Part shown: positions 1-64,000 of the stretch, one piece after another
Layout of the letters: each line of letters begins with the position of its first letter
Position numbering within the stretch: the first letter of the stretch is position 1
NCBI GenBank assembly: GCA_910588025.1
Contig: CAJUQG010000004.1
Span: 3,086 to 67,085 of the forward strand
Direction: 5' to 3'
Length of the DNA: 64,000 bases
From: an uncultured Bacilli bacterium
GTDB lineage: Bacteria > Bacillota_I > Bacilli_A > RF39 > UBA660
Notes under the pieces: model-generated
Database searches by the model: none
Told to the model about the DNA's origin: nothing
What the model saw: the letters and a program-made list of their open reading frames with translations, nothing else
Position numbers and translations under genes: made by a program

Positions 1-375
1 AAAAATCATCCTGGATGCTGGGATATTTCTTCTGCTGGACATGTTCATTCTTTAGAAACAAAAGAAGAAGCAGCCGTAAGAGAATTAAAAGAGGAATTAG
101 GTTTAATCGTTAATCCAAATGATTTACAATTTTTAATGACTATAAAAAGAAATAAAAATCCTCAAAATAAGGAATTGGCGGATATCTTTTTACTAGAACT
201 AAATATCAATCCAGACAATTTAAAATTTATCGATGAAGAAGTTACAGATGCTAAATTTTATTCCATTCCTCAAATTCAAAATTTTTTGAACAATCCTGAA
301 TCCAAAGTAGTAAATAGAGAAGAATATCCATATTTATTTCATTACTTATTAACTGAAAAAGACTTGCAATCATAG
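1..375 (+). CDS. NUDIX hydrolase, 5'-truncated at the window edge
   Basis: Frame 1 is open from position 1. The translation KNHPGCWDISSAGHVHSLETKEEAAVRELKEELGL contains a Nudix box (GX5EX7REUXEEXGU-like). Stop TAG ends at 375. Confidence 0.6.
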   Translation, partial: KNHPGCWDISSAGHVHSLETKEEAAVRELKEELGLIVNPNDLQFLMTIKRNKNPQNKELADIFLLELNINPDNLKFIDEEVTDAKFYSIPQIQNFLNNPESKVVNREEYPYLFHYLLTEKDLQS

Positions 376-403
376 CATATTTTTGTTATATTACTTTTGT
401 AAT

Positions 404-478
404 GCAGGTGTGGTTCAACGGCTAGAATGCAACCTTGCCAAGGTTGAGACGGGGTTTCGACTACCCTCACTTGCTCCA
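404..478 (+). tRNA. tRNA-Gly (anticodon GCC)
   Basis: The 7-bp acceptor stem GCAGGTG/CACTTGC (one G-U pair) precedes a 3' CCA. The anticodon stem CAACC/GGTTG encloses loop TTGCCAA, giving anticodon GCC. The T-arm is GGGGT-TTCGACT-ACCCT. Confidence 0.8.
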
Positions 479-491
479 TTATGTTATATAG

Positions 492-517
492 CTAAGTTAA
501 ACTAACTTAGTTTTTTT
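492..517 (+). terminator. Rho-independent terminator after tRNA-Gly
   Basis: An 8-bp stem CTAAGTTA/TAACTTAG with loop AAC is followed by TTTTTTT. Confidence 0.5.
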
Positions 518-748
518 ATTGTTCTTTTATAACCTTCCTAAATATTGTCCTTAAAAGTAATAATACTTTCTTGAATAAAGTTTCATTTTTTACAATAAAA
601 TATTATCTTTTATATGTTGGAAATCTCTACTCAAATTCTTTCAGAAGATAACTAAAGTTGATAAGCTTAAATAATATTTTCATCTCATCAAAACAGAATA
701 TATGAATTTTTTTTCAAAAAAATTAAATACTATTAGTAGGGTGATATC

Positions 749-1495
749 ATGCCAAATATCCATAGTAGTATTAATTTTGCTTTAGTAAATATTCCCGTTA
801 CCATGAATCCCATCATTAAAAATAATGATAGCTCATTTAATCAACTTCATGAAAAATGTGGTTCCCGAATTAATTACGTAAAGTACTGTCCAAAATGTAA
901 AATAAAAATCAAAGAACAAGACATTATAAAAGGTTATGAATACGAACAAGACAAATATATTGTTTTCAAAAAAGAGGAATTAGAAAAACTAAAACCAGAT
1001 AACGATAAAGAAATTGACATTATTTCTTTTGTTCCATTAAAGGATATTGATCCAATTTATTTTGAAAAAAGTTATGATATCGATGCCGTTGGGAAAGGAA
1101 AAGCTTACTTTTTATTTTGTGAAGCGCTCAAGAAAAGTAACTTAGTTGCTTTAGCAAAAACGGTCATTGGAAATAAATTTTATTATTGCATTTTAAGGTT
1201 TAATGCTCAAAACATTATTTTAACTACACTTTATTTTAGAGAAGAAGTAAACATTCATCCTGATGAAGTAAAAAATAAGATAGACGAAAAAGAACTAAAT
1301 TTAGCCATTCAACTGATTTCTTCGTTAAAAGGAAAATTTGAACCTTCCAAATATAAAGATGAATATCAAGACAACATAAAAAAAGCGATTGAGGATAAAA
1401 TAGATGGAAAAACGATTAAGACAAAGAAGAAATCAAATAAAAAACAAATTAGTGATTTAATGGAAGCTTTGGAAAAGAGTTTAAAAAACAAATGA
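749..1495 (+). CDS. ku: Ku protein (non-homologous end joining)
   Basis: The N-terminus INFALVNIPV resembles the bacterial Ku core, and the length (248 aa) matches YkoV-type Ku. The stop overlaps the next start in an ATGA. Confidence 0.85.
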   Translation: MPNIHSSINFALVNIPVTMNPIIKNNDSSFNQLHEKCGSRINYVKYCPKCKIKIKEQDIIKGYEYEQDKYIVFKKEELEKLKPDNDKEIDIISFVPLKDIDPIYFEKSYDIDAVGKGKAYFLFCEALKKSNLVALAKTVIGNKFYYCILRFNAQNIILTTLYFREEVNIHPDEVKNKIDEKELNLAIQLISSLKGKFEPSKYKDEYQDNIKKAIEDKIDGKTIKTKKKSNKKQISDLMEALEKSLKNK

Positions 1496-2400
1496 AACAT
1501 ATCTGGAAAGAAAGAAACTGGTCTCCAATGCTCTTAAAAGAAAAAAACAAACCATTTAATTCTTCCAAATACTTATTTGAATTAAAATATGATGGAATTC
1601 GTGCTCTTATTTTTTGTAATAAAAAAGAGTTAAAAATTCAAAGTCGTAATCAACAAGATATTACTCATCTATTTCCTGAACTTCAAGAAATTAAAAAAAT
1701 AGTTCACACTAATACAATTTTTGATGGCGAAATTATTTGTATGGAGAAAGGAAAACCATCTTTCTCTAAAATTCAAACAAGACTTCACGTAAAAAATGCT
1801 AAAAAAATAGAACAATTATCCAAAGAAGAGCCCGTCACTTATATGGCATTTGATCTTCTTTATGAACAACAAGATTTAACGGATACTACATTATTAAATC
1901 GAAAAAAAATATTAAACCATTATCCAGATAACGACTATTTTGTAAAAACACAAACTATTGAAGAAAAAGGAATTCAACTTTTTAAAAGCGTTCAAAAATT
2001 ATCATTAGAAGGAATTGTTGCAAAAAATAAAGAAAGTACATATCATATCAATTCTCGTACCGATGACTTTGTCAAAATCAAAAATACTAAGCGAGATGAA
2101 TTCTATATTGGGGGATTTACCACTAAGAAAAATGGAATTTTATCACTTGCCTTAGGAGAATATAAAGACAATCACTTTTATTATGTTGGTAAGGTTTCAA
2201 TTAGTCCAAAAGTTCCAAAATATCATCAAATAAAAAAACAAAAACAAACCAAAAATTATTTCGTTGACTTTTCTGGATCGCTTCATTTTGTAAAGCCAGT
2301 GATAACTTGTCACATTAATTACTTAGAACGAACGAAAAATAATCATTTAAGACATCCCGTTTGGCAGGAAATGAAAGAGAGTGAGGAAAAAAATGGCTGA
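1492..2400 (+). CDS. ATP-dependent DNA ligase, stand-alone LigD ligase domain
   Basis: Nucleotidyltransferase motif I KYDGIR lies in ELKYDGIRALIF. The protein is 302 aa and translationally coupled to ku. Confidence 0.85.
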   Translation: MKHIWKERNWSPMLLKEKNKPFNSSKYLFELKYDGIRALIFCNKKELKIQSRNQQDITHLFPELQEIKKIVHTNTIFDGEIICMEKGKPSFSKIQTRLHVKNAKKIEQLSKEEPVTYMAFDLLYEQQDLTDTTLLNRKKILNHYPDNDYFVKTQTIEEKGIQLFKSVQKLSLEGIVAKNKESTYHINSRTDDFVKIKNTKRDEFYIGGFTTKKNGILSLALGEYKDNHFYYVGKVSISPKVPKYHQIKKQKQTKNYFVDFSGSLHFVKPVITCHINYLERTKNNHLRHPVWQEMKESEEKNG

Positions 2401-3766
2401 TTTAAAACCATATAACGCAAAGCGAAATTTTACTAAAACCACAGAACCCATCGGAAAAAAAGCTTCCTCTAAAAATCAAAAATTAAAATTTGTTATCCAA
2501 CATCATTTAGCTAGAAAAGACCATTATGATTTACGTTTGGAATATCAAGGAGTTTACGTTAGTTTTGCAGTTCCGAAAGGACCTTCCTTTAATCCTTTAG
2601 ACAAACGCTTGGCCATACATGTCGAAGATCATCCTCTAAGTTATGGAAATTTTGAAGGAACCATTCCAAAAGGAGAATATGGTGGAGGAACTGTGATGCT
2701 TTTTGATAAAGGATACTATACTTTTCCAAAAGATACTTCACCTAATTTCTCAAAAGGTCCAGTAAAATTTACTTTACAAGGAAAACGCTTAAAAGGCAGT
2801 TGGTCTTTAGTAAAAATGCAAGCTGATAATTGGCTACTTATAAAAGAAAAAGATGAATATGTTAAAAAAATAAATATTCAAGATTATCAAACCAGTATTA
2901 AAACAGGACGAACAATGGAAGAAATCACACATCCCCAAAAAAACTCCAAAATTAATTTAACCAATCCTCAAAAGTTAATTTTTCAAAAAGAAAAAGTTAC
3001 CAAACAAGCTATTTTTCAATATTATAATCAAATAAAAAACCGAATTATGCCTTTTTTAGAGAATCGTCTTATTAGTACCGTCCGCGCCCCAGAAGGAACC
3101 AATGGCGAAATCTTTTTTATGAAACATTTAAATAATAATAGTAAAGATATTGGCCATAAAACAATGAAAACGAAATCGACGGATAAAACTTTTTACTATT
3201 ATTTCAAAAATATCAATGGACTACTTTCTGAAGTGCAAATGAATAGTTATGAGTTTCACATTTGGGGTTGTCCTCAAAATGCCATTCAAAAACCCGATAT
3301 TTTAGTCTTCGATTTAGACCCAGATGAAGGATTATCATTAAAAAAAGTTCGCGCTGGAGTTCGTGACCTAAAACAAATTTTAGATAATCTAAAATTAAAA
3401 TCTTATTTAAAAACGAGTGGGGGAAAGGGGTATCACATTTATGTTCCTCTTCCTATGACTTCTTGGCAGAAATGTGAAAAAATAAGCAGTGATATTGCAA
3501 ATTTAATGGTCTTAAATCATCCAGAAAAATATACAACGAATATGCGCAAAGAAAAAAGAAAAAATAAAATATTTATCGATTACTTCCGTAACAAACTAGG
3601 ATCCACCAGTGTTTGTCCTTATTCCTTAAGATTAAAGAAGAAAGCTACCATTTCTTGTCCCATTTTTTGGACTGAATTAGACAAAATAAAACCAGATGGT
3701 ATTACGATTAAAAATTTTAAAAAACGCTTAAAGAAAAAAGATCCGTGGGCTAATTTTTTTGAATAA
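2393..3766 (+). CDS. LigD 3'-phosphoesterase domain fused to a primase-polymerase domain
   Basis: The N-terminus (LKPYNAKRNFTKTTEP...HYDLRLE...VPKGPS) matches the LigD phosphoesterase domain. The C-terminus (ILVFDLDPDEG ... KTSGGKGYHIYVPL) matches the LigD Pol/Prim-Pol domain. ATG 2393 follows a GAGGAAAAAA RBS; an alternative upstream start lies at 2381. Confidence 0.8.
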   Translation: MADLKPYNAKRNFTKTTEPIGKKASSKNQKLKFVIQHHLARKDHYDLRLEYQGVYVSFAVPKGPSFNPLDKRLAIHVEDHPLSYGNFEGTIPKGEYGGGTVMLFDKGYYTFPKDTSPNFSKGPVKFTLQGKRLKGSWSLVKMQADNWLLIKEKDEYVKKINIQDYQTSIKTGRTMEEITHPQKNSKINLTNPQKLIFQKEKVTKQAIFQYYNQIKNRIMPFLENRLISTVRAPEGTNGEIFFMKHLNNNSKDIGHKTMKTKSTDKTFYYYFKNINGLLSEVQMNSYEFHIWGCPQNAIQKPDILVFDLDPDEGLSLKKVRAGVRDLKQILDNLKLKSYLKTSGGKGYHIYVPLPMTSWQKCEKISSDIANLMVLNHPEKYTTNMRKEKRKNKIFIDYFRNKLGSTSVCPYSLRLKKKATISCPIFWTELDKIKPDGITIKNFKKRLKKKDPWANFFE

Positions 3767-3908
3767 CATATATCAAAATAGAATAGCTATAAATCTGAAT
3801 TTAGAGTAATCATAGAAAGATGAAAGAAAGTTATTTAGTAAAAATCCATTTTTCTGAAAAAAGCAAAATAAAAAAATTACCAGGAAATTAAAACGGTTTA
3901 TAAATAGA

Positions 3909-3934
3909 AAGAATCTTAAAAGGGTTCTTTTTTG
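3909..3934 (+). terminator. putative terminator downstream of the NHEJ operon
   Basis: A 7-bp stem AAGAATC/GGTTCTT (one G-U pair) with loop TTAAAAG is followed by a T-run. Confidence 0.4.
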
Positions 3935-4015
3935 ATAAAATGAATAAAAAATGTAGCAAAAATTGATATTATTTTGCACTTTTGTTATACTAATAACAAG
4001 ATACATGGAGGTTTT

Positions 4016-4762
4016 ATGAAAACAGGAAATACGAATAAAGCAATCGAAGTAATAGATGTGACCAAATCCTTCAAAATATATTATGATAAAGCTAGTACTT
4101 TTAAAGAACATATGCTTTTTTGGAATCGTAACAAAAAAAGCGAAAGTTTTACCGCTTTAAAAAAAATTAATATTACCATTCAAAAAGGAGAAACCGTTGG
4201 ATTAGTAGGAGTGAATGGTTCTGGAAAATCTACCTTATTAAAACTAATGACTAAAATTATATATCCAACCGAAGGAAAAGTTTTAACTCATGGTAAACTG
4301 ACAAGTCTCTTAGAATTAGGAGCAGGTTTTCACCAAGACTTTACAGGACGAGAAAACATTTACTTTAATGCCGCTATTTTTGGTTTAACTCGTAATGAAA
4401 TCAATAACCGTATAGATGATATCATTGCTTTTTCTGAATTAGGTGAATTTATTGATAACCCTATTCGAACATATTCATCAGGAATGTACATGCGCCTTGC
4501 TTTTTCCATAGCCATTAATGTGGATGCTGAAATTTTACTGATTGACGAAATTTTAGCTGTAGGTGATCAACACTTTCAAGAAAAATGTTTTAATAAATTA
4601 AGAGAACTCAAAGAAAGTGACAAAACAATTGTTATAGTTAGTCACGACTTAGGAAATATTGAAAATCTTTGTACACGTGCGATTTGGATTGATGAAGGCA
4701 TCGTTGCAAGCGATGGTAATCCCAAAAAAGTAATCGACGAGTATTTAAAGAAACGGGGGTAA
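4016..4762 (+). CDS. ABC transporter ATP-binding protein, TagH/Wzt-like polysaccharide or teichoic acid exporter
   Basis: Walker A GVNGSGKST is present, with an ABC signature region and Walker B LLIDE. A GGAGG RBS lies 5 nt upstream of ATG 4016, and an extended -10 TGTTATACT sits upstream. Confidence 0.85.
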   Translation: MKTGNTNKAIEVIDVTKSFKIYYDKASTFKEHMLFWNRNKKSESFTALKKINITIQKGETVGLVGVNGSGKSTLLKLMTKIIYPTEGKVLTHGKLTSLLELGAGFHQDFTGRENIYFNAAIFGLTRNEINNRIDDIIAFSELGEFIDNPIRTYSSGMYMRLAFSIAINVDAEILLIDEILAVGDQHFQEKCFNKLRELKESDKTIVIVSHDLGNIENLCTRAIWIDEGIVASDGNPKKVIDEYLKKRG

Positions 4763-4765
4763 AAC

Positions 4766-5539
4766 ATGCAAGTTTTTCAAAATTTATATCAATATCGAGA
4801 ACTATTAAAAACCAATGTTCAAAAAGAAATAAGAGGGAAATATAAAGGCTCCTTCTTAGGTGTTCTTTGGTCCTTTATTAATCCTTTATTAATGGTATTA
4901 GTTTATGCTTTAGTATTCCCATATATTATGAGAACAAACGTCGACCATTATTTAATCTTTTTAATTGTAGCCATCATTCCTTGGAACTTTTTTACCACAG
5001 TCATTAATTCTGGATGTAACTGTATTTGGATTAATGGAGGTATTATCAAAAAAGTTTATTTTCCAAGAGAAATCCTTCCTATCAGTGTCGTCTCAGCAGG
5101 TCTCGTCAATTTCTTAATCTCTTGTTTCATCATATTATTATTCTTACTTTTCGGTGGCATCGGTTTTAGTTTCCAAATCCTATGGTTACCATTGATTGCC
5201 ATCATTCAAAGTTTTTTAAGCCTTGGTCTATTATTTATTTTAAGTGCCATCAATGTTTATGCAAGAGATATTGAATACTTTATCGCATTTTTAATTAATT
5301 TATTATTTTATGCAACTCCGATTTTATATACCGTCGATATGTTTCCCGAAAAAATTCGTTGGATACTTTATTTAAATCCAATGTCTCATTTAATCGATGC
5401 CTATCGTAGTATCTTTTATTATCAAACTATGCCAAATCTTTCATCTTTACTCTACATTGCAATCCTTGCAATTTTCATCTTACTATTTGGCTATATGATT
5501 TTTAAAAAATTAGAAAAAGGCTTTGCAGAAGAGGTGTAA
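4766..5539 (+). CDS. ABC-2 type exporter permease (TagG/Wzm-like)
   Basis: A 6-TM hydrophobic profile starts 4 nt after the ATPase gene; the typical ABC-2 N-terminus is LYQYRELLKTNVQKEIRGKYKGSFLGVLW. Confidence 0.8.
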   Translation: MQVFQNLYQYRELLKTNVQKEIRGKYKGSFLGVLWSFINPLLMVLVYALVFPYIMRTNVDHYLIFLIVAIIPWNFFTTVINSGCNCIWINGGIIKKVYFPREILPISVVSAGLVNFLISCFIILLFLLFGGIGFSFQILWLPLIAIIQSFLSLGLLFILSAINVYARDIEYFIAFLINLLFYATPILYTVDMFPEKIRWILYLNPMSHLIDAYRSIFYYQTMPNLSSLLYIAILAIFILLFGYMIFKKLEKGFAEEV

Positions 5540-5540
5540 C

Positions 5541-7694
5541 ATGAAGTCTAATGTAGTAAATATTAAAATCAAAAAAATCAATGGAATTAATCATCCAAAT
5601 TTGACAATAGAAGGAAATTTAGCGTCCAAAGAAGACCAATTTTTACTATATGTTGATGGGGTAGAATCACCATTTGATTTTCAAATTTATCCAAAATCGA
5701 ATCAATTTGTTTTAAATTCTGAATTAACGAAGAAAAATAAGCAAGTAATCTTAAAATTAAAACATGAAAATGAAATCATAGAAGTAGCTAAATTAAAAAA
5801 TTGGACGATGATTCGTATGAAAAATAAATTCGTCTATTTAATTAAGAAACCTTTCACCAAATTAAGAGTTTTATATTCTACTTTAAAAAGAGGGATAACT
5901 TATTTCTGGCGTGAATATCATTTTCTTGTTCCTCCATCATTATGGGGCAAATATTGGAGAGAATTTTTAGCTCGAATCAAAGTGAAAGATGCCAATTCTT
6001 TTTACAATCCTTTTCATGTTGCAGAATATAACAAATGGTTAAAACAAAATGAAACATTTAGTGAAGTCCAAGAATTGTCCTATAATCCTTCTATTTCTCT
6101 TTTGATACCTGTATATAATATTGGTCGTAAATTCTTAAGTGAGTGTATAGATTCCATACTAAATCAAACCTATCAAAATTTTGAACTTATTTTAGTAGAT
6201 GATTGCTCCACAAAAGAAGAAACCATTGAAACGTTGAAAGAATATGAAAAAAAGGATTCTCGAATTATCGTAAAATATCGGAAAAAAAATGGTCATATTT
6301 CCGCTGCTACTAATGATGCCTTAAAATTAGCAACTGGTGAATTTGTTGGACTTGTTGATAACGATGATATTTTAGCAGAGAATGCCTTATACGAAGTTGT
6401 CAAAGTTTTAAATGAAAATAAAAAGCTAGACATGGTTTACTCTGATGAAGATAAAATCAATTTAAAAGGCGAAAGATGTGACCCTAATTTCAAATCAGAT
6501 TTCGCTCCAGATTCTTTATTAAGTAGTAACTATATTTGCCATTTTACTGTGTTAAGAAAAAGTATCATGGATAAAATCAGTGGCTTTCGTCTTGGATATG
6601 AAGGTGCTCAAGATTATGACTTATTTTTAAGATTTACAGAACAAACCAAAAATATTTATCATATTCCTAAAATTTTATATCATTGGCGTATGGTAGAGGG
6701 GTCTACTTCTATGGTCATTGATAACAAAAGTTATGCCCTTGAAAAAGGAAAAATGGCTTTAGAAGATGCGTTAAAAAGAAGAAAAATCAAAGGGTCCGTA
6801 CAAGTATGTGAATCTTGCCCTTATTATCAAATTACCTATGACATTCCCAAAAATGCTAAAGTATCTATCATTATTCCAACCAAAGATCATGCTGATATTA
6901 CCGAAAATTGTTTAAAATCCATTTATGAAAAAACAACATATTCAAATTTTGAAATTATCATGGTGAACAATAACAGTACGGAACCGAAAAGTTTTGCATT
7001 ATTTGAAAAATATCAAAAAGAGCATGACAATTTCCAAGTAATAGATGCCAATTTTGAATTTAATTATTCTAAAATTAATAATCTAGCGGTGAAGAAAGCT
7101 ACAGGAGATTATATCTTATTATTAAATAATGACATTGAAGTAATTACCAAAGACTGGTTAGAAAAGATGTTAGGATACGCGAGTCAAAAACATATTGGTG
7201 CAGTTGGAGTCAAATTACTTTACCCAGATGAAACTGTCCAACACGGAGGAGTAGTCCTAGGACTTGGAGGAGTTGCGGCTCATGTATTTTTAAATGCTCC
7301 AAAAGATGCTGTTGTATGGGGTGGACGCTTATCTGTTCCTTATAATTACAGTGCTGTAACCGCTGCTTGTCTAATGATAGAAAGAAAAAAATGGAACGAA
7401 GTAAAAGGTTTAGAAGAAAGCTTGAAAGTAGCTTTTAATGATGTGGATTTTAATTTAAAGCTTCTAAAAAAAGGATATTATAACGTCTTCTTACCACAAG
7501 TAGAACTATATCATCACGAATCCAAATCTCGAGGGCTTGATAATACGCCAGAAAAATACAAACGCTTTGTAGGTGAAGTGAATTATATGACTACAAAATG
7601 GGAAACTGAATTGACAAATGATCCTTTTTATAATCCCAATTACAGTTTATTAAAAGAATATGTATTGGATAAAAAGTCTGAAAAAAGAAAATAG
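5541..7694 (+). CDS. tandem family-2 glycosyltransferase with an unassigned ~180-aa N-terminal domain
   Basis: Two GT2 cores are present: LLIPVYNIGRKFLSECIDSILNQTYQNFELILVDDCS and VSIIIPTKDHADITENCLKSIYEKTTYSNFEIIMVNNNS, each followed by DxD-type motifs. An AGAGGTG RBS precedes ATG 5541. Confidence 0.8.
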   Translation: MKSNVVNIKIKKINGINHPNLTIEGNLASKEDQFLLYVDGVESPFDFQIYPKSNQFVLNSELTKKNKQVILKLKHENEIIEVAKLKNWTMIRMKNKFVYLIKKPFTKLRVLYSTLKRGITYFWREYHFLVPPSLWGKYWREFLARIKVKDANSFYNPFHVAEYNKWLKQNETFSEVQELSYNPSISLLIPVYNIGRKFLSECIDSILNQTYQNFELILVDDCSTKEETIETLKEYEKKDSRIIVKYRKKNGHISAATNDALKLATGEFVGLVDNDDILAENALYEVVKVLNENKKLDMVYSDEDKINLKGERCDPNFKSDFAPDSLLSSNYICHFTVLRKSIMDKISGFRLGYEGAQDYDLFLRFTEQTKNIYHIPKILYHWRMVEGSTSMVIDNKSYALEKGKMALEDALKRRKIKGSVQVCESCPYYQITYDIPKNAKVSIIIPTKDHADITENCLKSIYEKTTYSNFEIIMVNNNSTEPKSFALFEKYQKEHDNFQVIDANFEFNYSKINNLAVKKATGDYILLLNNDIEVITKDWLEKMLGYASQKHIGAVGVKLLYPDETVQHGGVVLGLGGVAAHVFLNAPKDAVVWGGRLSVPYNYSAVTAACLMIERKKWNEVKGLEESLKVAFNDVDFNLKLLKKGYYNVFLPQVELYHHESKSRGLDNTPEKYKRFVGEVNYMTTKWETELTNDPFYNPNYSLLKEYVLDKKSEKRK

Positions 7695-7702
7695 GAAACA
7701 AT

Positions 7703-8125
7703 ATGATAAAACAAATATTAAAAAAACAAGAATTTCGATTTCTTTTCGTAGGTGGATTAAATACCCTAGTAGGATATGGAATCTATGCTCTATTACTATT
7801 TTTTCAAGTCAACTATTTAATAGCGAATACTATTTCTACCATCATTGGAATTGGTCACAGCTATTTATGGAATCGTTTTTACACTTTTAAAAGTAAAGAA
7901 AAAGCCAGCAAAGAAATATTAAAATTTATTTCAGTATATGCAATAAGCTATATCTTAGGAACGATTCCTCTTTTTTTCCTAAAAAACTTTTTACAGATTA
8001 GTCCATATATAGCTGGACTAATAAATCTTGTCTTAACAACTTTAATTAGTTGGTTTGGACACAAAAATTTTAGTTTTCGTAAAACAGGAGGGGCAACATG
8101 CCAAAAAATAACGACAAAGTATTAA
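7703..8125 (+). CDS. GtrA family membrane protein
   Basis: The 140-aa protein has 4 TM segments and the characteristic N-terminus FRFLFVGGLNTLVGYGIY. Confidence 0.7.
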   Translation: MIKQILKKQEFRFLFVGGLNTLVGYGIYALLLFFQVNYLIANTISTIIGIGHSYLWNRFYTFKSKEKASKEILKFISVYAISYILGTIPLFFLKNFLQISPYIAGLINLVLTTLISWFGHKNFSFRKTGGATCQKITTKY

Positions 8126-9453
8126 AAAAAGAATGGGTAATTGCTATTGCCATTTTTTCAATCTGTTTTTTCATTTTTTTATTTAGTGATATTTTAATTA
8201 CCACAAATACATCGATTACCTTTGATAAATTATTATTTCAAGGAAAACTTTATCATTTATATGAAGCATCTTATAAAACGTTTGGAGGTATTTTAGCAGG
8301 TTCTTATATTACTTATGATTTTCCAATATACATCTTTTTTGGAATATGGAATCTTCCTTTACTAATTCTTACTAAAATAACAGGTTTTTATTGGGTCGAA
8401 CATTATGGAGCTATCCTTTATGCCAAACTATTCTTAGTTGCTTTACTCATCATTTTTTTCCAAGTAATAAAAAGGATAGTCAGTCATTTCAATTTATCAA
8501 AAGAAGATAATAAAATGTATCAATATTTATTTCTTAGTTCCTCTTTTACAATCATGGTCATTGCGATGTTTGCAGGGTACGATATCTTATCTTTAGTTTT
8601 CACCTTCATTGGACTTTATTTTTATTTAAAAGATGATTTACCTAAGTTTACAGCTTTTTTTGCTATTGCTATCTCCCTTAAACTGTTTGCACTTCTAATA
8701 TTTATTCCACTATTATTATTAAAAGAAAAAAATATTGGTAAAATAATTGGTTACAGTTTATGTTCTATTAGTTTAGTAATAATTCCTAAATTGATTTATC
8801 GAAATGCTCCTATGTATCAAATTTCCATGACTTCGTTTGAAAACAACATGTTAAACAAACTAAATTTAAGTTACCTTATTACTCCTTTTGGAAATACTTC
8901 AATCTTTACTACAATTTATGTTTTAATATGTTGTCTATGTTATGGAAAAACAATCAAAGATAAAAAATTATTAGACTTATACACAATGTACATTCCTTTT
9001 GTTATCTACGGATTATTTTCTTGTTTTTGTGAAATTCATCCCCAATGGATTATATTATTTGTACCGTTTTTGATCTTTTTCTTAGTTTATAATAAAGAAA
9101 ACCGTAAAACTAATATTTTAGTAGAATCAGCTTTTTCTGTATCTTTCTTATATTTACTTTATCAAATATATCATTGGGTTTTTTGTCCTAATTTAATGAA
9201 TATTATGTTTGGAAAATTTATTCCCCAACAAAATGGAATTACGACCCTTCGAGTACTAGAACAATATAAAATGTATAATTCGTTGTTTGGAGGAGCCGTA
9301 CTAGCCTTACTATTATATTTATTTTGGATAAATCGTCCAGAGAAATTATTAAAGCAAGAAGGACAAGAGGTTTGGTCTCACTGGTTACTGATAGCAAGAT
9401 CTTGTATCATTATTCCTTTTGCAGCAATTATAATCTATTATTATTTCCGTTAA
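8098..9453 (+). CDS. polytopic membrane protein, putative GtrC/GT-C-like glycosyltransferase
   Basis: The protein is 451 aa with more than 10 predicted TM helices and a GGAGGGG RBS. It lies between gtrA-like and gtrB-like genes. Confidence 0.5.
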   Translation: MPKNNDKVLKKEWVIAIAIFSICFFIFLFSDILITTNTSITFDKLLFQGKLYHLYEASYKTFGGILAGSYITYDFPIYIFFGIWNLPLLILTKITGFYWVEHYGAILYAKLFLVALLIIFFQVIKRIVSHFNLSKEDNKMYQYLFLSSSFTIMVIAMFAGYDILSLVFTFIGLYFYLKDDLPKFTAFFAIAISLKLFALLIFIPLLLLKEKNIGKIIGYSLCSISLVIIPKLIYRNAPMYQISMTSFENNMLNKLNLSYLITPFGNTSIFTTIYVLICCLCYGKTIKDKKLLDLYTMYIPFVIYGLFSCFCEIHPQWIILFVPFLIFFLVYNKENRKTNILVESAFSVSFLYLLYQIYHWVFCPNLMNIMFGKFIPQQNGITTLRVLEQYKMYNSLFGGAVLALLLYLFWINRPEKLLKQEGQEVWSHWLLIARSCIIIPFAAIIIYYYFR

Positions 9454-9469
9454 GAATAGAGGTATTAAA

Positions 9470-10426
9470 ATGAAAAAAACGATTAGTGTTATGGTTCCCA
9501 CTTATAACGAAGAAGAAAATGTTGAATTAATGTATCAAGCATTAGTAAAAATGTTTCAAAAAGATTTACCAAACTACCATTATGAAATATTGTTTATTGA
9601 TAACAAATCGAAAGACAACACAAGAAAATTACTACGTCAAATATGTGAAAAAGATAAAAATGTGAAAGCTATCTTAAATGCACAAAATTTTGGTCAATTC
9701 AACAGTCCTTATTATGGTTTAATAAATACCAGTGGAGATTGTACTATTAGTGTCGCAGCTGATTTTCAAGATCCCATTGAAATGATTCCTAAATTTGTTC
9801 AAAGTTGGGAAGAAGGATATAAAATTGTCATAGGAATTAAAAATCAAAGTAAAGAAAGTAAAATTATGTATTTTTTAAGAAGTCTTTACTACAAATTGAT
9901 TAAGAAATTCTCCGAAGTAGAACAAATTGAGCATTTTACGGGCTTTGGACTGTATGATAAAAAGTTTATAGAAGTATTAAAGAATCTTGATGACCCAGAC
10001 CCTTACTTACGAGGAATTGTTTCTGAATTAGGATTTGAACGAAAAGAAATTCCTTTTATCCAACCTATAAGAGAGCGTGGAAAATCAAGTAACAATTGGT
10101 ATCGGTTATATGATGCGGGAATGCTTGGTATCACCTCTTACACAAAAGTAGGACTTCGTATTGCTACGATTTTAGGTTTTGTCATTTCGGCTATTTCAAT
10201 CATTGTTGCACTCGTATATTTAATTTTAAAACTTTGCATGTGGAATTCATTCCAAGCTGGTATCGCTCCTTTAATTATTGGCGTTTTCTTACTGGGTGGC
10301 ATTCAAATATTTTTCATTGGCTTCCTTGGTGAATATATCTTAAGTATAAATCAACGCATTATGCATCGCCCTTTAGTGGTAGTAGAAGAAAAATTAAATT
10401 TTAAGAAGTGTGATAACAATGACTAA
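9470..10426 (+). CDS. GT2 glycosyltransferase, GtrB/bactoprenol-sugar synthase-like
   Basis: The N-terminus VMVPTYNEEENVELMY ... ILFIDNKSKDNT is followed by two C-terminal TM helices, typical of polyprenyl-phosphate sugar synthases. Confidence 0.8.
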   Translation: MKKTISVMVPTYNEEENVELMYQALVKMFQKDLPNYHYEILFIDNKSKDNTRKLLRQICEKDKNVKAILNAQNFGQFNSPYYGLINTSGDCTISVAADFQDPIEMIPKFVQSWEEGYKIVIGIKNQSKESKIMYFLRSLYYKLIKKFSEVEQIEHFTGFGLYDKKFIEVLKNLDDPDPYLRGIVSELGFERKEIPFIQPIRERGKSSNNWYRLYDAGMLGITSYTKVGLRIATILGFVISAISIIVALVYLILKLCMWNSFQAGIAPLIIGVFLLGGIQIFFIGFLGEYILSINQRIMHRPLVVVEEKLNFKKCDNND

Positions 10427-11858
10427 ATTAAAAGAAAATAAAGAAGTAATTATCGCTTCTTTTTTCATCATCCTCGTTGCTTATAGTATCAAGCTATTTT
10501 CTTATAGCTATTCGATTGATACCGAAATTTATATGGTACAGAAATTAGAAATGCTCAAATCTTGGCTGGCAATTCATCGTTTTTCTCTTGTAGCTATGAA
10601 ATACTTAACCAACTGGATACCCTTTTATCTTCCCCTAATAAATTGGCTAACAATTCTTTTATTTTGGATTAGTAATCTTTTTGCTTACTTTAATTTATCT
10701 CAAATTTCTCCCAAATTAAAAAATAAAAAAATTGCCATTTTCTTCGTTAGTGTGATTTCCACTTCTCCCATCTTTTTAGAACAATTTAATTTTACCCTAC
10801 AGAGCATGGAAATCGCTTTTTTCTTAAATTTATTTGAATGTTCTGTGTTTTTTTTAATAAAATATACTAGGAATTTTAAGTACCGTTATGCCTTGTTAAC
10901 GATCCTTTTATTAACTTGCTGTATTGGTTGTTATCAATCCTTTGTTTCCTTATTTATTACCATGTCTATGATAATAGATTGGTGTTTAATAGAAAATCAA
11001 ATAACCAAAGAGAAAAATAGAAAATATATATTTTCTACAATTTTAATTTTATTGATTTCTTTAAGTCTATATTTCCTTCTTGGTGATATCATCTTATCTT
11101 ATTTCCAACTTTCTTCATCAGGATATTTACAAAGTCAAATCGGTTGGAGAAGTGTAACCATAGTCACATGTTTTTTAAATATTTTAAAAAGTGCAGTTCG
11201 TAGTTACTTTGGCTTTTTGTTTCACATGCCATCCTTTTCCGTATTAAATGCCTTTTTACTTCTTTTTGCGTTTCTGTTAATGGTCAAACAATTAAAACAG
11301 AAGCAATATTTTAAAACACTATTGATACTAGGAGTTATAACTTCTCCCATTTTAATGTCAATCATTTTAGGAAATCCAGAACCTATTCGTGCTTGTTTAA
11401 GTTTACCATTTACCTTAGCTTTTTTACTATGGATTACTTATCAAGAGAAAAAGTGGTATCGATACTTAATCACGGTCCTTGTAATAATTCAAATGTTAAC
11501 TATGTTACGTTTTGAATACTATGATTTAAAAAGATATCAAAATGATGTTGCTATGGCACAACAAATATATGAAAAAGTAAAAGAATACACTCACGATCAT
11601 GCTCTAGTATTTGTTGGAAGTAAAGACTCATCTATGAATCAGAAAATGATAAAAGGGGAAGTAATGGGGTATTCCTTCTTTGATTATGACGGATTAAGTA
11701 ATCGTGCTGTTACGTTTATGGAATCTCTTGGACTTCATGTATATGGTGATTTAAATTTTGTTCCAGAAGCCGAAATCATTTTAAAAAATTATCCAAGTTA
11801 TCCAGATGAATCTAGTATTTTAATAACAGAGAAACATATTTTAATAAAACTTTCTTAA
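10419..11858 (+). CDS. polytopic membrane protein, second putative GtrC/GT-C-like glycosyltransferase
   Basis: The roughly 480-aa protein is largely hydrophobic with many TM helices. An alternative GTG start lies at 10410. Confidence 0.5.
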   Translation: MTKLKENKEVIIASFFIILVAYSIKLFSYSYSIDTEIYMVQKLEMLKSWLAIHRFSLVAMKYLTNWIPFYLPLINWLTILLFWISNLFAYFNLSQISPKLKNKKIAIFFVSVISTSPIFLEQFNFTLQSMEIAFFLNLFECSVFFLIKYTRNFKYRYALLTILLLTCCIGCYQSFVSLFITMSMIIDWCLIENQITKEKNRKYIFSTILILLISLSLYFLLGDIILSYFQLSSSGYLQSQIGWRSVTIVTCFLNILKSAVRSYFGFLFHMPSFSVLNAFLLLFAFLLMVKQLKQKQYFKTLLILGVITSPILMSIILGNPEPIRACLSLPFTLAFLLWITYQEKKWYRYLITVLVIIQMLTMLRFEYYDLKRYQNDVAMAQQIYEKVKEYTHDHALVFVGSKDSSMNQKMIKGEVMGYSFFDYDGLSNRAVTFMESLGLHVYGDLNFVPEAEIILKNYPSYPDESSILITEKHILIKLS

Positions 11859-11865
11859 GGTGACG

Positions 11866-11886
11866 ATGTCATCTTTTTTAATTCTT
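11866..11886 (+). terminator. putative terminator
   Basis: A short hairpin GTGAC-gat-GTCAT is followed by CTTTTTT immediately after the stop of the upstream gene. Confidence 0.35.
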
Positions 11887-11940
11887 TTTTACGGATAAGA
11901 AATAATATGCTATAATAAAAAAATAAAAGAGGGTATCAGA

Positions 11941-12588
11941 ATGACGAAAATGAAAAAAAAATATAAAATCACCTTAATCATTTTAGCTACTTTTATTGTG
12001 GTTAGTATTCTAGGACTTATTCTTTTTCAATTTGTCCTAAAACCAAAGAAAGAAGAAAAACCACCCATTACCAATACTGCAACAATTACGAATAAAATAG
12101 AAGGTTATGACTATACTTTAGATGATCGAGATACACAAATTTTTGCGAATCTCTTTCAAGAATTAAAACAAAATTTAGAAAGTAGCGAAATACAGGAAGA
12201 AGAATATGCAAAAACCTTAGCTAAATTATTTATCATTGATTTATTTACTATCGATAATAAAACAAGCAAATATGATATCGGCGGTTTAGAATATATCCAT
12301 AGCGATGCCAAAGAATCATTCCGTTCTAAAATATTGGATACAATTTATAAAACTGTAGAAGACAATTCAGATAAAGGAAGAAATCAAGAACTTCCGATTG
12401 TCAAAACCATTGAAGTCATAAAATTTGAAAAAACAACTTATAAAAAAGAAAATACTAAAGAAGATGCTTATGAAGTCGAGTTATCTTGGATCTATGAAAA
12501 AGATTTAGGATACGACCATAAAGCCAAGGTAATTATGATAAAAGAAGCTGATAAGTTAAGTATCATATCTTATAGTAAATTGCCATAA
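11941..12588 (+). CDS. N-terminally membrane-anchored hypothetical protein
   Basis: The 215-aa protein has a single N-terminal TM helix after a lysine-rich start. An RBS AGAGGGTATCAGA lies upstream. Confidence 0.5.
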   Translation: MTKMKKKYKITLIILATFIVVSILGLILFQFVLKPKKEEKPPITNTATITNKIEGYDYTLDDRDTQIFANLFQELKQNLESSEIQEEEYAKTLAKLFIIDLFTIDNKTSKYDIGGLEYIHSDAKESFRSKILDTIYKTVEDNSDKGRNQELPIVKTIEVIKFEKTTYKKENTKEDAYEVELSWIYEKDLGYDHKAKVIMIKEADKLSIISYSKLP

Positions 12589-12648
12589 TTAGAATATTGT
12601 GTAAAAGAAAAAAATAAGTTATAATAATGTAAGATAAGGGAGATTCGT

Positions 12649-13296
12649 ATGAATACTAAGAAAGAAATGAAAAGTCATATCGTAAAAATTGGAATCTTAG
12701 TGGTTTCTATTGTTACCATTGGAATTAGTATGACTTATGCCTATTATACTGCCAAAATAAGTGGCAATTCAAATATTGATGATATTAGTGCTGCGAAGTT
12801 TCATATTACCAGTACATTAGCAGATTCAACATCTATATCCAACATGACCATGCACTTAATTGATGCTTCAGAAATTAATATAGATGCCGATAAAGTAGAA
12901 TTTTCTGTAACCAATGCCGAAACATCTACGGTAAGTGGGCAATATTTTGTTTATTTAATTGATGCAACAATTTCTAAAAATTTGTATAGTAAATATTTTA
13001 AATGGCAATTAGTTCGTCAAACAACTCTTGGTGAATCCATCATTGATAGCGGAACTTTTGAAAATATTCCTCGTTCCGATACCCCAGTAGAAGGCGAAGC
13101 ACTAAATGCTTTAACTACGGTAGAAAAAATATCATTAAATAAAGTTGCTTTAGAAATTCCTAAAGGAACTACCGACAATTTAATTTTCCGTCTTTGGTTA
13201 GAAAATGATCCTGATACCAATCAATTAGAATTAACAAATGGGACATTTCAAGCAAAATTAAAAATTGAAGCAACACCAAAAAGTCAGAATCGTTAA
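12649..13296 (+). CDS. secreted or anchored hypothetical protein with a SipW-cognate-like signal region
   Basis: An N-terminal TM helix is followed by MTYAYYTAK, resembling the AYF(S/T) motif of TasA/camelysin-class signal peptides. An AAGGGAG RBS lies upstream. Confidence 0.45.
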   Translation: MNTKKEMKSHIVKIGILVVSIVTIGISMTYAYYTAKISGNSNIDDISAAKFHITSTLADSTSISNMTMHLIDASEINIDADKVEFSVTNAETSTVSGQYFVYLIDATISKNLYSKYFKWQLVRQTTLGESIIDSGTFENIPRSDTPVEGEALNALTTVEKISLNKVALEIPKGTTDNLIFRLWLENDPDTNQLELTNGTFQAKLKIEATPKSQNR

Positions 13297-13305
13297 GATT
13301 CTTTT
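13283..13305 (+). terminator. terminator
   Basis: A 6-bp stem AGAATC/GATTCT with loop GTTAA is followed by TTTTT, overlapping the stop codon. Confidence 0.4.
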
Positions 13306-13348
13306 TCTTTTACCAAAAATTTGCTATAATGTCCATGGAAGTGATACA

Positions 13349-14119
13349 ATGGCAAATTTTAAATCATTATTATTAACTCTTTTAGTAGGATTATTTTTCC
13401 TAATTGGCATCATGATACCGAAGTTTATGAAAAAGAAAAAAGAATTAACTCTTTTTGCAACTGGCTTATCTTTTGCGGTAATGTTAGGAATGATTTTATT
13501 TGATATTATACCAGAAATTGGAGAGTTATTAGTATATTACCCAAATGCTCAAAAATGGGGCATTATTTGTGGATGTACAGCACTCGGCATGCTTTTATTA
13601 AAAGGGCTTGATTATTTAATTCCACATCATCATCACAATCATCATGAAAAAGAGAAAAATAGGCAAGAACATAACGCTCATTTATTTCATATTGGTTTAG
13701 TAACTTCAATCTCTTTAATGCTTCATAATCTAATGGAAGGAATATCGATTTATGTAACCGGAGTGACCAACTTTAAAATTGGGCTTACCATGGCTCTTGC
13801 TGTCGCTCTTCATAACATTCCTTTAGGTATGGAAATAGCAGTTGGTTTAGAAGCAAATCAAAACCAGAACAAATTAAAGTGGATAACAATTACGTTATTG
13901 ACACTATCAAGTCTAATAGGTTCTTCTATGTTATTTTTATTCCAAATAAATATGAGTATTACGGTAGAAGCTTGTTTGTTATGTACGACATTTGGTATGT
14001 TAATTTATATTACTTTATTAGAATTATTAAAAGAAATCTACACTTATCGTCGTAATCAATGGACTTATATTGGGCTTGTGGTTGGTGTTATTTTAAATAT
14101 CATTATGGTGATGTTATGA
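13349..14119 (+). CDS. ZIP family zinc/metal transporter
   Basis: A His-rich loop HHHHNHHEKEKN and the motifs LHNLMEGISIYV and ALHNIPLGMEIAVGL are present. A TGCTATAAT extended -10 at about 13320-13330 and a GGAAGTGA RBS precede ATG 13349. Confidence 0.7.
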   Translation: MANFKSLLLTLLVGLFFLIGIMIPKFMKKKKELTLFATGLSFAVMLGMILFDIIPEIGELLVYYPNAQKWGIICGCTALGMLLLKGLDYLIPHHHHNHHEKEKNRQEHNAHLFHIGLVTSISLMLHNLMEGISIYVTGVTNFKIGLTMALAVALHNIPLGMEIAVGLEANQNQNKLKWITITLLTLSSLIGSSMLFLFQINMSITVEACLLCTTFGMLIYITLLELLKEIYTYRRNQWTYIGLVVGVILNIIMVML

Positions 14120-15171
14120 TAGGTCTTGCCCTCGAAGGCGGTGGAACCAAAGGTTCTTATCAAATCGGCGCTTATTATGCGATGAAAGACTGTGGCATCA
14201 AATTTGATGGCTTTTGTGGGACAAGTATCGGTTCTTTTAATAGTGCCATGCTTGCTTGTGGCAAAGAAGAAGAGTTACTTGAATTTTGGCAAAACGTTAA
14301 TATTGCTACGGTTCTAGGTTTCGATCCCAATTATATAAAGAAAATAAACAAACGAGAAATTGATTTAAACTTTTTTAAAATGTCTATAAAAGGTGCATTG
14401 CGCATGTTAAAAAATCGTGGTGTGGATACAGCGGGATTAGAAAAAGTATTACAAGAACATGTCAACGAAAGTGAGTTAAGAAATAGTCAAAAAGATTATG
14501 GATTATGCACAGTAAAAGTAAACAAATTAAAACCCTGTTATTTATTTAAAGAAGAAATGAAACCAGGAAGTATCCACGATTATATTTTAGCAAGCTGTTT
14601 TTTACCCTTATTTCGTATGAAAAAAACGGCTAATAATGAATACTATATTGATGGCGGATTTTATGATAATAGCCCAGTTAATATGTTAATTGACAAAGGT
14701 TATACAAAAGTATATGTGGTTCGTGTCAATATAGGTCTTAGTATCAATATCACTAGAAAATTAAAAAAAGACATAGATGTAACTTATATAAAACCTTCAA
14801 GAAGTGTAGGAACGATATTAGAATTAAACGATGAAAAAGTTCATGATAATATTCAAATGGGGTATTATGATACCTTAAGAATTTTACGTCACCTAGACGG
14901 TTTTGTTTACACATTTCACAGAAAAAAAGACTGGTACTTTGATTGGATTATTCGTTCCGTGGATGAGCGCAAACTTCGTCGTGTTAAAAATTTTTTTCAC
15001 ACGAAAAATAATAAAGATACGATTATAAAAGCCTTAGAATATATTATGGAAAAAGAAAAGGTTTACTACTATCAAATTTATAAATTACCTAAAGTATTGC
15101 ATTTTGTCAAAAAACATTATAAAAAGCACCATTTTGTATATGATTTTATTAAAGAATTAAGATTTCTATAA
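14116..15171 (+). CDS. patatin-like phospholipase
   Basis: The N-terminal glycine-rich oxyanion motif is in MIGLALEGGGTKGSYQIGAYYAM, with GTSIG matching the serine GXSXG motif. The start forms an ATGA overlap with the ZIP gene stop. Confidence 0.85.
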   Translation: MIGLALEGGGTKGSYQIGAYYAMKDCGIKFDGFCGTSIGSFNSAMLACGKEEELLEFWQNVNIATVLGFDPNYIKKINKREIDLNFFKMSIKGALRMLKNRGVDTAGLEKVLQEHVNESELRNSQKDYGLCTVKVNKLKPCYLFKEEMKPGSIHDYILASCFLPLFRMKKTANNEYYIDGGFYDNSPVNMLIDKGYTKVYVVRVNIGLSINITRKLKKDIDVTYIKPSRSVGTILELNDEKVHDNIQMGYYDTLRILRHLDGFVYTFHRKKDWYFDWIIRSVDERKLRRVKNFFHTKNNKDTIIKALEYIMEKEKVYYYQIYKLPKVLHFVKKHYKKHHFVYDFIKELRFL

Positions 15172-15234
15172 GGGATAGTGTTTACTTTAAAACAACATTC
15201 AAGTATACTATTCATGACGAAGAAAGGTGAGAGT

Positions 15235-15954
15235 ATGGGAAGAGCATATGAAGTAAGAAAAGCAAGTATTCAAAAAACAGGAGCAGCTAAGGCAAAATTA
15301 TATTCAAACTATGCCAAAGAAATTTATCTAGCAGCTAAAAAAGGAATTCCAGAAGTGGATAGCAATGTCTTACTAAAACGCATTGTTGATAAAGCCAAAA
15401 AAGAACAAGTGCCAGGAGATATCATTCACCGTGCTATCGAAAAAGCAAAAGGTGCTGGTGGAGAGGACTACGAAACAGTTATTTATGAAGGATTTGGTCC
15501 AGGAGCTTCTACTTTAATTATTAAAACCCTGACCGATAATGTAAATCGTACCGTAGGTTTTGTAAGAGCAGCTTTCAATAAAGTTCATAAATCACTTGGA
15601 GTGACCAATTCAGTATCCTATAATTATGATTATTTAGCTATTATAAGTATCAAATCAAATGAGGAAGAGAACGTATTTAATGCTCTATTAGAAAGTGGCA
15701 TTGAACTAATTGATTTTGAAAATGAAGATGGTGAATTAGTTATTACAGTGAAACCAAGTGATCACAACAAAGTAAAAGATTGTTTAGAACAATTGCTTCC
15801 AGATGTTACTTATGAACTAGATGAAGAGGGAATGTATCCAAAAGATAAAGTAAAACTTGAAGGGGAAGACTTAGAAACCTTCCAAAAGCTTTATAAAATG
15901 TTAGATGAAATTGAAGACGTTACAGAAATTTATCATAACGTAGAAGAAAATTAA
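15235..15954 (+). CDS. YebC/PmpR family (YeeN-type) transcriptional regulator
   Basis: The sequence MGRAYEVRKASIQKTGAAKAKLYSNYAKEIYLAAKKG ... AIEKAKG matches the YeeN-type family. An AGGTGA RBS precedes the start. Confidence 0.8.
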   Translation: MGRAYEVRKASIQKTGAAKAKLYSNYAKEIYLAAKKGIPEVDSNVLLKRIVDKAKKEQVPGDIIHRAIEKAKGAGGEDYETVIYEGFGPGASTLIIKTLTDNVNRTVGFVRAAFNKVHKSLGVTNSVSYNYDYLAIISIKSNEEENVFNALLESGIELIDFENEDGELVITVKPSDHNKVKDCLEQLLPDVTYELDEEGMYPKDKVKLEGEDLETFQKLYKMLDEIEDVTEIYHNVEEN

Positions 15955-16062
15955 ACTTTAAAAATATCAATGAAAAAGATTGGTATTTTTTTTGGACAAT
16001 AATTGATGAAATGTAATTTGGAAAAAAAATTCTTCCGTGTTACAATGGTCTTGGTGAATACT

Positions 16063-19000
16063 ATGAATATATTAAACATTGGTATCGATATCGGGTCAAC
16101 AACAGTTAAAATTATGGTCGTCGATGACAAAGATCAAACTTTATTTAGTAAATATGAGAGACATTATTCCGATACTTTAAAAACTTTAAAAAACTTACTT
16201 ATGGAAGCTTTAAAACAATATCCAAATCAAAATTATCGTGTATCATTAACAGGTTCTGGAGCCATTAGTTTAGCCAAATTTTTACATCTTCCTTTTGTTC
16301 AAGAAGTAATTGCTTGTAAACGTGCAGTAGAACATTCCAATCGTTCAGTGGATGTCGTTGTTGAATTAGGGGGAGAAGATGCCAAAATTATTTATTTTAC
16401 AGGTGGAGTAGAACAACGGATGAATGGCTCTTGTGCTGGAGGAACGGGCGCTTTTCTAGACCAAATGGCCGTGTTATTAAATACTGATACGGCTGGGTTA
16501 AACGAACTAGCAAAGTCTGGATCCAACATTTATCCTATTGCCTCTCGTTGTGGTGTCTTTGCCAAAACTGATATTCAACCACTAATTAATGAAGGGGTTA
16601 AGACAAATGATATAGCTTTATCTATTATGCAAGCTGTCGTAAACCAAACCATTAGTGGACTTGCATGTGGAAAACCGATTAAAGGAAATGTAATGTTTCT
16701 AGGAGGACCTCTAACTTATTTAACAACGTTAAAAGAACGCTTTATCAAAACATTAAATTTACAAGAAAAGGAAGCTATCAGTCCAGAAAACTCTCATCTT
16801 TTTGTCGCTTATGGTGCTCTTTTAGATAATAAAAAAGCGAGTCCCATTGCCTATTCCGATTTATTAGGAAAATTAGACCAATTAAAAGACTTTAAAGAAG
16901 AAGCAAATGATTCCCTTCCACCATTATTTCAAAATGAAAAAGAACGTAAATTATTCCAAACTCGTCATCAAAAGCAAGAAGTAAAAAGAATACCTTTAAA
17001 AAACTATGAAGGAAATGCTTTTTTAGGAATCGATGCAGGAAGTACAACTGCTAAACTAGTTTTGATTGATGATAAAGGAAACATTCTTTATGAAGACTAT
17101 CGTTCCAATTTAGGAAACCCTGTCAATACAATCAAAGAAAGTTTATTACAATTATTAAAACAACTACCAGACAAAGTTCATATTAAAATGAGTGGTTCAA
17201 CTGGTTATGGAGAACAATTAATTCAAACAGCTTTTAACTTAGATATGAGTGAAATTGAAACGATGGCTCATTATAAAGCTGCAGAATACTTTGAACCAAA
17301 TGTCACTAGTATTATTGATATTGGTGGGCAAGATATGAAATATATTAAAATCAAAGACCATGCTGTAGATACCATTTTATTAAATGAAGCTTGTTCTTCT
17401 GGTTGCGGTTCTTTCATTGAAACCTTAGCAAAATCCTTAAATCTTACCATTCAAGATTTCGTAGACCTAGCTCTGCATAGTGAAAATCCAGTCGACCTTG
17501 GTAGTCGTTGTACTGTTTTTATGAATTCTAAAATTAAACAAACCCAAAAAGAAGGGCGTCCAGTATCCGATATTTTTGCGGGACTTTCTTATTCTGTCAT
17601 CAAAAATGCTCTGCAAAAAGTTATGAAAATAAGAAATCCGGAAACGTTAGGAAATCATATTGTCGTGCAAGGTGGAACCTTCTTAAATGACGCAGTATTA
17701 CGAGCTTTTGAATTAATTACGGGTTGTGAAGCCATAAGACCAGATATTGCTGGACTTATGGGAGCATATGGTATGGCTCTTCTTGGGAGTGAACAATTTT
17801 TAAAAAATCAAACCAAAGAAAATTCCAGTCTCTTAAGCATCGAAGCAATCGAACACCTAGAAATGAAAACTACCCACACAAGATGCCAAAGATGTGAAAA
17901 TCATTGTGGCTTAACCATCAACGCCTTTGGGAAAAAAAGATTTATTAGTGGCAATCGATGTGAACGAGGTTCTGGTAACAATGGTTCAATGAATCACTTA
18001 CCCAATATGGTCGCCTATAAATATGAACGCTTATTCTCTTACCAATCTTTATCCAAGGAAGAAGCATATCGTGGACAAATCGGTATTCCAAGAGTTTTAA
18101 ATATGTACGAAGACTATCCCTTTTGGCATACCTTCTTTACAAATCTTGGTTTTCAAGTAGTTTTGTCCGATCATTCTAGTCACCAATTGTTTGAAAGTGG
18201 AATGGAATCCATTCCTTCTGAATCTGTTTGTTATCCAGCCAAAATGGTCCATGGTCATATCAAAAACCTAATAGACTTAGGAATTAAGACCATTTTTTAT
18301 CCCTGCATTATGTATGAACAAAAAGAATTTAAAAACAGTGATAACTCTTATAACTGTCCAATTGTTACATCTTATTCTGAAGCCATTAAATTAAATATGG
18401 ACGAATTAAAAGAAAAACAAGTGACCTTTTTAAACCCCTTTCTTCCTCTTGATAAGAAAAACTTATTACAACGTTTTTTAGAACTAAAAGAAATGAAACC
18501 GTTTCATTTCAAAAAAAATGAATTAAAAAAAGCGATTGAAAAAGGAAAAGAAGAACAAGAACGTTATCGGCATGATATTATAGAAAAAGGCCAAGAATTC
18601 TTAAAGTACCTAGAAGACCATGATGAAAAAGGTATTGTCCTTGCAGGAAGACCTTATCACATTGACAAAGAAATTAATCATGGTATCGATACCTTAATTA
18701 ATTCTTTAGGATTGGTCGTTTTAACCGAAGACTCGATTTGTTTTGATGAAAAAGACGACTTAAAACTTCGTGTAGTTGACCAGTGGACTTATCACTCCAG
18801 AGTTTATCATGCTGCCAATGTAGTCTGTAAAAATAAACGTCTAGAACTAGTGAGTTTAAATTCCTTTGGTTGCGGCTTAGATGCTATTATTACCGATCAA
18901 ACCGAAGAAATTCTAAAAAAGAATCATCGTCTTTATACTACAATAAAAATTGATGAAACCAGTAACTTAGGAGCTATCAAAATTCGCTTACGTTCCTTAA

Positions 19001-20289
19001 TTGCTTCCATGAATAAACGCTTAAAAACCGTCGAATATACTCCTTATCAATTTGAAAAAAATTATTTTAAAAAAGAAATGAAAGAACAAAACACCATCCT
19101 TTGCCCAGATATGTCCCCATTTCATATGCCTCTTTTAGTCGAAGCTTTAAATGCCGAAGGATATCATTTAGAATACTTAAGTGAAATGAATGACAAAATG
19201 CTTGATAATGGTCTAAAATATGTCAATAATGATGCCTGTTATCCATCTTTAATTGTAATTGGTCAACTCTTATCAGCTCTCCAAAGTGGGAAATATGACT
19301 TAGAACATACTACGGTGTTAATTAGTCAAACTGGCGGTGGCTGTCGTGCTACCAATTATATCGGCTTAATTAGAAAAGCCCTTAAAGATGCGGGTTTTGG
19401 TCATGTTCCTATTTTATCTTTTAATGTAAGTGGCCTAGAAAAAGAACAAGAATTTAAAATTACCATGTCCATGGCTAACCGTGCCTTAATGGCCGTAGTT
19501 TTAAGTGACCTATTAATGAAACTTCTTTATGCCACCAGACCATATGAAAAAATAAAAGGTCAAAGTACAGAGCGATATCACCAACTTCTAAACGAATGCA
19601 AAAGTGTCATCAAATCGGGCAAACGCAAAGAACTAAATTATCAAATTAAGAAAATAATTCAAACCTTCCAAGCGATTCCAACCCATCAAAAACGCTTACC
19701 AAAAGTTGGGATAGTAGGAGAAATTCTCATCAAATATCATCATTACGGCAATCATGACCTTGCAAATACTTTAGAAAAAGAAGGTTGTGAAGTTTTTGTT
19801 CCAGAATTAATGGGATTTGTAAAATATTGTGTGTACAACCAAATTGCCAAAATAGAACTTTTAGGAGGTAAAAAAACCACTACTTATCTTAGCAAGCAAG
19901 TATTAAACATTATTGATTATTATGAAAGAACGGTAAAAAAAGAACTAGCTGGAACGAAATATCGTAGTACTACAAATATCTACCAGTTAGCTAAAAATGT
20001 TGAACCGATTTTATCAAAAGGAAATCAAACTGGCGAAGGTTGGGTTTTAACAGCCGAAATGATTGAATTAATCGAAGACGGTGTAAATAATATTGTTTGT
20101 GTGCAACCGTTTGCTTGTCTTCCAAATCATATTGTCGGAAAATCAGTCATCAAAAAAATAAAAGAATTATATCCCCATGCTAATATTGTCGCCATTGATT
20201 ATGACCCAGGTTCTTCAGAATCAAACCAAATTAATCGTCTAAAATTAATGCTTAGTGTTGCAAAAGATAACTTATCAACCAAAGAGTAA
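16063..20289 (+). CDS. large fusion protein with two BadF/BadG/BcrA/BcrD-type (ASKHA) activase ATPase domains and a 2-hydroxyacyl-CoA dehydratase-like C-terminal region
   Basis: Two repeats of the activase N-terminus occur (LNIGIDIGSTTVKI; FLGIDAGSTTAKLVLID), and a Cys cluster CQRCENHCG lies between them. The C-terminal half contains the dehydratase-type motif. The protein is 1409 aa from ATG 16063. Confidence 0.75.
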   Translation: MNILNIGIDIGSTTVKIMVVDDKDQTLFSKYERHYSDTLKTLKNLLMEALKQYPNQNYRVSLTGSGAISLAKFLHLPFVQEVIACKRAVEHSNRSVDVVVELGGEDAKIIYFTGGVEQRMNGSCAGGTGAFLDQMAVLLNTDTAGLNELAKSGSNIYPIASRCGVFAKTDIQPLINEGVKTNDIALSIMQAVVNQTISGLACGKPIKGNVMFLGGPLTYLTTLKERFIKTLNLQEKEAISPENSHLFVAYGALLDNKKASPIAYSDLLGKLDQLKDFKEEANDSLPPLFQNEKERKLFQTRHQKQEVKRIPLKNYEGNAFLGIDAGSTTAKLVLIDDKGNILYEDYRSNLGNPVNTIKESLLQLLKQLPDKVHIKMSGSTGYGEQLIQTAFNLDMSEIETMAHYKAAEYFEPNVTSIIDIGGQDMKYIKIKDHAVDTILLNEACSSGCGSFIETLAKSLNLTIQDFVDLALHSENPVDLGSRCTVFMNSKIKQTQKEGRPVSDIFAGLSYSVIKNALQKVMKIRNPETLGNHIVVQGGTFLNDAVLRAFELITGCEAIRPDIAGLMGAYGMALLGSEQFLKNQTKENSSLLSIEAIEHLEMKTTHTRCQRCENHCGLTINAFGKKRFISGNRCERGSGNNGSMNHLPNMVAYKYERLFSYQSLSKEEAYRGQIGIPRVLNMYEDYPFWHTFFTNLGFQVVLSDHSSHQLFESGMESIPSESVCYPAKMVHGHIKNLIDLGIKTIFYPCIMYEQKEFKNSDNSYNCPIVTSYSEAIKLNMDELKEKQVTFLNPFLPLDKKNLLQRFLELKEMKPFHFKKNELKKAIEKGKEEQERYRHDIIEKGQEFLKYLEDHDEKGIVLAGRPYHIDKEINHGIDTLINSLGLVVLTEDSICFDEKDDLKLRVVDQWTYHSRVYHAANVVCKNKRLELVSLNSFGCGLDAIITDQTEEILKKNHRLYTTIKIDETSNLGAIKIRLRSLIASMNKRLKTVEYTPYQFEKNYFKKEMKEQNTILCPDMSPFHMPLLVEALNAEGYHLEYLSEMNDKMLDNGLKYVNNDACYPSLIVIGQLLSALQSGKYDLEHTTVLISQTGGGCRATNYIGLIRKALKDAGFGHVPILSFNVSGLEKEQEFKITMSMANRALMAVVLSDLLMKLLYATRPYEKIKGQSTERYHQLLNECKSVIKSGKRKELNYQIKKIIQTFQAIPTHQKRLPKVGIVGEILIKYHHYGNHDLANTLEKEGCEVFVPELMGFVKYCVYNQIAKIELLGGKKTTTYLSKQVLNIIDYYERTVKKELAGTKYRSTTNIYQLAKNVEPILSKGNQTGEGWVLTAEMIELIEDGVNNIVCVQPFACLPNHIVGKSVIKKIKELYPHANIVAIDYDPGSSESNQINRLKLMLSVAKDNLSTKE

Positions 20290-20370
20290 TGAAATTCATT
20301 ATTCTTTTTTTCATTTTTTCATTGATTTTTCACAAATTTGTTATAATATTTCAAGAAGTAGAGGTGGAAT

Positions 20371-21042
20371 ATGAAAATTTTAGTTTGTGATGATGAACAA
20401 CTAATTCGTGAAGTAATCAAAGAATACTTAGTATTAGAAGGTTATGAAGTGATAGAAGCTGAAGACGGTCAAAAGGCTTTAAATTTAGTAAAAGAACATC
20501 AATTTGATCTAATAATTATGGATATTATGATGCCTAAAATGGATGGATACCAAGCAGTAAAAGAAATAAAGACAATCAAAGATATCCCTTTATTAATGTT
20601 ATCTGCTAGGGCAGAAGAATTTGACAAATTACTAGGATTTGAACTGGGAATCGATGATTATGTTACCAAACCCTTTAGTCCTAAAGAATTAGTAGCTAGA
20701 ATTAAAGCAATCACCAAAAGAAAAGAAAAAAGTACCAACACCTTTACCTTTGGAGGATTAATTCTTGATGATACAGCTCATGAAGTGACCATTGATGGCG
20801 AAAAAGCTAACTTAACTCCCAAAGAATATGAACTCTTAAAATACTTGATTGAAAATAAAAACATCGCCTTAACAAGAGAACAATTACTTACTAACATTTG
20901 GGGATATGATTTTTATGGAGATGATCGTACTGTTGATACACATGTAAAAACATTACGCAATAATTTAGGAAAATATCGAGATAATATTACAACGATTCGT
21001 AAAGTAGGATATAAATTTGAATATAAAGAAAAAAACGAATAG
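20371..21042 (+). CDS. OmpR-family response regulator
   Basis: A receiver domain (MKILVCDDE, phospho-acceptor D in LIIMDIMMPKMDG) is joined to a winged-helix output domain. A GGTGGAAT RBS lies upstream. Confidence 0.9.
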   Translation: MKILVCDDEQLIREVIKEYLVLEGYEVIEAEDGQKALNLVKEHQFDLIIMDIMMPKMDGYQAVKEIKTIKDIPLLMLSARAEEFDKLLGFELGIDDYVTKPFSPKELVARIKAITKRKEKSTNTFTFGGLILDDTAHEVTIDGEKANLTPKEYELLKYLIENKNIALTREQLLTNIWGYDFYGDDRTVDTHVKTLRNNLGKYRDNITTIRKVGYKFEYKEKNE

Positions 21043-22417
21043 TATAACGTTTAAAACCTTATTTTATTTAGTAACATTTAGTATCTCCATATTACTTTTA
21101 TTATGGTTTTTTCAAGCTATTTTCCTAAGCGTTTCTTACGAACGTTTTCAAATTAAAAACTTAAATAAAATTGCCAGTACCATTCACAATGTCTCCGACG
21201 AATCTCTTCTAGAAACCATTGAACAAATTGCTTACGAACAAGAAGTTTGCATTGAATTTGTAAGTCCTTATAAAACTATGTCCTATAATACTCGTTTAAT
21301 TGGTTGTGAACTTGGGAAAAATAACAAAAATATTATAGAATATCAAACCGAAATGATAGAAAACAATGAAGCGATGCAAGCATTTCGTCTCGTTAATCAA
21401 GAATTTAAAGCCAACGCATTTTTATACGGAATCCAAAAAACTTCTGGTTATGTCTTTGTTTATAATACCTTAGAAGATTTAAGTAATGCTTCAATTGTCT
21501 TAAAAGGTCAATTAATATATCTTACAGTAATTGCTATTATCTTTGCATGTATCATTGCCTACTTTTTGTCACATAAAATTACCAAACCAATTTTAGATAT
21601 TACTGAAAAGGCTAAAAAACTTGGAACAGGTAATCATGATATTATCTTTGAGCAAAATGGTATTTTAGAAATCGATGAATTGGCAGAAAGTCTAAATATG
21701 GCTCAAGAAGAATTATCCAAAACTGATGAATTACGAAGAGACTTACTAGCAAATGTTTCGCATGATTTAAAAACACCTCTTACGATGATTAAAGCCTATG
21801 CTGAAATGATAAGAGATATTTCCTATAAATCGGATGACAAAAGAGAAGAACATTTAAACATTATTATTTCAGAAACGGATCGCTTAAACATTTTAGTAAA
21901 TGACTTATTAAGTTTATCCAAAATGCAAGCGGATGCAGATACTCTAAAAATGGAAGAATTTGATTTAACCAAAGAAATTCATGGCATTATAAAAAAATAT
22001 GAAATCATGAAAGAACTAGAAAACTATAATTTTGTGGTGGAAATGCCAAAAGAAGCCATAGTCTATGCTGATAAAAATAAATTAAATCAAGTAATTTATA
22101 ACTTAATAAATAACGCTATAAATTATACTGGTAAAGATAAATTGGTAACAATTCGAATTATCGAAGAAAAAAGTAAATATCTAGTAGAAATTGTTGATAC
22201 AGGAAAAGGAATTAAGCCAGAAGAAATTAAATTAATTTGGAATAAATATTACAAAAATGAAAAAAATCATAAACGAAATGTCGTTGGTACAGGAATAGGA
22301 CTATCAATTGTCAAAACCATTTTAGAACATCATCACTTTGAATATGGGGTTCGTAGTAAAAAAAATGTTGGAACTACTTTTTATTTTAAAATAAATAAAA
22401 ACAAAAAGAAAAAATAA
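21017..22417 (+). CDS. sensor histidine kinase
   Basis: There are two TM helices, an H-box VSHDLKTPLT, and N/G boxes (NLINNAINYT, DTGKGI, GTGIGLSIV). The likely TTG start at 21017 overlaps the RR end. Confidence 0.8.
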   Translation: MNIKKKTNSITFKTLFYLVTFSISILLLLWFFQAIFLSVSYERFQIKNLNKIASTIHNVSDESLLETIEQIAYEQEVCIEFVSPYKTMSYNTRLIGCELGKNNKNIIEYQTEMIENNEAMQAFRLVNQEFKANAFLYGIQKTSGYVFVYNTLEDLSNASIVLKGQLIYLTVIAIIFACIIAYFLSHKITKPILDITEKAKKLGTGNHDIIFEQNGILEIDELAESLNMAQEELSKTDELRRDLLANVSHDLKTPLTMIKAYAEMIRDISYKSDDKREEHLNIIISETDRLNILVNDLLSLSKMQADADTLKMEEFDLTKEIHGIIKKYEIMKELENYNFVVEMPKEAIVYADKNKLNQVIYNLINNAINYTGKDKLVTIRIIEEKSKYLVEIVDTGKGIKPEEIKLIWNKYYKNEKNHKRNVVGTGIGLSIVKTILEHHHFEYGVRSKKNVGTTFYFKINKNKKKK

Positions 22418-22581
22418 CTTTATCATTCTTTCACGATTACTTCACGAATTCTTCATAAACTTTTAGTATCATGAATACATGAAAAGGAGGAGTGATAAAT
22501 TACAAAAAGCTACGATATATGAAAATATATTAAAAACTCTATACAATATAAATAACATATAAACTCAAACTCACACTTTTG

Positions 22582-22610
22582 GAAAGAAGGACTATTCTTC
22601 TTTCTTTTTT
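22582..22610 (+). terminator. strong Rho-independent terminator about 165 nt downstream of the kinase gene
   Basis: A perfect 8-bp stem GAAAGAAG/CTTCTTTC with loop GACTATT is followed by TTTTTTT. Confidence 0.6.
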
Positions 22611-22656
22611 TACCTTTTTTTGTGATATAATGAAAAAATGGAAAGGAATGAGGAAT

Positions 22657-23169
22657 ATGACAGATAAAATCACTTCATTCGTAGTAAGCTTATTTGGTGC
22701 TTGGGCAGGCACTTTACTTGGAAAATATATGATTGTTTTTATAATCTCTTTGTTGCCAGTTTTAGAACTTCGTGGTGGATTACTTGCCGCTACGATGCTT
22801 GGCTTACCAATGTGGCAAAGCTATGCCTTATGTCTACTTGGCAATATTTTACCCATTCCGTTTATCTTATGGCTCATCAATCCTTTATTTCGTCACATGC
22901 GAAATTTACCCCTTATTGGAAAATTTGTAATATGGTGTGAAAAAAAGGCGGAAAGTAAAAAAGACAAAATAGAAAAATTAAAATATATTGGTCTTTTCTT
23001 ATTCGTTGGGATTCCTCTTCCTGGAACAGGAGCATGGACAGGATGTCTTATCGCTGCACTATTAAATCTTGACAAGAAAAAATCCCTACTTGCTGCAATA
23101 TTAGGAGTCGTCATGGCTGGTATTATTATGCTAATTCTTTCCTATGGCATTTTAGGAAGTGTGATATAA
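22657..23169 (+). CDS. small multidrug-export-like (COG2426) integral membrane protein
   Basis: The sequence begins MTDKITSFVVSLFGAWAGTLLGK and has 4-5 TM helices. A TATAAT lies at 22624-22629 and a GGAAAGGAATGAGGAAT RBS is upstream. Confidence 0.55.
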   Translation: MTDKITSFVVSLFGAWAGTLLGKYMIVFIISLLPVLELRGGLLAATMLGLPMWQSYALCLLGNILPIPFILWLINPLFRHMRNLPLIGKFVIWCEKKAESKKDKIEKLKYIGLFLFVGIPLPGTGAWTGCLIAALLNLDKKKSLLAAILGVVMAGIIMLILSYGILGSVI

Positions 23170-23802
23170 ATGACTACCGTATATATGATAACCAATAACT
23201 ACTTATTAAAAAATCCGATTATTTATAAAAAAGAAGTAAGTGATGAACAAAAACGAGAAGATAATTTGTTAAGTTTTAAAGGTGAAAAAACTGCTAGTGA
23301 ACTTCTAAAAAGAGAAGAGTTAAAAAAAGTAAAAACCATTTATTCTTCTACCTATAAATCAGCCATAGGATCTGCGAAGTATTTAAGTGAAGAATTAGAT
23401 TTACCGATTTATATTGATAGTCGTTTAAAAGAACGACGAATTGGCGTTTTAACAGGAAATGACGAAACTTTTTTAAAAGAAACTCAAACACATGATTTTG
23501 ATTATAAATATCCCAGTGGCGAATCTTTAAATATGGTGATAGAACGAATGAAAACCTGTTTAAAAGATATTTTATTTCACAATGAAGAAGAAGTCGTAGC
23601 AGTATTTACTCATGATATAGCTCTAGAAAGTTTATTCACCATTTGGTGTGACAAAGGCTATAGTTTAGAAAACCAAATGATTTTGAACTACAAAGATAAT
23701 GTAATTATTGATGGCGGCTATCATAAAACGCGTCTTTTTCGTTTAGATTTTGAAGGAGACAAATTAAGAAATATTACTTGGGAACAAGAAAAAGAACTAT
23801 AG
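23170..23802 (+). CDS. histidine phosphatase superfamily protein (phosphoglycerate-mutase-like)
   Basis: The protein is 210 aa and begins in a TAAATG overlap with the upstream gene. A C-terminal FTHDIALESL region is present. The family assignment is tentative. Confidence 0.45.
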   Translation: MTTVYMITNNYLLKNPIIYKKEVSDEQKREDNLLSFKGEKTASELLKREELKKVKTIYSSTYKSAIGSAKYLSEELDLPIYIDSRLKERRIGVLTGNDETFLKETQTHDFDYKYPSGESLNMVIERMKTCLKDILFHNEEEVVAVFTHDIALESLFTIWCDKGYSLENQMILNYKDNVIIDGGYHKTRLFRLDFEGDKLRNITWEQEKEL

Positions 23803-23811
23803 CTAGTTCTT
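23792..23811. terminator. bidirectional hairpin between convergent genes
   Basis: An 8-bp palindrome AAGAACTA/TAGTTCTT has loop TAGC. Confidence 0.4.
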
Positions 23812-24005
23812 TATTCTTCATTTTCAATCGTTTTCCATTCTGTCGTCCCACAAGTCGTACAAATAAATGGGACCAATACTTTTTTACCTTTCGGTTTATC
23901 ATATTTTTCTTCTAAAGAAACACACAACAAACCAGTTTCCGTATCAATATAAGCACGACCTTGTAAAGTGGTTTCACTACATTTACTACAACCAGGTTTT
24001 TTCAT
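23811..24005 (-). CDS. small zinc-ribbon protein
   Basis: The 64-aa protein has two CxxC pairs (CSKC ... CTTC). A strong RBS AGGAGGCT lies 5 nt upstream of the ATG on the minus strand. Confidence 0.55.
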   Translation of the reverse strand: MKKPGCSKCSETTLQGRAYIDTETGLLCVSLEEKYDKPKGKKVLVPFICTTCGTTEWKTIENEE

Positions 24006-24070
24006 GTTTTAGCCTCCTAATAATAATGTGGCAAAAATATAAAAAAACATACAAAGAAAGGAAGATTTTC

Positions 24071-24640
24071 ATGGAATATAAAATTCCAGTTGGAATTAGC
24101 AATAAACATGTTCATTTAACGAAAGAAACTTATCAACAATTATTTGATGAACCTCTAGAAATAGAAAAGAATCTCAGTCAAATAGGAGAATTTGCTTCCA
24201 ATCAATTTGTAGATTTAAAAACATCTTCTAATTTATTAAAAAAAGTACGGATTGTTGGACCATTCCGTTCTTACAATCAAGTAGAAATCTGCAAAAGTGA
24301 CGCCTATTTATTAGGATTAAATCCTCCTGTAAGAAAAAGTGGTGATTTAAAAAATGCTGAAACCATTACGGTAGTTGGACCAAAAGGTGAAATAACCTTA
24401 GAACAAGCTTGCATCCTTGCTGAAAGACATGTTCACATGAACACCAAAGACTTAAAAAAATATCAGGTAAAAGACAACGACCTTGTCCAAATAAAAATTG
24501 ATGGTCCCCGTAGTGCTCTATTAGATGCCTATATAAAATCGAGTGAAAATGGAGTCTTAGAACTTCACTTAGATCGTGATGAAGCCAATGCTTTATTGCT
24601 AGAAAAGAATGCTGAGGTTACAGTTTTTTATGATGTTTAA
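24071..24640 (+). CDS. PduL-type phosphate propanoyl/acetyl-transferase
   Basis: The hallmark GISNKHVHL at the N-terminus and a second HVH motif (AERHVHMN) are present. An AAAGGAAG RBS lies upstream. Confidence 0.7.
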
Positions 24641-25616
24641 AATTGGAAATATTACTATGAAAAATCAAGTTGTTTTAGCGCCCATGGCAGGTTTTTCTAA
24701 CACTTCTTTTCGTAAAATTATCAAAAAAATGGGATGTGGATTAATCTTTGCGGAAATGGTAAGTGATAAAGCTATCATGTATGGAAATCAAAAAACCCTT
24801 GATCTGTTAAAAATGAGTGAAGAAGAACGTCCTATCGCCCAACAAATATTTGGTAGTGATAAAGATTCCTTTGTAACTTCGGCCAAAGAAATTGAAAAAC
24901 GAATGCACCCAGATTTCATCGATATCAACATGGGTTGTCCAGTTCCTAAAGTGGCGGTGAAAGCTCAAGCGGGTAGTGCTCTCTTAAAAAATCCTGATAA
25001 AATTTATGAGATTGTCAAAGCCGTTGTGAACGCGGTATCTATTCCAGTTACAGTTAAAATTCGCAGTGGCTGGGATGATGCTCATCAAAACGCCGTTGAA
25101 GTTGCTAAAATTTGTGAAAAAGCTGGAGCAAGTGCCATAACAGTTCATGGAAGAACCAGAGCGCAAGGTTATAGTGGCAAAGCAGATTGGCAAATGATCA
25201 AAAAAGTAAAAGAAGCCGTGAATATTCCTGTAATAGGAAATGGCGATATCACAACTTGCTATGATGCGAAAAGAATGCTTGAAGAAACTGGTTGTGATGC
25301 CATCATGATTGGACGAGGATGTTTAGGAAATCCCTGGTTGATTCGCGATTGCGTGAATTATTTAGAAAAGCAAGAACTTCCTAAAACGGTAACCAATGAA
25401 GAAAGAATTCAAATGATGCGTAATCACTTTGACTTACTGAAACAAGATAAAAATGAAAAAGTAGCTCTTTTAGAAATTCGGGCTAATATCTTATATTATT
25501 TAAAAAATATGCCAAAAAGCAAAGAAATAAAAACGAAAATATGCCTGACGAAAACGGAAAGTGAATTAAAAGAAGTCTTAGATGAATACGAAAAGATGTT
25601 AAAAGAATTGATTTAA
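24633..25616 (+). CDS. dusB: tRNA-dihydrouridine synthase (DusB-like)
   Basis: [27 protein letters not shown] closely matches the Bacillus DusB N-terminus. A TIM-barrel FMN-binding core and a catalytic Cys region CPVPKV are present. Confidence 0.85.
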
Positions 25617-26108
25617 AATAGCTAAAAGAACAAAGAGAATCGAACCAATATACCGATTCTTTTTTTTCATGCGAAATAACTTTCCAAAATAGTAACCAAT
25701 TAATAAAATCGTTATAGACATAAAACTAAAAAGTAAGACCAAAAAGAAAATAGAATAATCATAAACAAACGATAAGGAAACCAAAGTTCCATCTAGCGAA
25801 TGAGTTAAAATAAGTAACAGCAATTTTCCCAAAGATAAAATTTGTCCCTCTTGATAAGTATCAATCTCTTCACTATCAATAAAAGTAAAATAAGCTAAGA
25901 TAAAATAAAGAATAGTAGAAACTAAGGTAGTCACAAATTGAAAATGAAAAAAAGTATAAGCAAAAATAGCCAGAGAGTATATGATAATATTCCCAAGTAA
26001 AAATAAGAAAATGTTTTTGTTTGAAAACTTAATATTAGATAAACGTAAACTAAGTCCAATAATAAAGCCATCTAAACTAGCTACAAAAGCACTAAAAAAT
26101 ACAAACAT
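25599..26108 (-). CDS. MntP/YtaF-like (DUF204) membrane protein
   Basis: Two repeated halves each carry an SLDG motif (ASLDGFIIG; [10 protein letters not shown]), and the protein has 5-6 TM helices. It is convergent with dusB and overlaps it by 18 nt. Confidence 0.5.
25637..25667 (+). terminator. dusB terminator, embedded in the 3' end of the convergent gene
   Basis: Stem GAATCG/CGATTC with an 11-nt loop is followed by TTTTTTTT. Confidence 0.4.
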
Positions 26109-26160
26109 AACTTCGTCACCTGATATATTATATTGAGAATAGAAAAAGGCGAGTGGGCAT

Positions 26161-26198
26161 AAAAAAACTCTCGATTCTAAAATCTATCGAGAGTTTTA
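26161..26198 (-). terminator. terminator downstream of tRNA-Asn
   Basis: A 10-bp stem AACTCTCGAT/ATCGAGAGTT is flanked by an A7 run on the plus strand, which is a T-run on the minus strand. Confidence 0.55.
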
Positions 26199-26208
26199 TC
26201 ATTCTAAA

Positions 26209-26284
26209 TGGCGCTTGATGTAGGACTCGAACCTACGACCCAACGGTTAACAGCCGTTTGCTCTACCGACTGAGCTAATCAAGC
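26209..26284 (-). tRNA. tRNA-Asn (anticodon GTT)
   Basis: The reverse complement reads GCTTGATTAGCTCAGTCGGTAGAGC...AACGG-CTGTTAA-CCGTT...GGTTCGAGTCC...CAAGCGCCA. The anticodon loop gives GTT, and CCA is encoded. Confidence 0.85.
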
Positions 26285-26295
26285 AGTACTACTTA

Positions 26296-26323
26296 AGTAT
26301 ACTATAATTATGCCAAATGTCAA
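26296..26323 (-). promoter_or_regulatory. sigma-A-like promoter for tRNA-Asn
   Basis: On the minus strand, TTGACA is separated by 16 nt from TATACT, with the -10 about 12 nt upstream of the tRNA 5' end. Confidence 0.5.
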
Positions 26324-26418
26324 CCAAATTATACCACTTTTTAAGGAAAAAATTTCAAATTTTTGGGATGGAACGTTGGAAAAAGTATGATATACTAACA
26401 ATAATAGAAGGTGAATTC

Positions 26419-26760
26419 ATGAACCAACAATACGTATCAAATAATTTATCTGAAAAGAACGAAGTAAACTATCATTTAGAAAATAACAACGCATACTCCA
26501 GTTTCACCCAACCTGATTTTTTGTCTTATGAATTACAAAAAGAAAATAGTGAACTAAAAATTCAACTCCAACAAAAAGGCCAAATGGTCTCTTTAAAAAT
26601 GCTTATCATTTTAATATTACTGATTAATTTAGGATGGTTTCTAGGAGTAAAATTAATCATTTATCCAAAATTTAAAGAAAGTGTAGAACTCCATGACCAA
26701 ATGAAAGATGATTATTTAAAATTAAAAAGTAGAGTAAATGCTATTGTAGGTGAAGAATGA
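26419..26760 (+). CDS. small membrane-anchored hypothetical protein
   Basis: A GAAGGTGA RBS lies 6 nt before ATG 26419. The protein has a central TM helix, and its stop overlaps the next gene in an ATGA. Confidence 0.45.
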   Translation: MNQQYVSNNLSEKNEVNYHLENNNAYSSFTQPDFLSYELQKENSELKIQLQQKGQMVSLKMLIILILLINLGWFLGVKLIIYPKFKESVELHDQMKDDYLKLKSRVNAIVGEE

Positions 26761-28286
26761 AACCAGAAGATTCTTCAAAAAAAGTATTGATTATATTATT
26801 AGCTATTCTTTTCTCTTGTCTTACCTTTTATTTTGCAAACCCTAAACTGATTGACCAAGATAAATATCGTAATCTCTTTCATCGTTTAGAAGTATATCAA
26901 GAATTTGGTAAAACAGAAAATAACAACAAAAATAAAAAGCCTTCCCATAAACCAGGAAATAATTCAAGTTCCCAACCAAATAATCAAAATCCGATGGATT
27001 CAAGTGATGGAGAAAACAATAATCAAACACCTTCTTTAAATGAAAAACCAAACCATCCAACCGATTCTAACGTGCCAGATGATAAAGAGTATCCAAATGA
27101 ATCTTTTGAAAAAGACCCAATCGAAAAGCCAAGTATTCCTCCTGAAATAGAACCAGATCCTCCAATAATTGATGAAAAACCGACGATTACACCAAGCGGA
27201 GAAACCACCTATACCATTGGTTTTTATCAAAATGGTGCCACAAGTATAGAGGCAAAAGAATTAAAATGTACAACCAAAACCAAATCTTGTTATATTACAC
27301 TACCACAAATAACGAGAAATGATGGAACCGTTTATGGCTGGAGTCAAAATGCTCATGATAAAAATGGCATACCTGTTAATACAGCCTATGAAGTTACTAA
27401 TAATCATTATTTATATGCTATCACAAGTAAAACCAATCAAATTAAATTTGAACCAAATGGTGCCACTTTAAATAGTACATCGGCTTCTTGCACTATGTAC
27501 AATCAAGAACAAAACTGCCAAGTAAAAACTCCTAAAATTACTAGAACAGGTGGTTATGCACTTGGTTTTTCACCCAATAAATCAGCAACTTCTAGTACCT
27601 ATCAAAACACGATAACCACCGCTAATAATATGACTGTATATGCCATAAGTTATAGTGAATACAACGCATATTTTAATCCAAATGGAGCATTTCATATTGG
27701 TGCTACTTCCTTATCTTGTAAAGCTTATAATCAAAATAATTCTTGTTCTATTATCGCTCCAACCATCGAAAAAGATTCTTACACAACCATTGGTTGGAGT
27801 CCAAGTAGCGAAGCATCTTCTGTAACTTATCAAGTTGGAAGTACGATTACATTAAATAAAAATATCAACTTGCATGGAATTCGTAGAGTTAACAACAGTG
27901 GTTTTTTAACACAAGAAGCTTATAATGGACTTAGCTTAGTAAACAACCTTCGCTTAAACAACGGAGTCCCTTCTCTAAGATGGTCTAAATCATTAGAATA
28001 TAGCGCTGAATTACGAGTCCAAGAATTAATTGATTCTGGTTATAATCCATCTTATCCCCACAACCGCCCAGATGGTCGAGAATTTTATACAGTCAATGAT
28101 TTAGCATATGGAGAGAGTTGGACGGATGCAAGAACTGGTACTGCTGATGAAATGTATCAAAATTTCTTTATTTCTCCACCTCACAAAAATGCTATGTTAA
28201 ATCGTGAGTATACAATCATTGGAATCGCTGGTAAGAAAAGTCCAAAAGATGGAAAATATTATTGGGTTCAATTATTTGGAAATTAA
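26757..28286 (+). CDS. secreted CAP (SCP/PR-1, YkwD-like) domain protein with a Pro-rich linker
   Basis: An N-terminal anchor/signal is followed by a P/N/E-rich low-complexity region. The C-terminal CAP domain includes HNRPDGREF ... GESWTDA ... HKNAML ... YTIIGIA. Confidence 0.7.
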   Translation: MKPEDSSKKVLIILLAILFSCLTFYFANPKLIDQDKYRNLFHRLEVYQEFGKTENNNKNKKPSHKPGNNSSSQPNNQNPMDSSDGENNNQTPSLNEKPNHPTDSNVPDDKEYPNESFEKDPIEKPSIPPEIEPDPPIIDEKPTITPSGETTYTIGFYQNGATSIEAKELKCTTKTKSCYITLPQITRNDGTVYGWSQNAHDKNGIPVNTAYEVTNNHYLYAITSKTNQIKFEPNGATLNSTSASCTMYNQEQNCQVKTPKITRTGGYALGFSPNKSATSSTYQNTITTANNMTVYAISYSEYNAYFNPNGAFHIGATSLSCKAYNQNNSCSIIAPTIEKDSYTTIGWSPSSEASSVTYQVGSTITLNKNINLHGIRRVNNSGFLTQEAYNGLSLVNNLRLNNGVPSLRWSKSLEYSAELRVQELIDSGYNPSYPHNRPDGREFYTVNDLAYGESWTDARTGTADEMYQNFFISPPHKNAMLNREYTIIGIAGKKSPKDGKYYWVQLFGN

Positions 28287-28287
28287 A

Positions 28288-28316
28288 TTGACAACTCAAA
28301 TTAGTTGCACTATAAT
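28288..28316 (+). promoter_or_regulatory. marR promoter with embedded operator-like inverted repeat
   Basis: TTGACA is separated by 17 nt from TATAAT. The inverted repeat CAACT-caaatt-AGTTG lies in the spacer. Confidence 0.55.
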
Positions 28317-28339
28317 GTACGAGTGATAGGTTGTGTTAT

Positions 28340-28792
28340 ATGGAAAAACTAAGTTATGAGAAATTTTTAGTATATCTACGACAATTCCAAAATAAGATTC
28401 AAAAAGAATTTAATGAAGATTTAAAAAATTTTCATCTTTCAAGTACATATCTTGGAATCATTATGATGCTATATGATCATCCAGAAGGCTATTCCATGTC
28501 CGATTTAAGTCGTTTAACTTCTGTGGATAATGCACTTATGACAAGGAATATTAAGGAATTAGAAAAAATAGACTATATTTATAGAAACCGTGAAAACGAA
28601 TCGCAACGAAAGTACCATATTTGTTTAACTGAAAAAGGTCAAAAAGTTGCAGGAGAACTTAAAAATATCATCGAAAAAAGACAACAAGATTTTTTAAAAC
28701 TTTTTTCTAAAGAAGAACAAGCCCTTTTAGAACAAGCTATGAATATTGTGATTCAAAAGTTTATCACGACCATAAAAGAAGGAGAAAAATAA
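28340..28792 (+). CDS. MarR family transcriptional regulator
   Basis: The winged-helix region is MSDLSRLTSVDNALMTRNIKELEKIDYIYR. The stop overlaps the ABC gene start in a TAATG. Confidence 0.75.
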   Translation: MEKLSYEKFLVYLRQFQNKIQKEFNEDLKNFHLSSTYLGIIMMLYDHPEGYSMSDLSRLTSVDNALMTRNIKELEKIDYIYRNRENESQRKYHICLTEKGQKVAGELKNIIEKRQQDFLKLFSKEEQALLEQAMNIVIQKFITTIKEGEK

Positions 28793-31101
28793 TGCTAGAA
28801 TTAAAAAATATTAAAAAAAGTTACACAACTGGAACCTTTACACAACATGCCCTAAAAGGCATAGATTTAAAATTTCGCCAAAATGAATTTGTCGCCATTT
28901 TAGGTCCAAGTGGGTCTGGAAAAACCACTTTACTAAATATTATTGGTGGTTTAGACCGTTATGATAAAGGTGATTTAATTATCAACAATCGTTCTACCAA
29001 ATTATTTAAAGACAAAGATTGGGATGCTTATCGTAATAATTGTATAGGTTTCATCTTTCAAAGTTATAATTTAATTAGCCATATTGATATTTTATCCAAT
29101 GTCGAAATGGGTATGACTCTTAGTGGAATTTCTGCTAAACAAAGAAGAAAAAAAGCGCTTGAAGTATTGAAAAAAGTTGGCTTAAAAGATCATGCTCACA
29201 AAAAACCAAATCAATTATCTGGTGGACAAATGCAACGTGTTGCGATTGCAAGAGCCCTAGCCAATGATCCTGATATCATTCTAGCGGATGAACCAACGGG
29301 AGCTTTGGATTCTAAAACTAGTGTTCAAATCATGGATTTAATAGAGGAAATTGCGAAAGATAAACTAGTAATTATGGTTACTCACAATCCAGAACTGGCC
29401 CATGAATACGCTAGCCGTGTAATTGAAATGAAAGATGGAGAGATGTTAACGGATTCTAATCCTTTAACGAAAAAAGAAGAAAATGAAAGTGAATATAAAA
29501 TCAAAAAAACTTCAATGAACTTTAAAACAGCCCTTCATTTATCCTTAAATAATATTCGCACCAAAAAAGGACGAACCATTTTGACAGCTTTTGCATCTTC
29601 TATTGGAATTATAGGTATTTCTTTAATTTTAAGTTTAAGTAATGGTTTTGATAAACAAATTGATACATTTGAAAAAAATACCTTAAGTGCTTTACCAATT
29701 ATAATTAGTAAACAAAGTATGAATTTAGATGAAGAAACTATGGCCAAAATGCAAAGTGACATGACAAGCACCGACAATACATATCCAAACATAGATTATG
29801 TCATACCAAGCAAAACTGAAGAAGAGCAATATACTCATGAAAACAAAATAAAAGATGATTATGTAAATTACATTGAAAAAATGTCTTCTGATTATGTTTC
29901 AGGAATTAATTATGTATACATGACTGGCATTAATTTTCTTCAAAAAGTAGACAACAAAGTAAAATGGATAAATACAAATGAATTAAATATTGGCATGATG
30001 CCTCATACCTTAAGTGAAAATACACCAAGTGTAATATCAGAACGATTTGACCTTTTAGCAGGAAGAGAACCAGAAGCTAAAGATGAAATTGTTATTGAAG
30101 TAGATAGTAAAAATCGTATTTCGAAAAAATTATTAGAAGTTTTAGGATTTACAACAGATGACCATATTTCTTTTGAAACCATCCTAAAAAGTAATGTGAA
30201 AATTGCATATAATGATGATTACTATCAAAAAGTAGGAAACTATTTCATGCCAACTTCTGACTTAGAAAAAGTTTATGAGAATAAAAATAATATCACTTTA
30301 AAAGTAGTAGGAATTATTCGTTTAAAAGAAGAATATCCTAATATGGCTTCTCAACCAGGAATTTATTATACGTATGAATTAATGCAAGATTTATTAGAAA
30401 AAAATTCTAAATCGCAAATAGTTGATGCGCAAAAAAAGGTAAGTTACAATATAATGACTGGTGAATTATTTGATATGAATACAGAAGAGGGAAAAACGAA
30501 TAAAGAAAATATTTTGGGCTATTTAGGAAACAAATCAGTTCCTTATATGATTCAAGTATATCCAAAAGATTTTGAGTCTAAAGATTACATTTTAGATTAC
30601 TTAGATGCCTACAACAACGGAAAAAGCGAAGAAGATAAAATTGCCTACATTGATCAAGCAAACTTAATGAGTTCCTTATCAAGTAATATTATGGATGCAA
30701 TCACAATCGTTTTAGTAGCATTTAGTAGTATTTCTTTAATCGTATCTTCTATAATGATTGGAATTATCATGTATATTTCTGTTTTAGAGCGTACGAAAGA
30801 AATCGGTATTTTAAGAAGTCTAGGAGCTAGAAAAAGAGACATAGCTCGTGTCTTCAATTCAGAAACATTTATTATTGGTGTTTCCTCTGGACTAATTGGT
30901 ATTTTAGTTGCCTGGTTACTATTATTTCCAACTAATGCTATCTTAAAAGAATTAACTTCTTTAGATAATGTCGCAGTGATGAATCCTATCCACGCTTTGA
31001 TATTAATAACGATAAGTGTTATCTTAACACTAATTGGTGGATGGATACCTGCTAAACTAGCAAGCAAAAAAGATCCAGTGGAAGCTTTAAGAACAGAATA
31101 A
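28792..31101 (+). CDS. MacB/FtsX-type ABC transporter, fused ATPase and permease
   Basis: Walker [10 protein letters not shown], the signature [15 protein letters not shown] and Walker [12 protein letters not shown] are present. The C-terminal FtsX-like permease has 4 TM helices and a large extracytoplasmic loop. Confidence 0.85.
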
Positions 31102-31128
31102 GCATTTATAAAAATAAGTGCTTTTTTT
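31100..31128 (+). terminator. terminator after the ABC gene
   Basis: A 6-bp stem AAGCAT/GTGCTT with a 12-nt loop is followed by TTTTTTT. Confidence 0.45.
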
Positions 31129-31187
31129 GACAAAATAAGTCAAAATAAATCCTTGATAGATAATAGAAATATCTTTATAGTATAACG

Positions 31188-31314
31188 TGCCAAGTGATTA
31201 CTTGGTCATCCTTACGACTCTACACTTATTTATAATTGAAACTCATCCAAAAAACACAAATCTTCACAAAACTTAGTAAGGATGTTTTAAGATAGCATAA
31301 TGCTATCTTTTTTT
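31188..31314 (+). ncRNA. candidate small RNA with its own promoter and terminator and no ORF
   Basis: A promoter TTGATA(31153-31158)-17nt-TATAGT(31176-31181) precedes it. An internal palindrome CCAAGT-gatt-ACTTGG is present. A terminator GATAGCA-taa-TGCTATC plus T7 lies at 31291-31314. No ORF longer than 3 codons is found. Confidence 0.3.
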
Positions 31315-31332
31315 ACATATAATGTTTAGTAC

Positions 31333-31361
31333 TTGACAATACATAGTAGTTGTACTATGAT
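31333..31361 (+). promoter_or_regulatory. padR promoter with a perfect operator-like inverted repeat
   Basis: TTGACA is separated by 17 nt from TATGAT. The inverted repeat CATAGTA-gttg-TACTATG (31342-31359) lies between the -35 and -10 elements. Confidence 0.55.
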
Positions 31362-31382
31362 CATTTTAGAAAGGGGCGGGAT

Positions 31383-31703
31383 ATGAATACCCAATTTAAA
31401 AAAGGCGTTTTAGAATTATTAGTCCTTGTCATTGTAGAAAAACAAGACCGGTATGGGTATGAACTTGTGGAAGCAGTAAGTAACATTGTTGATGTCAATG
31501 AAGGTACGATTTATCCAATTTTAAAACGTCTAACCAATGAAGGATATTTTGAAACATATTTAGAAGAATCCAAAGAAGGTCCAGTAAGAAAATACTATCA
31601 TATAACCGTCGGTGGAAAAGAACATGAAAAAAAACTATTAAAAGAATGGCTGACATTTTCAAATAGTGTAAATGATTTTATTAAAAGGAGTGAAGAAAAG
31701 TGA
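31383..31703 (+). CDS. PadR family transcriptional regulator
   Basis: KGVLELLVLVIVEKQDRYGYELVE ... GTIYPILKRLTNEGY matches the PadR winged-helix domain. A GAAAGGGGCGGGAT RBS lies upstream. Confidence 0.8.
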   Translation: MNTQFKKGVLELLVLVIVEKQDRYGYELVEAVSNIVDVNEGTIYPILKRLTNEGYFETYLEESKEGPVRKYYHITVGGKEHEKKLLKEWLTFSNSVNDFIKRSEEK

Positions 31704-33169
31704 CCAAAGAAGAATTTGCCAAAAAATTGCGCGAGCGATTAGATTTATTAGAAGAAAAAGAAATTGATGATATCATCGAAGAATATTTAGGTTACATCGA
31801 AGAAAAAATCGGAAATGGTGCAACTGAAGAAGAAGCGATTAAAGATTTTGGAGATATTGATGAATTAGCGCGTGAATTATTAAAAGCCTATAAAATTAAT
31901 GTCAAACATCAACCCAAAGAAAAAAATATTTTAAGTACAATTGCTGATACGTTTATTTTATGGATGGATCGTTTTGTAAAAGTATTTTCAAACAAAAGTA
32001 GTAGTGAAGTGTTAAAGCTAATCATTGAAATGGGCATCATTTTATTAATAATATCACTTTGTAAAATACCATTTTATATCTTGGAAGAAATAGGTTATGA
32101 TATGTTTAACATTTTTCAAAGTCAATTTGCTAGAGGACTATTTAAAATATGGAAATTTTTATTAGAATTAATTTATTTAGTTTCGGCTGTCGTTCTATTT
32201 GCCAAAATATTTGAAAAACGATATCTAAATCATGAAGTAGAAAAAACATTACCATTGCCTAAAAAAAGAAAAGAAACCATCGAAAAAGAAACAAAGATAG
32301 AGAAAGTAATTACTGAGAAAACTCCCAAAAATGGACTGATTGATTTATTATCTTCTTTATGTATATGGTTTATCAAATTTATTGCTTTTTGGATTTTATT
32401 TGGAATTGGTTGCTATATACTTGGTTTAGCAATTTGTGTAGGAATATGTGTTTATTTTTTAATACGTGGTGTAGTTTTCTATGGAATCTATCTTGCCATT
32501 TTCATGCTACTAGTTTTAGGAATTCTTGCCTTTATTGTTTTATTTAACTTTATTGCAAATAAAAAAAATAATTTAAATTTTCTATTAATTGCCTTTTTAT
32601 CTAGCTTTATTATCTTAGGAATTAGCTTTAGTGCTGCTTCTTTAGAAATAACAGAATTTGAGTGGATAAATGAAACACCAGACTCATATCAAAAAGAAAC
32701 TATAACCGAACTAATTCCTATGAAAGATGATTATTACATTGATCATTTTGTAAATTTTGTAGTCGATGAATCGTTAGAAAAAGAAATAAAATTTGAATAT
32801 ATTTATTTTCCAGAACATTATAAAATAAAACCAAATATTAAAATAAGTAATAATAGTATTTATGTTAATTATAGTTTTATGAATCATAGCTGGAATGTTA
32901 GAATTTTAGAAGATATCATTGACAATTTAAAAAATCATAAATTATATAATTATGATTTATCTCCTCGAATTACAGTTTATACAAGTAGTGCTAACATAGA
33001 GCGTTTAAAAGAAAATCGCCGTCTATCATATGATCAAAAAAAATATCAAAACAATCGTTATCGCTTCTGTCAGGAAATTATCTATGAGGAAGAAAAAGAT
33101 TCTGAACTTTATCACTACTGCCATAAATTCTTAGAATTACCAGAAGAAGCATTAGAAGATCTAGATTAG
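31700..33169 (+). CDS. DUF1700-type membrane protein, PadR-associated putative sensor/anchor
   Basis: The N-terminus MTKEEFAKKLRERLDLLEEKEIDDIIEEYLGYIEE...EEEAIKDFGDIDELAREL matches DUF1700. Multiple TM helices are present, and the gene overlaps padR by 4 nt. A terminator AGATCTA-gat-TAGATCT plus T7 lies at the stop. Confidence 0.65.
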   Translation: MTKEEFAKKLRERLDLLEEKEIDDIIEEYLGYIEEKIGNGATEEEAIKDFGDIDELARELLKAYKINVKHQPKEKNILSTIADTFILWMDRFVKVFSNKSSSEVLKLIIEMGIILLIISLCKIPFYILEEIGYDMFNIFQSQFARGLFKIWKFLLELIYLVSAVVLFAKIFEKRYLNHEVEKTLPLPKKRKETIEKETKIEKVITEKTPKNGLIDLLSSLCIWFIKFIAFWILFGIGCYILGLAICVGICVYFLIRGVVFYGIYLAIFMLLVLGILAFIVLFNFIANKKNNLNFLLIAFLSSFIILGISFSAASLEITEFEWINETPDSYQKETITELIPMKDDYYIDHFVNFVVDESLEKEIKFEYIYFPEHYKIKPNIKISNNSIYVNYSFMNHSWNVRILEDIIDNLKNHKLYNYDLSPRITVYTSSANIERLKENRRLSYDQKKYQNNRYRFCQEIIYEEEKDSELYHYCHKFLELPEEALEDLD

Positions 33170-33230
33170 ATCTTTTTTTGTGACGATATAATTGCAGATT
33201 TGTGGTAAAATAAAATAGAGGGTAAAAAAT

Positions 33231-34160
33231 ATGGATGAAAAAATTAGTATGATAGAACGATATGGTGAGGTTTTAACAAGCAAAACATATCTCACCGATC
33301 CTGCAATCGCAAGAGAAGAAGAAATCAAACAATGTATTTTAACACTGTTAACACCAGAAAAAAGTGCGTTATTAGTTGGTAAACCTGGTATAGGTAAAAC
33401 CGCTATTGTAGAAGGTCTTGCGTATCGGATTCAAAATGACTTAGTTCCCGTTGCCCTAAAAGGATGGGAAATTGTCAAAATCAATATTACAAGTTTACTT
33501 GGTACAACCATCAGTGAAGGACAAAAAGAAAACCGTATTGACTTATTAGTAAAAGAATTAAATACGAAAGAAAAAACGATTCTATTCATTGATGAAACTC
33601 ATGTATTAGTCAATAAAAACACAAGTGAAAATGGGGGAATTGATTTTGCCAATATGTTAAAAGCTGGCTTAGACCGTGGAACTATTAAAATGATTGGTGC
33701 TACCACGACAGAAGAATATGAAACATATATTTTACGAGACCGTGCCTTCTTAAGAAGATTTCAAAAAATTGATGTCTTAGAAAGTAATAAAGAAAATACC
33801 GTAAAAATATTAATGGGTACTACCCCTAAACTTGAAAAGCAAATTGGCGTAAAACTTGATTATACAGATTTTATTAAAGAAAAAATTATGGCTTTTATAG
33901 TAGAAATGACAGATGAATATAAAAGAGTATATGAAGTTGCTAGTAGATACCCTGATATTTGTTTAACAATTCTTGCTAACGCTTTTACTTATGCTGTTTA
34001 TGAAAACTCAGAAGTTTGTAAAATAAAACACATTTATAAGGCTATATGTAATGCTAGAAATGTTTATGAAGATGTAAAGAAAAAAGAAATAGAACGCTTT
34101 AAAATTGAATTTGCTGATTTAATTGTTGAAGAAAATGTAAATTTAGAAGAAATAGAATAG
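33231..34160 (+). CDS. stand-alone ClpA/ClpB-type AAA+ D1 domain protein
   Basis: [31 protein letters not shown]...[20 protein letters not shown]...[11 protein letters not shown]...[28 protein letters not shown] is collinear with the ClpB D1 large and small subdomains. The protein is only 309 aa, with no N-domain, middle domain or D2. Confidence 0.7.
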
Positions 34161-34173
34161 AGAGAGGTTTTTT

Positions 34174-35259
34174 ATGGAAAGAAAAATTAAATTATTTCAA
34201 ATAGGCTGTGGAAAGATGAGCAAATTTATTTTGCGTTATGCCATCGAGAAAAATTGTGAAATAGTGGGAGCTGTCGATTGTAATCCAAAAATGATTGGTA
34301 AAAATTTAAATGCAATCGAAGAAAATATCAATACAAAAATTACTATTGAAGATAATGATAACTTAGAAGAATTGTTATTACAAAGTAAACCTGATATTGC
34401 TATTATAACTACCATGAGTACTTTAAATGATATTGCAAATACATTACGAATTTGTGCTAAATGTGGAATCAATACCATAACAACCTGTGAAGAAGCTTTT
34501 TTTAGTGAAAATTCAAATCCAACTCTTCATGAAGAAATTAACCGATTAGCAAAAGCTACCAATTGTACGATTACTGGTGCTGGCTATCAAGATATTTTTT
34601 GGGGAAGCTTAATTTCTTCGATTGCTGCTTCTACTCATAAAATTACAAAAATCAAAGGAAGTTCCAGTTATAATGTGGAAGACTATGGGATTGCTCTTGC
34701 CGATGCTCATGGTGCTGGATTCACAAAAGAAAAATTTGAAAAAGAAATTGCTTCATTAGATAACATTTCTTCCAAAGAACGTGAACAGTTAATTCAAAAA
34801 CGAGAATTTATGGCTAGTTATATGTGGAATGTAGTAGGATGGCTTGCCGACAAATTAGGATTAACAATTATTGATATGGACCAAAAATGTCTTCCTATTC
34901 TGGCAACCGATGATTTGGAATCTAATACACTAAATATGACAGTTCCTAAAGGTATGGTAAGAGGAATGAGTGCAGTTGTACTTGCTCACACCAAAGAAAA
35001 TATTGAAATTGAAGCAGAGTGTATCGGAAAAATTTATACTGATGAAGAATGTGATAAAAATGAATGGACCATTTTGGGGGAACCAGATACGACAATTGTA
35101 GTAAATCGTCCAGCAACTTCTGAGCTAACTTGTGCTGATATTGTAAACCGTATTCCAGATGTCATAAATGCACCAAGTGGTTTTATTCCCACTAGTCGTT
35201 TCAAAGAACCAGAATACCGCTCTCAAAATTTAAATGATTATGTCGAAAAAGAACAATAA
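34174..35259 (+). CDS. DapB-like NAD(P)-binding oxidoreductase, possibly the amine/2,4-diaminopentanoate dehydrogenase family
   Basis: An N-terminal Rossmann motif LFQIGCGKMSKFIL is present. The length is 361 aa and the DapB-like N/C-domain order is conserved. The specific substrate cannot be determined. Confidence 0.45.
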   Translation: MERKIKLFQIGCGKMSKFILRYAIEKNCEIVGAVDCNPKMIGKNLNAIEENINTKITIEDNDNLEELLLQSKPDIAIITTMSTLNDIANTLRICAKCGINTITTCEEAFFSENSNPTLHEEINRLAKATNCTITGAGYQDIFWGSLISSIAASTHKITKIKGSSSYNVEDYGIALADAHGAGFTKEKFEKEIASLDNISSKEREQLIQKREFMASYMWNVVGWLADKLGLTIIDMDQKCLPILATDDLESNTLNMTVPKGMVRGMSAVVLAHTKENIEIEAECIGKIYTDEECDKNEWTILGEPDTTIVVNRPATSELTCADIVNRIPDVINAPSGFIPTSRFKEPEYRSQNLNDYVEKEQ

Positions 35260-35313
35260 ATTCGTTGTTCTTTTTTGTTATTTGCTTTACAATATAATAG
35301 TAAGGTGAGTAGA

Positions 35314-36720
35314 ATGAATAATAAAAAGAAAATAATATTGTTATTTCTACCGATTATTGTTATCGTGTGTCTTTCTTTGTTGTTTCGTGAAGACTTTCAT
35401 CTAAAATATTTCAAAAATCAATTAGAAATTGAAGTAGGAACTCCATTTTTATTAAAAGATTTTGAAGTATGTTATGGCAATTATTTTCGTTGCCAGCAAG
35501 CAACATTCAAGATGATAAGTGAAGAAATAGATACGACAAAATTAGGAAGTTATCAAGTGAAATATAAATTATCATATGAGAATCAAGAAAAAGAAATTAG
35601 TCAAGAAATTGACATTGTAGATCATACGCCACCTCTTTTGGAGATCAATTCAGATGACTTAATGATTTGTCAAAATGGTAAAATTTTAAATGTTGAAACG
35701 AAAGCGACAGATAATTTAGATGGCGATATTACAAATCAAATCTCTTATCATGTGGAACAAAATGAAATCGTGTTTGAAGTTTTAGATAGAGCAGGAAATA
35801 AAACCGAGAAACGAATATTGGCAAAACCAGATAATGTCTTTCCCGAAATAAAGTTAAAAGGCGAAAAATTTATTAATATCAAACAAAATACTGAATATCA
35901 AGAACTAGGAGCTACCGCGATAGATAATTGCGACGGAGATCTTACAGAAAATATTATCATCACGGGGGAAGTTAATACAAAAGTGCTAGGAGAGTACCAC
36001 ATCACTTATCAAGTGCAAGATAGTAACGGTAATAATAGCAAAACAGAACGAATTATTAATGTTCAAGAAGAAAATAAATATGTTGGGCCAACTGGCAAAA
36101 ACATTTACTTAACTTTTGATGATGGACCAGGACCCTATACTGGAGATTTGCTAGATATTTTACAAAAATACCATGTAAAAGCCACTTTTTTTGTTACCAA
36201 TCAAGGATTAACAAAAGGTTATGACCATTTTATCAAAAGAGCATATGAAGAAGGACATACCATCGGCTTACATACTTCTAATCATGATTACAAAACAATT
36301 TATCAAAGTGAAGAAGCCTATTTTAAAGATTTATTCGAGATTCAAAAGAAAGTAAAAGACATCACAGGATATGAATCAAAAATAATACGTTTTCCAGGAG
36401 GAAGTTCTAATACAATTAGTAAATTTAATCCAGGAATTATGTCACGTTTAGCCAAAGAAGTAGAACAAAAAGGATTTCGTTACTTTGATTGGAATTTGGA
36501 TAGTGATGATGCAGGAAGAGCTAAAAATATGTCTATGGTATCTGCAAATGTAATAAAAGGGCTTGGCAGTGGAACTCATTATGTCGTTTTACAACATGAT
36601 ATAAAAAAATATAGTGTCGAAGCGGTAGAAGCAATAATACAATACGGACTATCCCATGGCTTTCAATTTCGCGCTTTAACAATGGATTCTCCAAGTACTC
36701 ATCATCGTATTAACAATTAA
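35314..36720 (+). CDS. polysaccharide deacetylase (NodB homology domain) with N-terminal Ig-like (DUF5011-type) repeats
   Basis: The NodB motifs IYLTFDDGPGPYT and HTSNHD are present, with an N-terminal TM helix. Repeated HTPP...DNxDGD and NCDGDLTENI segments occur. A TAAGGTGAG RBS and a TATAAT lie upstream. Confidence 0.75.
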   Translation: MNNKKKIILLFLPIIVIVCLSLLFREDFHLKYFKNQLEIEVGTPFLLKDFEVCYGNYFRCQQATFKMISEEIDTTKLGSYQVKYKLSYENQEKEISQEIDIVDHTPPLLEINSDDLMICQNGKILNVETKATDNLDGDITNQISYHVEQNEIVFEVLDRAGNKTEKRILAKPDNVFPEIKLKGEKFINIKQNTEYQELGATAIDNCDGDLTENIIITGEVNTKVLGEYHITYQVQDSNGNNSKTERIINVQEENKYVGPTGKNIYLTFDDGPGPYTGDLLDILQKYHVKATFFVTNQGLTKGYDHFIKRAYEEGHTIGLHTSNHDYKTIYQSEEAYFKDLFEIQKKVKDITGYESKIIRFPGGSSNTISKFNPGIMSRLAKEVEQKGFRYFDWNLDSDDAGRAKNMSMVSANVIKGLGSGTHYVVLQHDIKKYSVEAVEAIIQYGLSHGFQFRALTMDSPSTHHRINN

Positions 36721-36748
36721 AAAAAATCTCTGTGTTGTGAGACTTTTT

Positions 36749-36952
36749 TTATTTATTAATAGCTTTTAAAATTAGAATAAGGGAAACCGCAAGCAAAATA
36801 GCACCAACAAAAAGATAAATTGTAGCTTCACTAAAATATTGGGCCAAGAAAGAATAAATAACATCCCAAGTATCTCCTAAAAGTTCTTTTACAGTATTCA
36901 CAAGATCTTGAAATATGGAATGAAGTTCGTTGCCAAAAAATGTAAGGAACAT
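36749..36952 (-). CDS. small membrane protein (hypothetical)
   Basis: The 67-aa protein has a C-terminal TM helix and is convergent with the deacetylase gene. A weak RBS GGAAGTGGTGA is present. Confidence 0.3.
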   Translation of the reverse strand: MFLTFFGNELHSIFQDLVNTVKELLGDTWDVIYSFLAQYFSEATIYLFVGAILLAVSLILILKAINK

Positions 36953-37029
36953 TTCACCACTTCCCTTTCAAAATAATTATAAGATACTCTTGCAATTTAA
37001 TCAATTATTTGTTAAGATAACCATGTTAT

Positions 37030-37106
37030 GGCGGAATTGGTGAAGTGGTTAACACGGCAGATTGTGGCTCTGTTATGCGTGGGTTCGATTCCCACATTTC
37101 GCCCCA
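37030..37106 (+). tRNA. tRNA-His (anticodon GTG) with genomically encoded G-1
   Basis: An extra 5' G precedes the acceptor stem GCGGAAT/ATTTCGC. The anticodon stem GCAGA/TCTGT encloses loop TTGTGGC, giving GTG. The T-arm is GTGGG-TTCGATT-CCCAC, with discriminator C and an encoded CCA. Confidence 0.85.
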
Positions 37107-37354
37107 TATTGAATTTTACACACATCTTTGTGTGAAAGCTAAAGTAAAAGTTCGTGATATTTGATATTATGAACTTTTTTTTCCTTACCAGAGGTAATAA
37201 ATTGAAAAAACATTCCATTATTTTATAAACAGAATATAAAAAAACAAAATAGATAAGAGTCTACAAAAAAGTATTTTAATGATTTATATTCTGTTCCTGT
37301 ATATATTTTTTCTAATGAAGGAATAAAGCATAAAAAAATAGAAAGGAACAATTT

Positions 37355-37453
37355 ATGGAAGAAACTAGATTATCTCAAATTAATGATACTGAATTAACTG
37401 ATGAGCAAATTGACAATATTGTTTATTCAGATATAGAAGATGATGGATTATGA
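37355..37453 (+). CDS. acidic 32-aa small ORF (hypothetical)
   Basis: The translation is MEETRLSQINDTELTDEQIDNIVYSDIEDDGL. An RBS AGAAAGGAAC lies 7 nt upstream, and the ORF sits between tRNA-His and the AIPR-like gene. Confidence 0.25.
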   Translation: MEETRLSQINDTELTDEQIDNIVYSDIEDDGL

Positions 37454-37603
37454 ATAATAAGGTAAACTTTTAACTAGAGTTGCCTTTTTTGTTACTCTTT
37501 TATAAGATATAAAATAAAAAGAAAATTTTACCAATTGTGATAGTAATTTTAGTTTAAAACTTTAAAATATATTGTATAATATTCGTATTTGTAGGTGATT
37601 ATT

Positions 37604-39289
37604 ATGAAAAAATTTATTCGTCATCAAAACAATATGATTTTTGTAAGTGATGATAATTTTAAAACGTTTGATACATTACATAAAGAATCAATAGATGCAA
37701 TAGAAGAAACAAATCATGATACTATAACACAAGTAAAACTACGTTATATGTTATCAGAGAAAAAAGCAAATATTATAATAAAAGAGTTAAAAGCTATTCG
37801 TAAACAATTTAAATTAGAAAAAAAAGACGGTTATGGTTCCTCTTTTGAAATCTTTGCTATTTCTGTATTATATAATTTAGATTATCAAGAAACCTATGAT
37901 AATTTTATTGTAACAGGTAATAATGATGGAAAAGTTGATGCCATTTATTGGTATGGAAAAGAATGTATTTTATATCAAATTAAACTTGGAACATGTGATG
38001 TTGAAATTAAAAATATAATTAATAAAAATCATTTAGAATTCTTAAGAGATAATACGATCACAGAAAAAAATACTTCTGATTTATTAAAATTTTATCAAAA
38101 TCATTCAAATGAAATAAAAGAAAAAAACTTTAAAATCAAAACAATATCTCAAAATTTAAAGAATAAAGCCAATATATCTCCACTTGAAATTATGGAAAAA
38201 TACTTTGAAAATAAGATTATTAATCAAAAAAATCACCTAGTTTTAAAACTAAGTATTCCTAAAAAAACAAGATCAGATGATGTTACTACCTTCTTGATAG
38301 CACAAAGTAAGAATGAAGTTTATGCTTATTTTATATCTGCTGAAAAATTAAAAAAAGAATTATTAAATTGTAGTGGTATCAAAAATATTGAAAATCTTCA
38401 CAAGTTTTTCTCAGAAAATGTTCGTGGCGATTTAGGACCCAATAAAAATATGATTCATACCATAAAAGCTAATCCCAAAAACTTTGTAAAATATAACAAT
38501 GGTATAACAATTATGGGAAATGTCGAATACAAGGAAGAGATAGGCTTATTAACTATCACGAATCCTATTATTAATAATGGTCAACAAACACTTTGGAATT
38601 TATTAACCCAAGAAACCGTAAAAGATGTTGAAGTTCTTGTAATAGTCAAAAATGATTCAAAGCCTTCCGTGAAAGATAAAATAGCTCGTTTTACAAATGA
38701 ACAACGACAAATAAAACCTGTTGATCTATACTCATTAGATGAAAATTTAAGAAAGATTCAGATTGATTTATACCAAGATAAAGAATTTCGAGAAGAAATG
38801 TTTTTAAATATTAATAAAAGTGGAAAAAAGCAATATGACATGTTAATGAAACAAATCTACTCCTCAGAATCCATAATTCAAGTAGATGAGTTTTGTCGAT
38901 TATATTTTTCTACATCAGATAATCAAATAGGAAAGTGGAAGAATAATATTTCCAGCATGATTGAAAATCAGTTAGATGAAAGTCCATCTTTTGATTTTGC
39001 AAAAGCCAAAAAAATCTGCCAAATTATAAAAACTTTTAAAGTAGAATTAAAGCAACTGAGTAAAGAAGAAAAGAATGATTTAAAAGCCGCTGACTTAGCA
39101 ACAATGTATATTATGTATACAGCTAAAAAAACGTTTCAGGAAGCTTTTGAAATAATTAAAAAGATTAATCTGGCTAATTTTTATGAAGTACCTATTTCTC
39201 AAAGAAAAAGTAAATTAATAGACCTATATAAAGTGGATAGTATTTTTTATTTAATTCAAAATGAAATAAAAACGGCTGTAACAAATTAA
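37604..39289 (+). CDS. AIPR-like abortive-infection-type protein with an N-terminal PD-(D/E)xK-like nuclease motif
   Basis: The N-terminal region ...SSFEIFAISVLYNLDY...GNNDGKVDAIYWYGKECILYQIKLG matches the D...(D/E)xK pattern of Mrr/AIPR-type domains. The protein is 562 aa and lies in an AT-rich region after a tRNA. A GTAGGTGA RBS and an extended -10 TGTATAAT are present. Confidence 0.4.
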   Translation: MKKFIRHQNNMIFVSDDNFKTFDTLHKESIDAIEETNHDTITQVKLRYMLSEKKANIIIKELKAIRKQFKLEKKDGYGSSFEIFAISVLYNLDYQETYDNFIVTGNNDGKVDAIYWYGKECILYQIKLGTCDVEIKNIINKNHLEFLRDNTITEKNTSDLLKFYQNHSNEIKEKNFKIKTISQNLKNKANISPLEIMEKYFENKIINQKNHLVLKLSIPKKTRSDDVTTFLIAQSKNEVYAYFISAEKLKKELLNCSGIKNIENLHKFFSENVRGDLGPNKNMIHTIKANPKNFVKYNNGITIMGNVEYKEEIGLLTITNPIINNGQQTLWNLLTQETVKDVEVLVIVKNDSKPSVKDKIARFTNEQRQIKPVDLYSLDENLRKIQIDLYQDKEFREEMFLNINKSGKKQYDMLMKQIYSSESIIQVDEFCRLYFSTSDNQIGKWKNNISSMIENQLDESPSFDFAKAKKICQIIKTFKVELKQLSKEEKNDLKAADLATMYIMYTAKKTFQEAFEIIKKINLANFYEVPISQRKSKLIDLYKVDSIFYLIQNEIKTAVTN

Positions 39290-39304
39290 CCTTAATGTTA
39301 CAGC
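39274..39304. terminator. bidirectional terminator between convergent genes
   Basis: A 9-10-bp stem GCTGTAACA/TGTTACAGC spans the stop codon and is followed by TATTTTTAAAATTT. Confidence 0.55.
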
Positions 39305-39327
39305 TATTTTTAAAATTTAAATTAAAA

Positions 39328-40881
39328 TTATAATTCAGTATATTCACTTGTTTTATTAAGTTGATTCTCATGTTCGTTGATAACTAAACTTTTTGTTGTA
39401 AAAAGCATCGTGGCAATCGAAGTGGCATTACACAAAGTAGTTTTTGTTACTTGAAAAGGATCAATAATAGAAGAATGTGTGACATTTTCAAATTTTTCCG
39501 TATTAACATTATATATTTTTTGAAAATTATTTTTTTTAATTTCCTGATATATTTTAGAAGAATCAAGACCAGCGTTTTCAAGAATTTGAAAAAATGGTTT
39601 TTGCAAAGCTTCTTTAAAAATAGCTTTAACTTCATCTTTGGCTTCTAATTCTTCTGCTATTTTTAAAAGTGTGACGCCACCTCCAAGTAAAATGCCATCT
39701 TCACAACTAGCTAAAGCACAAAGTGCATCTTCTAAACGCATCTTTTTTTCATGACATTCTGTTTTTGTAGGAGCTCCAACCAAGATTTCTGCTAAACCGT
39801 TTTGAAACATAGCAATTCGTTTTTGATAAAAAGCAAGTTCAAATTCATCATGATATTCGTTCATTTCATTCTTTAATAAATCAACATATTGCAAAATTTG
39901 AGAATTATTTTGAAAGTCAAAACGAGCTTGATTTTTGTTAATCATAATATGTTCAATAAAACCTAAATTTTCTGGAGTAATAAAATGATAATTTTCTATA
40001 ATCTTTGCATGCGTAAGCGCTTCAATATCGCTTTCTAACTTTCTTTGATGTAAACCATATTCTGAAATTTTTAAAACACAACAAGAAAGCTCATTACTTA
40101 AATTCAAAGATACAATTTCTTTGAAAGCTGTTTCATCATATTCATTTACAAAAATAATCAAAGGTTCCTTATTTTTCATACAATCATTTAAAATAAAACT
40201 AATGTTTTCTAAGTTACTTAAATAATCATGAATAATTAATACTTTGGCGTTTGTAAAAGTAATATTAGTTTGTTCTTTTAGAAAATAATCACTTAATAGT
40301 TCTGTTTCAACGGTATATCCTTGTAAATAATTGATAGTTAATTGATTTTCTAAAACCTCTTTTATCATGATTGCGTTTTTACTTTTTACTGTTTGAAAAG
40401 CTTGAAATGCACAATTTCCTAAATAATTATCATTTGCAGCAATTGTGGCAATTTGTAACAAATTATTTTCATCGGGTTTTCTGGCTTCAGTTTCCAGAAT
40501 ACTTAATATTTCTGATAAGTAAAGATCCATTTTTTTCTTTAAAAAAATGGGATTGATTCCTTTTTCAATATATGTAAGACTGGAATTAAAAAGACTTTGT
40601 AATAAAACTAAGGTCGTTGTAGTTCCATCTCCAACAATATCATTCGTTTTTAAAGAAGCTTCTTTAGCAATTTCTAAAATAGTATTAACAACCTCATCTT
40701 CGCTCACTATATTTTTAGCAATTGTAGCTCCATCATTTGTAATAAAAGGGGTAAATAAAGAATGGTCAATAATAACATTGCTTCCTTTTGGTCCCAAAGT
40801 ACACCCAACTGTATCACACAAAGAATTAATACTTTCTTTCATCTTTTCTTGCAATAATGTTCCACTAACAACTTTTTTCAT
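39328..40881 (-). CDS. divergent Cpn60/TCP-1 family chaperonin-like protein
   Basis: The chaperonin equatorial-domain signatures TLGPKGSNVIID, FITNDGATIAKNI, IVGDGTTTTLVLLQ and ILLGGGVTLL are present. The protein is 517 aa with no GGM tail, and no co-chaperonin is nearby. Its ATG overlaps the upstream gene stop (ATGA on the minus strand). Confidence 0.6.
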   Translation of the reverse strand: MKKVVSGTLLQEKMKESINSLCDTVGCTLGPKGSNVIIDHSLFTPFITNDGATIAKNIVSEDEVVNTILEIAKEASLKTNDIVGDGTTTTLVLLQSLFNSSLTYIEKGINPIFLKKKMDLYLSEILSILETEARKPDENNLLQIATIAANDNYLGNCAFQAFQTVKSKNAIMIKEVLENQLTINYLQGYTVETELLSDYFLKEQTNITFTNAKVLIIHDYLSNLENISFILNDCMKNKEPLIIFVNEYDETAFKEIVSLNLSNELSCCVLKISEYGLHQRKLESDIEALTHAKIIENYHFITPENLGFIEHIMINKNQARFDFQNNSQILQYVDLLKNEMNEYHDEFELAFYQKRIAMFQNGLAEILVGAPTKTECHEKKMRLEDALCALASCEDGILLGGGVTLLKIAEELEAKDEVKAIFKEALQKPFFQILENAGLDSSKIYQEIKKNNFQKIYNVNTEKFENVTHSSIIDPFQVTKTTLCNATSIATMLFTTKSLVINEHENQLNKTSEYTEL

Positions 40882-41627
40882 ATTTCATTTTCCATTTCTA
40901 TCATATATTTCCAATATTTTTTGGGCATAAAATTTCTACGACAGCGGTCGTTTTTCCGAGTTTCTATTCCAATCGTTTGATAAAACAATTTCCATAATTT
41001 CTCCATTTCCCATTCTTGTTGACTAAGCTTTGTAGTACTAAGCTTAAAATCATTTTCAGAAATTAGAATATACTTATGTTTATCATATATACTTAGTATT
41101 CCTCTTTTTACATCTTTAATAATCCAATATTCTTGTTTTAAACGTTTTTCAAAATGATGAGAAATAAAATAAAGAATATCATTTAATGGTTCTATTTCTG
41201 CATAAAGAACATGATTGTCTAATTCTTTAAATCGAATAAACCCTTTATATTTATGAGCTTCATGTAAAACATATTTTGAAATGGTAATGGCTTTCGTGAC
41301 ACATTTCAAATTTCGGTGGTATAACAGCTGATCTTTATATTTAAAACCATTTAAAATTAGATAATAAATAATTAGCTCTTTGTTCTCTTCAGTTGATAAA
41401 AAAACGTAATAAATCGTACGATAAGTATCTGGTCCCATTTCTTGAATAAGATTTGTAATAAGTTCTGGATCTTCAGAAATTTCTAAATGAATAATTTCAT
41501 CTAATAAAGTAGGGGAATAATAAGTATTTTGAATATTTCCAGGTTTCATTTTATTTTTTATAAGAAAATAGATTAAATTAAGTAATTGTACAAAAGTATC
41601 ATCATAAATATAACAACTATTATTCAT
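40878..41627 (-). CDS. UDG-related probable DNA-metabolism protein (TIGR03915-like partner of the radical SAM protein)
   Basis: The N-terminus IYDDTFVQLLNLIYF and the C-terminal core HKYKGFIRFKELDNHVLYAEIEPLNDILYFISHHFEKRLKQEYWIIKDVKRG match this family. The protein is 249 aa, and a TGAGGT RBS lies upstream. Confidence 0.65.
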   Translation of the reverse strand: MNNSCYIYDDTFVQLLNLIYFLIKNKMKPGNIQNTYYSPTLLDEIIHLEISEDPELITNLIQEMGPDTYRTIYYVFLSTEENKELIIYYLILNGFKYKDQLLYHRNLKCVTKAITISKYVLHEAHKYKGFIRFKELDNHVLYAEIEPLNDILYFISHHFEKRLKQEYWIIKDVKRGILSIYDKHKYILISENDFKLSTTKLSQQEWEMEKLWKLFYQTIGIETRKNDRCRRNFMPKKYWKYMIEMENEI

Positions 41628-42834
41628 GAAATAACCTCAATTGCTCATGAGGTCTAGAAGTAGGAAGTATTTCTTCATATACCAAGTTTTTTTCAATAAA
41701 CTCTTTTTTAAAAAGTTGTGGATTCATAAAATATTTTCCATTGCACGTAATAAAATATTTAGCTCGTTTTAACACAACACCCATTTTTTTTAAGTCATCA
41801 AATGATACTTGAAAAATACGTCGTGAAGACAAAATTCGTTTAGCAGACTTTACACCAATTCCAGGAATTTTTAAAAGATCATAATAAGAGCAATGATTAA
41901 TTTCTTTTGGAAATTCTTCTATATGTCGTAAAGCCCAATCAGCTTTCGGGTCAATTAAAATATTAAAATTAGGATTTTTTTGGTCTAAAAGATCACGAAC
42001 TTGAAAATGATAAAAACGTAGTAACCAATCTGCTTGATAAAGACGATTTTCTCTCTTTAAAGGTGGCTTTTCTAACGATGGTAAGAATGAATCATGATTA
42101 ACAGGAATGTAAGCAGAATAAAAAACTCGTTTTAATTGATAATTATTATATAATGACGCGCTTTTCTCCATGATATCTAAATCACTTTCTTTTGTTGCAC
42201 CAATAATCATTTGCGTACTTTGTCCAGCTGGAACAAAATGCTTAGTTTGATTTTCTTTCACATATCCCATAATTTTTTCAACTTTAGTTTTATCTTTGTT
42301 CGGAGCTAAAAGTTTTAAACCATGTTCTGTTGGTAACTCAATATTAGCGCTTAATCTATCAACAAGCAATCCAAGTTCTTTTAATTTTTTTTCACTAGCT
42401 CCAGGGATTGCCTTTGCATGAATATATCCTCCAAAATGGTATTTTTTTCTCAAAAGTGTAATGGTTTGAACCAAAAGGTCCATCGTATAATCTGGACTTT
42501 TAATAATTCCTGAACTTAAAAACAAACCTTCTATATAATTGCGCCGATAAAAGTTTAATGTAATTTCACAAATTTCTTCTGGTGTAAATATAGCTCTTGG
42601 AATAGAATTACTTTTACGATTTAAACAATATTTACAATCAAAAATACAACAATTCGTCATAAGTATTTTTAAAAGGGAAATACATCTTCCATCAGAAGAA
42701 AATGAATGACAAATTCCTGAAAAAGCTACATTACCAATTCCATTTTTTGATGTTCTAGTACTTCCACTAGATGAACAAGAAGCATCATATTTTGCACTAT
42801 CAGCTAGAATTTTTAGCTTTTCTTCTAAGTTCAT
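41620..42834 (-). CDS. radical SAM protein with a C-terminal helix-hairpin-helix (TIGR03916-like putative DNA modification/repair rSAM)
   Basis: The N-terminus EEKLKILADSAKYDASCSSSG and the 4Fe-4S motif CIFDCKYC (Cx3Cx2C) are present. A C-terminal helix-hairpin-helix LLKIPGIGVKSAKRIL is also present. A GGTGA RBS precedes ATG 42834, and the reported ORF extends to a TTG at 42846. Confidence 0.8.
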   Translation of the reverse strand: MNLEEKLKILADSAKYDASCSSSGSTRTSKNGIGNVAFSGICHSFSSDGRCISLLKILMTNCCIFDCKYCLNRKSNSIPRAIFTPEEICEITLNFYRRNYIEGLFLSSGIIKSPDYTMDLLVQTITLLRKKYHFGGYIHAKAIPGASEKKLKELGLLVDRLSANIELPTEHGLKLLAPNKDKTKVEKIMGYVKENQTKHFVPAGQSTQMIIGATKESDLDIMEKSASLYNNYQLKRVFYSAYIPVNHDSFLPSLEKPPLKRENRLYQADWLLRFYHFQVRDLLDQKNPNFNILIDPKADWALRHIEEFPKEINHCSYYDLLKIPGIGVKSAKRILSSRRIFQVSFDDLKKMGVVLKRAKYFITCNGKYFMNPQLFKKEFIEKNLVYEEILPTSRPHEQLRLFHE

Positions 42835-42920
42835 ACCAATCACCAAAAATTATTATAATATAACAGCCAGCAATAATCAAACAAAAGTTTGTGTTAATTT
42901 ATTCCATTTATATAAATTTC

Positions 42921-43106
42921 TTAACTATTTTTTTTGACTCTAGATAAAGTTTTTGTTTGATTTAACTGCGACCCAAATGTATCATAATTAGGATTTTGAT
43001 TCGGTTGATAAAAAGACTCAAATTGCTTTTGTTTCTCTTCTTTTTGCAATTGTTGTTTTAATGGAAAAATAGGATTAACTTTTTCTACCTTTTGAATTAG
43101 TTTCAT
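42921..43106 (-). CDS. small Q/K-rich hypothetical protein
   Basis: The 61-aa protein from ATG 43106 has a GAGGT RBS and the translation MKLIQKVEKVNPIFPLKQQLQKEEKQKQFESFYQPNQNPNYD... Confidence 0.3.
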   Translation of the reverse strand: MKLIQKVEKVNPIFPLKQQLQKEEKQKQFESFYQPNQNPNYDTFGSQLNQTKTLSRVKKNS

Positions 43107-43254
43107 AGTAACCTCGCTTTTTAAAATATATGAAAAAGAAAAAAGATAATGATAAAAAAAGGAAATAGCCGATTCATATCGAATAATGATAATGAGGAGG
43201 TAAAAAATATTCAAAATACCAAATTTTTGCTATACTAAGTAAAAGGTGTTTGGT

Positions 43255-44139
43255 ATGAAAAAAAGATATTATTGGCTCATTATTATATTAATAGGTAGTA
43301 TTTTGGGAATTATCCAAACTTCATTTAGCTTTCAAAATGAAGAACATTTAGAACAAAATTGGGAAGGAGAACAACAAAAGAATAATAATTTTCTAAAAAT
43401 TCACTATTTAGATGTAGGACAAGGTGACGCAATATTTATTGAATTACCAAATCAACAGAACCTTTTAATAGATGGTGCAGAATCCAAAGAAAAAGAAAAG
43501 ATAATAGATTATATAAATAGATTAAATAAACAAAAAATTGATTATTTAATAGCAACGCATCCTCATGCCGATCATATAGGTGGACTGGCCTCTATCATAG
43601 AACAATTCGATATTGGTAAAATTTATATGCCCAAAGCAATTTCGACCAGTAAAACATATGAAAATCTATTAAAGACGATTATTAATGCCGATTTAAAAAT
43701 AGCTACTGCCAAAAAAGATTTAATCATTTTAAATGATGAAAATTTAAAAATGCAATTTTTATCTCCCCAAGAATCTCATTATCAAGATTTAAATAATTAT
43801 TCTGCTGTATTAAAAATAACTTATCAGAAGCATAATTTTTTGTTTATGGGAGATGCTGAGAAATTAATTGAAGATGAAATCACTGAGGATGTAAACGCAG
43901 ATATTATTAAAGTAGGTCATCATGGAAGTAATACTTCATCTAGTTTAAATTTTGTGAATCGTGTATCTCCCAAATATGCAATCATATCCGTTGGTTCAAA
44001 GAATCAGTATCAACATCCTCACAAAGAGATTATTAAAAGATGGCAACAAGTCGGTGCTCAAGTATTACAAACCGATTTACATGGAACCATTATAGCTCAG
44101 TCAGATGGATTTAATTTACAAATTAAAACAGAAAAATAG
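43255..44139 (+). CDS. ComEC/Rec2-related metallo-beta-lactamase domain protein (stand-alone)
   Basis: HYLDVGQGDAIFIE, ATHPHADHIGG and VGHHGSNTSS match the ComEC C-terminal MBL domain. An N-terminal TM/signal, an extended -10 TGCTATACT and an AAAGGTG RBS are present. Confidence 0.75.
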   Translation: MKKRYYWLIIILIGSILGIIQTSFSFQNEEHLEQNWEGEQQKNNNFLKIHYLDVGQGDAIFIELPNQQNLLIDGAESKEKEKIIDYINRLNKQKIDYLIATHPHADHIGGLASIIEQFDIGKIYMPKAISTSKTYENLLKTIINADLKIATAKKDLIILNDENLKMQFLSPQESHYQDLNNYSAVLKITYQKHNFLFMGDAEKLIEDEITEDVNADIIKVGHHGSNTSSSLNFVNRVSPKYAIISVGSKNQYQHPHKEIIKRWQQVGAQVLQTDLHGTIIAQSDGFNLQIKTEK

Positions 44140-44154
44140 AAAGTAAGTGAAGAA

Positions 44155-44364
44155 ATGAAAGTAATAATTGACCGTTTTGAAAAAGATATGGCTATCATTG
44201 AAATAAAAGAAGGTGTCTTCACACACATGCCGAAAATTCTCCTTCCTCATGCCAAAGAAGGCGATGTAGTGGATATTATTGTAAATAATAAAGAAACAGA
44301 AGAAAGAAAACAAATGGTGGCTGATTTGATGAATCGAGCATTTGAAAGTGAGAGCGAACAATGA
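44155..44364 (+). CDS. DUF3006 family small protein
   Basis: MKVIIDRFEKDMAIIEIKEGVF matches the DUF3006 N-terminus. This family is characteristically adjacent to ComEC-type MBL genes. Confidence 0.6.
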   Translation: MKVIIDRFEKDMAIIEIKEGVFTHMPKILLPHAKEGDVVDIIVNNKETEERKQMVADLMNRAFESESEQ

Positions 44365-44615
44365 AATTTGACCATTTAATCAAAAATATTATCGCTGAAA
44401 AGAAAACTGTTTTTATGAATGATAGCTTTACTTTAACAGAAGAACAAGTTAGCGTTTTAAATCGATATAATATCCCCTTTGAATCTTGTCATTCTACTCA
44501 AGAATTAATTTTTTGTATCGAAGAAGTATTAGATAGTGGCATAATGGATGATTCGTTAGAAAGTATTTCCATTTCACTTGCTGAACATGATTATTATCAA
44601 AATTATAAAAAATGA
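44361..44615 (+). CDS. hypothetical protein
   Basis: The 84-aa ORF begins in an ATGA overlap with the upstream gene and has no recognisable motif. Confidence 0.35.
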   Translation: MKFDHLIKNIIAEKKTVFMNDSFTLTEEQVSVLNRYNIPFESCHSTQELIFCIEEVLDSGIMDDSLESISISLAEHDYYQNYKK

Positions 44616-44616
44616 C

Positions 44617-45069
44617 TTAGTTTAATAGCCATACTCCTACATTTAAATAAAGAGCAAAAAATAGCCAAAGAATGTAAGGAATAAAAAGGTAAAAACTTTT
44701 TTTCTCTAAGTAATAGTAAAAATACATAAGATAACCTACTAAAAAAATTAAAATAATAATCCAAATAATTGAAAAAAATCGCCATTTGACTAAGAAAAAT
44801 AACAAGGCCCATGAAAAATTAAAAAATAATTGTCCATAATATAATATTTTAACAAAGAAATCGTTGTTTTCTTTGCGATACAAGTAATAAGAAATACCAA
44901 TAAATAGATAAAGAATAGACCAAACAATTGGAAAAATAAAACTTTTGGGAGCAAGAAAAGGTAAAGTTAATTGATTATAATCAATTTGATTTTTAATAAC
45001 GAAACCTATAATAATTCCACCAATTATTGGAAAAAAAATAGAAAACAAATGTTGAATTTTATTGGTCAT
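44617..45069 (-). CDS. TspO/MBR (tryptophan-rich sensory protein) family membrane protein
   Basis: The 150-aa protein has 5 TM helices and a W/Y-rich sequence (LPFLAPKSFIFPIVWSILY ... NFSWALLFF ... PYILWLFFALYLN). An AGGTGA RBS lies 4 nt before the ATG on the minus strand. Confidence 0.6.
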   Translation of the reverse strand: MTNKIQHLFSIFFPIIGGIIIGFVIKNQIDYNQLTLPFLAPKSFIFPIVWSILYLFIGISYYLYRKENNDFFVKILYYGQLFFNFSWALLFFLVKWRFFSIIWIIILIFLVGYLMYFYYYLEKKSFYLFIPYILWLFFALYLNVGVWLLN

Positions 45070-45150
45070 GAAATCACCTATTAAAGAATGATATGTAATA
45101 AAAATTAGAATATGAGTAAAATGGTGATACAATAACAAAGGGTGTTTCCT

Positions 45151-47529
45151 ATGCAGTATTTAATCATAACAAATGAATTAGATAAAAAAAGAATCCTAAA
45201 AGAATTACGAAAAGAATTCCCTTTTTTAAATGCTAAAGTATTAGGATATCGAGAACTGATTCAAAATTTATATTTTAATTATACAGAAGAAACCATCTAT
45301 TATATTGTTGAAAAATATCAAATAACAAAAGAAATAGCGATCAATTATTTAGAAAATTTATACTTTATAAATTTTGAAAAAACGAGCTATCCCAAATTAA
45401 TATTTCTCCAAAATTTATATCAAGAATTATTACAAGCAAATTTATTAAAAATAAATCCATTATGGAAAAAAGATTTAAAACAAAAAAAAATAATATTTTA
45501 TCATTTAAATCAAAATGATAACTTTTTTCAAAAAATAATGAGAGAATGCCAAAAGATTACTAAGATAGAGCAAATTGATTGGTCGATAAAAGAAGACCAA
45601 AAAATAACACTAACACCTTATTTAAATAGGGAAAGTGAAGTCATTGGAATTTGTAATCAAATTTGTGAATTAATAAAAACAGGCAAAAAAATATCAGATA
45701 TATATTTAGCAAATTTATCAACAGAATATTATAATTTATTGGAAACTTATGCTTCTTTTTTTCATTTACCAATTAATTTAAAGAAAAAAGAAACATTTTA
45801 TTCTAGTTTTATAGTTACAGACTTTCAAGAACTATATGTAGATGATTTAAAAACTGCAATAAAGAAATTACAAGAAAAATATCCTAAGGAAGAAGAAAAA
45901 ATTGTCTTAGAATGGATTATTTCCATTTGCAATAAATATATTTTTATAAAAGATGAGCAAAAGAAAAAACAATTTATCTTAGAAGATTTGAAAAATCAAA
46001 AAAAACCGAATCAAAAAATTGAACTAGGGATACAAGAAATTGATTTTTATGAAAATGAAATTTCCGAAGATTCCATCTTATTTCTATTAGGTGTTAACGA
46101 AAGTTTTTTTCCTAAAATTCAAAAAGATGAAGCATATTTAAGTGATAAAGAAATGCACGCATTAGGTTGGAATACATCAAGTGAAAAAAATGCTTTAGAA
46201 AAAGAGAGATGTTTAAAAAAATTAAAAACTTTTTCTTCCGTTTGTTTATCTTATCCTAAGAAAGATGGGAAAATCGATTTATATCCATCTAGTATTTTAG
46301 ATGAGCTTATTTATGAAATAAAAGAACCAAAAGTTAATCATCAACATTCTCATATTTACAATTTATTAGAATTTGGTCAAAAAATGGACCAATATTACAA
46401 ATATGGGACAAAAGATGAAAATTTAGAAAATCTATATAATACTTATCCAAATGTTTATAATTCTTTTAAAAATGAGTACACCCAAATAAAACGAAAAGAA
46501 AAAGACCCAATAAAGTTATCTTATTCTTCTTTAGATACATTTTTTCATTGTAGCTTTAAATATTATTTAGACTATATTTTACGGTTAAATGATCATGAAG
46601 AAAATTTTGCTCAGAAAATAGGATGTTTATTTCATGAAATACTAAAAGATTGTTACAATTCTAATTTTAATTTTGAAAAATCGTGGCAAGAACATATTGA
46701 AAATTTTACCTTAAAAGAAAAGCAAGAATATTATTTTTTAAACAAACTACAAGAAGACTTAAAAAGAGTGATTAATACATTAAAAAAACAAGAAGATGGA
46801 AAAAGTTTTAATATAAAAACAGAAGAAAAGATTGTGATGTCACTAACCGATGACAATAGAGTACAATTAAGTGGTATCATGGATAAAATCTTTTGGAAGG
46901 AAAAAGATGGAAAGACTCTTGTAAGTGTAATAGACTATAAAACAGGTAATCCTTCATTAAGTCTAGACGAAACTCCACATGGCTTAAATCTTCAATTACC
47001 AATTTATTTAATATTATTACATAATTTACCTTTTGAAAATATTAAAGTCATAGGTTTTTACTTACAAAAAATATTGCCATCGCTTCCAGAACGAGATGCA
47101 GTCCACAGTGAAAATGAATTAAAAATGAAAAATTTATTACTTCAAGGATATAGTACAGATGAAGAAAAGTTTTTAAAAGAATTTGATCCTTCTTATCAAG
47201 ATAGCAAACTAATTAAAAGTATGAAAATGAGTTCCAAAGGATTCTATCCTTATTCTAAAATATTAAGTGAGCAAAAACTTCAAAAATTAGAACAAATAAC
47301 CTTAAATAAAATAAAAGAAGCCATAAGAGATATCCAAAATGAAAATTTCTCTATCAATCCAAAAAGGTTATCTAATAATTTAATAGGTTGTGCTTATTGT
47401 AATTATCAAAGTATTTGTTTTCGTAAGGAAAAAGATATTGTAAATTTAAAAGAATTAAAAGCAAGTGAATTTTTAGGGAGTGATAACATTGCCAACATGG
47501 ACGAAAGAACAGAGCGATGCCATTTATAA
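45151..47529 (+). CDS. addB: helicase-nuclease complex subunit B (AddB/RexB-like)
   Basis: A C-terminal nuclease domain is followed by an Fe-S cysteine cluster (CSFKYY ... CAYCNYQSICF). The gene sits directly upstream of addA, and an AAGGGTG RBS is present. Confidence 0.8.
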   Translation: MQYLIITNELDKKRILKELRKEFPFLNAKVLGYRELIQNLYFNYTEETIYYIVEKYQITKEIAINYLENLYFINFEKTSYPKLIFLQNLYQELLQANLLKINPLWKKDLKQKKIIFYHLNQNDNFFQKIMRECQKITKIEQIDWSIKEDQKITLTPYLNRESEVIGICNQICELIKTGKKISDIYLANLSTEYYNLLETYASFFHLPINLKKKETFYSSFIVTDFQELYVDDLKTAIKKLQEKYPKEEEKIVLEWIISICNKYIFIKDEQKKKQFILEDLKNQKKPNQKIELGIQEIDFYENEISEDSILFLLGVNESFFPKIQKDEAYLSDKEMHALGWNTSSEKNALEKERCLKKLKTFSSVCLSYPKKDGKIDLYPSSILDELIYEIKEPKVNHQHSHIYNLLEFGQKMDQYYKYGTKDENLENLYNTYPNVYNSFKNEYTQIKRKEKDPIKLSYSSLDTFFHCSFKYYLDYILRLNDHEENFAQKIGCLFHEILKDCYNSNFNFEKSWQEHIENFTLKEKQEYYFLNKLQEDLKRVINTLKKQEDGKSFNIKTEEKIVMSLTDDNRVQLSGIMDKIFWKEKDGKTLVSVIDYKTGNPSLSLDETPHGLNLQLPIYLILLHNLPFENIKVIGFYLQKILPSLPERDAVHSENELKMKNLLLQGYSTDEEKFLKEFDPSYQDSKLIKSMKMSSKGFYPYSKILSEQKLQKLEQITLNKIKEAIRDIQNENFSINPKRLSNNLIGCAYCNYQSICFRKEKDIVNLKELKASEFLGSDNIANMDERTERCHL

Positions 47530-50500
47530 AAGTGGCAAGAATATCATTGTGAGCGCTGGGGCAGGAAGTGGTAAAACCGCTGTTTTAACAACAAGAGTAC
47601 TTCATAAGTTAGAAAATGGAATACATGTGAATGAATTATTAATTTTAACTTTTACAAAAGCAGCGGCAAGTGAAATGAAAGAGCGAATTCGTAAAAACTT
47701 AAGAAAAAAGCCAGATTTAAAACCTGAGTTATTACTACTTGACACAGCTTATGTGACAACGTTTGATTCTTTTTCGTTATCGATTGTCAAAAAGTATCAT
47801 TACCTTTTAAATGTTTCATCAAATTTAAAAATTACAGATAATACGATGATTGAAATGTTGCGAAAAGATGTTCTAAGAAAGACAATGGATAAATTTTATA
47901 CAAATAAAGATGTCAACTTTTTAAAGCTCATTGATGAATTTTGTGTCAAAGATGACCATGAAATTTACGATGCGATGTTAAATATATCAAAATCTTTCGA
48001 AAAAGACTTTACCAAATTAGAACGATTAGACGGTTATCAACAGCTTTATTTTAGCGAGCAAAAAATAGAAGAATATTTAAACGAATTTGAGCAATTAGTT
48101 ATTAAAAAACAAAGTGATTTAAAAGAGAAAATAAACGAATTTGAACGAATCGCGTCTAAAGATTATATTAGTAAAATTTATGAAAATCTAAATGGATTAT
48201 TATCGTTTTCAACTATTGACGATTTAGTAAGTGTAAAATCTTCGAAAATACCACCTCTTCCTAAAAATTCTGAAGAGGAAATTAAAGAAGAAAAAGAACA
48301 ATTAAATAATGTATTAAAAGATTTAAAAAAATTATTGGATTATGGTACAAAAGAGCAATTGAAAAACGATTTGTTGCAACTAAAAGAATTTGTTAATATA
48401 TTTGTGCTAGTATTGAAAGATTATTTGAAGGAGTTTGAAAATCAAAAAAAGGAAAAGAACTATTATGATTTTAATGATATTGCTTTTTTAGCTTTAAATT
48501 TGCTCAAAAATAATCAAGAAGTATGCGATGAAATAAAAAATAGTTTTAAAGAGATTATGATTGACGAATATCAAGATACCAATGATATTCAAGAAGAATT
48601 TATTCGATTAATTTCTCAAAATAATGTTTACATGGTAGGTGACATTAAACAAAGTATTTATCGGTTTCGAAATGCTAATCCTTATCTATTTAAAAAGAAA
48701 TATGATAATTATCGCCAAAAAATAAATGGAGAAAAAATTGACTTATTAAAAAATTTTCGTTCCCGAAAAGAAGTGTTACAAAATATAAATTTGATTTTCA
48801 ATAATATTATGATAGATAACTTTGGAGGAGCAAATTATCTAGAAGAGCATCAAATGGTTTTTGGTAATCAAGATTATTTAGAAAAAGGTCTTACCTCTGA
48901 AAATTATAATATGGAAATATTGACTTATGAAAATCCTAAAAATACTGGTTTTACTAAAGAAGAACTTGAAGTGTTTGCAATTGGCAAAGATATTCAAAAA
49001 AAAATAAACGAAGGATATTTACTATATAATAAAGATGAAAATCAAGTCCATCCAGCTAAATATCAAGATTTTGTTATTTTAATGGACCGAAGCAGTAGTT
49101 TTGATCTATACAAAAAAATATTTAATTATTTAAAAATTCCTATTTCTATTGAGAAAGATGAAACATTAAATGATTCTACTTGTTTTTTAGTAATTAAAAA
49201 TTTATTGAAAGTTCTTCTTTCGTATACAGAGAAAAATTTTGACACAAACTTTCGCTTTTCTTTTGTGAGCGTTTTAAGAAGTTTTTTATTCAATTATCAA
49301 GACCAAGCAATTTATGATTTATTACAATCTTCTTCATGGTATCAAAATCAATTATATGAAACAATTCGGCCTATCTTAAACAATATTTCAACGAAATCGA
49401 TAACTAAAATATTGCACGAAGTTTATGAGTGCACTGAATTATATCGTAAAATGATTCAAATTGGTGATATAAAAGAAAATATGATGATTCTGTCAAGTAT
49501 TCAAAATTTAGCTGAAAATTATCAACTTGAAGGAAAAAACTTGAAATCTTTTTATGAATTTTTATCACGAATTAACAAAGAAGAAATGAATATAACTTAT
49601 ACAAATGAAACAACCAGTAATGAATGTGTAAAGATTATGACTATCCATAAATCCAAAGGTCTAGAATATCCTATTTGTTATTTTAGTGGATTATATAAAA
49701 ACTTTAATATTTCAGATGTGAAAGAAAAATTTATATATGATAAAAAATATGGAATCATAACACCTTTGAAAGAAGAGGGGATGTATAGTTGCTTCCTAAA
49801 AGAATTAATAAAAGAAAATTATTTAATAGAAGAAATTTCTGAAAAAATTCGTTTATTTTATGTAGCTGTAACAAGAGCAAAAGAAAAAATGATTTTTCTC
49901 GTACCAAAAAAAGAAAAAGAATTTCCAAATGGTATTCAAAATCAGCAAATAAAGTGTCGCTCTTTAGCAGATTTTTTATATATGATTTGGGACTATTTAA
50001 AATCATATCAAATTCCTGTAAATCAAAACGAGATTTCTTTAACAAAAAATTATTTAAATACAGAACTTGAAAAAAATTGGCAAAAAAACAGTAAGTTAAA
50101 ATTACAGATTCAAGAATTAGAATATCAAAAAGAAGAAAAATCCCAGATAAAATATTCCAAAAATATGATTTCATTAAATAACCTAGAAGACGATAAAAAC
50201 ATAAAACTAGGTTTAAAAATTCATGAATATCTTGAACTAATTGACTTTCATAATCCAGATTATTCTGTTATATCTGAAAAAATAATTCAAAATAAAATTA
50301 AAAAGTTTTTAAATTCTTCATTTTTACAAAAACGGTTGAATGGAGAAATTTATAAAGAATACGAATTTGTTTTTGAAAATGAAAATAAAGAGCATCACGG
50401 TATTATTGATCTAATGATAATTGAGGATAATTTAATTACGATTGTGGATTATAAATTAAATCATTTATTCGATGAAGCCTATATTAAGCAATTAAATGGT

Positions 50501-50608
50501 TACCAAGAATATATAAAAGAACAAAGTGGAAAACCAGTTGAACTGTACTTATATTCTATTTTAAAAGAGGATTTTTTAGCTATTAAAAACAATCAAGTTA
50601 TGTTATGA
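47480..50608 (+). CDS. addA: ATP-dependent helicase/nuclease subunit A (AddA, UvrD-like)
   Basis: The N-terminus WTKEQSDAIYKSGKNIIVSAGAGSGKTAVL (Walker A), DEYQDTN, a UvrD helicase core and a C-terminal RecB-family nuclease (GIIDLMI...VDYK) are present. The start is either GTG 47480 or TTG 47489. Confidence 0.85.
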   Translation: MITLPTWTKEQSDAIYKSGKNIIVSAGAGSGKTAVLTTRVLHKLENGIHVNELLILTFTKAAASEMKERIRKNLRKKPDLKPELLLLDTAYVTTFDSFSLSIVKKYHYLLNVSSNLKITDNTMIEMLRKDVLRKTMDKFYTNKDVNFLKLIDEFCVKDDHEIYDAMLNISKSFEKDFTKLERLDGYQQLYFSEQKIEEYLNEFEQLVIKKQSDLKEKINEFERIASKDYISKIYENLNGLLSFSTIDDLVSVKSSKIPPLPKNSEEEIKEEKEQLNNVLKDLKKLLDYGTKEQLKNDLLQLKEFVNIFVLVLKDYLKEFENQKKEKNYYDFNDIAFLALNLLKNNQEVCDEIKNSFKEIMIDEYQDTNDIQEEFIRLISQNNVYMVGDIKQSIYRFRNANPYLFKKKYDNYRQKINGEKIDLLKNFRSRKEVLQNINLIFNNIMIDNFGGANYLEEHQMVFGNQDYLEKGLTSENYNMEILTYENPKNTGFTKEELEVFAIGKDIQKKINEGYLLYNKDENQVHPAKYQDFVILMDRSSSFDLYKKIFNYLKIPISIEKDETLNDSTCFLVIKNLLKVLLSYTEKNFDTNFRFSFVSVLRSFLFNYQDQAIYDLLQSSSWYQNQLYETIRPILNNISTKSITKILHEVYECTELYRKMIQIGDIKENMMILSSIQNLAENYQLEGKNLKSFYEFLSRINKEEMNITYTNETTSNECVKIMTIHKSKGLEYPICYFSGLYKNFNISDVKEKFIYDKKYGIITPLKEEGMYSCFLKELIKENYLIEEISEKIRLFYVAVTRAKEKMIFLVPKKEKEFPNGIQNQQIKCRSLADFLYMIWDYLKSYQIPVNQNEISLTKNYLNTELEKNWQKNSKLKLQIQELEYQKEEKSQIKYSKNMISLNNLEDDKNIKLGLKIHEYLELIDFHNPDYSVISEKIIQNKIKKFLNSSFLQKRLNGEIYKEYEFVFENENKEHHGIIDLMIIEDNLITIVDYKLNHLFDEAYIKQLNGYQEYIKEQSGKPVELYLYSILKEDFLAIKNNQVML

Positions 50609-50626
50609 TTATTTTAGGAGGAAAGT

Positions 50627-51523
50627 ATGAAAGAATTTTACATGGATCTAGGTTCTTCAACAATAAAATTTTATGAATACACTACTGAATTAAAATTGTT
50701 AGAGGAACATTCAATTTATTTTAAAAACGATTTTTCGAAAACAGAAGGAATTAGCAAAGAAAATCAAAATGAACTTTTAAATTATTTGAAATCATTAAAA
50801 GAAAAATATAACTTACGTTATGAAAATACCCATATTTTTGTTACGGGAATATTTCGTGAATTAACTTTTGAAAAAAAACAAGAACTAGTTAAATTATTTA
50901 ATAATGAATTAGACCTTCATTTTAATATTATTAGTCATGGTATAGAAAACTATTATTTAGGAAAAGCAATGGAAAATAACTATAACAATAAGAAAGTTTT
51001 AGTTATTAACATGGGTGGAAAAACTACAGAATTAGTAACGTTTGAAAATAATAAAATAACTGAAAGAAGTAATTTGAAAGTTGGCGTTGCTGATTTATTA
51101 AATGCCTTTCCCGATGCAAATCAAAGTATTTCTAAGGTAAGTATTGAAGAAGTAGAAGAGTTTGTAAAAGAAAAATTAACAGGAGAAAAATTTTCCGAAA
51201 ATTACGATTGTGCAATTTTTACGGGCGGTGAAGAACGCTTTGAATTACTAACAGACTTTCCTTTAGAAAAGAATACCTTATTTCAAGATGGAATTCATAA
51301 ATACATGATATCAACAGAAAAATATGTAGAGTCATCTAAAAAAGTATTCTTTGAAATAACCTTAGAACAATTATATGAGTTAATGCCTCAAAATCCTAAA
51401 TGGATGGATGGCGCACGTTTAGGAGCAATTTTACCCTTAGCAATCTTTCATCTAGCAAACATTCCTTATATAGTGCCATCAGATTTGAATTTAATAAACG
51501 GTGTCATCAATGACCAAAAATAA
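50627..51523 (+). CDS. Ppx/GppA-like ASKHA-fold phosphatase family protein (N-terminal domains only)
   Basis: MDLGSSTIKFYEY, ISHGIENYYLGKAM and NMGGKTTELV are collinear with Ppx/GppA motifs. The protein is 298 aa. Confidence 0.5.
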   Translation: MKEFYMDLGSSTIKFYEYTTELKLLEEHSIYFKNDFSKTEGISKENQNELLNYLKSLKEKYNLRYENTHIFVTGIFRELTFEKKQELVKLFNNELDLHFNIISHGIENYYLGKAMENNYNNKKVLVINMGGKTTELVTFENNKITERSNLKVGVADLLNAFPDANQSISKVSIEEVEEFVKEKLTGEKFSENYDCAIFTGGEERFELLTDFPLEKNTLFQDGIHKYMISTEKYVESSKKVFFEITLEQLYELMPQNPKWMDGARLGAILPLAIFHLANIPYIVPSDLNLINGVINDQK

Positions 51524-51547
51524 ACTGCTTTAATTAGCAGTTTTTTT
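51523..51547. terminator. bidirectional terminator between convergent genes
   Basis: A 7-bp stem AACTGCT/AGCAGTT with loop TTAATT is followed by TTTTTTT and has an A-rich 5' flank. Confidence 0.55.
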
Positions 51548-52228
51548 GTGACAAACGGAAATAAATTCTTGAAATAGTAATTGGGAATATTCATCAGTAT
51601 CATAATTGGATTCTGGATGCCATTGTACTCCAATAATAAATGTTTTATTTGGTATTTCTATTGCTTCAATGACATTATCTAAACTAACAGCTGTAATGAA
51701 AAAAGAGTCATTAGCTTGTAAACAACTAATATGTCGACTATTTACAGAAATAACATCCGTTTTAAAAATCTTTTTTAATTTCCCACCCAAAATGGAAATA
51801 GTATGGGCATAATTACTATTAGTTTTATGTATACAAGGCGAATCTACTAAAATGGTATGGTCTGAATTTTGATTATTAAAATAAGGAGCACAACCAATCA
51901 TTTGCATTCCAAGACAAATACCTAACATCGGGATATCTTTTTGGTAGGCATAACGATATATTTCTTGTTCAAAACCATACCAACTAGACCCACCTGGAAA
52001 TAAAATTCCATCACATAAATGCACCATATGATGAGTAATATTTTGGTACTTAGTATTATCTGGAAAGAAAGGCGAAATATTCGCCATATCATTTTCATAA
52101 ATAGGTAATAACAAAATAGGAATACCACCAGCTTTAATGATAGCAAGCCGATATTCGTCATATACAAAGCTTTTTGATTTAGTTTCATTATTAAAACGTC
52201 CCACAATACCAATAATCGGTTTTACCAT
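51530..52228 (-). CDS. class I glutamine amidotransferase-like hydrolase (PuuD/peptidase C26 family)
   Basis: The catalytic Cys is in GICLGMQM, and the His region VQWHPE is present. The protein is 232 aa. Confidence 0.8.
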   Translation of the reverse strand: MVKPIIGIVGRFNNETKSKSFVYDEYRLAIIKAGGIPILLLPIYENDMANISPFFPDNTKYQNITHHMVHLCDGILFPGGSSWYGFEQEIYRYAYQKDIPMLGICLGMQMIGCAPYFNNQNSDHTILVDSPCIHKTNSNYAHTISILGGKLKKIFKTDVISVNSRHISCLQANDSFFITAVSLDNVIEAIEIPNKTFIIGVQWHPESNYDTDEYSQLLFQEFISVCHKKTAN

Positions 52229-52308
52229 ACAGTCACCTAATAAAATAGTATGAAAAAAATAAAAAAGTAGAAGGATAGTGCTATAATATTACAAAAGGAG
52301 TGAGAAAA

Positions 52309-52662
52309 ATGAATTTATTTTTGTGGTATCCAAAATGTAGTACTTGTAAAAAAGCATATCAAGAATTACAAGAACTTAATATCGATGTAAAAACAAGAGA
52401 TATAAAAGAAGAAAATCCTACTAAAGAAGAATTAAGAGAATGGTGGAAACGAAGTAGTGTTGATTTAAAAAAGTTTTTTAATACAAGTGGATTGATTTAT
52501 AAAGAACAAAAACTAAAAGAAAAATTACCAAATATGACAGAAGAAGAACAATTAGAATTATTAGCCAGTAATGGTATGCTAGTGAAACGTCCAATTTTAA
52601 TAACAAAAGATAAAATTATAATCGGGTATAAAGAAAAAAATTATCAAAATTTAGAGGGATAG
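52309..52662 (+). CDS. ArsC/Spx/YffB family thioredoxin-fold protein
   Basis: MNLFLWYPKCSTCKKAYQEL carries a redox CxxC at the N-terminus. The protein is about 118 aa, and an AAAGGAG RBS lies 8 nt upstream. Confidence 0.65.
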   Translation: MNLFLWYPKCSTCKKAYQELQELNIDVKTRDIKEENPTKEELREWWKRSSVDLKKFFNTSGLIYKEQKLKEKLPNMTEEEQLELLASNGMLVKRPILITKDKIIIGYKEKNYQNLEG

Positions 52663-52663
52663 A

Positions 52664-53104
52664 ATGGAAATATTAAATAAGATAAAAGAAAATAGTATTT
52701 TAAAAATTAAAGAAGATTTTTATAAAGTATTATCAAAATCTGAATATAATACAGTTGAAAATGATGAAATATATTGGAAATATAAACTTGAACAAAATAA
52801 AATTTTAGTAATTATTCCTTCTGACAAAATAATATATTTTGGAGAAGAAGTAGAAGAAACTAATAGTATAGATTTAAATACTGAAAGATTTATATATAAA
52901 AATGAGGAATATGCGCAAATTGCTAAGGGAAATCAACTTTATTTAAAAACTATTTTTGGAGTGCCTTTAGAAAAAAATTGTATTTTTGTAGATTTTGAAA
53001 ATACAGAAAAAACAAAAGTGTTGAGTTTAGCCGTTCTAGAAAATAATAAACGTTCTGATATTCATGCCAAATACCTTAAAATGGAAGATATTAGTGTATG
53101 CTAA
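52664..53104 (+). CDS. hypothetical protein
   Basis: The 146-aa ORF is tightly packed between neighbouring genes, with coding-like composition and no recognisable motif. Confidence 0.4.
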   Translation: MEILNKIKENSILKIKEDFYKVLSKSEYNTVENDEIYWKYKLEQNKILVIIPSDKIIYFGEEVEETNSIDLNTERFIYKNEEYAQIAKGNQLYLKTIFGVPLEKNCIFVDFENTEKTKVLSLAVLENNKRSDIHAKYLKMEDISVC

Positions 53105-53835
53105 AAACAGTACTAATTACAGGTGCCAGTCGTGGAATCGGTGCTGCCACAGCAAAAGTATTTGCAAGCCATGGATATAATATAATTGTAAACTATAACA
53201 AAAGCAAAGAACAAGCCAAACAATTATGTCAAAATTTAGAAAAAGAATATCACATTAAAGCTATATTTTTAAAAGCAGATATCTCAAACCAACAAGAAAT
53301 TGACACTATGTTGGAAAAAATAAGAAATTTAAACATAGAAATTAATTGCTTGGTAAACAATGCAGGTATCGATAGAGATTCCTTATTTCAAGATAAAAAT
53401 TTTGAAGATTTCGAAACAACGCTCCGAACAAATTTAATTGGTCCTTTTTGGTTAAGCAAAAAAATAGGTAAGGAAATGTACGAAAGAAAACAAGGAAAAA
53501 TTATTAATGTAACTTCAACAAATGCTATAGATACCTATTATCCTTGTAGTGCAGATTATGATGCTTCAAAAGCTGGTTTAGTTTCATTAACACATAATCT
53601 TGCCGTTCAATTTGCTCCCTATATTAATATCAATGCCGTCGCTCCTGGTTGGACAAACACCGATATGGTAAAAGAATTAGATGAAGAATATCGAAGCGAA
53701 GAGGAAGGTAAAATTTTACTTCATCGTTTTGCCGAACCCCAAGAAATTGCTAATGTAATTTATTTTTTAGCAACGGAAGAAGCAAAATACATAAATAATG
53801 AAATTATAAGAGTAGATGGAGGATGGTACTTGTAA
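53098..53835 (+). CDS. SDR family oxidoreductase (FabG-like)
   Basis: A TGASRGIG Rossmann motif, NNAG and a catalytic Y-x3-K (YDASKAG) are present. Confidence 0.85.
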   Translation: MLKTVLITGASRGIGAATAKVFASHGYNIIVNYNKSKEQAKQLCQNLEKEYHIKAIFLKADISNQQEIDTMLEKIRNLNIEINCLVNNAGIDRDSLFQDKNFEDFETTLRTNLIGPFWLSKKIGKEMYERKQGKIINVTSTNAIDTYYPCSADYDASKAGLVSLTHNLAVQFAPYININAVAPGWTNTDMVKELDEEYRSEEEGKILLHRFAEPQEIANVIYFLATEEAKYINNEIIRVDGGWYL

Positions 53836-54725
53836 TGAAAGCAGTAATCCAAATTAAGTCTCGTATTCAAGATTATAAAATAGAGCCTTTTGTAAAAGAA
53901 ATACTAATAGAATCTGGAACGCCCCAAGAATTTTATCGCAAATCTTTACAAGAATTTATGAAAACGAATCAATTAAAATTCACAAGTTTACCAGATTTAA
54001 TAAACCATGGCTTTTGTATTTGTACATTTGATACCAAAGCCAATGTTTATTTCCCAGCTAAATTATCATTTGATCAAGTAGATTGGCTTTACTCATTAAA
54101 AAAAACTTTTGCTAACTATGGCCCGTTTATTCAAGTAATTGACAAAGAAAATATTGAAATGCTTTTTACTAAGAATCCACTTGAAGAATTCTATGATAAA
54201 GTAAATAAAAAAAGTCAAAGAAAAGCAGTTATTATACCAAACGAATATACAATTAATAAACCTATTTTTGAACGTATATTAACTGGCAAAGAGAGACATG
54301 GAATGGCAGCAAAAGAATTTTCTGACCTTTACCATTTAGGATTAACATTTCAAAATATTGGTTTAGAAGAAGATTCTTATAATGGTTATGTATGGTTTCA
54401 AGCAATTAGTATGTTAGGACATCTATCTTTACAAATAGATGACTTTGATAAAATAGCAGTATTACACATTCCAGAAATTATTACCCCCAAACAATTAAAG
54501 TGGGTAAATAGGGAATTCTTAAAAGAAATAGAAGGAATTGATAATGTCAATGCTTGCTCCATAAGAAAAACAGAAAATGATTATCTAATCAAAGAATTTG
54601 TAAGTGATACCCAGCATGAGATATTTGCTCTGGATTCCATTTTAAAAGAAGTGGAAATGAAATATTTATTAGGTAATTTAAAATATGGATTAGTAGGTGA
54701 AAAATATGAATCAAAAAATAAATGA
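53835..54725 (+). CDS. hypothetical protein
   Basis: The roughly 296-aa ORF starts in a TAATG overlap with the upstream gene, after a GGAGGATGG RBS. The family is not recognised. Confidence 0.45.
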   Translation: MKAVIQIKSRIQDYKIEPFVKEILIESGTPQEFYRKSLQEFMKTNQLKFTSLPDLINHGFCICTFDTKANVYFPAKLSFDQVDWLYSLKKTFANYGPFIQVIDKENIEMLFTKNPLEEFYDKVNKKSQRKAVIIPNEYTINKPIFERILTGKERHGMAAKEFSDLYHLGLTFQNIGLEEDSYNGYVWFQAISMLGHLSLQIDDFDKIAVLHIPEIITPKQLKWVNREFLKEIEGIDNVNACSIRKTENDYLIKEFVSDTQHEIFALDSILKEVEMKYLLGNLKYGLVGEKYESKNK

Positions 54726-55947
54726 TATTTATAAACAAGTAGAACCCAAATTAAAAAATATATTTCAGGACATTGATTATATTTGCGAACAAAACAGTCA
54801 AAAAGTAATAGAAGCCTTTTGGCAAAATCATGTTTCAGAAATTCATTTTAATAGTACAACAGGATATGGATATAACGATATTGGAAGAGATGTGATTGAA
54901 AATATTTATGCAAGTATTTTTAAAGCAGAAGATGCTCTAGTTAGAAACCAATTTATCTCAGGGTCTCACGCTTTATCTACCACATTATTTGCCTTACTAA
55001 GACCAAATGATTTACTATTATCTATTACAGGCACACCATATGATACTCTCCATGAAGTAATTGGTATCAAAGATAATCCAAGTTCCCTAAAATCTTTCGG
55101 GGTTCAATATCATGAGATTCCTTTAAAAAATAATGAATTTGCTGAAGATGAAATCTTAACTTTTTTAGCCCAAAACAACGTAAAAGTAATTGAAATACAA
55201 CGCTCAAAAGGATACTCAACTAGAAAAAGTATTACGATTGAAAAATTACAAACAATCATTCCTAAAATAAAAAAAATAAGCCCAAATACTATTATTATGA
55301 TAGATAATTGTTATTGTGAATTTGTTGATACCAAAGAGCCTATTGAAATTGGTGCAGACATTTGCGTTGGATCTTTGATAAAAAACATGGGTGGTGGAAT
55401 GGCCCCAAATGGTGCTTATATCGTCGGACGAAAAGATTTAATCCAATTGTGTGCTGAACGCTTAACCCTACCAGGAGAAGGAAAAGAAGTTGGACCATCA
55501 CTTGGCATTAATCGTGACTTTTTAAAAGGTATATATTTTGCACCATCAGTTGTCAAAAGTGCGTTAAAAACAGCCGTATTAACTAGTGCTTTATTAGAAG
55601 AATTAGACTACGATGTGGAACCAAAATATCAAGAAAAGCGAGCAGATATAGTTCAAAATATTATATTTCATAACAAAGAAGATTTAATTTCTTATTGTCA
55701 AGGAATCCAATCTGGTTCCCCAATAGATGCTCATTCACTACCAATTCCAGACGATATGCCAGGGTATGATGACCATGTAATCATGGCAGCTGGAACATTT
55801 ATTCAAGGCTCTTCCATAGAATTATCTTGTGATGGACCTTTAAGAGAACCTTATATTGCTTATCAGCAAGGCTCTTTAACGTACGAATATGGTAAAATTA
55901 ATGTATTAAAAGCTGTAGAATATTTATTAGAAAAAAAGAATAATTAG
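54706..55947 (+). CDS. YnbB/aluminium-resistance-type PLP-dependent enzyme (Met_gamma_lyase-like family)
   Basis: The protein is about 413 aa. The N-terminal region (YGYNDIGRDVIENIYASIF...ISGSHALSTTLFALLRP) is collinear with Bacillus YnbB. An AGGTGA RBS lies 5 nt upstream. Confidence 0.65.
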   Translation: MNQKINDIYKQVEPKLKNIFQDIDYICEQNSQKVIEAFWQNHVSEIHFNSTTGYGYNDIGRDVIENIYASIFKAEDALVRNQFISGSHALSTTLFALLRPNDLLLSITGTPYDTLHEVIGIKDNPSSLKSFGVQYHEIPLKNNEFAEDEILTFLAQNNVKVIEIQRSKGYSTRKSITIEKLQTIIPKIKKISPNTIIMIDNCYCEFVDTKEPIEIGADICVGSLIKNMGGGMAPNGAYIVGRKDLIQLCAERLTLPGEGKEVGPSLGINRDFLKGIYFAPSVVKSALKTAVLTSALLEELDYDVEPKYQEKRADIVQNIIFHNKEDLISYCQGIQSGSPIDAHSLPIPDDMPGYDDHVIMAAGTFIQGSSIELSCDGPLREPYIAYQQGSLTYEYGKINVLKAVEYLLEKKNN

Positions 55948-55954
55948 GGATTTG

Positions 55955-56105
55955 ATGAAACTGGTTTGTCAATCAAGGTAATCCTTGGTTCAACCGTGGT
56001 GGTGCTTTTACGAATGGTACAGAATCTGGTGTGTTTGCTTTTGATAATGAAAACGGTCACACGAAACCTTGGGGTAGTTTTCGCGTCCAGTACACTATGA
56101 TATGA
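55955..56105 (+). pseudogene. GC-rich orphan coding remnant (no start codon)
   Basis: An open frame translates to NWFVNQGNPWFNRGGAFTNGTESGVFAFDNENGHTKPWGSFRVQYTMI and is preceded by in-frame stops. Local GC is about 42% versus about 27% in the surroundings. Confidence 0.25.
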
Positions 56106-56189
56106 GAAATAAAAATTACTAACAGTAAATTATAAAATATCATAGAAATCAAATTCCTGTCCCTTGGGATAAACACATAAAAAAATAAC

Positions 56190-56226
56190 ATAGGTTAGTA
56201 AAAATGAAAGCCTATGTTTTTTATTA
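56190..56226 (+). terminator. terminator downstream of the remnant
   Basis: A 7-bp stem ACATAGG/CCTATGT with a roughly 16-nt loop is followed by TTTTTTA. Confidence 0.4.
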
Positions 56227-56261
56227 CTAGAAATATGGTATAATAAAAACAGGTGGTACTT

Positions 56262-56531
56262 ATGGAAAAAGACATATTTATATTAGAAACAGAAAATGGA
56301 CCTATTACATGTGAAATAATCGAAAATCTTTATATAAATGAATATCAAAAAAATTATGTGATCTATACTGATCATACAAAAGACGAAAATAATGAATTAA
56401 ATTTATACATTTCTAGTTATGACCCCCAAAGTGAAAAACATGAACTAGAAGATATAAAAGACTCAGAAGAATTAGAAAAAGTCGCCAATATTATTGACGA
56501 AATGTGGAGTGAAGAAGATGGAAAGCAGTAA
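56262..56531 (+). CDS. DUF1292 (UPF0473/YrzB-like) family protein
   Basis: IFILETENGPITCEIIENLYINEYQKNYVIYTD ... is followed by an acidic C-terminus. An extended -10 TGGTATAAT and a CAGGTGG RBS are present. Confidence 0.6.
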   Translation: MEKDIFILETENGPITCEIIENLYINEYQKNYVIYTDHTKDENNELNLYISSYDPQSEKHELEDIKDSEELEKVANIIDEMWSEEDGKQ

Positions 56532-57819
56532 AAAACAAAAAATAGACTCTCAAGAACAACTATTAGAATTTTTAACTAAATTAAATGAAAAAATAATCTC
56601 AATTTCAATCCATGATAATATTGTTAAGATTTATGTAGCAAGTGGAAAAACATATATTTTTAAAAAACAAAATGACCAATATATTAAAATAATGGAACGA
56701 AATAAAAATAAATCAAAAAAACAAAATTACAAAACCAAAAAAGGAGTAGTAAAACCTTCTTTTGTTCAAAAAATAACTTCCTCTGCAATCATTTTGTTTA
56801 TCTTAGCAAGTACTGCCAAAACAGTAAATTATTATGCAAATACCTTTGAAACAAAACAAGCTTTAGATAATGAGTATGATTTAGAAAAATCCTTAAAAGA
56901 AGCAAATAATGACAATATAATCTCAATTACTACAACAAATACAATTGTATCTTCTCCATTAAAGAAAGACGAAACAGAAGTATATTATCAAAATATTCCT
57001 ATTGATTTTGAATTTATTCAAAGCCAAAGATTTATGAAAAGAATAGAAACCGATAATTTATATGGAAATGTTATTGAAAATTGGTCAGAAAGATGGGGAA
57101 CATCCTGTAATTTAATGAAAGCTCTAATTACCCAAGAAAGAGACGAAAAAACATTATCAAATCCAGGACAATTAACTAGAAATATTTGTGGAGAGAAAAT
57201 AATATTACCTATAATAAATAAAACCAAAGAAGATATCGAAAATGGCAAAGAAGTTGACAAAATATATATTGTGCGCGAAGAACCAAAAAAAGAAAATTAT
57301 CAAAAAGAAGAAGACTATTTAGTTCAATTAGATTTACATAAAAAACAATTAGAAAAAAGCAAAGAATTAAAACAAGAAGGTTATGAAATAATCTTATTTT
57401 CTAATTTATTGGGGGAAGAAAACTGTTACGAAAATGTTCGAATCGCAATTGCATTTGCTACCTATAGTAACTATCGTTTCAATGACCCAGCCTTAGGTAC
57501 TTTTGCTTATAATGCAGGATATAATATGACGAAAAATGCTCAATTAAATGATATTTTAAATGGTAATGTGGGATCAGACTATACAGATAAACATTATTTA
57601 TCTCATGTATTTCGCTTTCTTTATCCAGAAGAAGCTACTAATTTAAAATTTATTACCAAGCCTTTTCCAGACAATTGGAACGAAATGACTTATGAACAAC
57701 GTAACCACTATATGAATGAAGAAATAAAAAATAAACCATATACTTATACCGTTATTTCTTTAGAAAACTTTAAGGAGTACAACGATGAAAAAGAAATTGG
57801 ACATTATACACGAAGATAA
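56518..57819 (+). CDS. membrane-anchored hypothetical protein
   Basis: An N-terminal TM helix is present after about 90 aa. A GGAGTGA RBS is present. An alternative TTG start lies at 56494. Confidence 0.45.
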   Translation: MESSKKQKIDSQEQLLEFLTKLNEKIISISIHDNIVKIYVASGKTYIFKKQNDQYIKIMERNKNKSKKQNYKTKKGVVKPSFVQKITSSAIILFILASTAKTVNYYANTFETKQALDNEYDLEKSLKEANNDNIISITTTNTIVSSPLKKDETEVYYQNIPIDFEFIQSQRFMKRIETDNLYGNVIENWSERWGTSCNLMKALITQERDEKTLSNPGQLTRNICGEKIILPIINKTKEDIENGKEVDKIYIVREEPKKENYQKEEDYLVQLDLHKKQLEKSKELKQEGYEIILFSNLLGEENCYENVRIAIAFATYSNYRFNDPALGTFAYNAGYNMTKNAQLNDILNGNVGSDYTDKHYLSHVFRFLYPEEATNLKFITKPFPDNWNEMTYEQRNHYMNEEIKNKPYTYTVISLENFKEYNDEKEIGHYTRR

Positions 57820-58471
57820 AGAATTATTAGTCATAAATAAACCCTCCAAACTTTTAACAATTTCTACTGAAAAAGAAAAATATCATACCCTTTATTTTGA
57901 AGCTAGTTCTTATATCAAAAAACAAAATCCTCGCAATAAAATTTTTATTGTCCATCGCTTAGACAAAGAAACATCTGGAATTGTAATATTTGCCAAAAAT
58001 GAATCATTAAAATTAGCTCTTCAAAATAATTGGGAAAAATTGGCACCTTTGAGAGAATACATAGCAGTCGTTGAAGGGGGAGTAAAAAATAAAAAAGGAA
58101 CTATTACAAACTACTTAAAAGAAACTAAAACACTTCAAGTATTTGATACCAAAAATCCGAAAGATGGAAAATTAGCAATCACTCATTATCAAGTGTTAGA
58201 AACAAATAAAACTTATAGCTTATTAAAAATAACAATACAATCAGGTCGAAAAAATCAAATTAGGGTAGCTCTATCTTCAATTGGACATCCTATTGTTGGA
58301 GATAAAAAATACCAAAGTCAAAAAAATCCTTATGGAAGATTAGCCCTTCATGCCTCAAAACTTAAATTAATTCATCCTAAAACGAAACAAGAATATATCT
58401 TTTTAAGTAAACTTCCAAAAGAATTTGAACGTGATTTTAAAAGAGGAATTGACCAATATTTAAATCAATAA
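57785..58471 (+). CDS. RluA family pseudouridine synthase
   Basis: The catalytic motif HRLDKETSGIVIFAK and a KxY region are present. Confidence 0.85.
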   Translation: MKKKLDIIHEDKELLVINKPSKLLTISTEKEKYHTLYFEASSYIKKQNPRNKIFIVHRLDKETSGIVIFAKNESLKLALQNNWEKLAPLREYIAVVEGGVKNKKGTITNYLKETKTLQVFDTKNPKDGKLAITHYQVLETNKTYSLLKITIQSGRKNQIRVALSSIGHPIVGDKKYQSQKNPYGRLALHASKLKLIHPKTKQEYIFLSKLPKEFERDFKRGIDQYLNQ

Positions 58472-58487
58472 TAGAAAGGAAAAAAGT

Positions 58488-59198
58488 ATGGAACGTTTAC
58501 AAAAAGTCATATCAAATTGTGGATATACATCTAGAAGAAAAGCCGAAGAATTAATCCAAGCAGGAAAAGTCAAAGTAAATGGCGTCATAATTACAGAATT
58601 AGGTTACAAAGTGAAAGAAAATGATGACATACAAGTAGAAAAAACACATTTAAAAAAAGAATCCAAAGAATACTATTTGTTATACAAACCTGAAAAAACG
58701 ATCACTTCTGTAAAAGATGAAGTAGGAAGAACAACGGTAGTTGACTTAATTAAAACTTCAAAAAGGATTTATCCAGTAGGTAGACTTGATTACGACACAA
58801 CGGGAATCTTACTGCTAACGAATGATGGCGAGCTAGCTAACATTTTAATGCACCCATCCTTTTTCGTTGAAAAAACATATATTGCTAAAGTAGAAGGAAT
58901 TCTAACGGGAAAAGAATTTGACCAATTAAAAAACGGAATTATGATTGATGGTCGAAAAATGATACCAAAAAGAGTAAAATTACGTCTAAAAAATAAAATT
59001 CAAAACTTTTCAAAAATTGAAATTACCATAACCGAAGGACGCAATCATATTATCAAAAAAGCTTTTTTAGCAATAAATCATCCTGTAATCCAATTAAAAA
59101 GAGAATCTTATGCCTTTTTAAATTTAGAAGGCTTAAAAAAAGGTGAATATCGTAAACTAACCATTAAAGAAGTCAAAAAACTTTATTCCTTAAAATAA
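58488..59198 (+). CDS. RsuA/RluB family pseudouridine synthase with an N-terminal S4 domain
   Basis: The S4 domain RLQKVISNCGYTSRRKAEELIQAGKVKVNG and the catalytic motif VGRLDYDTTGILLLTNDG are present. Confidence 0.85.
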   Translation: MERLQKVISNCGYTSRRKAEELIQAGKVKVNGVIITELGYKVKENDDIQVEKTHLKKESKEYYLLYKPEKTITSVKDEVGRTTVVDLIKTSKRIYPVGRLDYDTTGILLLTNDGELANILMHPSFFVEKTYIAKVEGILTGKEFDQLKNGIMIDGRKMIPKRVKLRLKNKIQNFSKIEITITEGRNHIIKKAFLAINHPVIQLKRESYAFLNLEGLKKGEYRKLTIKEVKKLYSLK

Positions 59199-59219
59199 AA
59201 AAGTAGCTTATTATAACAA

Positions 59220-59534
59220 TTAAGCTGCTTTTTCTTCATCTTCCTCTTCATCATGACAATGACAATTTTCACAATGACATTCGTGTTCTTGACATTTCTC
59301 ATCACTAGAACCAATACATGCTTCTTCTGTATTTGTTGTTTCTTCTAAACTTATAATTGCAACAGGACATGCATCAATCGCATCACTAAGTGAAGGAGAA
59401 TCTAGATTTTCTTGAGATTTAATCACTGAAAATCCATCATCACTAAATTCAAAATGTTCTGCATCAATACCAATACATGCTCCACAACCAATACAAGACT
59501 CTGTTTGTAAAACAATTTTTTTCAATTTATTCAC
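59220..59534 (-). CDS. 4Fe-4S ferredoxin with a Cys/His-rich acidic C-terminal tail
   Basis: CIGCGACIG ... CP gives a single-cluster ferredoxin. The tail is CQEHECHCENCHCHDEEEDEEKAA. The start is GTG 59534 or TTG 59525 after a GAGGTG. A terminator hairpin AGCTTA/TAAGCT lies at about 59203-59233. Confidence 0.65.
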   Translation of the reverse strand: MNKLKKIVLQTESCIGCGACIGIDAEHFEFSDDGFSVIKSQENLDSPSLSDAIDACPVAIISLEETTNTEEACIGSSDEKCQEHECHCENCHCHDEEEDEEKAA

Positions 59535-59637
59535 CTCAAATTAATTATATAAATTATGATTTCAAAAATCAACGAGAAATAAAGTTTTCAAACAAATAAA
59601 AATATGTTATCATTTATGTTGAAAGGATAAGGGCGTC

Positions 59638-60498
59638 ATGAAAAGTAGAAGTGAAAAATACTACGACGAAGATACAAAAGTTTATCAATCAAGAACCAGT
59701 CGAAATAGTAACTTATATAAAGAAATAAATAAAAGTGAACTTAACGATTTTAATATTGCTAGCAATGCAAAAGTTATAGGTGAAAATGATTCAAACTCCG
59801 TAAATGTTGATAAACTAAAAGAAATCTTAGAAAAAAACTATCATGACATACCGAAACGTCGTGAAGTTAAATTAGTTCCAGATGTAGAAGAACCATCATT
59901 AGAATTAGAAGAAACCAAAGAATACGATATTAACGCTATTTTAGAAAAAGCGCGAGAAGAAAAAGAAGTTGATTATGAAAAAGAACGTTTAAAAAAATTA
60001 CGAGACACCCAATATGACATCTTAAAAAACTTAAATGTAGAAGAAGAGCCTAGAGAAACGAAAGCAGCTGGGGATAAAACCAAAGAAGAATTACTAGAAC
60101 TTATTAACACAATTACGGAAAACGAAATCAATAAAACTAAATTAGATCCTTTAGACATTTTAACAGATTTAAAGGGAGAAGATACCAATACTATGGTAAT
60201 GGGTGCAAATGATACAACTGAAATATTAAAAAACTTAGTCGCCGAAAAGAATGAAGAAAAAATTCAAGAACCAAAAAAACCAACCACAATAGAAGAGAAA
60301 AAAGATAAAATAGATAACTCTTTTTATACCAATAGTTTATCCTTTACACAAAGTGATTTTGATGATTTTAATGATTTAAAAGAAGATGTAGAATCTCATA
60401 AATTACTTCTACATATTATCATTATTGTTATTACCATAGCCATTATTATCGGGATCGTAATTTTATTAAATAGTGTATTACATCTTGGATTATTTTAA
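59638..60498 (+). CDS. K/E-rich tail-anchored hypothetical protein
   Basis: The 286-aa protein is highly charged and low-complexity, with a single C-terminal TM helix (LLHIIIIVITIAIIIGIVILL). Confidence 0.5.
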   Translation: MKSRSEKYYDEDTKVYQSRTSRNSNLYKEINKSELNDFNIASNAKVIGENDSNSVNVDKLKEILEKNYHDIPKRREVKLVPDVEEPSLELEETKEYDINAILEKAREEKEVDYEKERLKKLRDTQYDILKNLNVEEEPRETKAAGDKTKEELLELINTITENEINKTKLDPLDILTDLKGEDTNTMVMGANDTTEILKNLVAEKNEEKIQEPKKPTTIEEKKDKIDNSFYTNSLSFTQSDFDDFNDLKEDVESHKLLLHIIIIVITIAIIIGIVILLNSVLHLGLF

Positions 60499-60519
60499 AA
60501 CTATTGCATAAAATGTAAT

Positions 60520-61263
60520 ATGAAAAAAGCCAAATTAAAAAATAGCAAATGGATCAAACCGAAAGTATCAACTATTTTAACTATGATACTTCTTTCTATT
60601 TGCTTTTTTAGTGGCATCATTTTGCTAAAATTTAATCAAAATGTAACTCCAAAATTAATCGAAGTAGCTTCCAAAAACTTAGAAAAATTAACATTTAATC
60701 TTTTTAATAACTATAACATAATGACCCAATTAGACGATGACATAGCAGGCAATATTTTAAATATTCATCATAATAATAAAGGAGAAATTATTAATATAAG
60801 TTACAATACCAAAAATGCTTATCATATTGCCAATTTACTCGCAAATCGGATCAAAAATGATTTTAATGCAATTGAAAATGGTAAATTAAACATTGAATAT
60901 TATGATCAAGAACTTTCCAATGGCTTAGATGGATTTGTTTTAAGTCTACCAGTTGGCGTAGCAAGTAATTCCATTTATTTCACCAATTTAGGACCAAGAA
61001 TTCCTGTCAAAATTAAATTTATTGGAACCATTCTAACAAATTTAAAAACAAAAGTTCAAAATTATGGTATCAATAATGCATTGATAGAAGTTTACATCGA
61101 TGTGTCAATAAGTCACGAAATTATTACACCTGTAACACTTCAAACCAAAGAATTAAAATATGAAATTTTGATTGGAGCAGAAATAATAAATGGAATAGTA
61201 CCATCTTTGTATGGTGGACTTTATGAGACAAAAAGCAACATTTTAAATATTCCTATCAATTAA
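60520..61263 (+). CDS. yunB: sporulation protein YunB
   Basis: An N-terminal TM helix is present. LGPRIPVKIKFIGTIL ... NYGINNALIEVYIDV ... IGAEIINGIVP is collinear with conserved YunB blocks. Confidence 0.65.
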   Translation: MKKAKLKNSKWIKPKVSTILTMILLSICFFSGIILLKFNQNVTPKLIEVASKNLEKLTFNLFNNYNIMTQLDDDIAGNILNIHHNNKGEIINISYNTKNAYHIANLLANRIKNDFNAIENGKLNIEYYDQELSNGLDGFVLSLPVGVASNSIYFTNLGPRIPVKIKFIGTILTNLKTKVQNYGINNALIEVYIDVSISHEIITPVTLQTKELKYEILIGAEIINGIVPSLYGGLYETKSNILNIPIN

Positions 61264-61294
61264 AGATTGTGCTATACTTAAAATAGGTGAGCGT

Positions 61295-62119
61295 ATGGAA
61301 AGTAATATTTTCATAAATCAAGCATTTACGAATGCAATTAATTTATATCTTGAAAATAAACAGTCAAGTGATTCCATCGAGTTTTCTACATTTCCAGTCA
61401 TGGTAATCCGCACTCTGATTTTGATATATGGAGAACTTGATATTATCAATCCATTTCGTACAAACAATGAAGATAGAATGGGAGGATTTGATTCAAATCT
61501 TACCAAATTTGGTTTTTCTAAGCGAGCTTTAACAAACTTTAAAAATTGCTTCCAAAAATGTATAGAAAACCAGACACATCCTAATATTTATTTTTTGAAA
61601 GTTGAAAAATATTTAATCGATATGTTTTTTTACCGTAAAAAAGTAATAAATACTACAGAAGAACAAATAAAATCTTTTCAAAGTTACCTATATTTATCAT
61701 CCAATTCCAATGAATCAATGAAAAAAGATGCTTTAAAATATGTAGATTCTTGTATAGAGTTAGATTTATATTTTCAGAGTAAACTGTTTGAATCTAACCA
61801 CAATTTTGTCCTTTTACCTTATAAACAGAATACCTTACTTCCAGAAGCATATACTACGTTAGGATATACACTTGAAATGATTTCTCAATTAGATGAACAA
61901 ACACTTGGCCAATTAAACAATAAAATTTTAAACTTTTTTAAAATTGATCCAAATGAAGTAGAAAAAAATGAGCGTTTAAAAGAAGCTATTTCCTATTATC
62001 AAAGATATGGAAATTCTATAACAACTGGTAATGGTTATGTTGATATGTTATTATTATTAAGTATTGTAGCAACAGTAATGATGACACTATTTGCAATTAC
62101 TGTGAGGGTTTTAGGGTGA
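61295..62119 (+). CDS. hypothetical protein with a C-terminal TM helix
   Basis: The protein is 274 aa with a C-terminal hydrophobic segment. Confidence 0.4.
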   Translation: MESNIFINQAFTNAINLYLENKQSSDSIEFSTFPVMVIRTLILIYGELDIINPFRTNNEDRMGGFDSNLTKFGFSKRALTNFKNCFQKCIENQTHPNIYFLKVEKYLIDMFFYRKKVINTTEEQIKSFQSYLYLSSNSNESMKKDALKYVDSCIELDLYFQSKLFESNHNFVLLPYKQNTLLPEAYTTLGYTLEMISQLDEQTLGQLNNKILNFFKIDPNEVEKNERLKEAISYYQRYGNSITTGNGYVDMLLLLSIVATVMMTLFAITVRVLG

Positions 62120-62123
62120 TTTT

Positions 62124-62405
62124 ATGAGAGAAATACAAGTAAATAATATAAAATATCATGTTTTAAAAGAAGTAAAAGATGCTATTAACACAGAAATTTT
62201 AGAAGAAAAAATTACGGATTACTTTGCACCGTTTGACTACATTGTAGGCGATTGGGCTTATGGAAAGCTTCGGTTGAAAGGTTTTAATAGCAAAGCAAAT
62301 AAAAATTTCAAACCAATTAACGATATTGATTCAGTAGATGATTATCTAAAAAATAATTGTGCGTTTGGATGTAGTTATTTTATTATCGCAAAAATTAGAG
62401 ATTGA
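62124..62405 (+). CDS. YutD-like (DUF1027) protein
   Basis: FDYIVGDWAYGKLRLKGF ... NCAFGCSYFII matches the conserved YutD core. Confidence 0.6.
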   Translation: MREIQVNNIKYHVLKEVKDAINTEILEEKITDYFAPFDYIVGDWAYGKLRLKGFNSKANKNFKPINDIDSVDDYLKNNCAFGCSYFIIAKIRD

Positions 62406-62454
62406 AAATTTAATCTCTTTTTGTTATAATCATAAAAGAATAGAGGGATTTACA

Positions 62455-62736
62455 ATGGATGAAAAAGTGATATTAGTGACACCGAGTGGCGAAAAATTAG
62501 AAAAAAAATTAGTATGCTATTTTAAATCTACCGATGATGAGCATCCAAATATAAAAAATATTCCTATTGTTGCTATTGAAACTGGAGAGATGAATGGTGC
62601 AAATTATGTACTAGAATTTTTTTGGGAACAAAATGGAATTTATCAACCTGTAAATAATGAAGCAGCTTGGGGTGAAGTGAAAAAAACTATTATTGATATA
62701 ATAAATGGAAAAACAGAAGTGGAAGGAGTATTATAA
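62455..62736 (+). CDS. hypothetical protein
   Basis: The 93-aa protein from ATG 62455 has a GAGGGA RBS, and its stop overlaps the next gene in an ATGA. Confidence 0.4.
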   Translation: MDEKVILVTPSGEKLEKKLVCYFKSTDDEHPNIKNIPIVAIETGEMNGANYVLEFFWEQNGIYQPVNNEAAWGEVKKTIIDIINGKTEVEGVL

Positions 62737-63494
62737 TGACGAAAGTAATGTTGTTAAAAAAAACTGAAGTTTCTGTGACAGAGGAAAAAAAAGGAAAACA
62801 AATAGCTGTCAAAGAAAATAATATATTATCATTAAAGAACTTTTATACAGATAATTTAAAAAAAGTAGCAAATGAAAATGCTAAATTAGAACAAACAGCT
62901 ACACCTACAGAAGTTATAGAACCAATACAACCAGTAACTAATGAAAGTGACCTTAATCCAGTAACTCCTCCAAACATTGAAAATGTTTCAGTGAATAATC
63001 CTGATCATAAAGATACTGGCGAGATAATAGAGCAAGCTCCTACGAATGTGATTGAGCCTACTGAGATTAAAGCAATGGACATTGAAATTCCTGTTGTAGA
63101 AAATGATTTAGATAAAGAACCTGTTACTTTAGAAAATCGAGAGAATGAAAGCTCAACAGACAGTACAAATGTTGGAGATGCTCCATTAATAAATTTAGTT
63201 CCAGAAAGTGCTCCAGAAATAACAGATTCTAATGAAATGGATCCAGAACTTCAAGAAATTAAAGATCGACTTGATAAAGTAATCTCAGATTTAAATAATT
63301 ATAAAAAAAAAATTAAACTTCTAGAGAATGAAGTAAATCAAAATTTAGAAAAATCAAGAGAAGTGTTAAAAGATACACAAGCAGCAGCAAAGATTATGTC
63401 TATACAACAAGAACGTCAAAGACAAATAAATGAAGAAAGTGGTGGATCAACTATAGAAAATGATCCTACAAGAATTTTACAAAAAACAGCATAA
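62736..63494 (+). CDS. acidic hypothetical protein with a C-terminal coiled-coil
   Basis: The 252-aa protein has a D/E/P-rich centre and a heptad-like C-terminus (LDKVISDLNNYKKKIKLLENEVNQNLEK). Confidence 0.4.
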   Translation: MTKVMLLKKTEVSVTEEKKGKQIAVKENNILSLKNFYTDNLKKVANENAKLEQTATPTEVIEPIQPVTNESDLNPVTPPNIENVSVNNPDHKDTGEIIEQAPTNVIEPTEIKAMDIEIPVVENDLDKEPVTLENRENESSTDSTNVGDAPLINLVPESAPEITDSNEMDPELQEIKDRLDKVISDLNNYKKKIKLLENEVNQNLEKSREVLKDTQAAAKIMSIQQERQRQINEESGGSTIENDPTRILQKTA

Positions 63495-63545
63495 AGTTTA
63501 AGAAAGAATCTTAAACTTTTTTCATAGAATTTATTAGGGATAATT

Positions 63546-64000
63546 ATGAATGAAATGCTAACTTTTTTTTACAATTTAAAACCTATTAATTTATATAAAG
63601 TAGAGAATACTTTTGAATTTATGGATAACCATAACTTTTTTTTATTATATCCAGTTCAAAGAAGTAAAGAAGAGCTTATGGATATTTATCAAATTTGCGA
63701 GGAATTAAAAATCAAAAACATTCCTGTTCATACATTTATTTTAAATCGCGAAAATAAAATAATTAGTAAAATATACGATCAAGATTATATTTTATTTAAA
63801 ATAGAAACACATAAAGAAAACGAAATGAATATATTAGATATTATAGAATTTCAAAATAAATTAATAATATCAAAAAATAAAGTTAATTTATATCGTAATA
63901 ATTGGGGAGAATTATGGAGTAAAAAAATAGACTATTTCGAATATCAAATTAGAGAGCTAGGAAAAAATAAAAAAGTAATTTTAAATAGCTTTAGTTATTA
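63546..64000 (+). CDS. CotS-family spore-coat protein / phosphotransferase-like, 3'-truncated at the window end
   Basis: The N-terminal region ends ...NWGELWSKKIDYFEYQIRELG, matching the CotS/BSK-type pattern. The frame is open to the window edge. Confidence 0.45.
   Translation, partial: MNEMLTFFYNLKPINLYKVENTFEFMDNHNFFLLYPVQRSKEELMDIYQICEELKIKNIPVHTFILNRENKIISKIYDQDYILFKIETHKENEMNILDIIEFQNKLIISKNKVNLYRNNWGELWSKKIDYFEYQIRELGKNKKVILNSFSY

Follow-up and report, generated by a model that had tools for sequence, protein, structure and literature searches.

The window analysed here is the whole stretch of 64,000 nucleotides of DNA from an uncultured gut Bacilli bacterium, and the interval of interest (37107-43214) lies immediately downstream of tRNA-His. 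An earlier sequence-only reading had placed tRNA-His, an AIPR gene and a converging minus-strand operon at this locus, and all are present there (Table 1). That reading described the operon as rSAM/UDG-like/chaperonin-like. The rSAM and Cpn60-like assignments hold, as does the convergence on AIPR, but a UDG-like identity is not supported: the middle protein matches DUF4130 only and has no UDG domain match. The rSAM protein also shows Pfam Radical_SAM and weak HhH matches and contains a CIFDCKYC motif in its translation. Start codon and ribosome-binding site analysis points to the ATG at 42834 as its likely start (404 aa).

Two small ORFs accompany these genes. The acidic ORF noted earlier is present at corrected coordinates and would encode 32 aa (MEETRLSQINDTELTDEQIDNIVYSDIEDDGL); it has no family matches and is not conserved in the related locus L096, although L096 keeps AIPR. 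Upstream of the operon, a proposed 97-aa ORF (42921-43214) is more likely a shorter gene of 61 aa, which has a GAGG ribosome-binding site, is conserved in sister species and gives no family match. The right-hand flank is an MBL-fold gene that is syntenic in near relatives, with 70-74% identity in L010 and L096. Its product matches TIGR00361 partially (147.9 bits, under the cut-off of 190).

The predicted hairpin terminator shared by AIPR and the operon was borne out. Fold energies for the two strands are -15.3 and -16.2 kcal/mol (z = -5.8 and -5.6, respectively), 0 of 200 shuffles were as good, and each strand carries a U-run behind the stem. The AIPR stop codon is within the terminator loop, and the corresponding site in L010 is occupied by a different hairpin. 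At the other end, a smaller hairpin (37114-37137) precedes the tRNA-His terminator, and the fold of 37107-37190 has an energy of -20.9 kcal/mol (z = -4.9).

Table 1. Features of the tRNA-His to MBL region, in window coordinates
Feature	Position	Strand	Evidence and remarks
tRNA-His (GTG)	37031-37106	+	ARAGORN; Rfam 62 bits; left anchor of variable slot
tRNA-His intrinsic terminator	37146-37182	+	fold; 15-bp stem and U-run
Variable slot, 2.07 kb	37181-39249		GC 0.241; only part of the islet differing among close relatives
32-aa acidic candidate ORF	37355-37453	+	translation; called by gene callers in conspecific contigs; species-specific
Promoter-like site of AIPR, TTTAAA-16-TATAAT	37553-37580	+	consensus scan, 10/12 matches
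AIPR/AbiU-like single-gene abortive-infection candidate	37595-39289	+	Pfam PF10592, 54.3 bits vs cut-off 25, 2.2e-14
A8 homopolymer inside AIPR	37818-37825	+	A7 (frameshift) in conspecific strain
Bidirectional intrinsic terminator of AIPR and operon	39267-39312		hairpin 39274-39305 and outer A/U pairs
GroEL-like chaperonin, divergent, 517 aa, third operon gene	39328-40881	-	Pfam Cpn60_TCP1 8.6e-51
DUF4130/TIGR03915 protein, 249 aa, predicted rSAM partner	40878-41627	-	Pfam 7.8e-44; NCBIfam 216.9 bits vs cut-off 112.25
rSAM protein, TIGR03916	41620-42846	-	NCBIfam 614.3 bits vs cut-off 343.5
Operon promoter TTGATT-17-TATAAT (42880-42852) and palindromic operator CAAAC-N4-GTTTG (42878-42891)	42852-42891	-	operator overlaps -35 hexamer
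61-aa basic small ORF upstream of operon	42921-43106	-	gene calls; 50-57% identity in L010 and L096; near relatives only
MBL-fold protein, stand-alone, resembling ComEC C-terminal domain	43246-44139	+	Pfam Lactamase_B 2.7e-20

Composition and synteny of the interval

The interval had been described as extremely AT-rich, which is not the case: its GC content is 0.260, where the window averages 0.287 (z = -1.4), which puts it at the 11th percentile among windows of equal size, and its dinucleotide signature is unremarkable in comparison with the window. Operon GC (0.276) is at the 27th percentile. The sole low-GC part is 37181-39249 (4th percentile), and GC is even lower at 44.2-45.3 kb and 48-49 kb. 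The GC skew is negative at 40-43 kb because the operon is one of few minus-strand blocks in the window.

Comparison with relatives divides the reported 6-kb islet into two separate parts, a 2-kb variable slot and a conserved operon; it is a composite and not one island. The sister species L010 is collinear over 30001-37180 and 39250-49996, with 79-82% nucleotide identity on both sides, and its homology stops at the tRNA-His terminator, where the blastn block ends at 37180. In place of AIPR, L010 contains a 1.5-kb cassette of a NUDIX gene, a 133-aa ORF and a nucleoside-deoxyribosyltransferase-like gene. Slot contents differ also in L017, L096, L098 and L102, and tRNA-His is found at the equivalent position in L010, L017 and L098. 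Other occupants are ORFs of no known kind, an ABC-ATPase/GNAT pair and, in another relative, LigD with a gene weakly similar to a type IV restriction enzyme. Even a conspecific strain (L102) differs upstream of 37449. The slot has been re-filled repeatedly with accessory genes in this lineage, several of them defence-like. The earlier proposal of a variable defence hotspot applies to the tRNA-proximal 2.07 kb and not to the rest of the interval: slot content varies among relatives, while the operon and the MBL gene are syntenic in near relatives.

Like tRNA-linked genomic islands and defence hotspots, the slot adjoins a tRNA 3' end, and its content varies between and within species. Unlike these, it has no integrase, att repeats or clear compositional signature, no more than some 2 kb of it are variable, and it is bounded by two terminators, that of tRNA-His and the bidirectional one on the far side. 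Slot turnover resembles cassette replacement rather than element integration.

It is extremely improbable that 37107-43214 is one horizontally acquired, decayed tRNA-linked island that brought AIPR together with the rSAM/DUF4130/chaperonin operon. The adjoining tRNA gene, a GC content slightly under average and the absence of the triad and of the MBL and DUF3006 genes from the tRNA-His to TspO interval of the more distant L098 are in favor of such an origin. Yet a domain search identified no integrase or transposase among the interval genes, as the sequence-only reading had it, a search of 37-43.3 kb for a degenerate repeat of the tRNA 3' end was negative, and there are no meaningful direct repeats flanking the interval. 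Operon composition is typical of the window, L010 and L096 preserve the order of the operon, MBL gene and flanks with an identity like that of the backbone, and at least 80 species of the clade have the triad. Moreover, L098 retains AIPR at this locus but not the triad, so AIPR and the triad do not move together. The single-island explanation is largely refuted, and the suggestion of an old, decayed acquisition for the whole 6.1-kb interval is not supported: in near relatives the operon and the MBL gene belong to the syntenic core.

The AIPR/AbiU-like gene

The AIPR protein matches the PADLOC AbiU model (2.6e-13) and PHROG 1841, annotated as 'Abi alpha-like' (1.3e-15). A PD-(D/E)xK-like motif is positioned in the N-terminal part and the AIPR domain in the C-terminal part, and E85, D111, D115, Q128 and K130 are invariant in 40 homologues. 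A structure model was obtained with a pLDDT of 88.6. A Foldseek search of the PDB with this model gave no significant match (best E = 0.75), so the nuclease assignment is based on the motif and the literature, in which AbiUi is reviewed as a single-gene, nuclease-like system (PMC13064643). By comparison with AbiU, the protein is similar in size (about 560 aa), its N-terminal part is likewise nuclease-like, and it is encoded by a stand-alone gene. It differs in that its relationship to lactococcal AbiU is distant (48 bits), in its chromosomal position in a tRNA-adjacent slot of uncultured gut Bacilli and in having no AbiUii/HEPN partner. It may act as a single-protein abortive-infection nuclease that damages nucleic acid upon phage infection.

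We consider it very unlikely that AIPR is instead a decaying remnant, or a nuclease with a role other than phage defence. Such a reading could draw on the frameshift in one conspecific strain (L102, where gene calls are split), on the absence of partner genes, on the failure of the PADLOC AbiU model to match homologues of 55% and 46% identity, and on the weak protection reported for lactococcal AbiU. Against it, the ORF is intact in 15 conspecific contigs, invariant motifs are common to about 50 full-length homologues, the modelled structure is confident, and homologues are embedded in defence islands, beside methyltransferase/HNH genes and Wadjet-like genes. The A8 tract may provide a means of inactivating AIPR.

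At the same locus, AIPR identity is 79% in L096 and 55% in the distant relative L098, where the gene occupies the same tRNA-His to TspO interval; backbone proteins range from 48 to 87%. AIPR divergence tracks the backbone, and the gene therefore looks like an old resident and not a recent import. The promoter-like stretch is the first part upstream of AIPR that is conserved with L096. The backbone-typical divergence in L098 fits vertical descent with lineage-specific replacement: AIPR has probably long resided in the tRNA-His to TspO/AddBA interval and was replaced in sister lineages.

The rSAM/DUF4130/GroEL-like operon and its operator

The three operon genes overlap or abut, with a 4-nt overlap between the GroEL-like gene and the DUF4130 stop codon, and a single transcript and translational coupling are likely. 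The order rSAM, DUF4130, GroEL-like is unbroken in 79 of 79 species-level loci, whose flanks are unrelated. The triad, found in about 80 species, also persists intact in a member with only 33% identity. Given its absence from the tRNA-His locus of L098, the position of the triad is fluid, but its integrity is not. The converging operon is core in this lineage.

Both TIGR03916 and TIGR03915 are matched far above their curated cut-offs, the two genes are adjacent and overlapping, and CX3CX2C and HhH motifs are present. The pair has been predicted to constitute a repair or mutagenesis module (PMC3765255), and a model of its complex has been made with AF3 (bioRxiv 10.64898/2026.08.19.745780). Basal transcription of the pair in Acinetobacter depends on DdaA, an activator of DNA-damage-response genes (PMC12392091). 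A link to a DNA-damage regulon is likely here, as in other bacteria, and the pair would act on damaged or modified DNA. Two differences set the operon apart from known pairs: in this and at least 80 related species the pair always has a third gene behind it, which is translationally coupled and encodes a GroEL-like ATPase, and there is no accompanying UDG-family gene or domain.

Of 76 species-level loci, 72 have the operator, positioned between -48 and -44 relative to the start of the rSAM gene. A PWM search over 1.54 Mb scored 143 of 156 matches at rSAM promoters, and the L096 and L097 sites are there too; the few remaining sites lie ahead of MgsA/RarA, SNF2 helicase and Bro-N genes. Because the palindrome resembles a LexA box and covers the -35 hexamer, it suggests a repression that DNA damage would lift, i.e. 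a putative SOS control. It is possible, though we judge it doubtful, that the palindrome instead binds a repressor particular to this clade, with no relation to LexA or DNA damage, for example an operon-specific one, and that the operon is not SOS-controlled. The half-site is CAAAC, in contrast to CGAAC of the Firmicutes LexA consensus, strong sites in 1.5 Mb are almost all at the rSAM operon, a second conserved element (AAAATTN[CG]CA) is found 10-11 nt upstream in 30 of 76 loci, and the window contains no exact Cheo box. However, the 5-N4-5 palindrome, the GAAC/GTTC core in several loci and the -35 overlap match the architecture of LexA operators, the other few sites precede DNA-metabolism or prophage-type genes, and the rSAM/DUF4130 pair is tied to SOS or the DNA-damage response in other bacteria.

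The divergent GroEL-like chaperonin

The chaperonin scores 335 bits against TIGR02348 (GroEL), under the cut-off of 582. Its best PDB matches are GroELs (1e-73 to 1e-64), and identity to E. coli GroEL is 24-34% (about 28%). ATP-site residues are invariant and the apical hydrophobic surface is kept in part. By contrast, the inter-ring and allosteric residues R197/E386 and R452/E461/S463/V464 are not kept, and a tail of NEYTE[LI] replaces GGM. The chaperonin gene is the fastest-evolving of the three and the least conserved in 79 of 79 loci. There is no GroES gene within 10 kb of the chaperonin loci, whereas in the closest canonical GroEL to the query a GroES gene directly precedes the GroEL gene; no CIRCE element was found across 1.5 Mb of loci.

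Loss or modification of groESL is frequent among related Bacilli that are wall-less or reduced, and the GroEL-like protein could be the only, degenerate housekeeping chaperonin of a reduced-genome lineage, fixed by chance downstream of the repair pair and with no specific link to it. We regard this as unlikely. The retained ATPase residues and apical surface are compatible with it, no second chaperonin gene is present in any sampled locus, and the nearest canonical-type GroEL (L108) likewise has no GGM tail. The sampled 1.5 Mb contains no groESL; it has no dnaK either, so the absence of groESL there means little. A housekeeping role is opposed by the linkage with overlapping stop and start codons, kept in 79 of 79 species while all flanks are shuffled, and down to 33% identity. 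It is also opposed by the loss of inter-ring and allosteric residues, by an evolution faster than that of the accessory rSAM enzyme, by the lack of GroES and CIRCE nearby, and by an operon promoter that bears a LexA-like operator instead of CIRCE. In addition, chaperonin paralogues without GGM tails are, according to a review, usually the specialised ones (PMC11978752).

The protein resembles specialised GroELs, such as mycobacterial GroEL1, chlamydial GroEL2/3 and rhizobial nif- or nod-linked GroELs, in its group I chaperonin fold family with an intact ATP site, in having no adjacent GroES gene and a C terminus other than GGM, in accelerated evolution, and in a genomic context that suggests a dedicated client set. 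Unlike these, its gene is the last in a predicted DNA-repair operon with a LexA-like control element rather than HrcA/CIRCE, it is much more divergent from E. coli GroEL, and inter-ring contact residues are not conserved.

In conclusion, we favor, at a probability of roughly 70%, the composite reading of the interval as a re-filled slot, here with a defence-like gene, next to a core, probably damage-controlled repair/chaperonin operon. In the proposed chain, the promoter and operator would drive, in order, the rSAM protein (TIGR03916), the DUF4130 protein (TIGR03915) and the GroEL-like ATPase. In the literature we found no description of a linkage of the rSAM/DUF4130 pair to a GroEL-like chaperonin. 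The GroEL paralogue of this lineage may be dedicated to the Fe-S rSAM/DUF4130 pair as an ATP-driven chaperone for its folding, assembly or activation.

Layout and composition of the tRNA-His interval

The interval downstream of tRNA-His (37107-43214) is composite. The slot between the tRNA-His terminator and a bidirectional terminator is variable, a minus-strand triad of radical-SAM (rSAM), DUF4130 and GroEL-like genes is conserved together with its operator, and the sequence of the chaperonin is atypical. All features named in the sequence-only reading, namely tRNA-His, a small acidic ORF, an AIPR gene, a convergent minus-strand operon and a shared hairpin, are present. Folding confirmed the shared hairpin, with energies of -15.3 and -16.2 kcal/mol on the two strands (z about -5.7); it is absent from the terminator-scanner output because its loop measures 12 nt. 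Rfam matches in the window comprised three tRNAs only.

Features of the interval and of its surroundings (window positions unless a locus from a related genome, L, is named)
Feature	Position	Strand	Evidence or remark
tRNA-His (GTG)	37031-37106	+	tRNA gene search, Rfam
Second of two hairpins 3' of tRNA-His	37146-37182		15-bp stem and U-run
32-aa acidic ORF	37355-37453		corrected coordinates
AIPR gene	37595-39289	+	Pfam PF10592, 2.2e-14
Bidirectional terminator hairpin	39267-39312		U-runs on both sides
Cpn60-family (GroEL-like) gene	39328-40881	-	
DUF4130/TIGR03915 gene	40878-41627	-	
TIGR03916 radical-SAM gene	41620-42846	-	
Double-strand-break (DSB) repair genes near triad or slot	45142-50608; L014:14759-17822; L017:5001-6413; L098:5532-6932; L103:2039-3394		

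The interval had been described as extremely AT-rich, which overstates its composition: its GC content is 26.0% (11th percentile) compared with 28.7% for the window and 27.6% for the operon. Only the slot at 37181-39249 is low in GC, at 24.1% (4th percentile), with even lower values at 44-45 kb and 48-49 kb. Neither GC content nor the dinucleotide signature, both examined for foreign origin, was unusual. GC skew is negative at 40-43 kb because the operon lies on the minus strand while nearly all genes of the window lie on the plus strand. Across 1-64000, genes of at least 180 aa are almost all on the plus strand and the cumulative GC skew climbs steadily; the triad, among very few minus-strand blocks, is probably oriented head-on to replication. 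At one related locus, L064, its orientation relative to tRNA-His is reversed.

Presence/absence variation among relatives, here confined to 37181-39249, is shared with tRNA-linked integrative islands, whereas an integrase, a repeat of the tRNA 3' end and atypical composition are missing from the interval. No gene of 37107-43214 encodes an integrase or recombinase domain detectable with Pfam or NCBIfam, and a search of 37-43.3 kb for degenerate repeats of the 3' end of tRNA-His (25-mer and 15-mer, up to three mismatches) found none; the first inspection had seen no obvious repeat either. Flanking direct repeats were limited to AT-rich chance matches. Together with a divergence of the AIPR gene that matches that of the conserved flanking genes (the backbone), these results argue against the interval being an old, decayed acquisition.

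Gene turnover in the slot and the AIPR protein

The window sequence is also represented among MAGs from gut metagenomes that carry the label 'Bacilli bacterium' (JGI 3300038382, GCA_948938545.1 and others), and 15 conspecific contigs have the same gene order. A sister species, L010, aligns collinearly with window positions 30001-37180 and 39250-49996 at 79-82% nucleotide identity; its slot contains a NUDIX gene, a 133-aa ORF and a nucleoside-2-deoxyribosyltransferase-like gene, which replace the small ORF and the AIPR gene. In the relative represented by L016/L096, whose contig stops short of any tRNA-His, a 79% identical AIPR protein is encoded in the same place; upstream of it come an ABC-ATPase gene with weak matches to ATPases of defence systems, an ORF of 103 aa and a GNAT gene. 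The slot of L017, a locus with a 64% identical GroEL-like protein, contains two ORFs without family matches. In the outgroup L098 (backbone proteins 48-87% identical), the locus at tRNA-His comprises LigD, a protein of 314 aa whose type IV restriction match is weak, AIPR (55%), a homologue of the 84-aa protein, TspO and AddBA; the triad, MBL and DUF3006 genes are absent there. Next to the operon of the window, on the plus strand (43246-44615), are genes for an MBL protein that stands alone and resembles the ComEC C-terminal part, for a DUF3006 protein and for the 84-aa protein. L010 and L096, both near relatives, conserve this set, and L098 has the 84-aa homologue only.

From the slot contents across relatives, it follows that the variable unit is about 2 kb between two terminators, not 6.1 kb. 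The suggestion of a variable defence hotspot between tRNA-His and the comEC-MBL gene thus applies to 37181-39249, the contents of which differ among relatives, and fails for the remainder, where the operon is conserved. The simplest history would be that the AIPR gene has long resided here and that some lineages replaced it, because its divergence equals that of the backbone and because the outgroup L098 has an AIPR gene at the same locus.

A conspecific strain (L102) matches the window only from 37449 on, and its AIPR gene is frameshifted. At L102:1-430, the preceding sequence is swapped for the 3' terminus of a gene without family match that encodes 184 aa and shares 92-93% nucleotide identity over 133 nt with genes of two much more distant species (L018:3548-4102 and L021:15965-16519). 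The L018 copy adjoins an ABC-3C-type defence set, and the 184-aa gene may be mobile or hotspot-associated. Early in the AIPR gene, an A8 tract (37818-37825) is A7 in the conspecific strain (2 contigs; L102:578-2271), splitting the gene. This difference could reflect phase-variable switching or decay, or an assembly error.

The AIPR domain (PF10592, residues 274-528) scored 54.3 bits against a gathering cut-off of 25. The protein also matched the PADLOC AbiU model (2.6e-13, residues 165-546) and the PHROG family phrog_1841, 'Abi alpha-like' (1.3e-15); the AbiU model did not match the 55% and 46% identical homologues. There are about 50 homologues, and in 40 that were aligned E85, D111, D115, Q128 and K130 are invariant, as is the AIPR core; this set of residues fits a PD-(D/E)xK-like pattern. 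AlphaFold models the protein confidently (pLDDT 88.6), and a Foldseek comparison with the PDB returned nothing significant, the weak top matches being nickase, cap-snatching and Card1 nucleases. Homologues of 46% identity are flanked by two D12 methyltransferases with an HNH gene and by a Wadjet-like DUF2397/DUF2398/SbcC set. AIPR is a putative abortive-infection nuclease. Lactococcal AbiUi is a single-gene, nuclease-like system that slows phage transcription and gives weak protection (2026 review, PMC13064643). The small acidic ORF was considered as a partner of AIPR and rejected, as it is not conserved in a species that keeps AIPR. As a small defence hotspot the slot is routine, and it illustrates cassette turnover between two terminators without an integrase.

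A chaperonin gene in the rSAM/DUF4130 operon

The AIPR gene belongs to a family already known; the triad adds a chaperonin to the known rSAM/DUF4130 pair. Among GTDB species representatives, the family alignment retrieved 288 GroEL-like relatives, the best 80 of which we examined. The order rSAM-DUF4130-GroEL-like was found in 79/79 species-level loci containing upstream sequence, with genes that abut or overlap and flanks that are unrelated to each other. Mean identities to the window proteins over these loci were 77% for rSAM, 56% for DUF4130 and 50% for the GroEL-like protein, which is the least conserved of the three in every locus. An exhaustive phmmer search recovered GroEL-like proteins of 493-526 aa that form about 55-60 clusters when grouped at 50% identity and extend down to 33% identity; canonical GroELs rank next at 30-34% identity. 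Even a member of only 33% identity (L103/L104) is encoded within a triad.

The rSAM protein scored 614.3 bits with TIGR03916 (cut-off 343.5) and has the CX3CX2C cluster motif as CIFDCKYC; its matches to HhH motifs are weak (E about 1e-3). Its gene overlaps by 8 nt that of the DUF4130 protein, which scored 216.9 bits with TIGR03915 (cut-off 112.25). The latter had been taken for UDG-like, an assignment that we abandon: only DUF4130/TIGR03915 matched, and no UDG family did in Pfam or NCBIfam. Work on other bacteria ties the rSAM/DUF4130 pair to the SOS or DNA-damage response (PMC3765255; PMC12392091), and the complex has been modelled (bioRxiv 10.64898/2026.08.19.745780). We found no paper joining DUF4130 or the TIGR03916 rSAM family to a chaperonin. 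The DSB-repair genes LigD, Ku and AddAB recur within a few kb of the triad or the tRNA-His slot in several species, which suggests a loose DNA-repair neighbourhood.

The 517-aa GroEL-like protein, annotated by NCBI as 'hypothetical protein', has GroELs as its best PDB matches (1e-73 to 1e-64). It failed the TIGR02348 GroEL equivalog model (335 bits, cut-off 582.1) and barely passed the loose subfamily model NF009487 (362 vs 352). Compared with E. coli GroEL, identity lies at 24-34%, and the motifs of the reference sequence used agree with the PDB alignments. Residues for ATP binding and hydrolysis are common to canonical GroEL and this protein, except for K51: T30, G32, P33, D52, D87-G-T-T-T, D398, G414, G416 and D495 of the ATP site are invariant in 84 family sequences, and K51 is N in all of them. 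Apical hydrophobic residues are partly retained in these sequences. By contrast, other characteristics of canonical GroEL are missing from the family. The R197/E386 salt bridge and the inter-ring contacts R452, E461, S463 and V464 are not conserved, and a conserved NEYTE[LI] C terminus replaces the GGM tail. The GroEL-like gene has no GroES gene within 10 kb in about 100 loci, and the HrcA/CIRCE heat-shock operator of Firmicutes is likewise missing, with no CIRCE element near any triad at up to four mismatches (1.54 Mb of loci). No canonical groEL/groES was found in 1.5 Mb of sampled loci, which is uninformative because these loci lack dnaK as well.

The canonical-type GroEL nearest the family is encoded at L108, with Cpn10 directly upstream. 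This groES-groEL locus (L108:5745-7575) is from an organism of 27% GC, and its 524-aa GroEL also lacks a Gly-Met tail; its neighbours showed no informative overlap with those of the triad loci. According to a study of chaperonin tails, the paralogues that lack a GGM tail are usually specialised and dispensable (PMC11978752). On another contig, phage-like in appearance (HU, NAD-ligase, many small ORFs), a short GroEL-like protein, 514 aa long and 34% identical, is encoded directly 3' of NrdD and NrdG (L106/L107:3623-7545). NrdG is the radical-SAM activase of NrdD, and this is a second chaperonin adjoining a radical-SAM enzyme.

Operon control and significance

The rSAM operon has a promoter, TTGATT-17-TATAAT, upstream of rSAM, and a palindrome, CAAAC-N4-GTTTG (42878-42891), which overlaps the -35 hexamer and is the sole such site in the window. 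This motif came to light only through the cross-species alignment. The palindrome, in the general form C(A/G)AAC-N4-GTTTG, is present in 72/76 upstream regions (L010-L095), located -48 to -44 relative to the start of rSAM; 32 regions match exactly, 29 differ at one position and 11 at two. Scanning 1.54 Mb of loci with a PWM gave 156 matches, 143 of them scored at rSAM promoters, where the L096/L097 sites also lie. The motif is nearly confined to this promoter; the remaining matches lie ahead of genes for an MgsA/RarA-type ATPase, an SNF2 helicase (at two orthologous loci), a Bro-N protein and a STAS/sigma pair. A second element, AAAATTN[CG]CA, lies 10-11 nt upstream of the palindrome in 30/76 loci (background 0.004 per 45 nt), among them L017, L024, L031 and L041; it is not clearly present in the window.

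The motif is similar to the LexA box of Firmicutes. It overlaps the -35 hexamer, as a LexA operator would, and its half-site, CAAAC, differs from CGAAC. The Firmicutes Cheo box CGAAC-N4-GTTCG has no match in the window at up to one mismatch, and some triad loci have GAAC-N4-GTTC outright. Judging from sequence, the palindrome looks like a LexA-type operator, and the operon would be damage-inducible.

We tentatively propose, with a probability of roughly 0.4, a three-component DNA-damage-inducible system in a large clade of uncultured gut Bacilli, in which a fast-evolving, GroES-independent GroEL paralogue is the obligate partner of rSAM/DUF4130. The chaperonin presumably serves the Fe-S enzyme pair as a dedicated helper. 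It could be a dedicated ATP-driven chaperone for folding or activation of the Fe-S enzyme, or alternatively a remodeller at the DNA lesion.

The operon is the valuable part of the interval. The TIGR03916/TIGR03915 pair is widespread, DNA-damage-linked and biochemically uncharacterised, and in this clade it is closely tied to a chaperonin of its own, with a LexA-like operator in control position, which suggests difficult folding or a requirement for ATP-driven activation. The triad provides a defined three-protein set for co-expression. It also adds a well-delimited, atypical family of group I chaperonins (about 55-60 clusters) with a client suggested by genomic context. If the proposal is true, a chaperonin has been recruited into a DNA-repair pathway.

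What the first reader, a model, noticed from the sequence alone, without database searches (positions are those of the whole stretch)
39328..42846. Translationally coupled operon: radical-SAM HhH protein, UDG-related partner and a Cpn60/TCP-1-family chaperonin-like protein
Three minus-strand genes overlap by 4-8 nt, with an ATGA overlap at each junction. The first two are recognisable as the known two-gene pair of a radical SAM enzyme (motif CIFDCKYC, N-terminus EEKLKILADSAKYDASCSSSG, C-terminal helix-hairpin-helix) and a UDG-family-4-related 'probable DNA metabolism' partner. The third gene is unexpected. It is a 517-aa protein carrying the diagnostic chaperonin equatorial-domain motifs (LGPKG, ITNDGATI as in group II/CCT rather than GroEL ITKDG, GDGTTT, GGGV). 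It has no GroES gene, no GGM tail, and it sits in an AT-rich islet next to an Abi-like gene rather than in a heat-shock context. A dedicated chaperonin-family ATPase coupled to a DNA-modification/repair radical SAM pair is not, to my knowledge, a described arrangement. It could be a client-specific folding or remodelling component, or a repurposed ATPase in a defence or repair system.
Basis: partly seen in the sequence, partly recalled or inferred. Interest (0 to 1): 0.8.

Follow-up and report, generated by a model that had tools for sequence, protein, structure and literature searches.

The report
DNA-damage operon with its own chaperonin
A large group of uncultured gut bacteria has welded a fast-evolving GroEL-type chaperonin with no GroES gene beside it onto a widespread but uncharacterised two-gene radical-SAM "DNA repair" operon that carries an SOS-type operator, which suggests a private chaperonin for one DNA-damage enzyme.

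Summary
Three overlapping minus-strand genes (39328-42834) encode a TIGR03916 radical-SAM/HhH protein, its TIGR03915/DUF4130 partner and a 517-aa Cpn60-family protein.

Three details needed correcting:
- The partner has no UDG domain here.
- The chaperonin is a divergent group I (GroEL) type, not group II. ITNDG is normal in Firmicutes GroEL.
- The operon is not an AT-rich islet, and the Abi-like neighbour is not conserved.

New findings:
- The triad was found in about 27 lineages of uncultured "Bacilli bacterium" gut MAGs wherever the sequence sufficed, down to 32% chaperonin identity and in different flanks. One species has lost the radical-SAM core.
- In the reverse test, rSAM relatives at 61-76% identity all carry the chaperonin (10/10). 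Relatives at or below 62% never do (0/57).
- ATPase and hinge residues are invariant, but the apical domain is remodelled (about 22% identity to GroEL). There is no GGM tail and no groES in any fetched locus.
- The chaperonin evolves faster than both partners.
- A conserved Cheo/LexA-like palindrome overlaps the -35, and there is no CIRCE.

Best reading: a probably SOS-inducible operon with a dedicated chaperonin for the rSAM-DUF4130 complex. The function is inferred, not shown. I could not establish whether these genomes also hold a canonical groESL.

The parts
42878..42891 (.). Operator: perfect palindrome CAAAC-N4-GTTTG, resembling the Cheo/LexA box, overlapping the -35 hexamer.
   Evidence: It is the only match in the 64-kb window at up to 1 mismatch. 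A box of the same type sits about 47-69 nt (mostly about 58) before the rSAM ATG in most orthologous upstream regions. Three triad loci (L118, L119, L121) scored no box at 8/10 or better. 56 of 75 upstream regions of rSAM relatives carry a match of 8/10 or better to CGAAC-N4-GTTCG, against 2.5 +/- 1.5 in shuffles and 2/67 in control windows.
42852..42880 (-). Sigma-70-type promoter: -35 TTGATT, 17-nt spacer, -10 TATAAT. It is followed by the GGTGA Shine-Dalgarno at 42840-42844.
   Evidence: This is the best promoter-like site in the region, 10 of 12 matches. The -10 and GGTGA are the most conserved columns of the 16-locus upstream alignment A3.
41620..42834 (-). Gene 1: radical-SAM protein with a C-terminal helix-hairpin-helix, TIGR03916 family, 404 aa.
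   Evidence: TIGR03916 614 bits against a cut-off of 343.5; PF04055 34.8 bits; HhH hits are below Pfam thresholds. The CX3CX2C cysteines C63/C67/C70, plus C20, C42, C51, C89 and C364, are invariant in 13 orthologues.
40878..41627 (-). Gene 2: DUF4130/TIGR03915 partner, 249 aa, without a UDG domain. Its start overlaps the rSAM stop by 8 nt.
   Evidence: TIGR03915 217 bits over residues 6-245; PF13566 150 bits. The junction sequence was read.
39328..40881 (-). Gene 3: divergent group I chaperonin paralogue ('Cpn60L'), 517 aa. Its start overlaps the DUF4130 stop by 4 nt (ATGA).
   Evidence: PF00118 173.6 bits; GroEL models 335-362 bits. AF2 pLDDT 91 and pTM 0.82. Foldseek TM 0.89 to GroES-bound GroEL subunits. 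ATPase residues are invariant in 120 homologues. Junction read.
39262..39312 (.). Terminator hairpin after gene 3, flanked by an A-run and a U-run. It is shared with the convergent AIPR gene and is probably bidirectional.
   Evidence: RNA fold gives -16 kcal/mol, z = -5.8, and 0 of 200 shuffles fold as well. The consensus scanner missed it because the loop exceeds its 8-nt limit (12 nt in the fold).

Best explanation
This is a three-gene operon that is probably inducible by DNA damage (SOS).

- A repressor, most likely LexA, binds a palindrome over the -35 hexamer.
- On derepression one transcript yields three translationally coupled products. These are the TIGR03916 radical-SAM/HhH enzyme, its DUF4130 partner (together the widespread but uncharacterised putative DNA repair/modification pair), and a specialised GroEL paralogue.
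- The paralogue keeps an intact ATP-driven chaperonin engine and its ring-forming elements. Its apical client and co-chaperonin surface and its C-terminal tail have been rebuilt.
- I infer that it works without a GroES gene of its own, as a dedicated folding, holding or assembly factor for the rSAM-DUF4130 complex. That complex is a partial TIM-barrel Fe-S enzyme made in a burst, at a time when the CIRCE/HrcA heat-shock chaperones are not induced.

Shown:
- the operon architecture;
- its strict conservation within the clade;
- the conserved operator;
- an intact ATPase site;
- the diverged apical domain;
- the absence of groES, of CIRCE and of a GGM tail.

Inferred: that LexA is the repressor, that the protein forms rings, and that the rSAM/DUF4130 pair is its client.
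For: 1. Strict co-occurrence in both directions.
- Every chaperonin homologue of this family whose contig reaches far enough upstream has DUF4130 overlapping its start. The rSAM gene lies before that, in different flanking contexts, from 77% down to 32% chaperonin identity.
- In 80 metagenome loci fetched with the rSAM, relatives 61-76% identical to the window rSAM that had enough downstream sequence all have the chaperonin (10/10). The 57 loci at or below 62% identity have DUF4130 but no chaperonin. They have no other conserved third gene either.

2. The family forms a single clade in an NJ tree. Its sister lineage, P0201, is also in a triad.

3. Engine kept, client surface changed.
- T30, G32, P33, D52, D87, G88, T89, D398, G414 and D495 and the hinge glycines G192 and G410 are invariant in 120 members. 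N479 and G416 are in 119 of 120.
- L234 becomes S, V264 becomes S and Y199 becomes L. The R197-E386 salt bridge is lost, and the inter-ring residues R452, A109 and V464 are unconserved.
- Apical-domain identity to canonical GroEL is 0.22-0.23. E. coli against Anaerococcus is 0.61 over the same domain.
- A conserved tail, LVINE..N.LNK..EY.EL, replaces the GGM repeats.

4. It does not behave like a housekeeping gene. Mean pairwise identity is 0.43 for the chaperonin, 0.50 for DUF4130 and 0.73 for the rSAM. That order holds in 354 of 368 locus pairs.

5. Regulation.
- A Cheo-like palindrome sits at a similar position over the -35 in most triad loci.
- The wider rSAM family carries Cheo boxes in 56 of 75 upstream regions, against 2.5 expected.
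- In one triad genome, two CIRCE elements precede hrcA-grpE-dnaK, while the triad there has CGAACATTTTTTCG instead.
- The window has no CIRCE.

6. Literature.
- The TIGR03916/03915 operon has been predicted as LexA-regulated in Verrucomicrobia (PMC4951493).
- An rSAM-DUF4130 heterodimer is predicted with high confidence (bioRxiv 10.64898/2026.08.19.745780).
- GroE is required for UmuC/Pol V stability in E. coli (PMC6590174).
- Phage chaperonins act without a co-chaperonin (PMC7185714, PMC9598537).
Against: - There is no experimental or structural evidence that the chaperonin touches the rSAM or DUF4130.
- Related two-gene operons (rSAM 53-62% identical) manage without a private chaperonin.
- One species (L005/L006/L012) has lost the radical-SAM core and the operator, yet keeps intact DUF4130 and chaperonin ORFs. 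The three assemblies are virtually identical, so the loss may be very recent.
- I could not show that these genomes also have a canonical groESL. A general role is therefore not excluded.
- LexA is inferred from the motif only. No lexA, recA or uvr promoters from this clade were available for comparison.
Confidence: 0.5

Rival explanations
1. It is simply these organisms' general-purpose chaperonin. On this view the only GroEL of a reduced genome happens to be parked behind the repair pair.
For: - No canonical groESL could be tied to any triad-bearing MAG. The best candidate, P0379, came from a different MAG.
- All ATPase residues are intact.
- JGI annotates some members as 'chaperonin GroEL'.
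- Some Mollicutes-like lineages are known to lack groESL (my own knowledge).
Against: - It evolves faster than both operon partners, unlike housekeeping GroEL.
- Its apical domain is only about 22% identical to GroEL.
- No groES is present in any fetched locus.
- It has a Cheo-like operator rather than the CIRCE used by the hrcA-dnaK operon in the same kind of genome.
- It scores below the GroEL equivalog cut-off, 335 against 582.
- These genomes carry sporulation, cell-wall, Ku/LigD and HrcA genes, so they are not extremely reduced.
- The strict physical coupling to DUF4130 over deep divergence would be left unexplained.
Confidence: 0.15
2. The chaperonin-like ring is an integral, ATP-driven working part of the repair or modification machine. 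It could be a scaffold or remodeller that loads the rSAM-DUF4130 enzyme onto damaged DNA, or that processes protein-DNA substrates. On this view it is not a folding helper.
For: - The coupling is obligate and the gene order fixed.
- The apical surface is remodelled and there is a conserved new C-terminal tail.
- DUF4130 and the chaperonin are retained together in the one species that lost the rSAM core.
- M. tuberculosis GroEL1 is nucleoid-associated and binds DNA (PMC2731897).
Against: - No nucleic-acid-binding domain or motif was detected in the protein.
- The fold and catalytic residues are those of an ordinary group I chaperonin.
- Two-gene versions of the system lack any equivalent component.
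- Its high evolutionary rate fits a helper better than a catalytic core subunit.
Confidence: 0.15
3. The triad is a mobile anti-phage or other conflict system that uses a chaperonin-like ATPase.
For: - In the window it abuts an AIPR/AbiU-like gene and a tRNA-His.
- Its genomic context differs between lineages.
Against: - None of the three genes hits any PADLOC model.
- The AIPR gene is present only in the window species and L007, and is replaced by other genes in L001.
- No family member occurs in IMG/VR viral contigs, and no viral GroEL locus carries the rSAM or DUF4130.
- GC content is not distinct from the surroundings.
- The operator type is that of SOS repair genes.
Confidence: 0.04

Closest known systems
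TIGR03916/TIGR03915 two-gene 'putative DNA modification/repair radical SAM' system. This is the rSAM-HhH protein plus DUF4130, often fused to a family-4-like UDG. It is predicted as LexA-regulated in Verrucomicrobia (PMC4951493; PMC3765255; bioRxiv 10.64898/2026.08.19.745780).
   Same: Genes 1 and 2 are clear members, scoring above the curated cut-offs. They are adjacent, in the same order, and preceded by an SOS-type box.
   Different: A third, translationally coupled chaperonin gene is present. DUF4130 has no UDG domain. The genes overlap instead of being separated by gaps of about 20-480 nt as in most two-gene relatives.
Canonical bacterial GroEL/GroES (group I chaperonin)
   Same: It has the same three-domain fold (TM 0.89). 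It has identical nucleotide-binding and catalytic residues and hinge glycines, and a conserved stem-loop for ring contacts.
   Different: - Only about 30% identical overall and about 22% in the apical domain.
- No adjacent groES, no GGM tail and no CIRCE.
- Key apical hydrophobic residues are replaced.
- Inter-ring contact residues are unconserved.
- It evolves fast.
Phage-encoded GroEL homologues: phiEL gp146 and the AR9 single-ring chaperonin (PMC7185714, PMC9598537, PMC5934643)
   Same: Both are divergent GroEL-like ATPases encoded without a co-chaperonin. They are thought to act as holdases or foldases for a narrow set of clients.
   Different: This family is chromosomal and bacterial. No member of it is found in viral contigs, where the best matches are about 30% identical. 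Its PHROG 'chaperonin groEL' hit scores about the same as cellular GroEL models. It is operonic with a named enzyme pair.
Specialised GroEL paralogues of bacteria. Examples are M. tuberculosis GroEL1/Cpn60.1, which is nucleoid-associated (PMC2731897), and Chlamydia GroEL2/GroEL3 (NCBIfam NF038370/NF038369).
   Same: It is an extra, diverged GroEL copy without its own GroES and with a presumed non-housekeeping role.
   Different: It is not a member of those families: 93.5 and 87.8 bits against cut-offs of 600. None of them is translationally coupled to a radical-SAM repair pair or placed behind an SOS-type operator, as far as I know (my own knowledge).
GroE dependence of the SOS polymerase subunit UmuC in E. 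coli (PMC6590174, citing Donnelly and Walker 1992)
   Same: A chaperonin is needed for an SOS-induced DNA-damage enzyme to accumulate.
   Different: In E. coli the housekeeping GroESL does the job and belongs to a different regulon. Here the chaperonin is dedicated and co-transcribed.

Membership tests
Group I chaperonin (GroEL/Cpn60) | Matches Cpn60_TCP1 (PF00118) above the gathering score over its full length | tested here: met
   173.6 bits against 34.3, residues 23-501.
Group I chaperonin (GroEL/Cpn60) | Reaches the GroEL equivalog threshold (TIGR02348) | tested here: not met
   335 bits against a cut-off of 582.1. Only the PRK12849 subfamily model is just passed, 362.2 against 352. NCBI annotates homologues as 'hypothetical protein'.
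Group I chaperonin (GroEL/Cpn60) | Equatorial-intermediate-apical fold | tested here: met
   AF2 pLDDT 91. Foldseek TM 0.86-0.89 and rmsd 2.6-3.3 A to GroES-bound GroEL subunits 5opx_A, 4v4o_C and 1aon_A.
Group I chaperonin (GroEL/Cpn60) | ATP-binding and hydrolysis residues and hinge glycines | tested here: met
   T30, G32, P33, D52, D87, G88, T89, D398, G414, D495, G192 and G410 are invariant in 120 of 120 members. N479 and G416 are in 119 of 120.
Group I chaperonin (GroEL/Cpn60) | Partner groES gene (bicistronic groES-groEL) | tested here: not met
   tblastn with GroES finds it only upstream of the canonical Anaerococcus groEL (L016, L018). It is absent from the window and from every triad locus. 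The gene upstream is always DUF4130.
Group I chaperonin (GroEL/Cpn60) | Apical hydrophobic GroES and substrate-binding residues (Y199, Y203, F204, L234, L237, L259, V263, V264) | tested here: inconclusive
   Y203, F204, L237 and V263 are mostly kept. L234 becomes S (86/120), V264 becomes S (100/120) and Y199 becomes L (89/120).
Group I chaperonin (GroEL/Cpn60) | C-terminal Gly-Gly-Met repeat tail | tested here: not met
   It is replaced by the conserved tail LVINE..N.LNK..EY.EL.
Group I chaperonin (GroEL/Cpn60) | Heptameric rings stacked as a tetradecamer | not testable with these tools
   The ring-contact stem-loop is conserved: I38, P45 and F46 are invariant. The inter-ring residues R452, A109 and V464 are not conserved.
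Group I chaperonin (GroEL/Cpn60) | Heat-shock control (CIRCE/HrcA in Firmicutes) | tested here: not met
   There is no CIRCE in the window at up to 3 mismatches. L022 has CIRCE before hrcA but a Cheo-like box before the triad.
Group II chaperonin (thermosome/CCT) | Scores as thermosome/CCT and has a built-in helical-protrusion lid | tested here: not met
   The best group II model scores 79 bits against a cut-off of 450. There is no insertion relative to GroEL. All the top 50 structural matches listed are group I. ITNDG is also found in canonical Firmicutes GroEL.
TIGR03916/TIGR03915 putative DNA repair/modification pair | Radical-SAM protein above the TIGR03916 cut-off, with a CX3CX2C motif and a C-terminal HhH | tested here: met
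   614.3 bits against 343.5. C63/C67/C70 are invariant. HhH hits at residues 316-343 are below Pfam thresholds.
TIGR03916/TIGR03915 putative DNA repair/modification pair | Adjacent TIGR03915/DUF4130 partner in the same operon | tested here: met
   216.9 bits against 112.25, with an 8-nt overlap.
TIGR03916/TIGR03915 putative DNA repair/modification pair | UDG-like domain fused to the partner (present in only some members, so optional) | tested here: not met
   The 249-aa protein is fully covered by the 243-position TIGR03915 model, and there is no UDG hit.
TIGR03916/TIGR03915 putative DNA repair/modification pair | SOS (LexA) regulation | tested here: inconclusive
   A conserved Cheo-like palindrome overlaps the -35. 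The box is enriched across the family, 56 of 75 against 2.5 expected. LexA binding and damage induction were not tested, and no lexA or recA promoter from this clade was available.
Known anti-phage defence systems (PADLOC 2.0) | Any of the three proteins matches a defence-system model | tested here: not met
   There are no hits for the three genes. Only the neighbouring AIPR gene (AbiU) and the MBL protein hit.

The most novel reading that the evidence does not exclude
The chaperonin ring has been repurposed as a working subunit of a DNA-damage machine. On this reading it is an ATP-driven chamber or scaffold that loads, activates or recycles the rSAM-DUF4130 enzyme on lesions, or that handles protein-DNA adducts. 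That would make it the first chaperonin-fold protein with a direct role in nucleic-acid repair.
Probability: 0.12. Interest if true: 0.85.

Novelty: new variant of a known kind. Interest (0 to 1): 0.62.

Why it matters
The TIGR03916/TIGR03915 pair is reported to occur in roughly a fifth of sequenced bacterial genomes (PMC4951493) and is predicted to belong to the LexA regulon in Verrucomicrobia (PMC4951493). Its chemistry is still unknown.

A whole clade that has hard-wired a private chaperonin to the pair has several consequences:
- It suggests that the complex is difficult to fold or assemble. That is a practical hint for anyone trying to reconstitute it: co-express the cognate Cpn60L.
- It provides a natural example of a group I chaperonin with no groES beside it, narrowed to one operon's products and placed under DNA-damage control instead of heat-shock control.
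- It offers a system for asking how GroEL's apical domain and C-terminal tail evolve when the client range collapses.
- It concerns abundant, uncultured mouse, rabbit and other gut Bacilli whose biology is almost unexplored.

Tried and rejected
- **Group II/CCT affinity.** Rejected on HMM scores, on the absence of a lid insertion and on ITNDG occurring in canonical Firmicutes GroEL.
- **Defence island or phage origin.** Rejected: no PADLOC hits, the AIPR neighbour is not conserved, and no family member occurs in IMG/VR.
- **Fe-S or metal site in the chaperonin.** Only C22 (97%) and C388 (85%) are conserved, so there is no cluster-like Cys set.
- **Structure of the rSAM.** The single-sequence AF2 model is unusable at pLDDT 34.5, so no fold comparison was made.
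- **AFDB fold search for named relatives.** The library was unavailable.
- **Proving that a canonical groESL co-occurs in a triad-bearing MAG.**
  - The closest canonical GroEL, P0379 with groES upstream, belongs to a different MAG, GCA_002501285.1.
  - Look-ups were then exhausted.
- **dN/dS.**
  - No locus pairs fall in a usable divergence range. They are either at least 99.8% or at most 77% identical.
  - The three assemblies of the species lacking the rSAM core are virtually identical.
- **Cross-validating the operator on lexA, recA or uvr promoters of this clade.**
  - No lexA or recA gene lies in the triad loci then in hand.
  - The uvrB-bearing locus L192, from another MAG, shows no box upstream of uvrB.
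- **Cultured representative.** All named cluster members are 'Bacilli bacterium' MAGs.
- **Literature.** Searches for DUF4130, TIGR03916/5, chaperonin with radical SAM, GroEL paralogues, and RF39 with GroEL found no description of the triad.

Full report
**What is in the window**

Three minus-strand ORFs occupy 39328-42846. They are bounded upstream by a promoter and downstream by a terminator.

[quoted passage not shown] It has a CX3CX2C motif and a weak C-terminal helix-hairpin-helix.
  - The mechanically listed TTG start at 42846 lies inside the GGTGA ribosome-binding site.
  - All orthologues align from the ATG at 42834, so I take the protein to be 404 aa.
- **Gene 2** (40878-41627, 249 aa) is covered end to end by TIGR03915/DUF4130 (217 bits) and has no UDG domain.
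- **Gene 3** (39328-40881, 517 aa) matches PF00118 at 173.6 bits.
- **Junctions.** They are ATGAATAA, an 8-nt overlap, and ATGA, a 4-nt overlap.
- **Promoter.** The best promoter-like site in the region precedes gene 1: TTGATT, 17 nt, TATAAT.
- **Terminator.** A strong hairpin follows gene 3: -16 kcal/mol, z = -5.8. It is flanked by A and U runs and shared with the convergent AIPR gene.
- **Composition.** GC content of the operon is 0.26-0.29, no different from the window as a whole at 0.22-0.34.

**What kind of chaperonin it is**

It is a divergent group I (GroEL-type) protein, not group II.

- GroEL models score 335-362 bits. The best thermosome/CCT model scores 79 bits against a cut-off of 450.
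- It aligns to GroEL structures over its whole length without a lid insertion.
- An AF2 model built from 58 homologues (pLDDT 91, pTM 0.82) superposes on GroES-bound GroEL subunits at TM 0.86-0.89.
- It nevertheless fails the GroEL equivalog threshold, 335 against 582. NCBI calls its homologues 'hypothetical protein'.

**A conserved triad, not a coincidence**

The protein belongs to a large family.

- More than 120 clusters at 90% identity are 45-77% identical to it.
- There are about 55 clusters at 50% identity, scoring from 592 down to about 270 bits. Below that, hits merge into ordinary and other divergent GroEL-type proteins scoring about 220-250 bits.
- Every named member comes from an uncultured 'Bacilli', 'Tenericutes' or 'Firmicutes bacterium' MAG. 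Sources include mouse and rabbit gut, human-gut and bioreactor samples.

I examined the genomic context of members spanning the whole range of divergence.

- The members were P0003 (75%), P0053 (50%), P0099 (46%), P0150 and P0166 (about 40%), P0279 and P0273 (38-40%), P0171 (32-33%) and the sister lineage P0201 (32%). I also looked at ten GTDB species representatives.
- Wherever the contig reaches far enough, DUF4130 overlaps the chaperonin start by 4, 8 or 17 nt, and the TIGR03916 gene precedes it.
- The flanking genes differ between lineages.
- One species is an exception: it has lost the radical-SAM core (see 'Other observations' below).

The reverse test fetched 80 metagenome loci with the rSAM alignment.

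- Of the loci whose rSAM is at least 61-63% identical to the window's, all ten with enough downstream sequence carry DUF4130 plus the chaperonin.
- The 57 loci at or below 62% identity, each with at least 1.6 kb downstream, carry DUF4130 but no chaperonin. They have no other conserved third gene either.

In an NJ tree the family forms one clade. Its least diverged member, P0201, is closest to Clostridia-type GroELs at 40-42% identity. This is consistent with an origin from a Firmicutes GroEL followed by rapid divergence.

**What has been kept and what has changed**

Kept, across 120 members:
- The nucleotide-binding and catalytic residues (T30, G32, P33, D52, D87-G-T, D398, G414, D495) and the hinge glycines G192 and G410 are invariant. 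N479 and G416 are present in 119 of 120.
- The stem-loop that makes intra-ring contacts is also conserved.

Changed:
- The apical domain is only 0.22-0.23 identical to canonical GroEL. E. coli against Anaerococcus is 0.61 over the same domain.
- The groove residues L234 and V264 are serine in most members, and Y199 is usually leucine.
- The R197-E386 salt bridge is gone, and the inter-ring residues R452, A109 and V464 are unconserved.
- The GGM tail is replaced by a conserved LVINE..N.LNK..EY.EL tail.
- No groES gene lies in the window or in any triad locus.

The chaperonin is the fastest-evolving of the three genes. Mean pairwise identity is 0.43, against 0.50 for DUF4130 and 0.73 for the rSAM. 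That order holds in 354 of 368 locus pairs. This is the opposite of what a housekeeping GroEL shows.

**Regulation**

- A perfect palindrome, CAAACAAAAGTTTG (42878-42891), overlaps the -35 hexamer. It is the only such site in the window.
- The same box, with consensus AGCAAAC-N4-GTTTGA, lies about 58 nt before the rSAM ATG in most triad loci, although the surrounding sequence has diverged. Some lineages show canonical CGAAC or GTTCG half-sites.
- Across the wider rSAM family, 56 of 75 upstream regions carry a match of 8/10 or better to the Firmicutes LexA (Cheo) box CGAAC-N4-GTTCG. Shuffles give 2.5 +/- 1.5, and control windows give 2 of 67.
- This agrees with the published prediction that the TIGR03916/03915 operon belongs to the LexA regulon in Verrucomicrobia (PMC4951493).
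- The heat-shock operator CIRCE is absent from the window. In locus L022, two CIRCE copies precede hrcA-grpE-dnaK, while the triad in the same locus has CGAACATTTTTTCG.
- The chaperonin is therefore predicted to be induced by DNA damage, not by heat shock. That LexA is the repressor is an inference from the motif.

**Most likely mechanism**

The rSAM-DUF4130 pair is thought to be a nucleic-acid repair or modification enzyme. DUF4130 is predicted to form a tight heterodimer with the rSAM and to shape substrate binding (bioRxiv 10.64898/2026.08.19.745780; PMC3765255).

I propose that in this clade a GroEL paralogue has become the private folding, holding or assembly factor for that complex. It would be made in step with the complex by translational coupling. 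I put the confidence at about 0.5.

Precedents:
- E. coli GroE is needed for UmuC/Pol V to accumulate (PMC6590174).
- Phage GroEL homologues work without a co-chaperonin (PMC7185714, PMC9598537).
- From my own knowledge: radical-SAM enzymes are partial TIM barrels with labile Fe-S clusters. TIM barrels dominate the obligate GroEL clients.

Rivals:
- A general chaperonin in genomes that lack groESL (0.15).
- A true working subunit of the repair machine (0.15). M. tuberculosis GroEL1 binds DNA (PMC2731897).
- A defence system (0.04). There are no PADLOC hits, no members in viral contigs, and the AIPR neighbour is not conserved.

**Weak points**

- No interaction data exist.
- I could not show a canonical groESL in any triad-bearing MAG.
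- Two-gene relatives do without a private chaperonin.

**Other observations**

One species, assembled three times (L005, L006, L012), has replaced the radical-SAM core and the operator with an unrelated membrane/zinc-ribbon ORF. That ORF is fused in frame to the last 95 or so residues of the rSAM. DUF4130 and the chaperonin remain intact. The three copies are virtually identical, so this is a single and possibly recent event.

**Novelty**

Searches of the accessible literature were run for:
- DUF4130, TIGR03916 and TIGR03915;
- chaperonin together with radical SAM;
- GroEL paralogues.

None found a description of this arrangement. I rate it a new variant of a known kind. Both halves are known families. 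The fixed, probably SOS-controlled coupling of a remodelled chaperonin, with no groES beside it, to the repair pair is new.

Noticed in passing
window 37031-39289: A tRNA-His gene (37031-37106) is followed by an AIPR/AbiU-like abortive-infection gene (37595-39289) that converges on the operon. The AIPR gene is present in the window species and L007. In the 75%-identical relative L001 it is replaced by NUDIX and nucleoside-deoxyribosyltransferase genes, so it is a small variable islet unrelated to the triad.
   Followed up: partly
L005:5936-9554 (also L006 and L012): In one species the radical-SAM core and the SOS-like operator are gone. They are replaced by a membrane/zinc-ribbon/repeat ORF fused in frame to the last 95 or so residues (HhH part) of the rSAM. 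DUF4130 and the chaperonin stay intact. Three assemblies are virtually identical, so this is a single and possibly recent event.
   Followed up: partly
A3 alignment columns about 45-60; for example L009:4910-4925, window about 42895-42910: An A-rich block ending in TTGGCA, TTTCCA or TTACCA lies about 10-12 nt upstream of the operator in many triad loci. It could be a second protein site, an UP element or an upstream promoter.
   Followed up: no
window 43246-44615: Divergent from the operon is a signal- or TM-anchored ComEC-type metallo-beta-lactamase domain protein (TIGR00361 C-terminal region, 148 bits). It is followed by DUF3006 and an 84-aa ORF. The set is conserved in the close relatives L001, L007 and L104, and gives weak PADLOC hits (LmuA, DRT MBL). 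It may be an extracellular nuclease.
   Followed up: partly
window 42921-43106 (minus strand): A small ORF of about 61 aa (MKLIQKVEKVNPIF...) lies just upstream of the operator, in the same orientation as the operon. It is called as a gene in L104-L106 and L001 and is conserved only among the closest relatives. Its function is unknown.
   Followed up: partly
L123-L189 (metagenome loci), about 200 nt upstream of the rSAM genes: Two-gene TIGR03916/DUF4130 operons from many other (unidentified) metagenome contigs very often carry canonical Cheo/LexA boxes, for example CGAACATATGTTTG or AGAACATTTGTTCT, and sometimes two of them. This points to family-wide SOS control.
   Followed up: yes
L022:19543-19615: Two tandem CIRCE-like inverted repeats precede hrcA-grpE-dnaK in a genome that carries the triad 8 kb away. 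This shows the classical HrcA heat-shock regulon coexisting with the chaperonin that lacks CIRCE.
   Followed up: partly
Cpn60L residues 22 and 388, and the C-terminal 15 or so residues (window 39328-39375): The family has specific features of unknown meaning. C22 is conserved in 97% of members and C388 in 85%. The C-terminus is a conserved acidic-hydrophobic motif (..EY.EL/EI) that AF2 leaves disordered.
   Followed up: partly
Representative list (P0181, P0211, P0236, P0239) and P0378: Unusually long Cpn60-family proteins appear among the distant hits. Two are about 1080 aa, with 2-3 matched stretches. Others are about 830-840 aa with an N-terminal extension of about 300-375 residues, and one is 711 aa. 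They are unrelated to this finding.
   Followed up: no
window 45142-50608 and 60520-61263; L005:12759-15822; L020:2039-3394; L190:10451-11296: The host clade looks like a spore-forming, walled, low-GC Firmicute rather than a true mollicute. It has AddAB, YunB, CotJ and SleB-like genes. Ku/LigD or LigD genes lie within a few kb of the triad in two lineages.
   Followed up: partly
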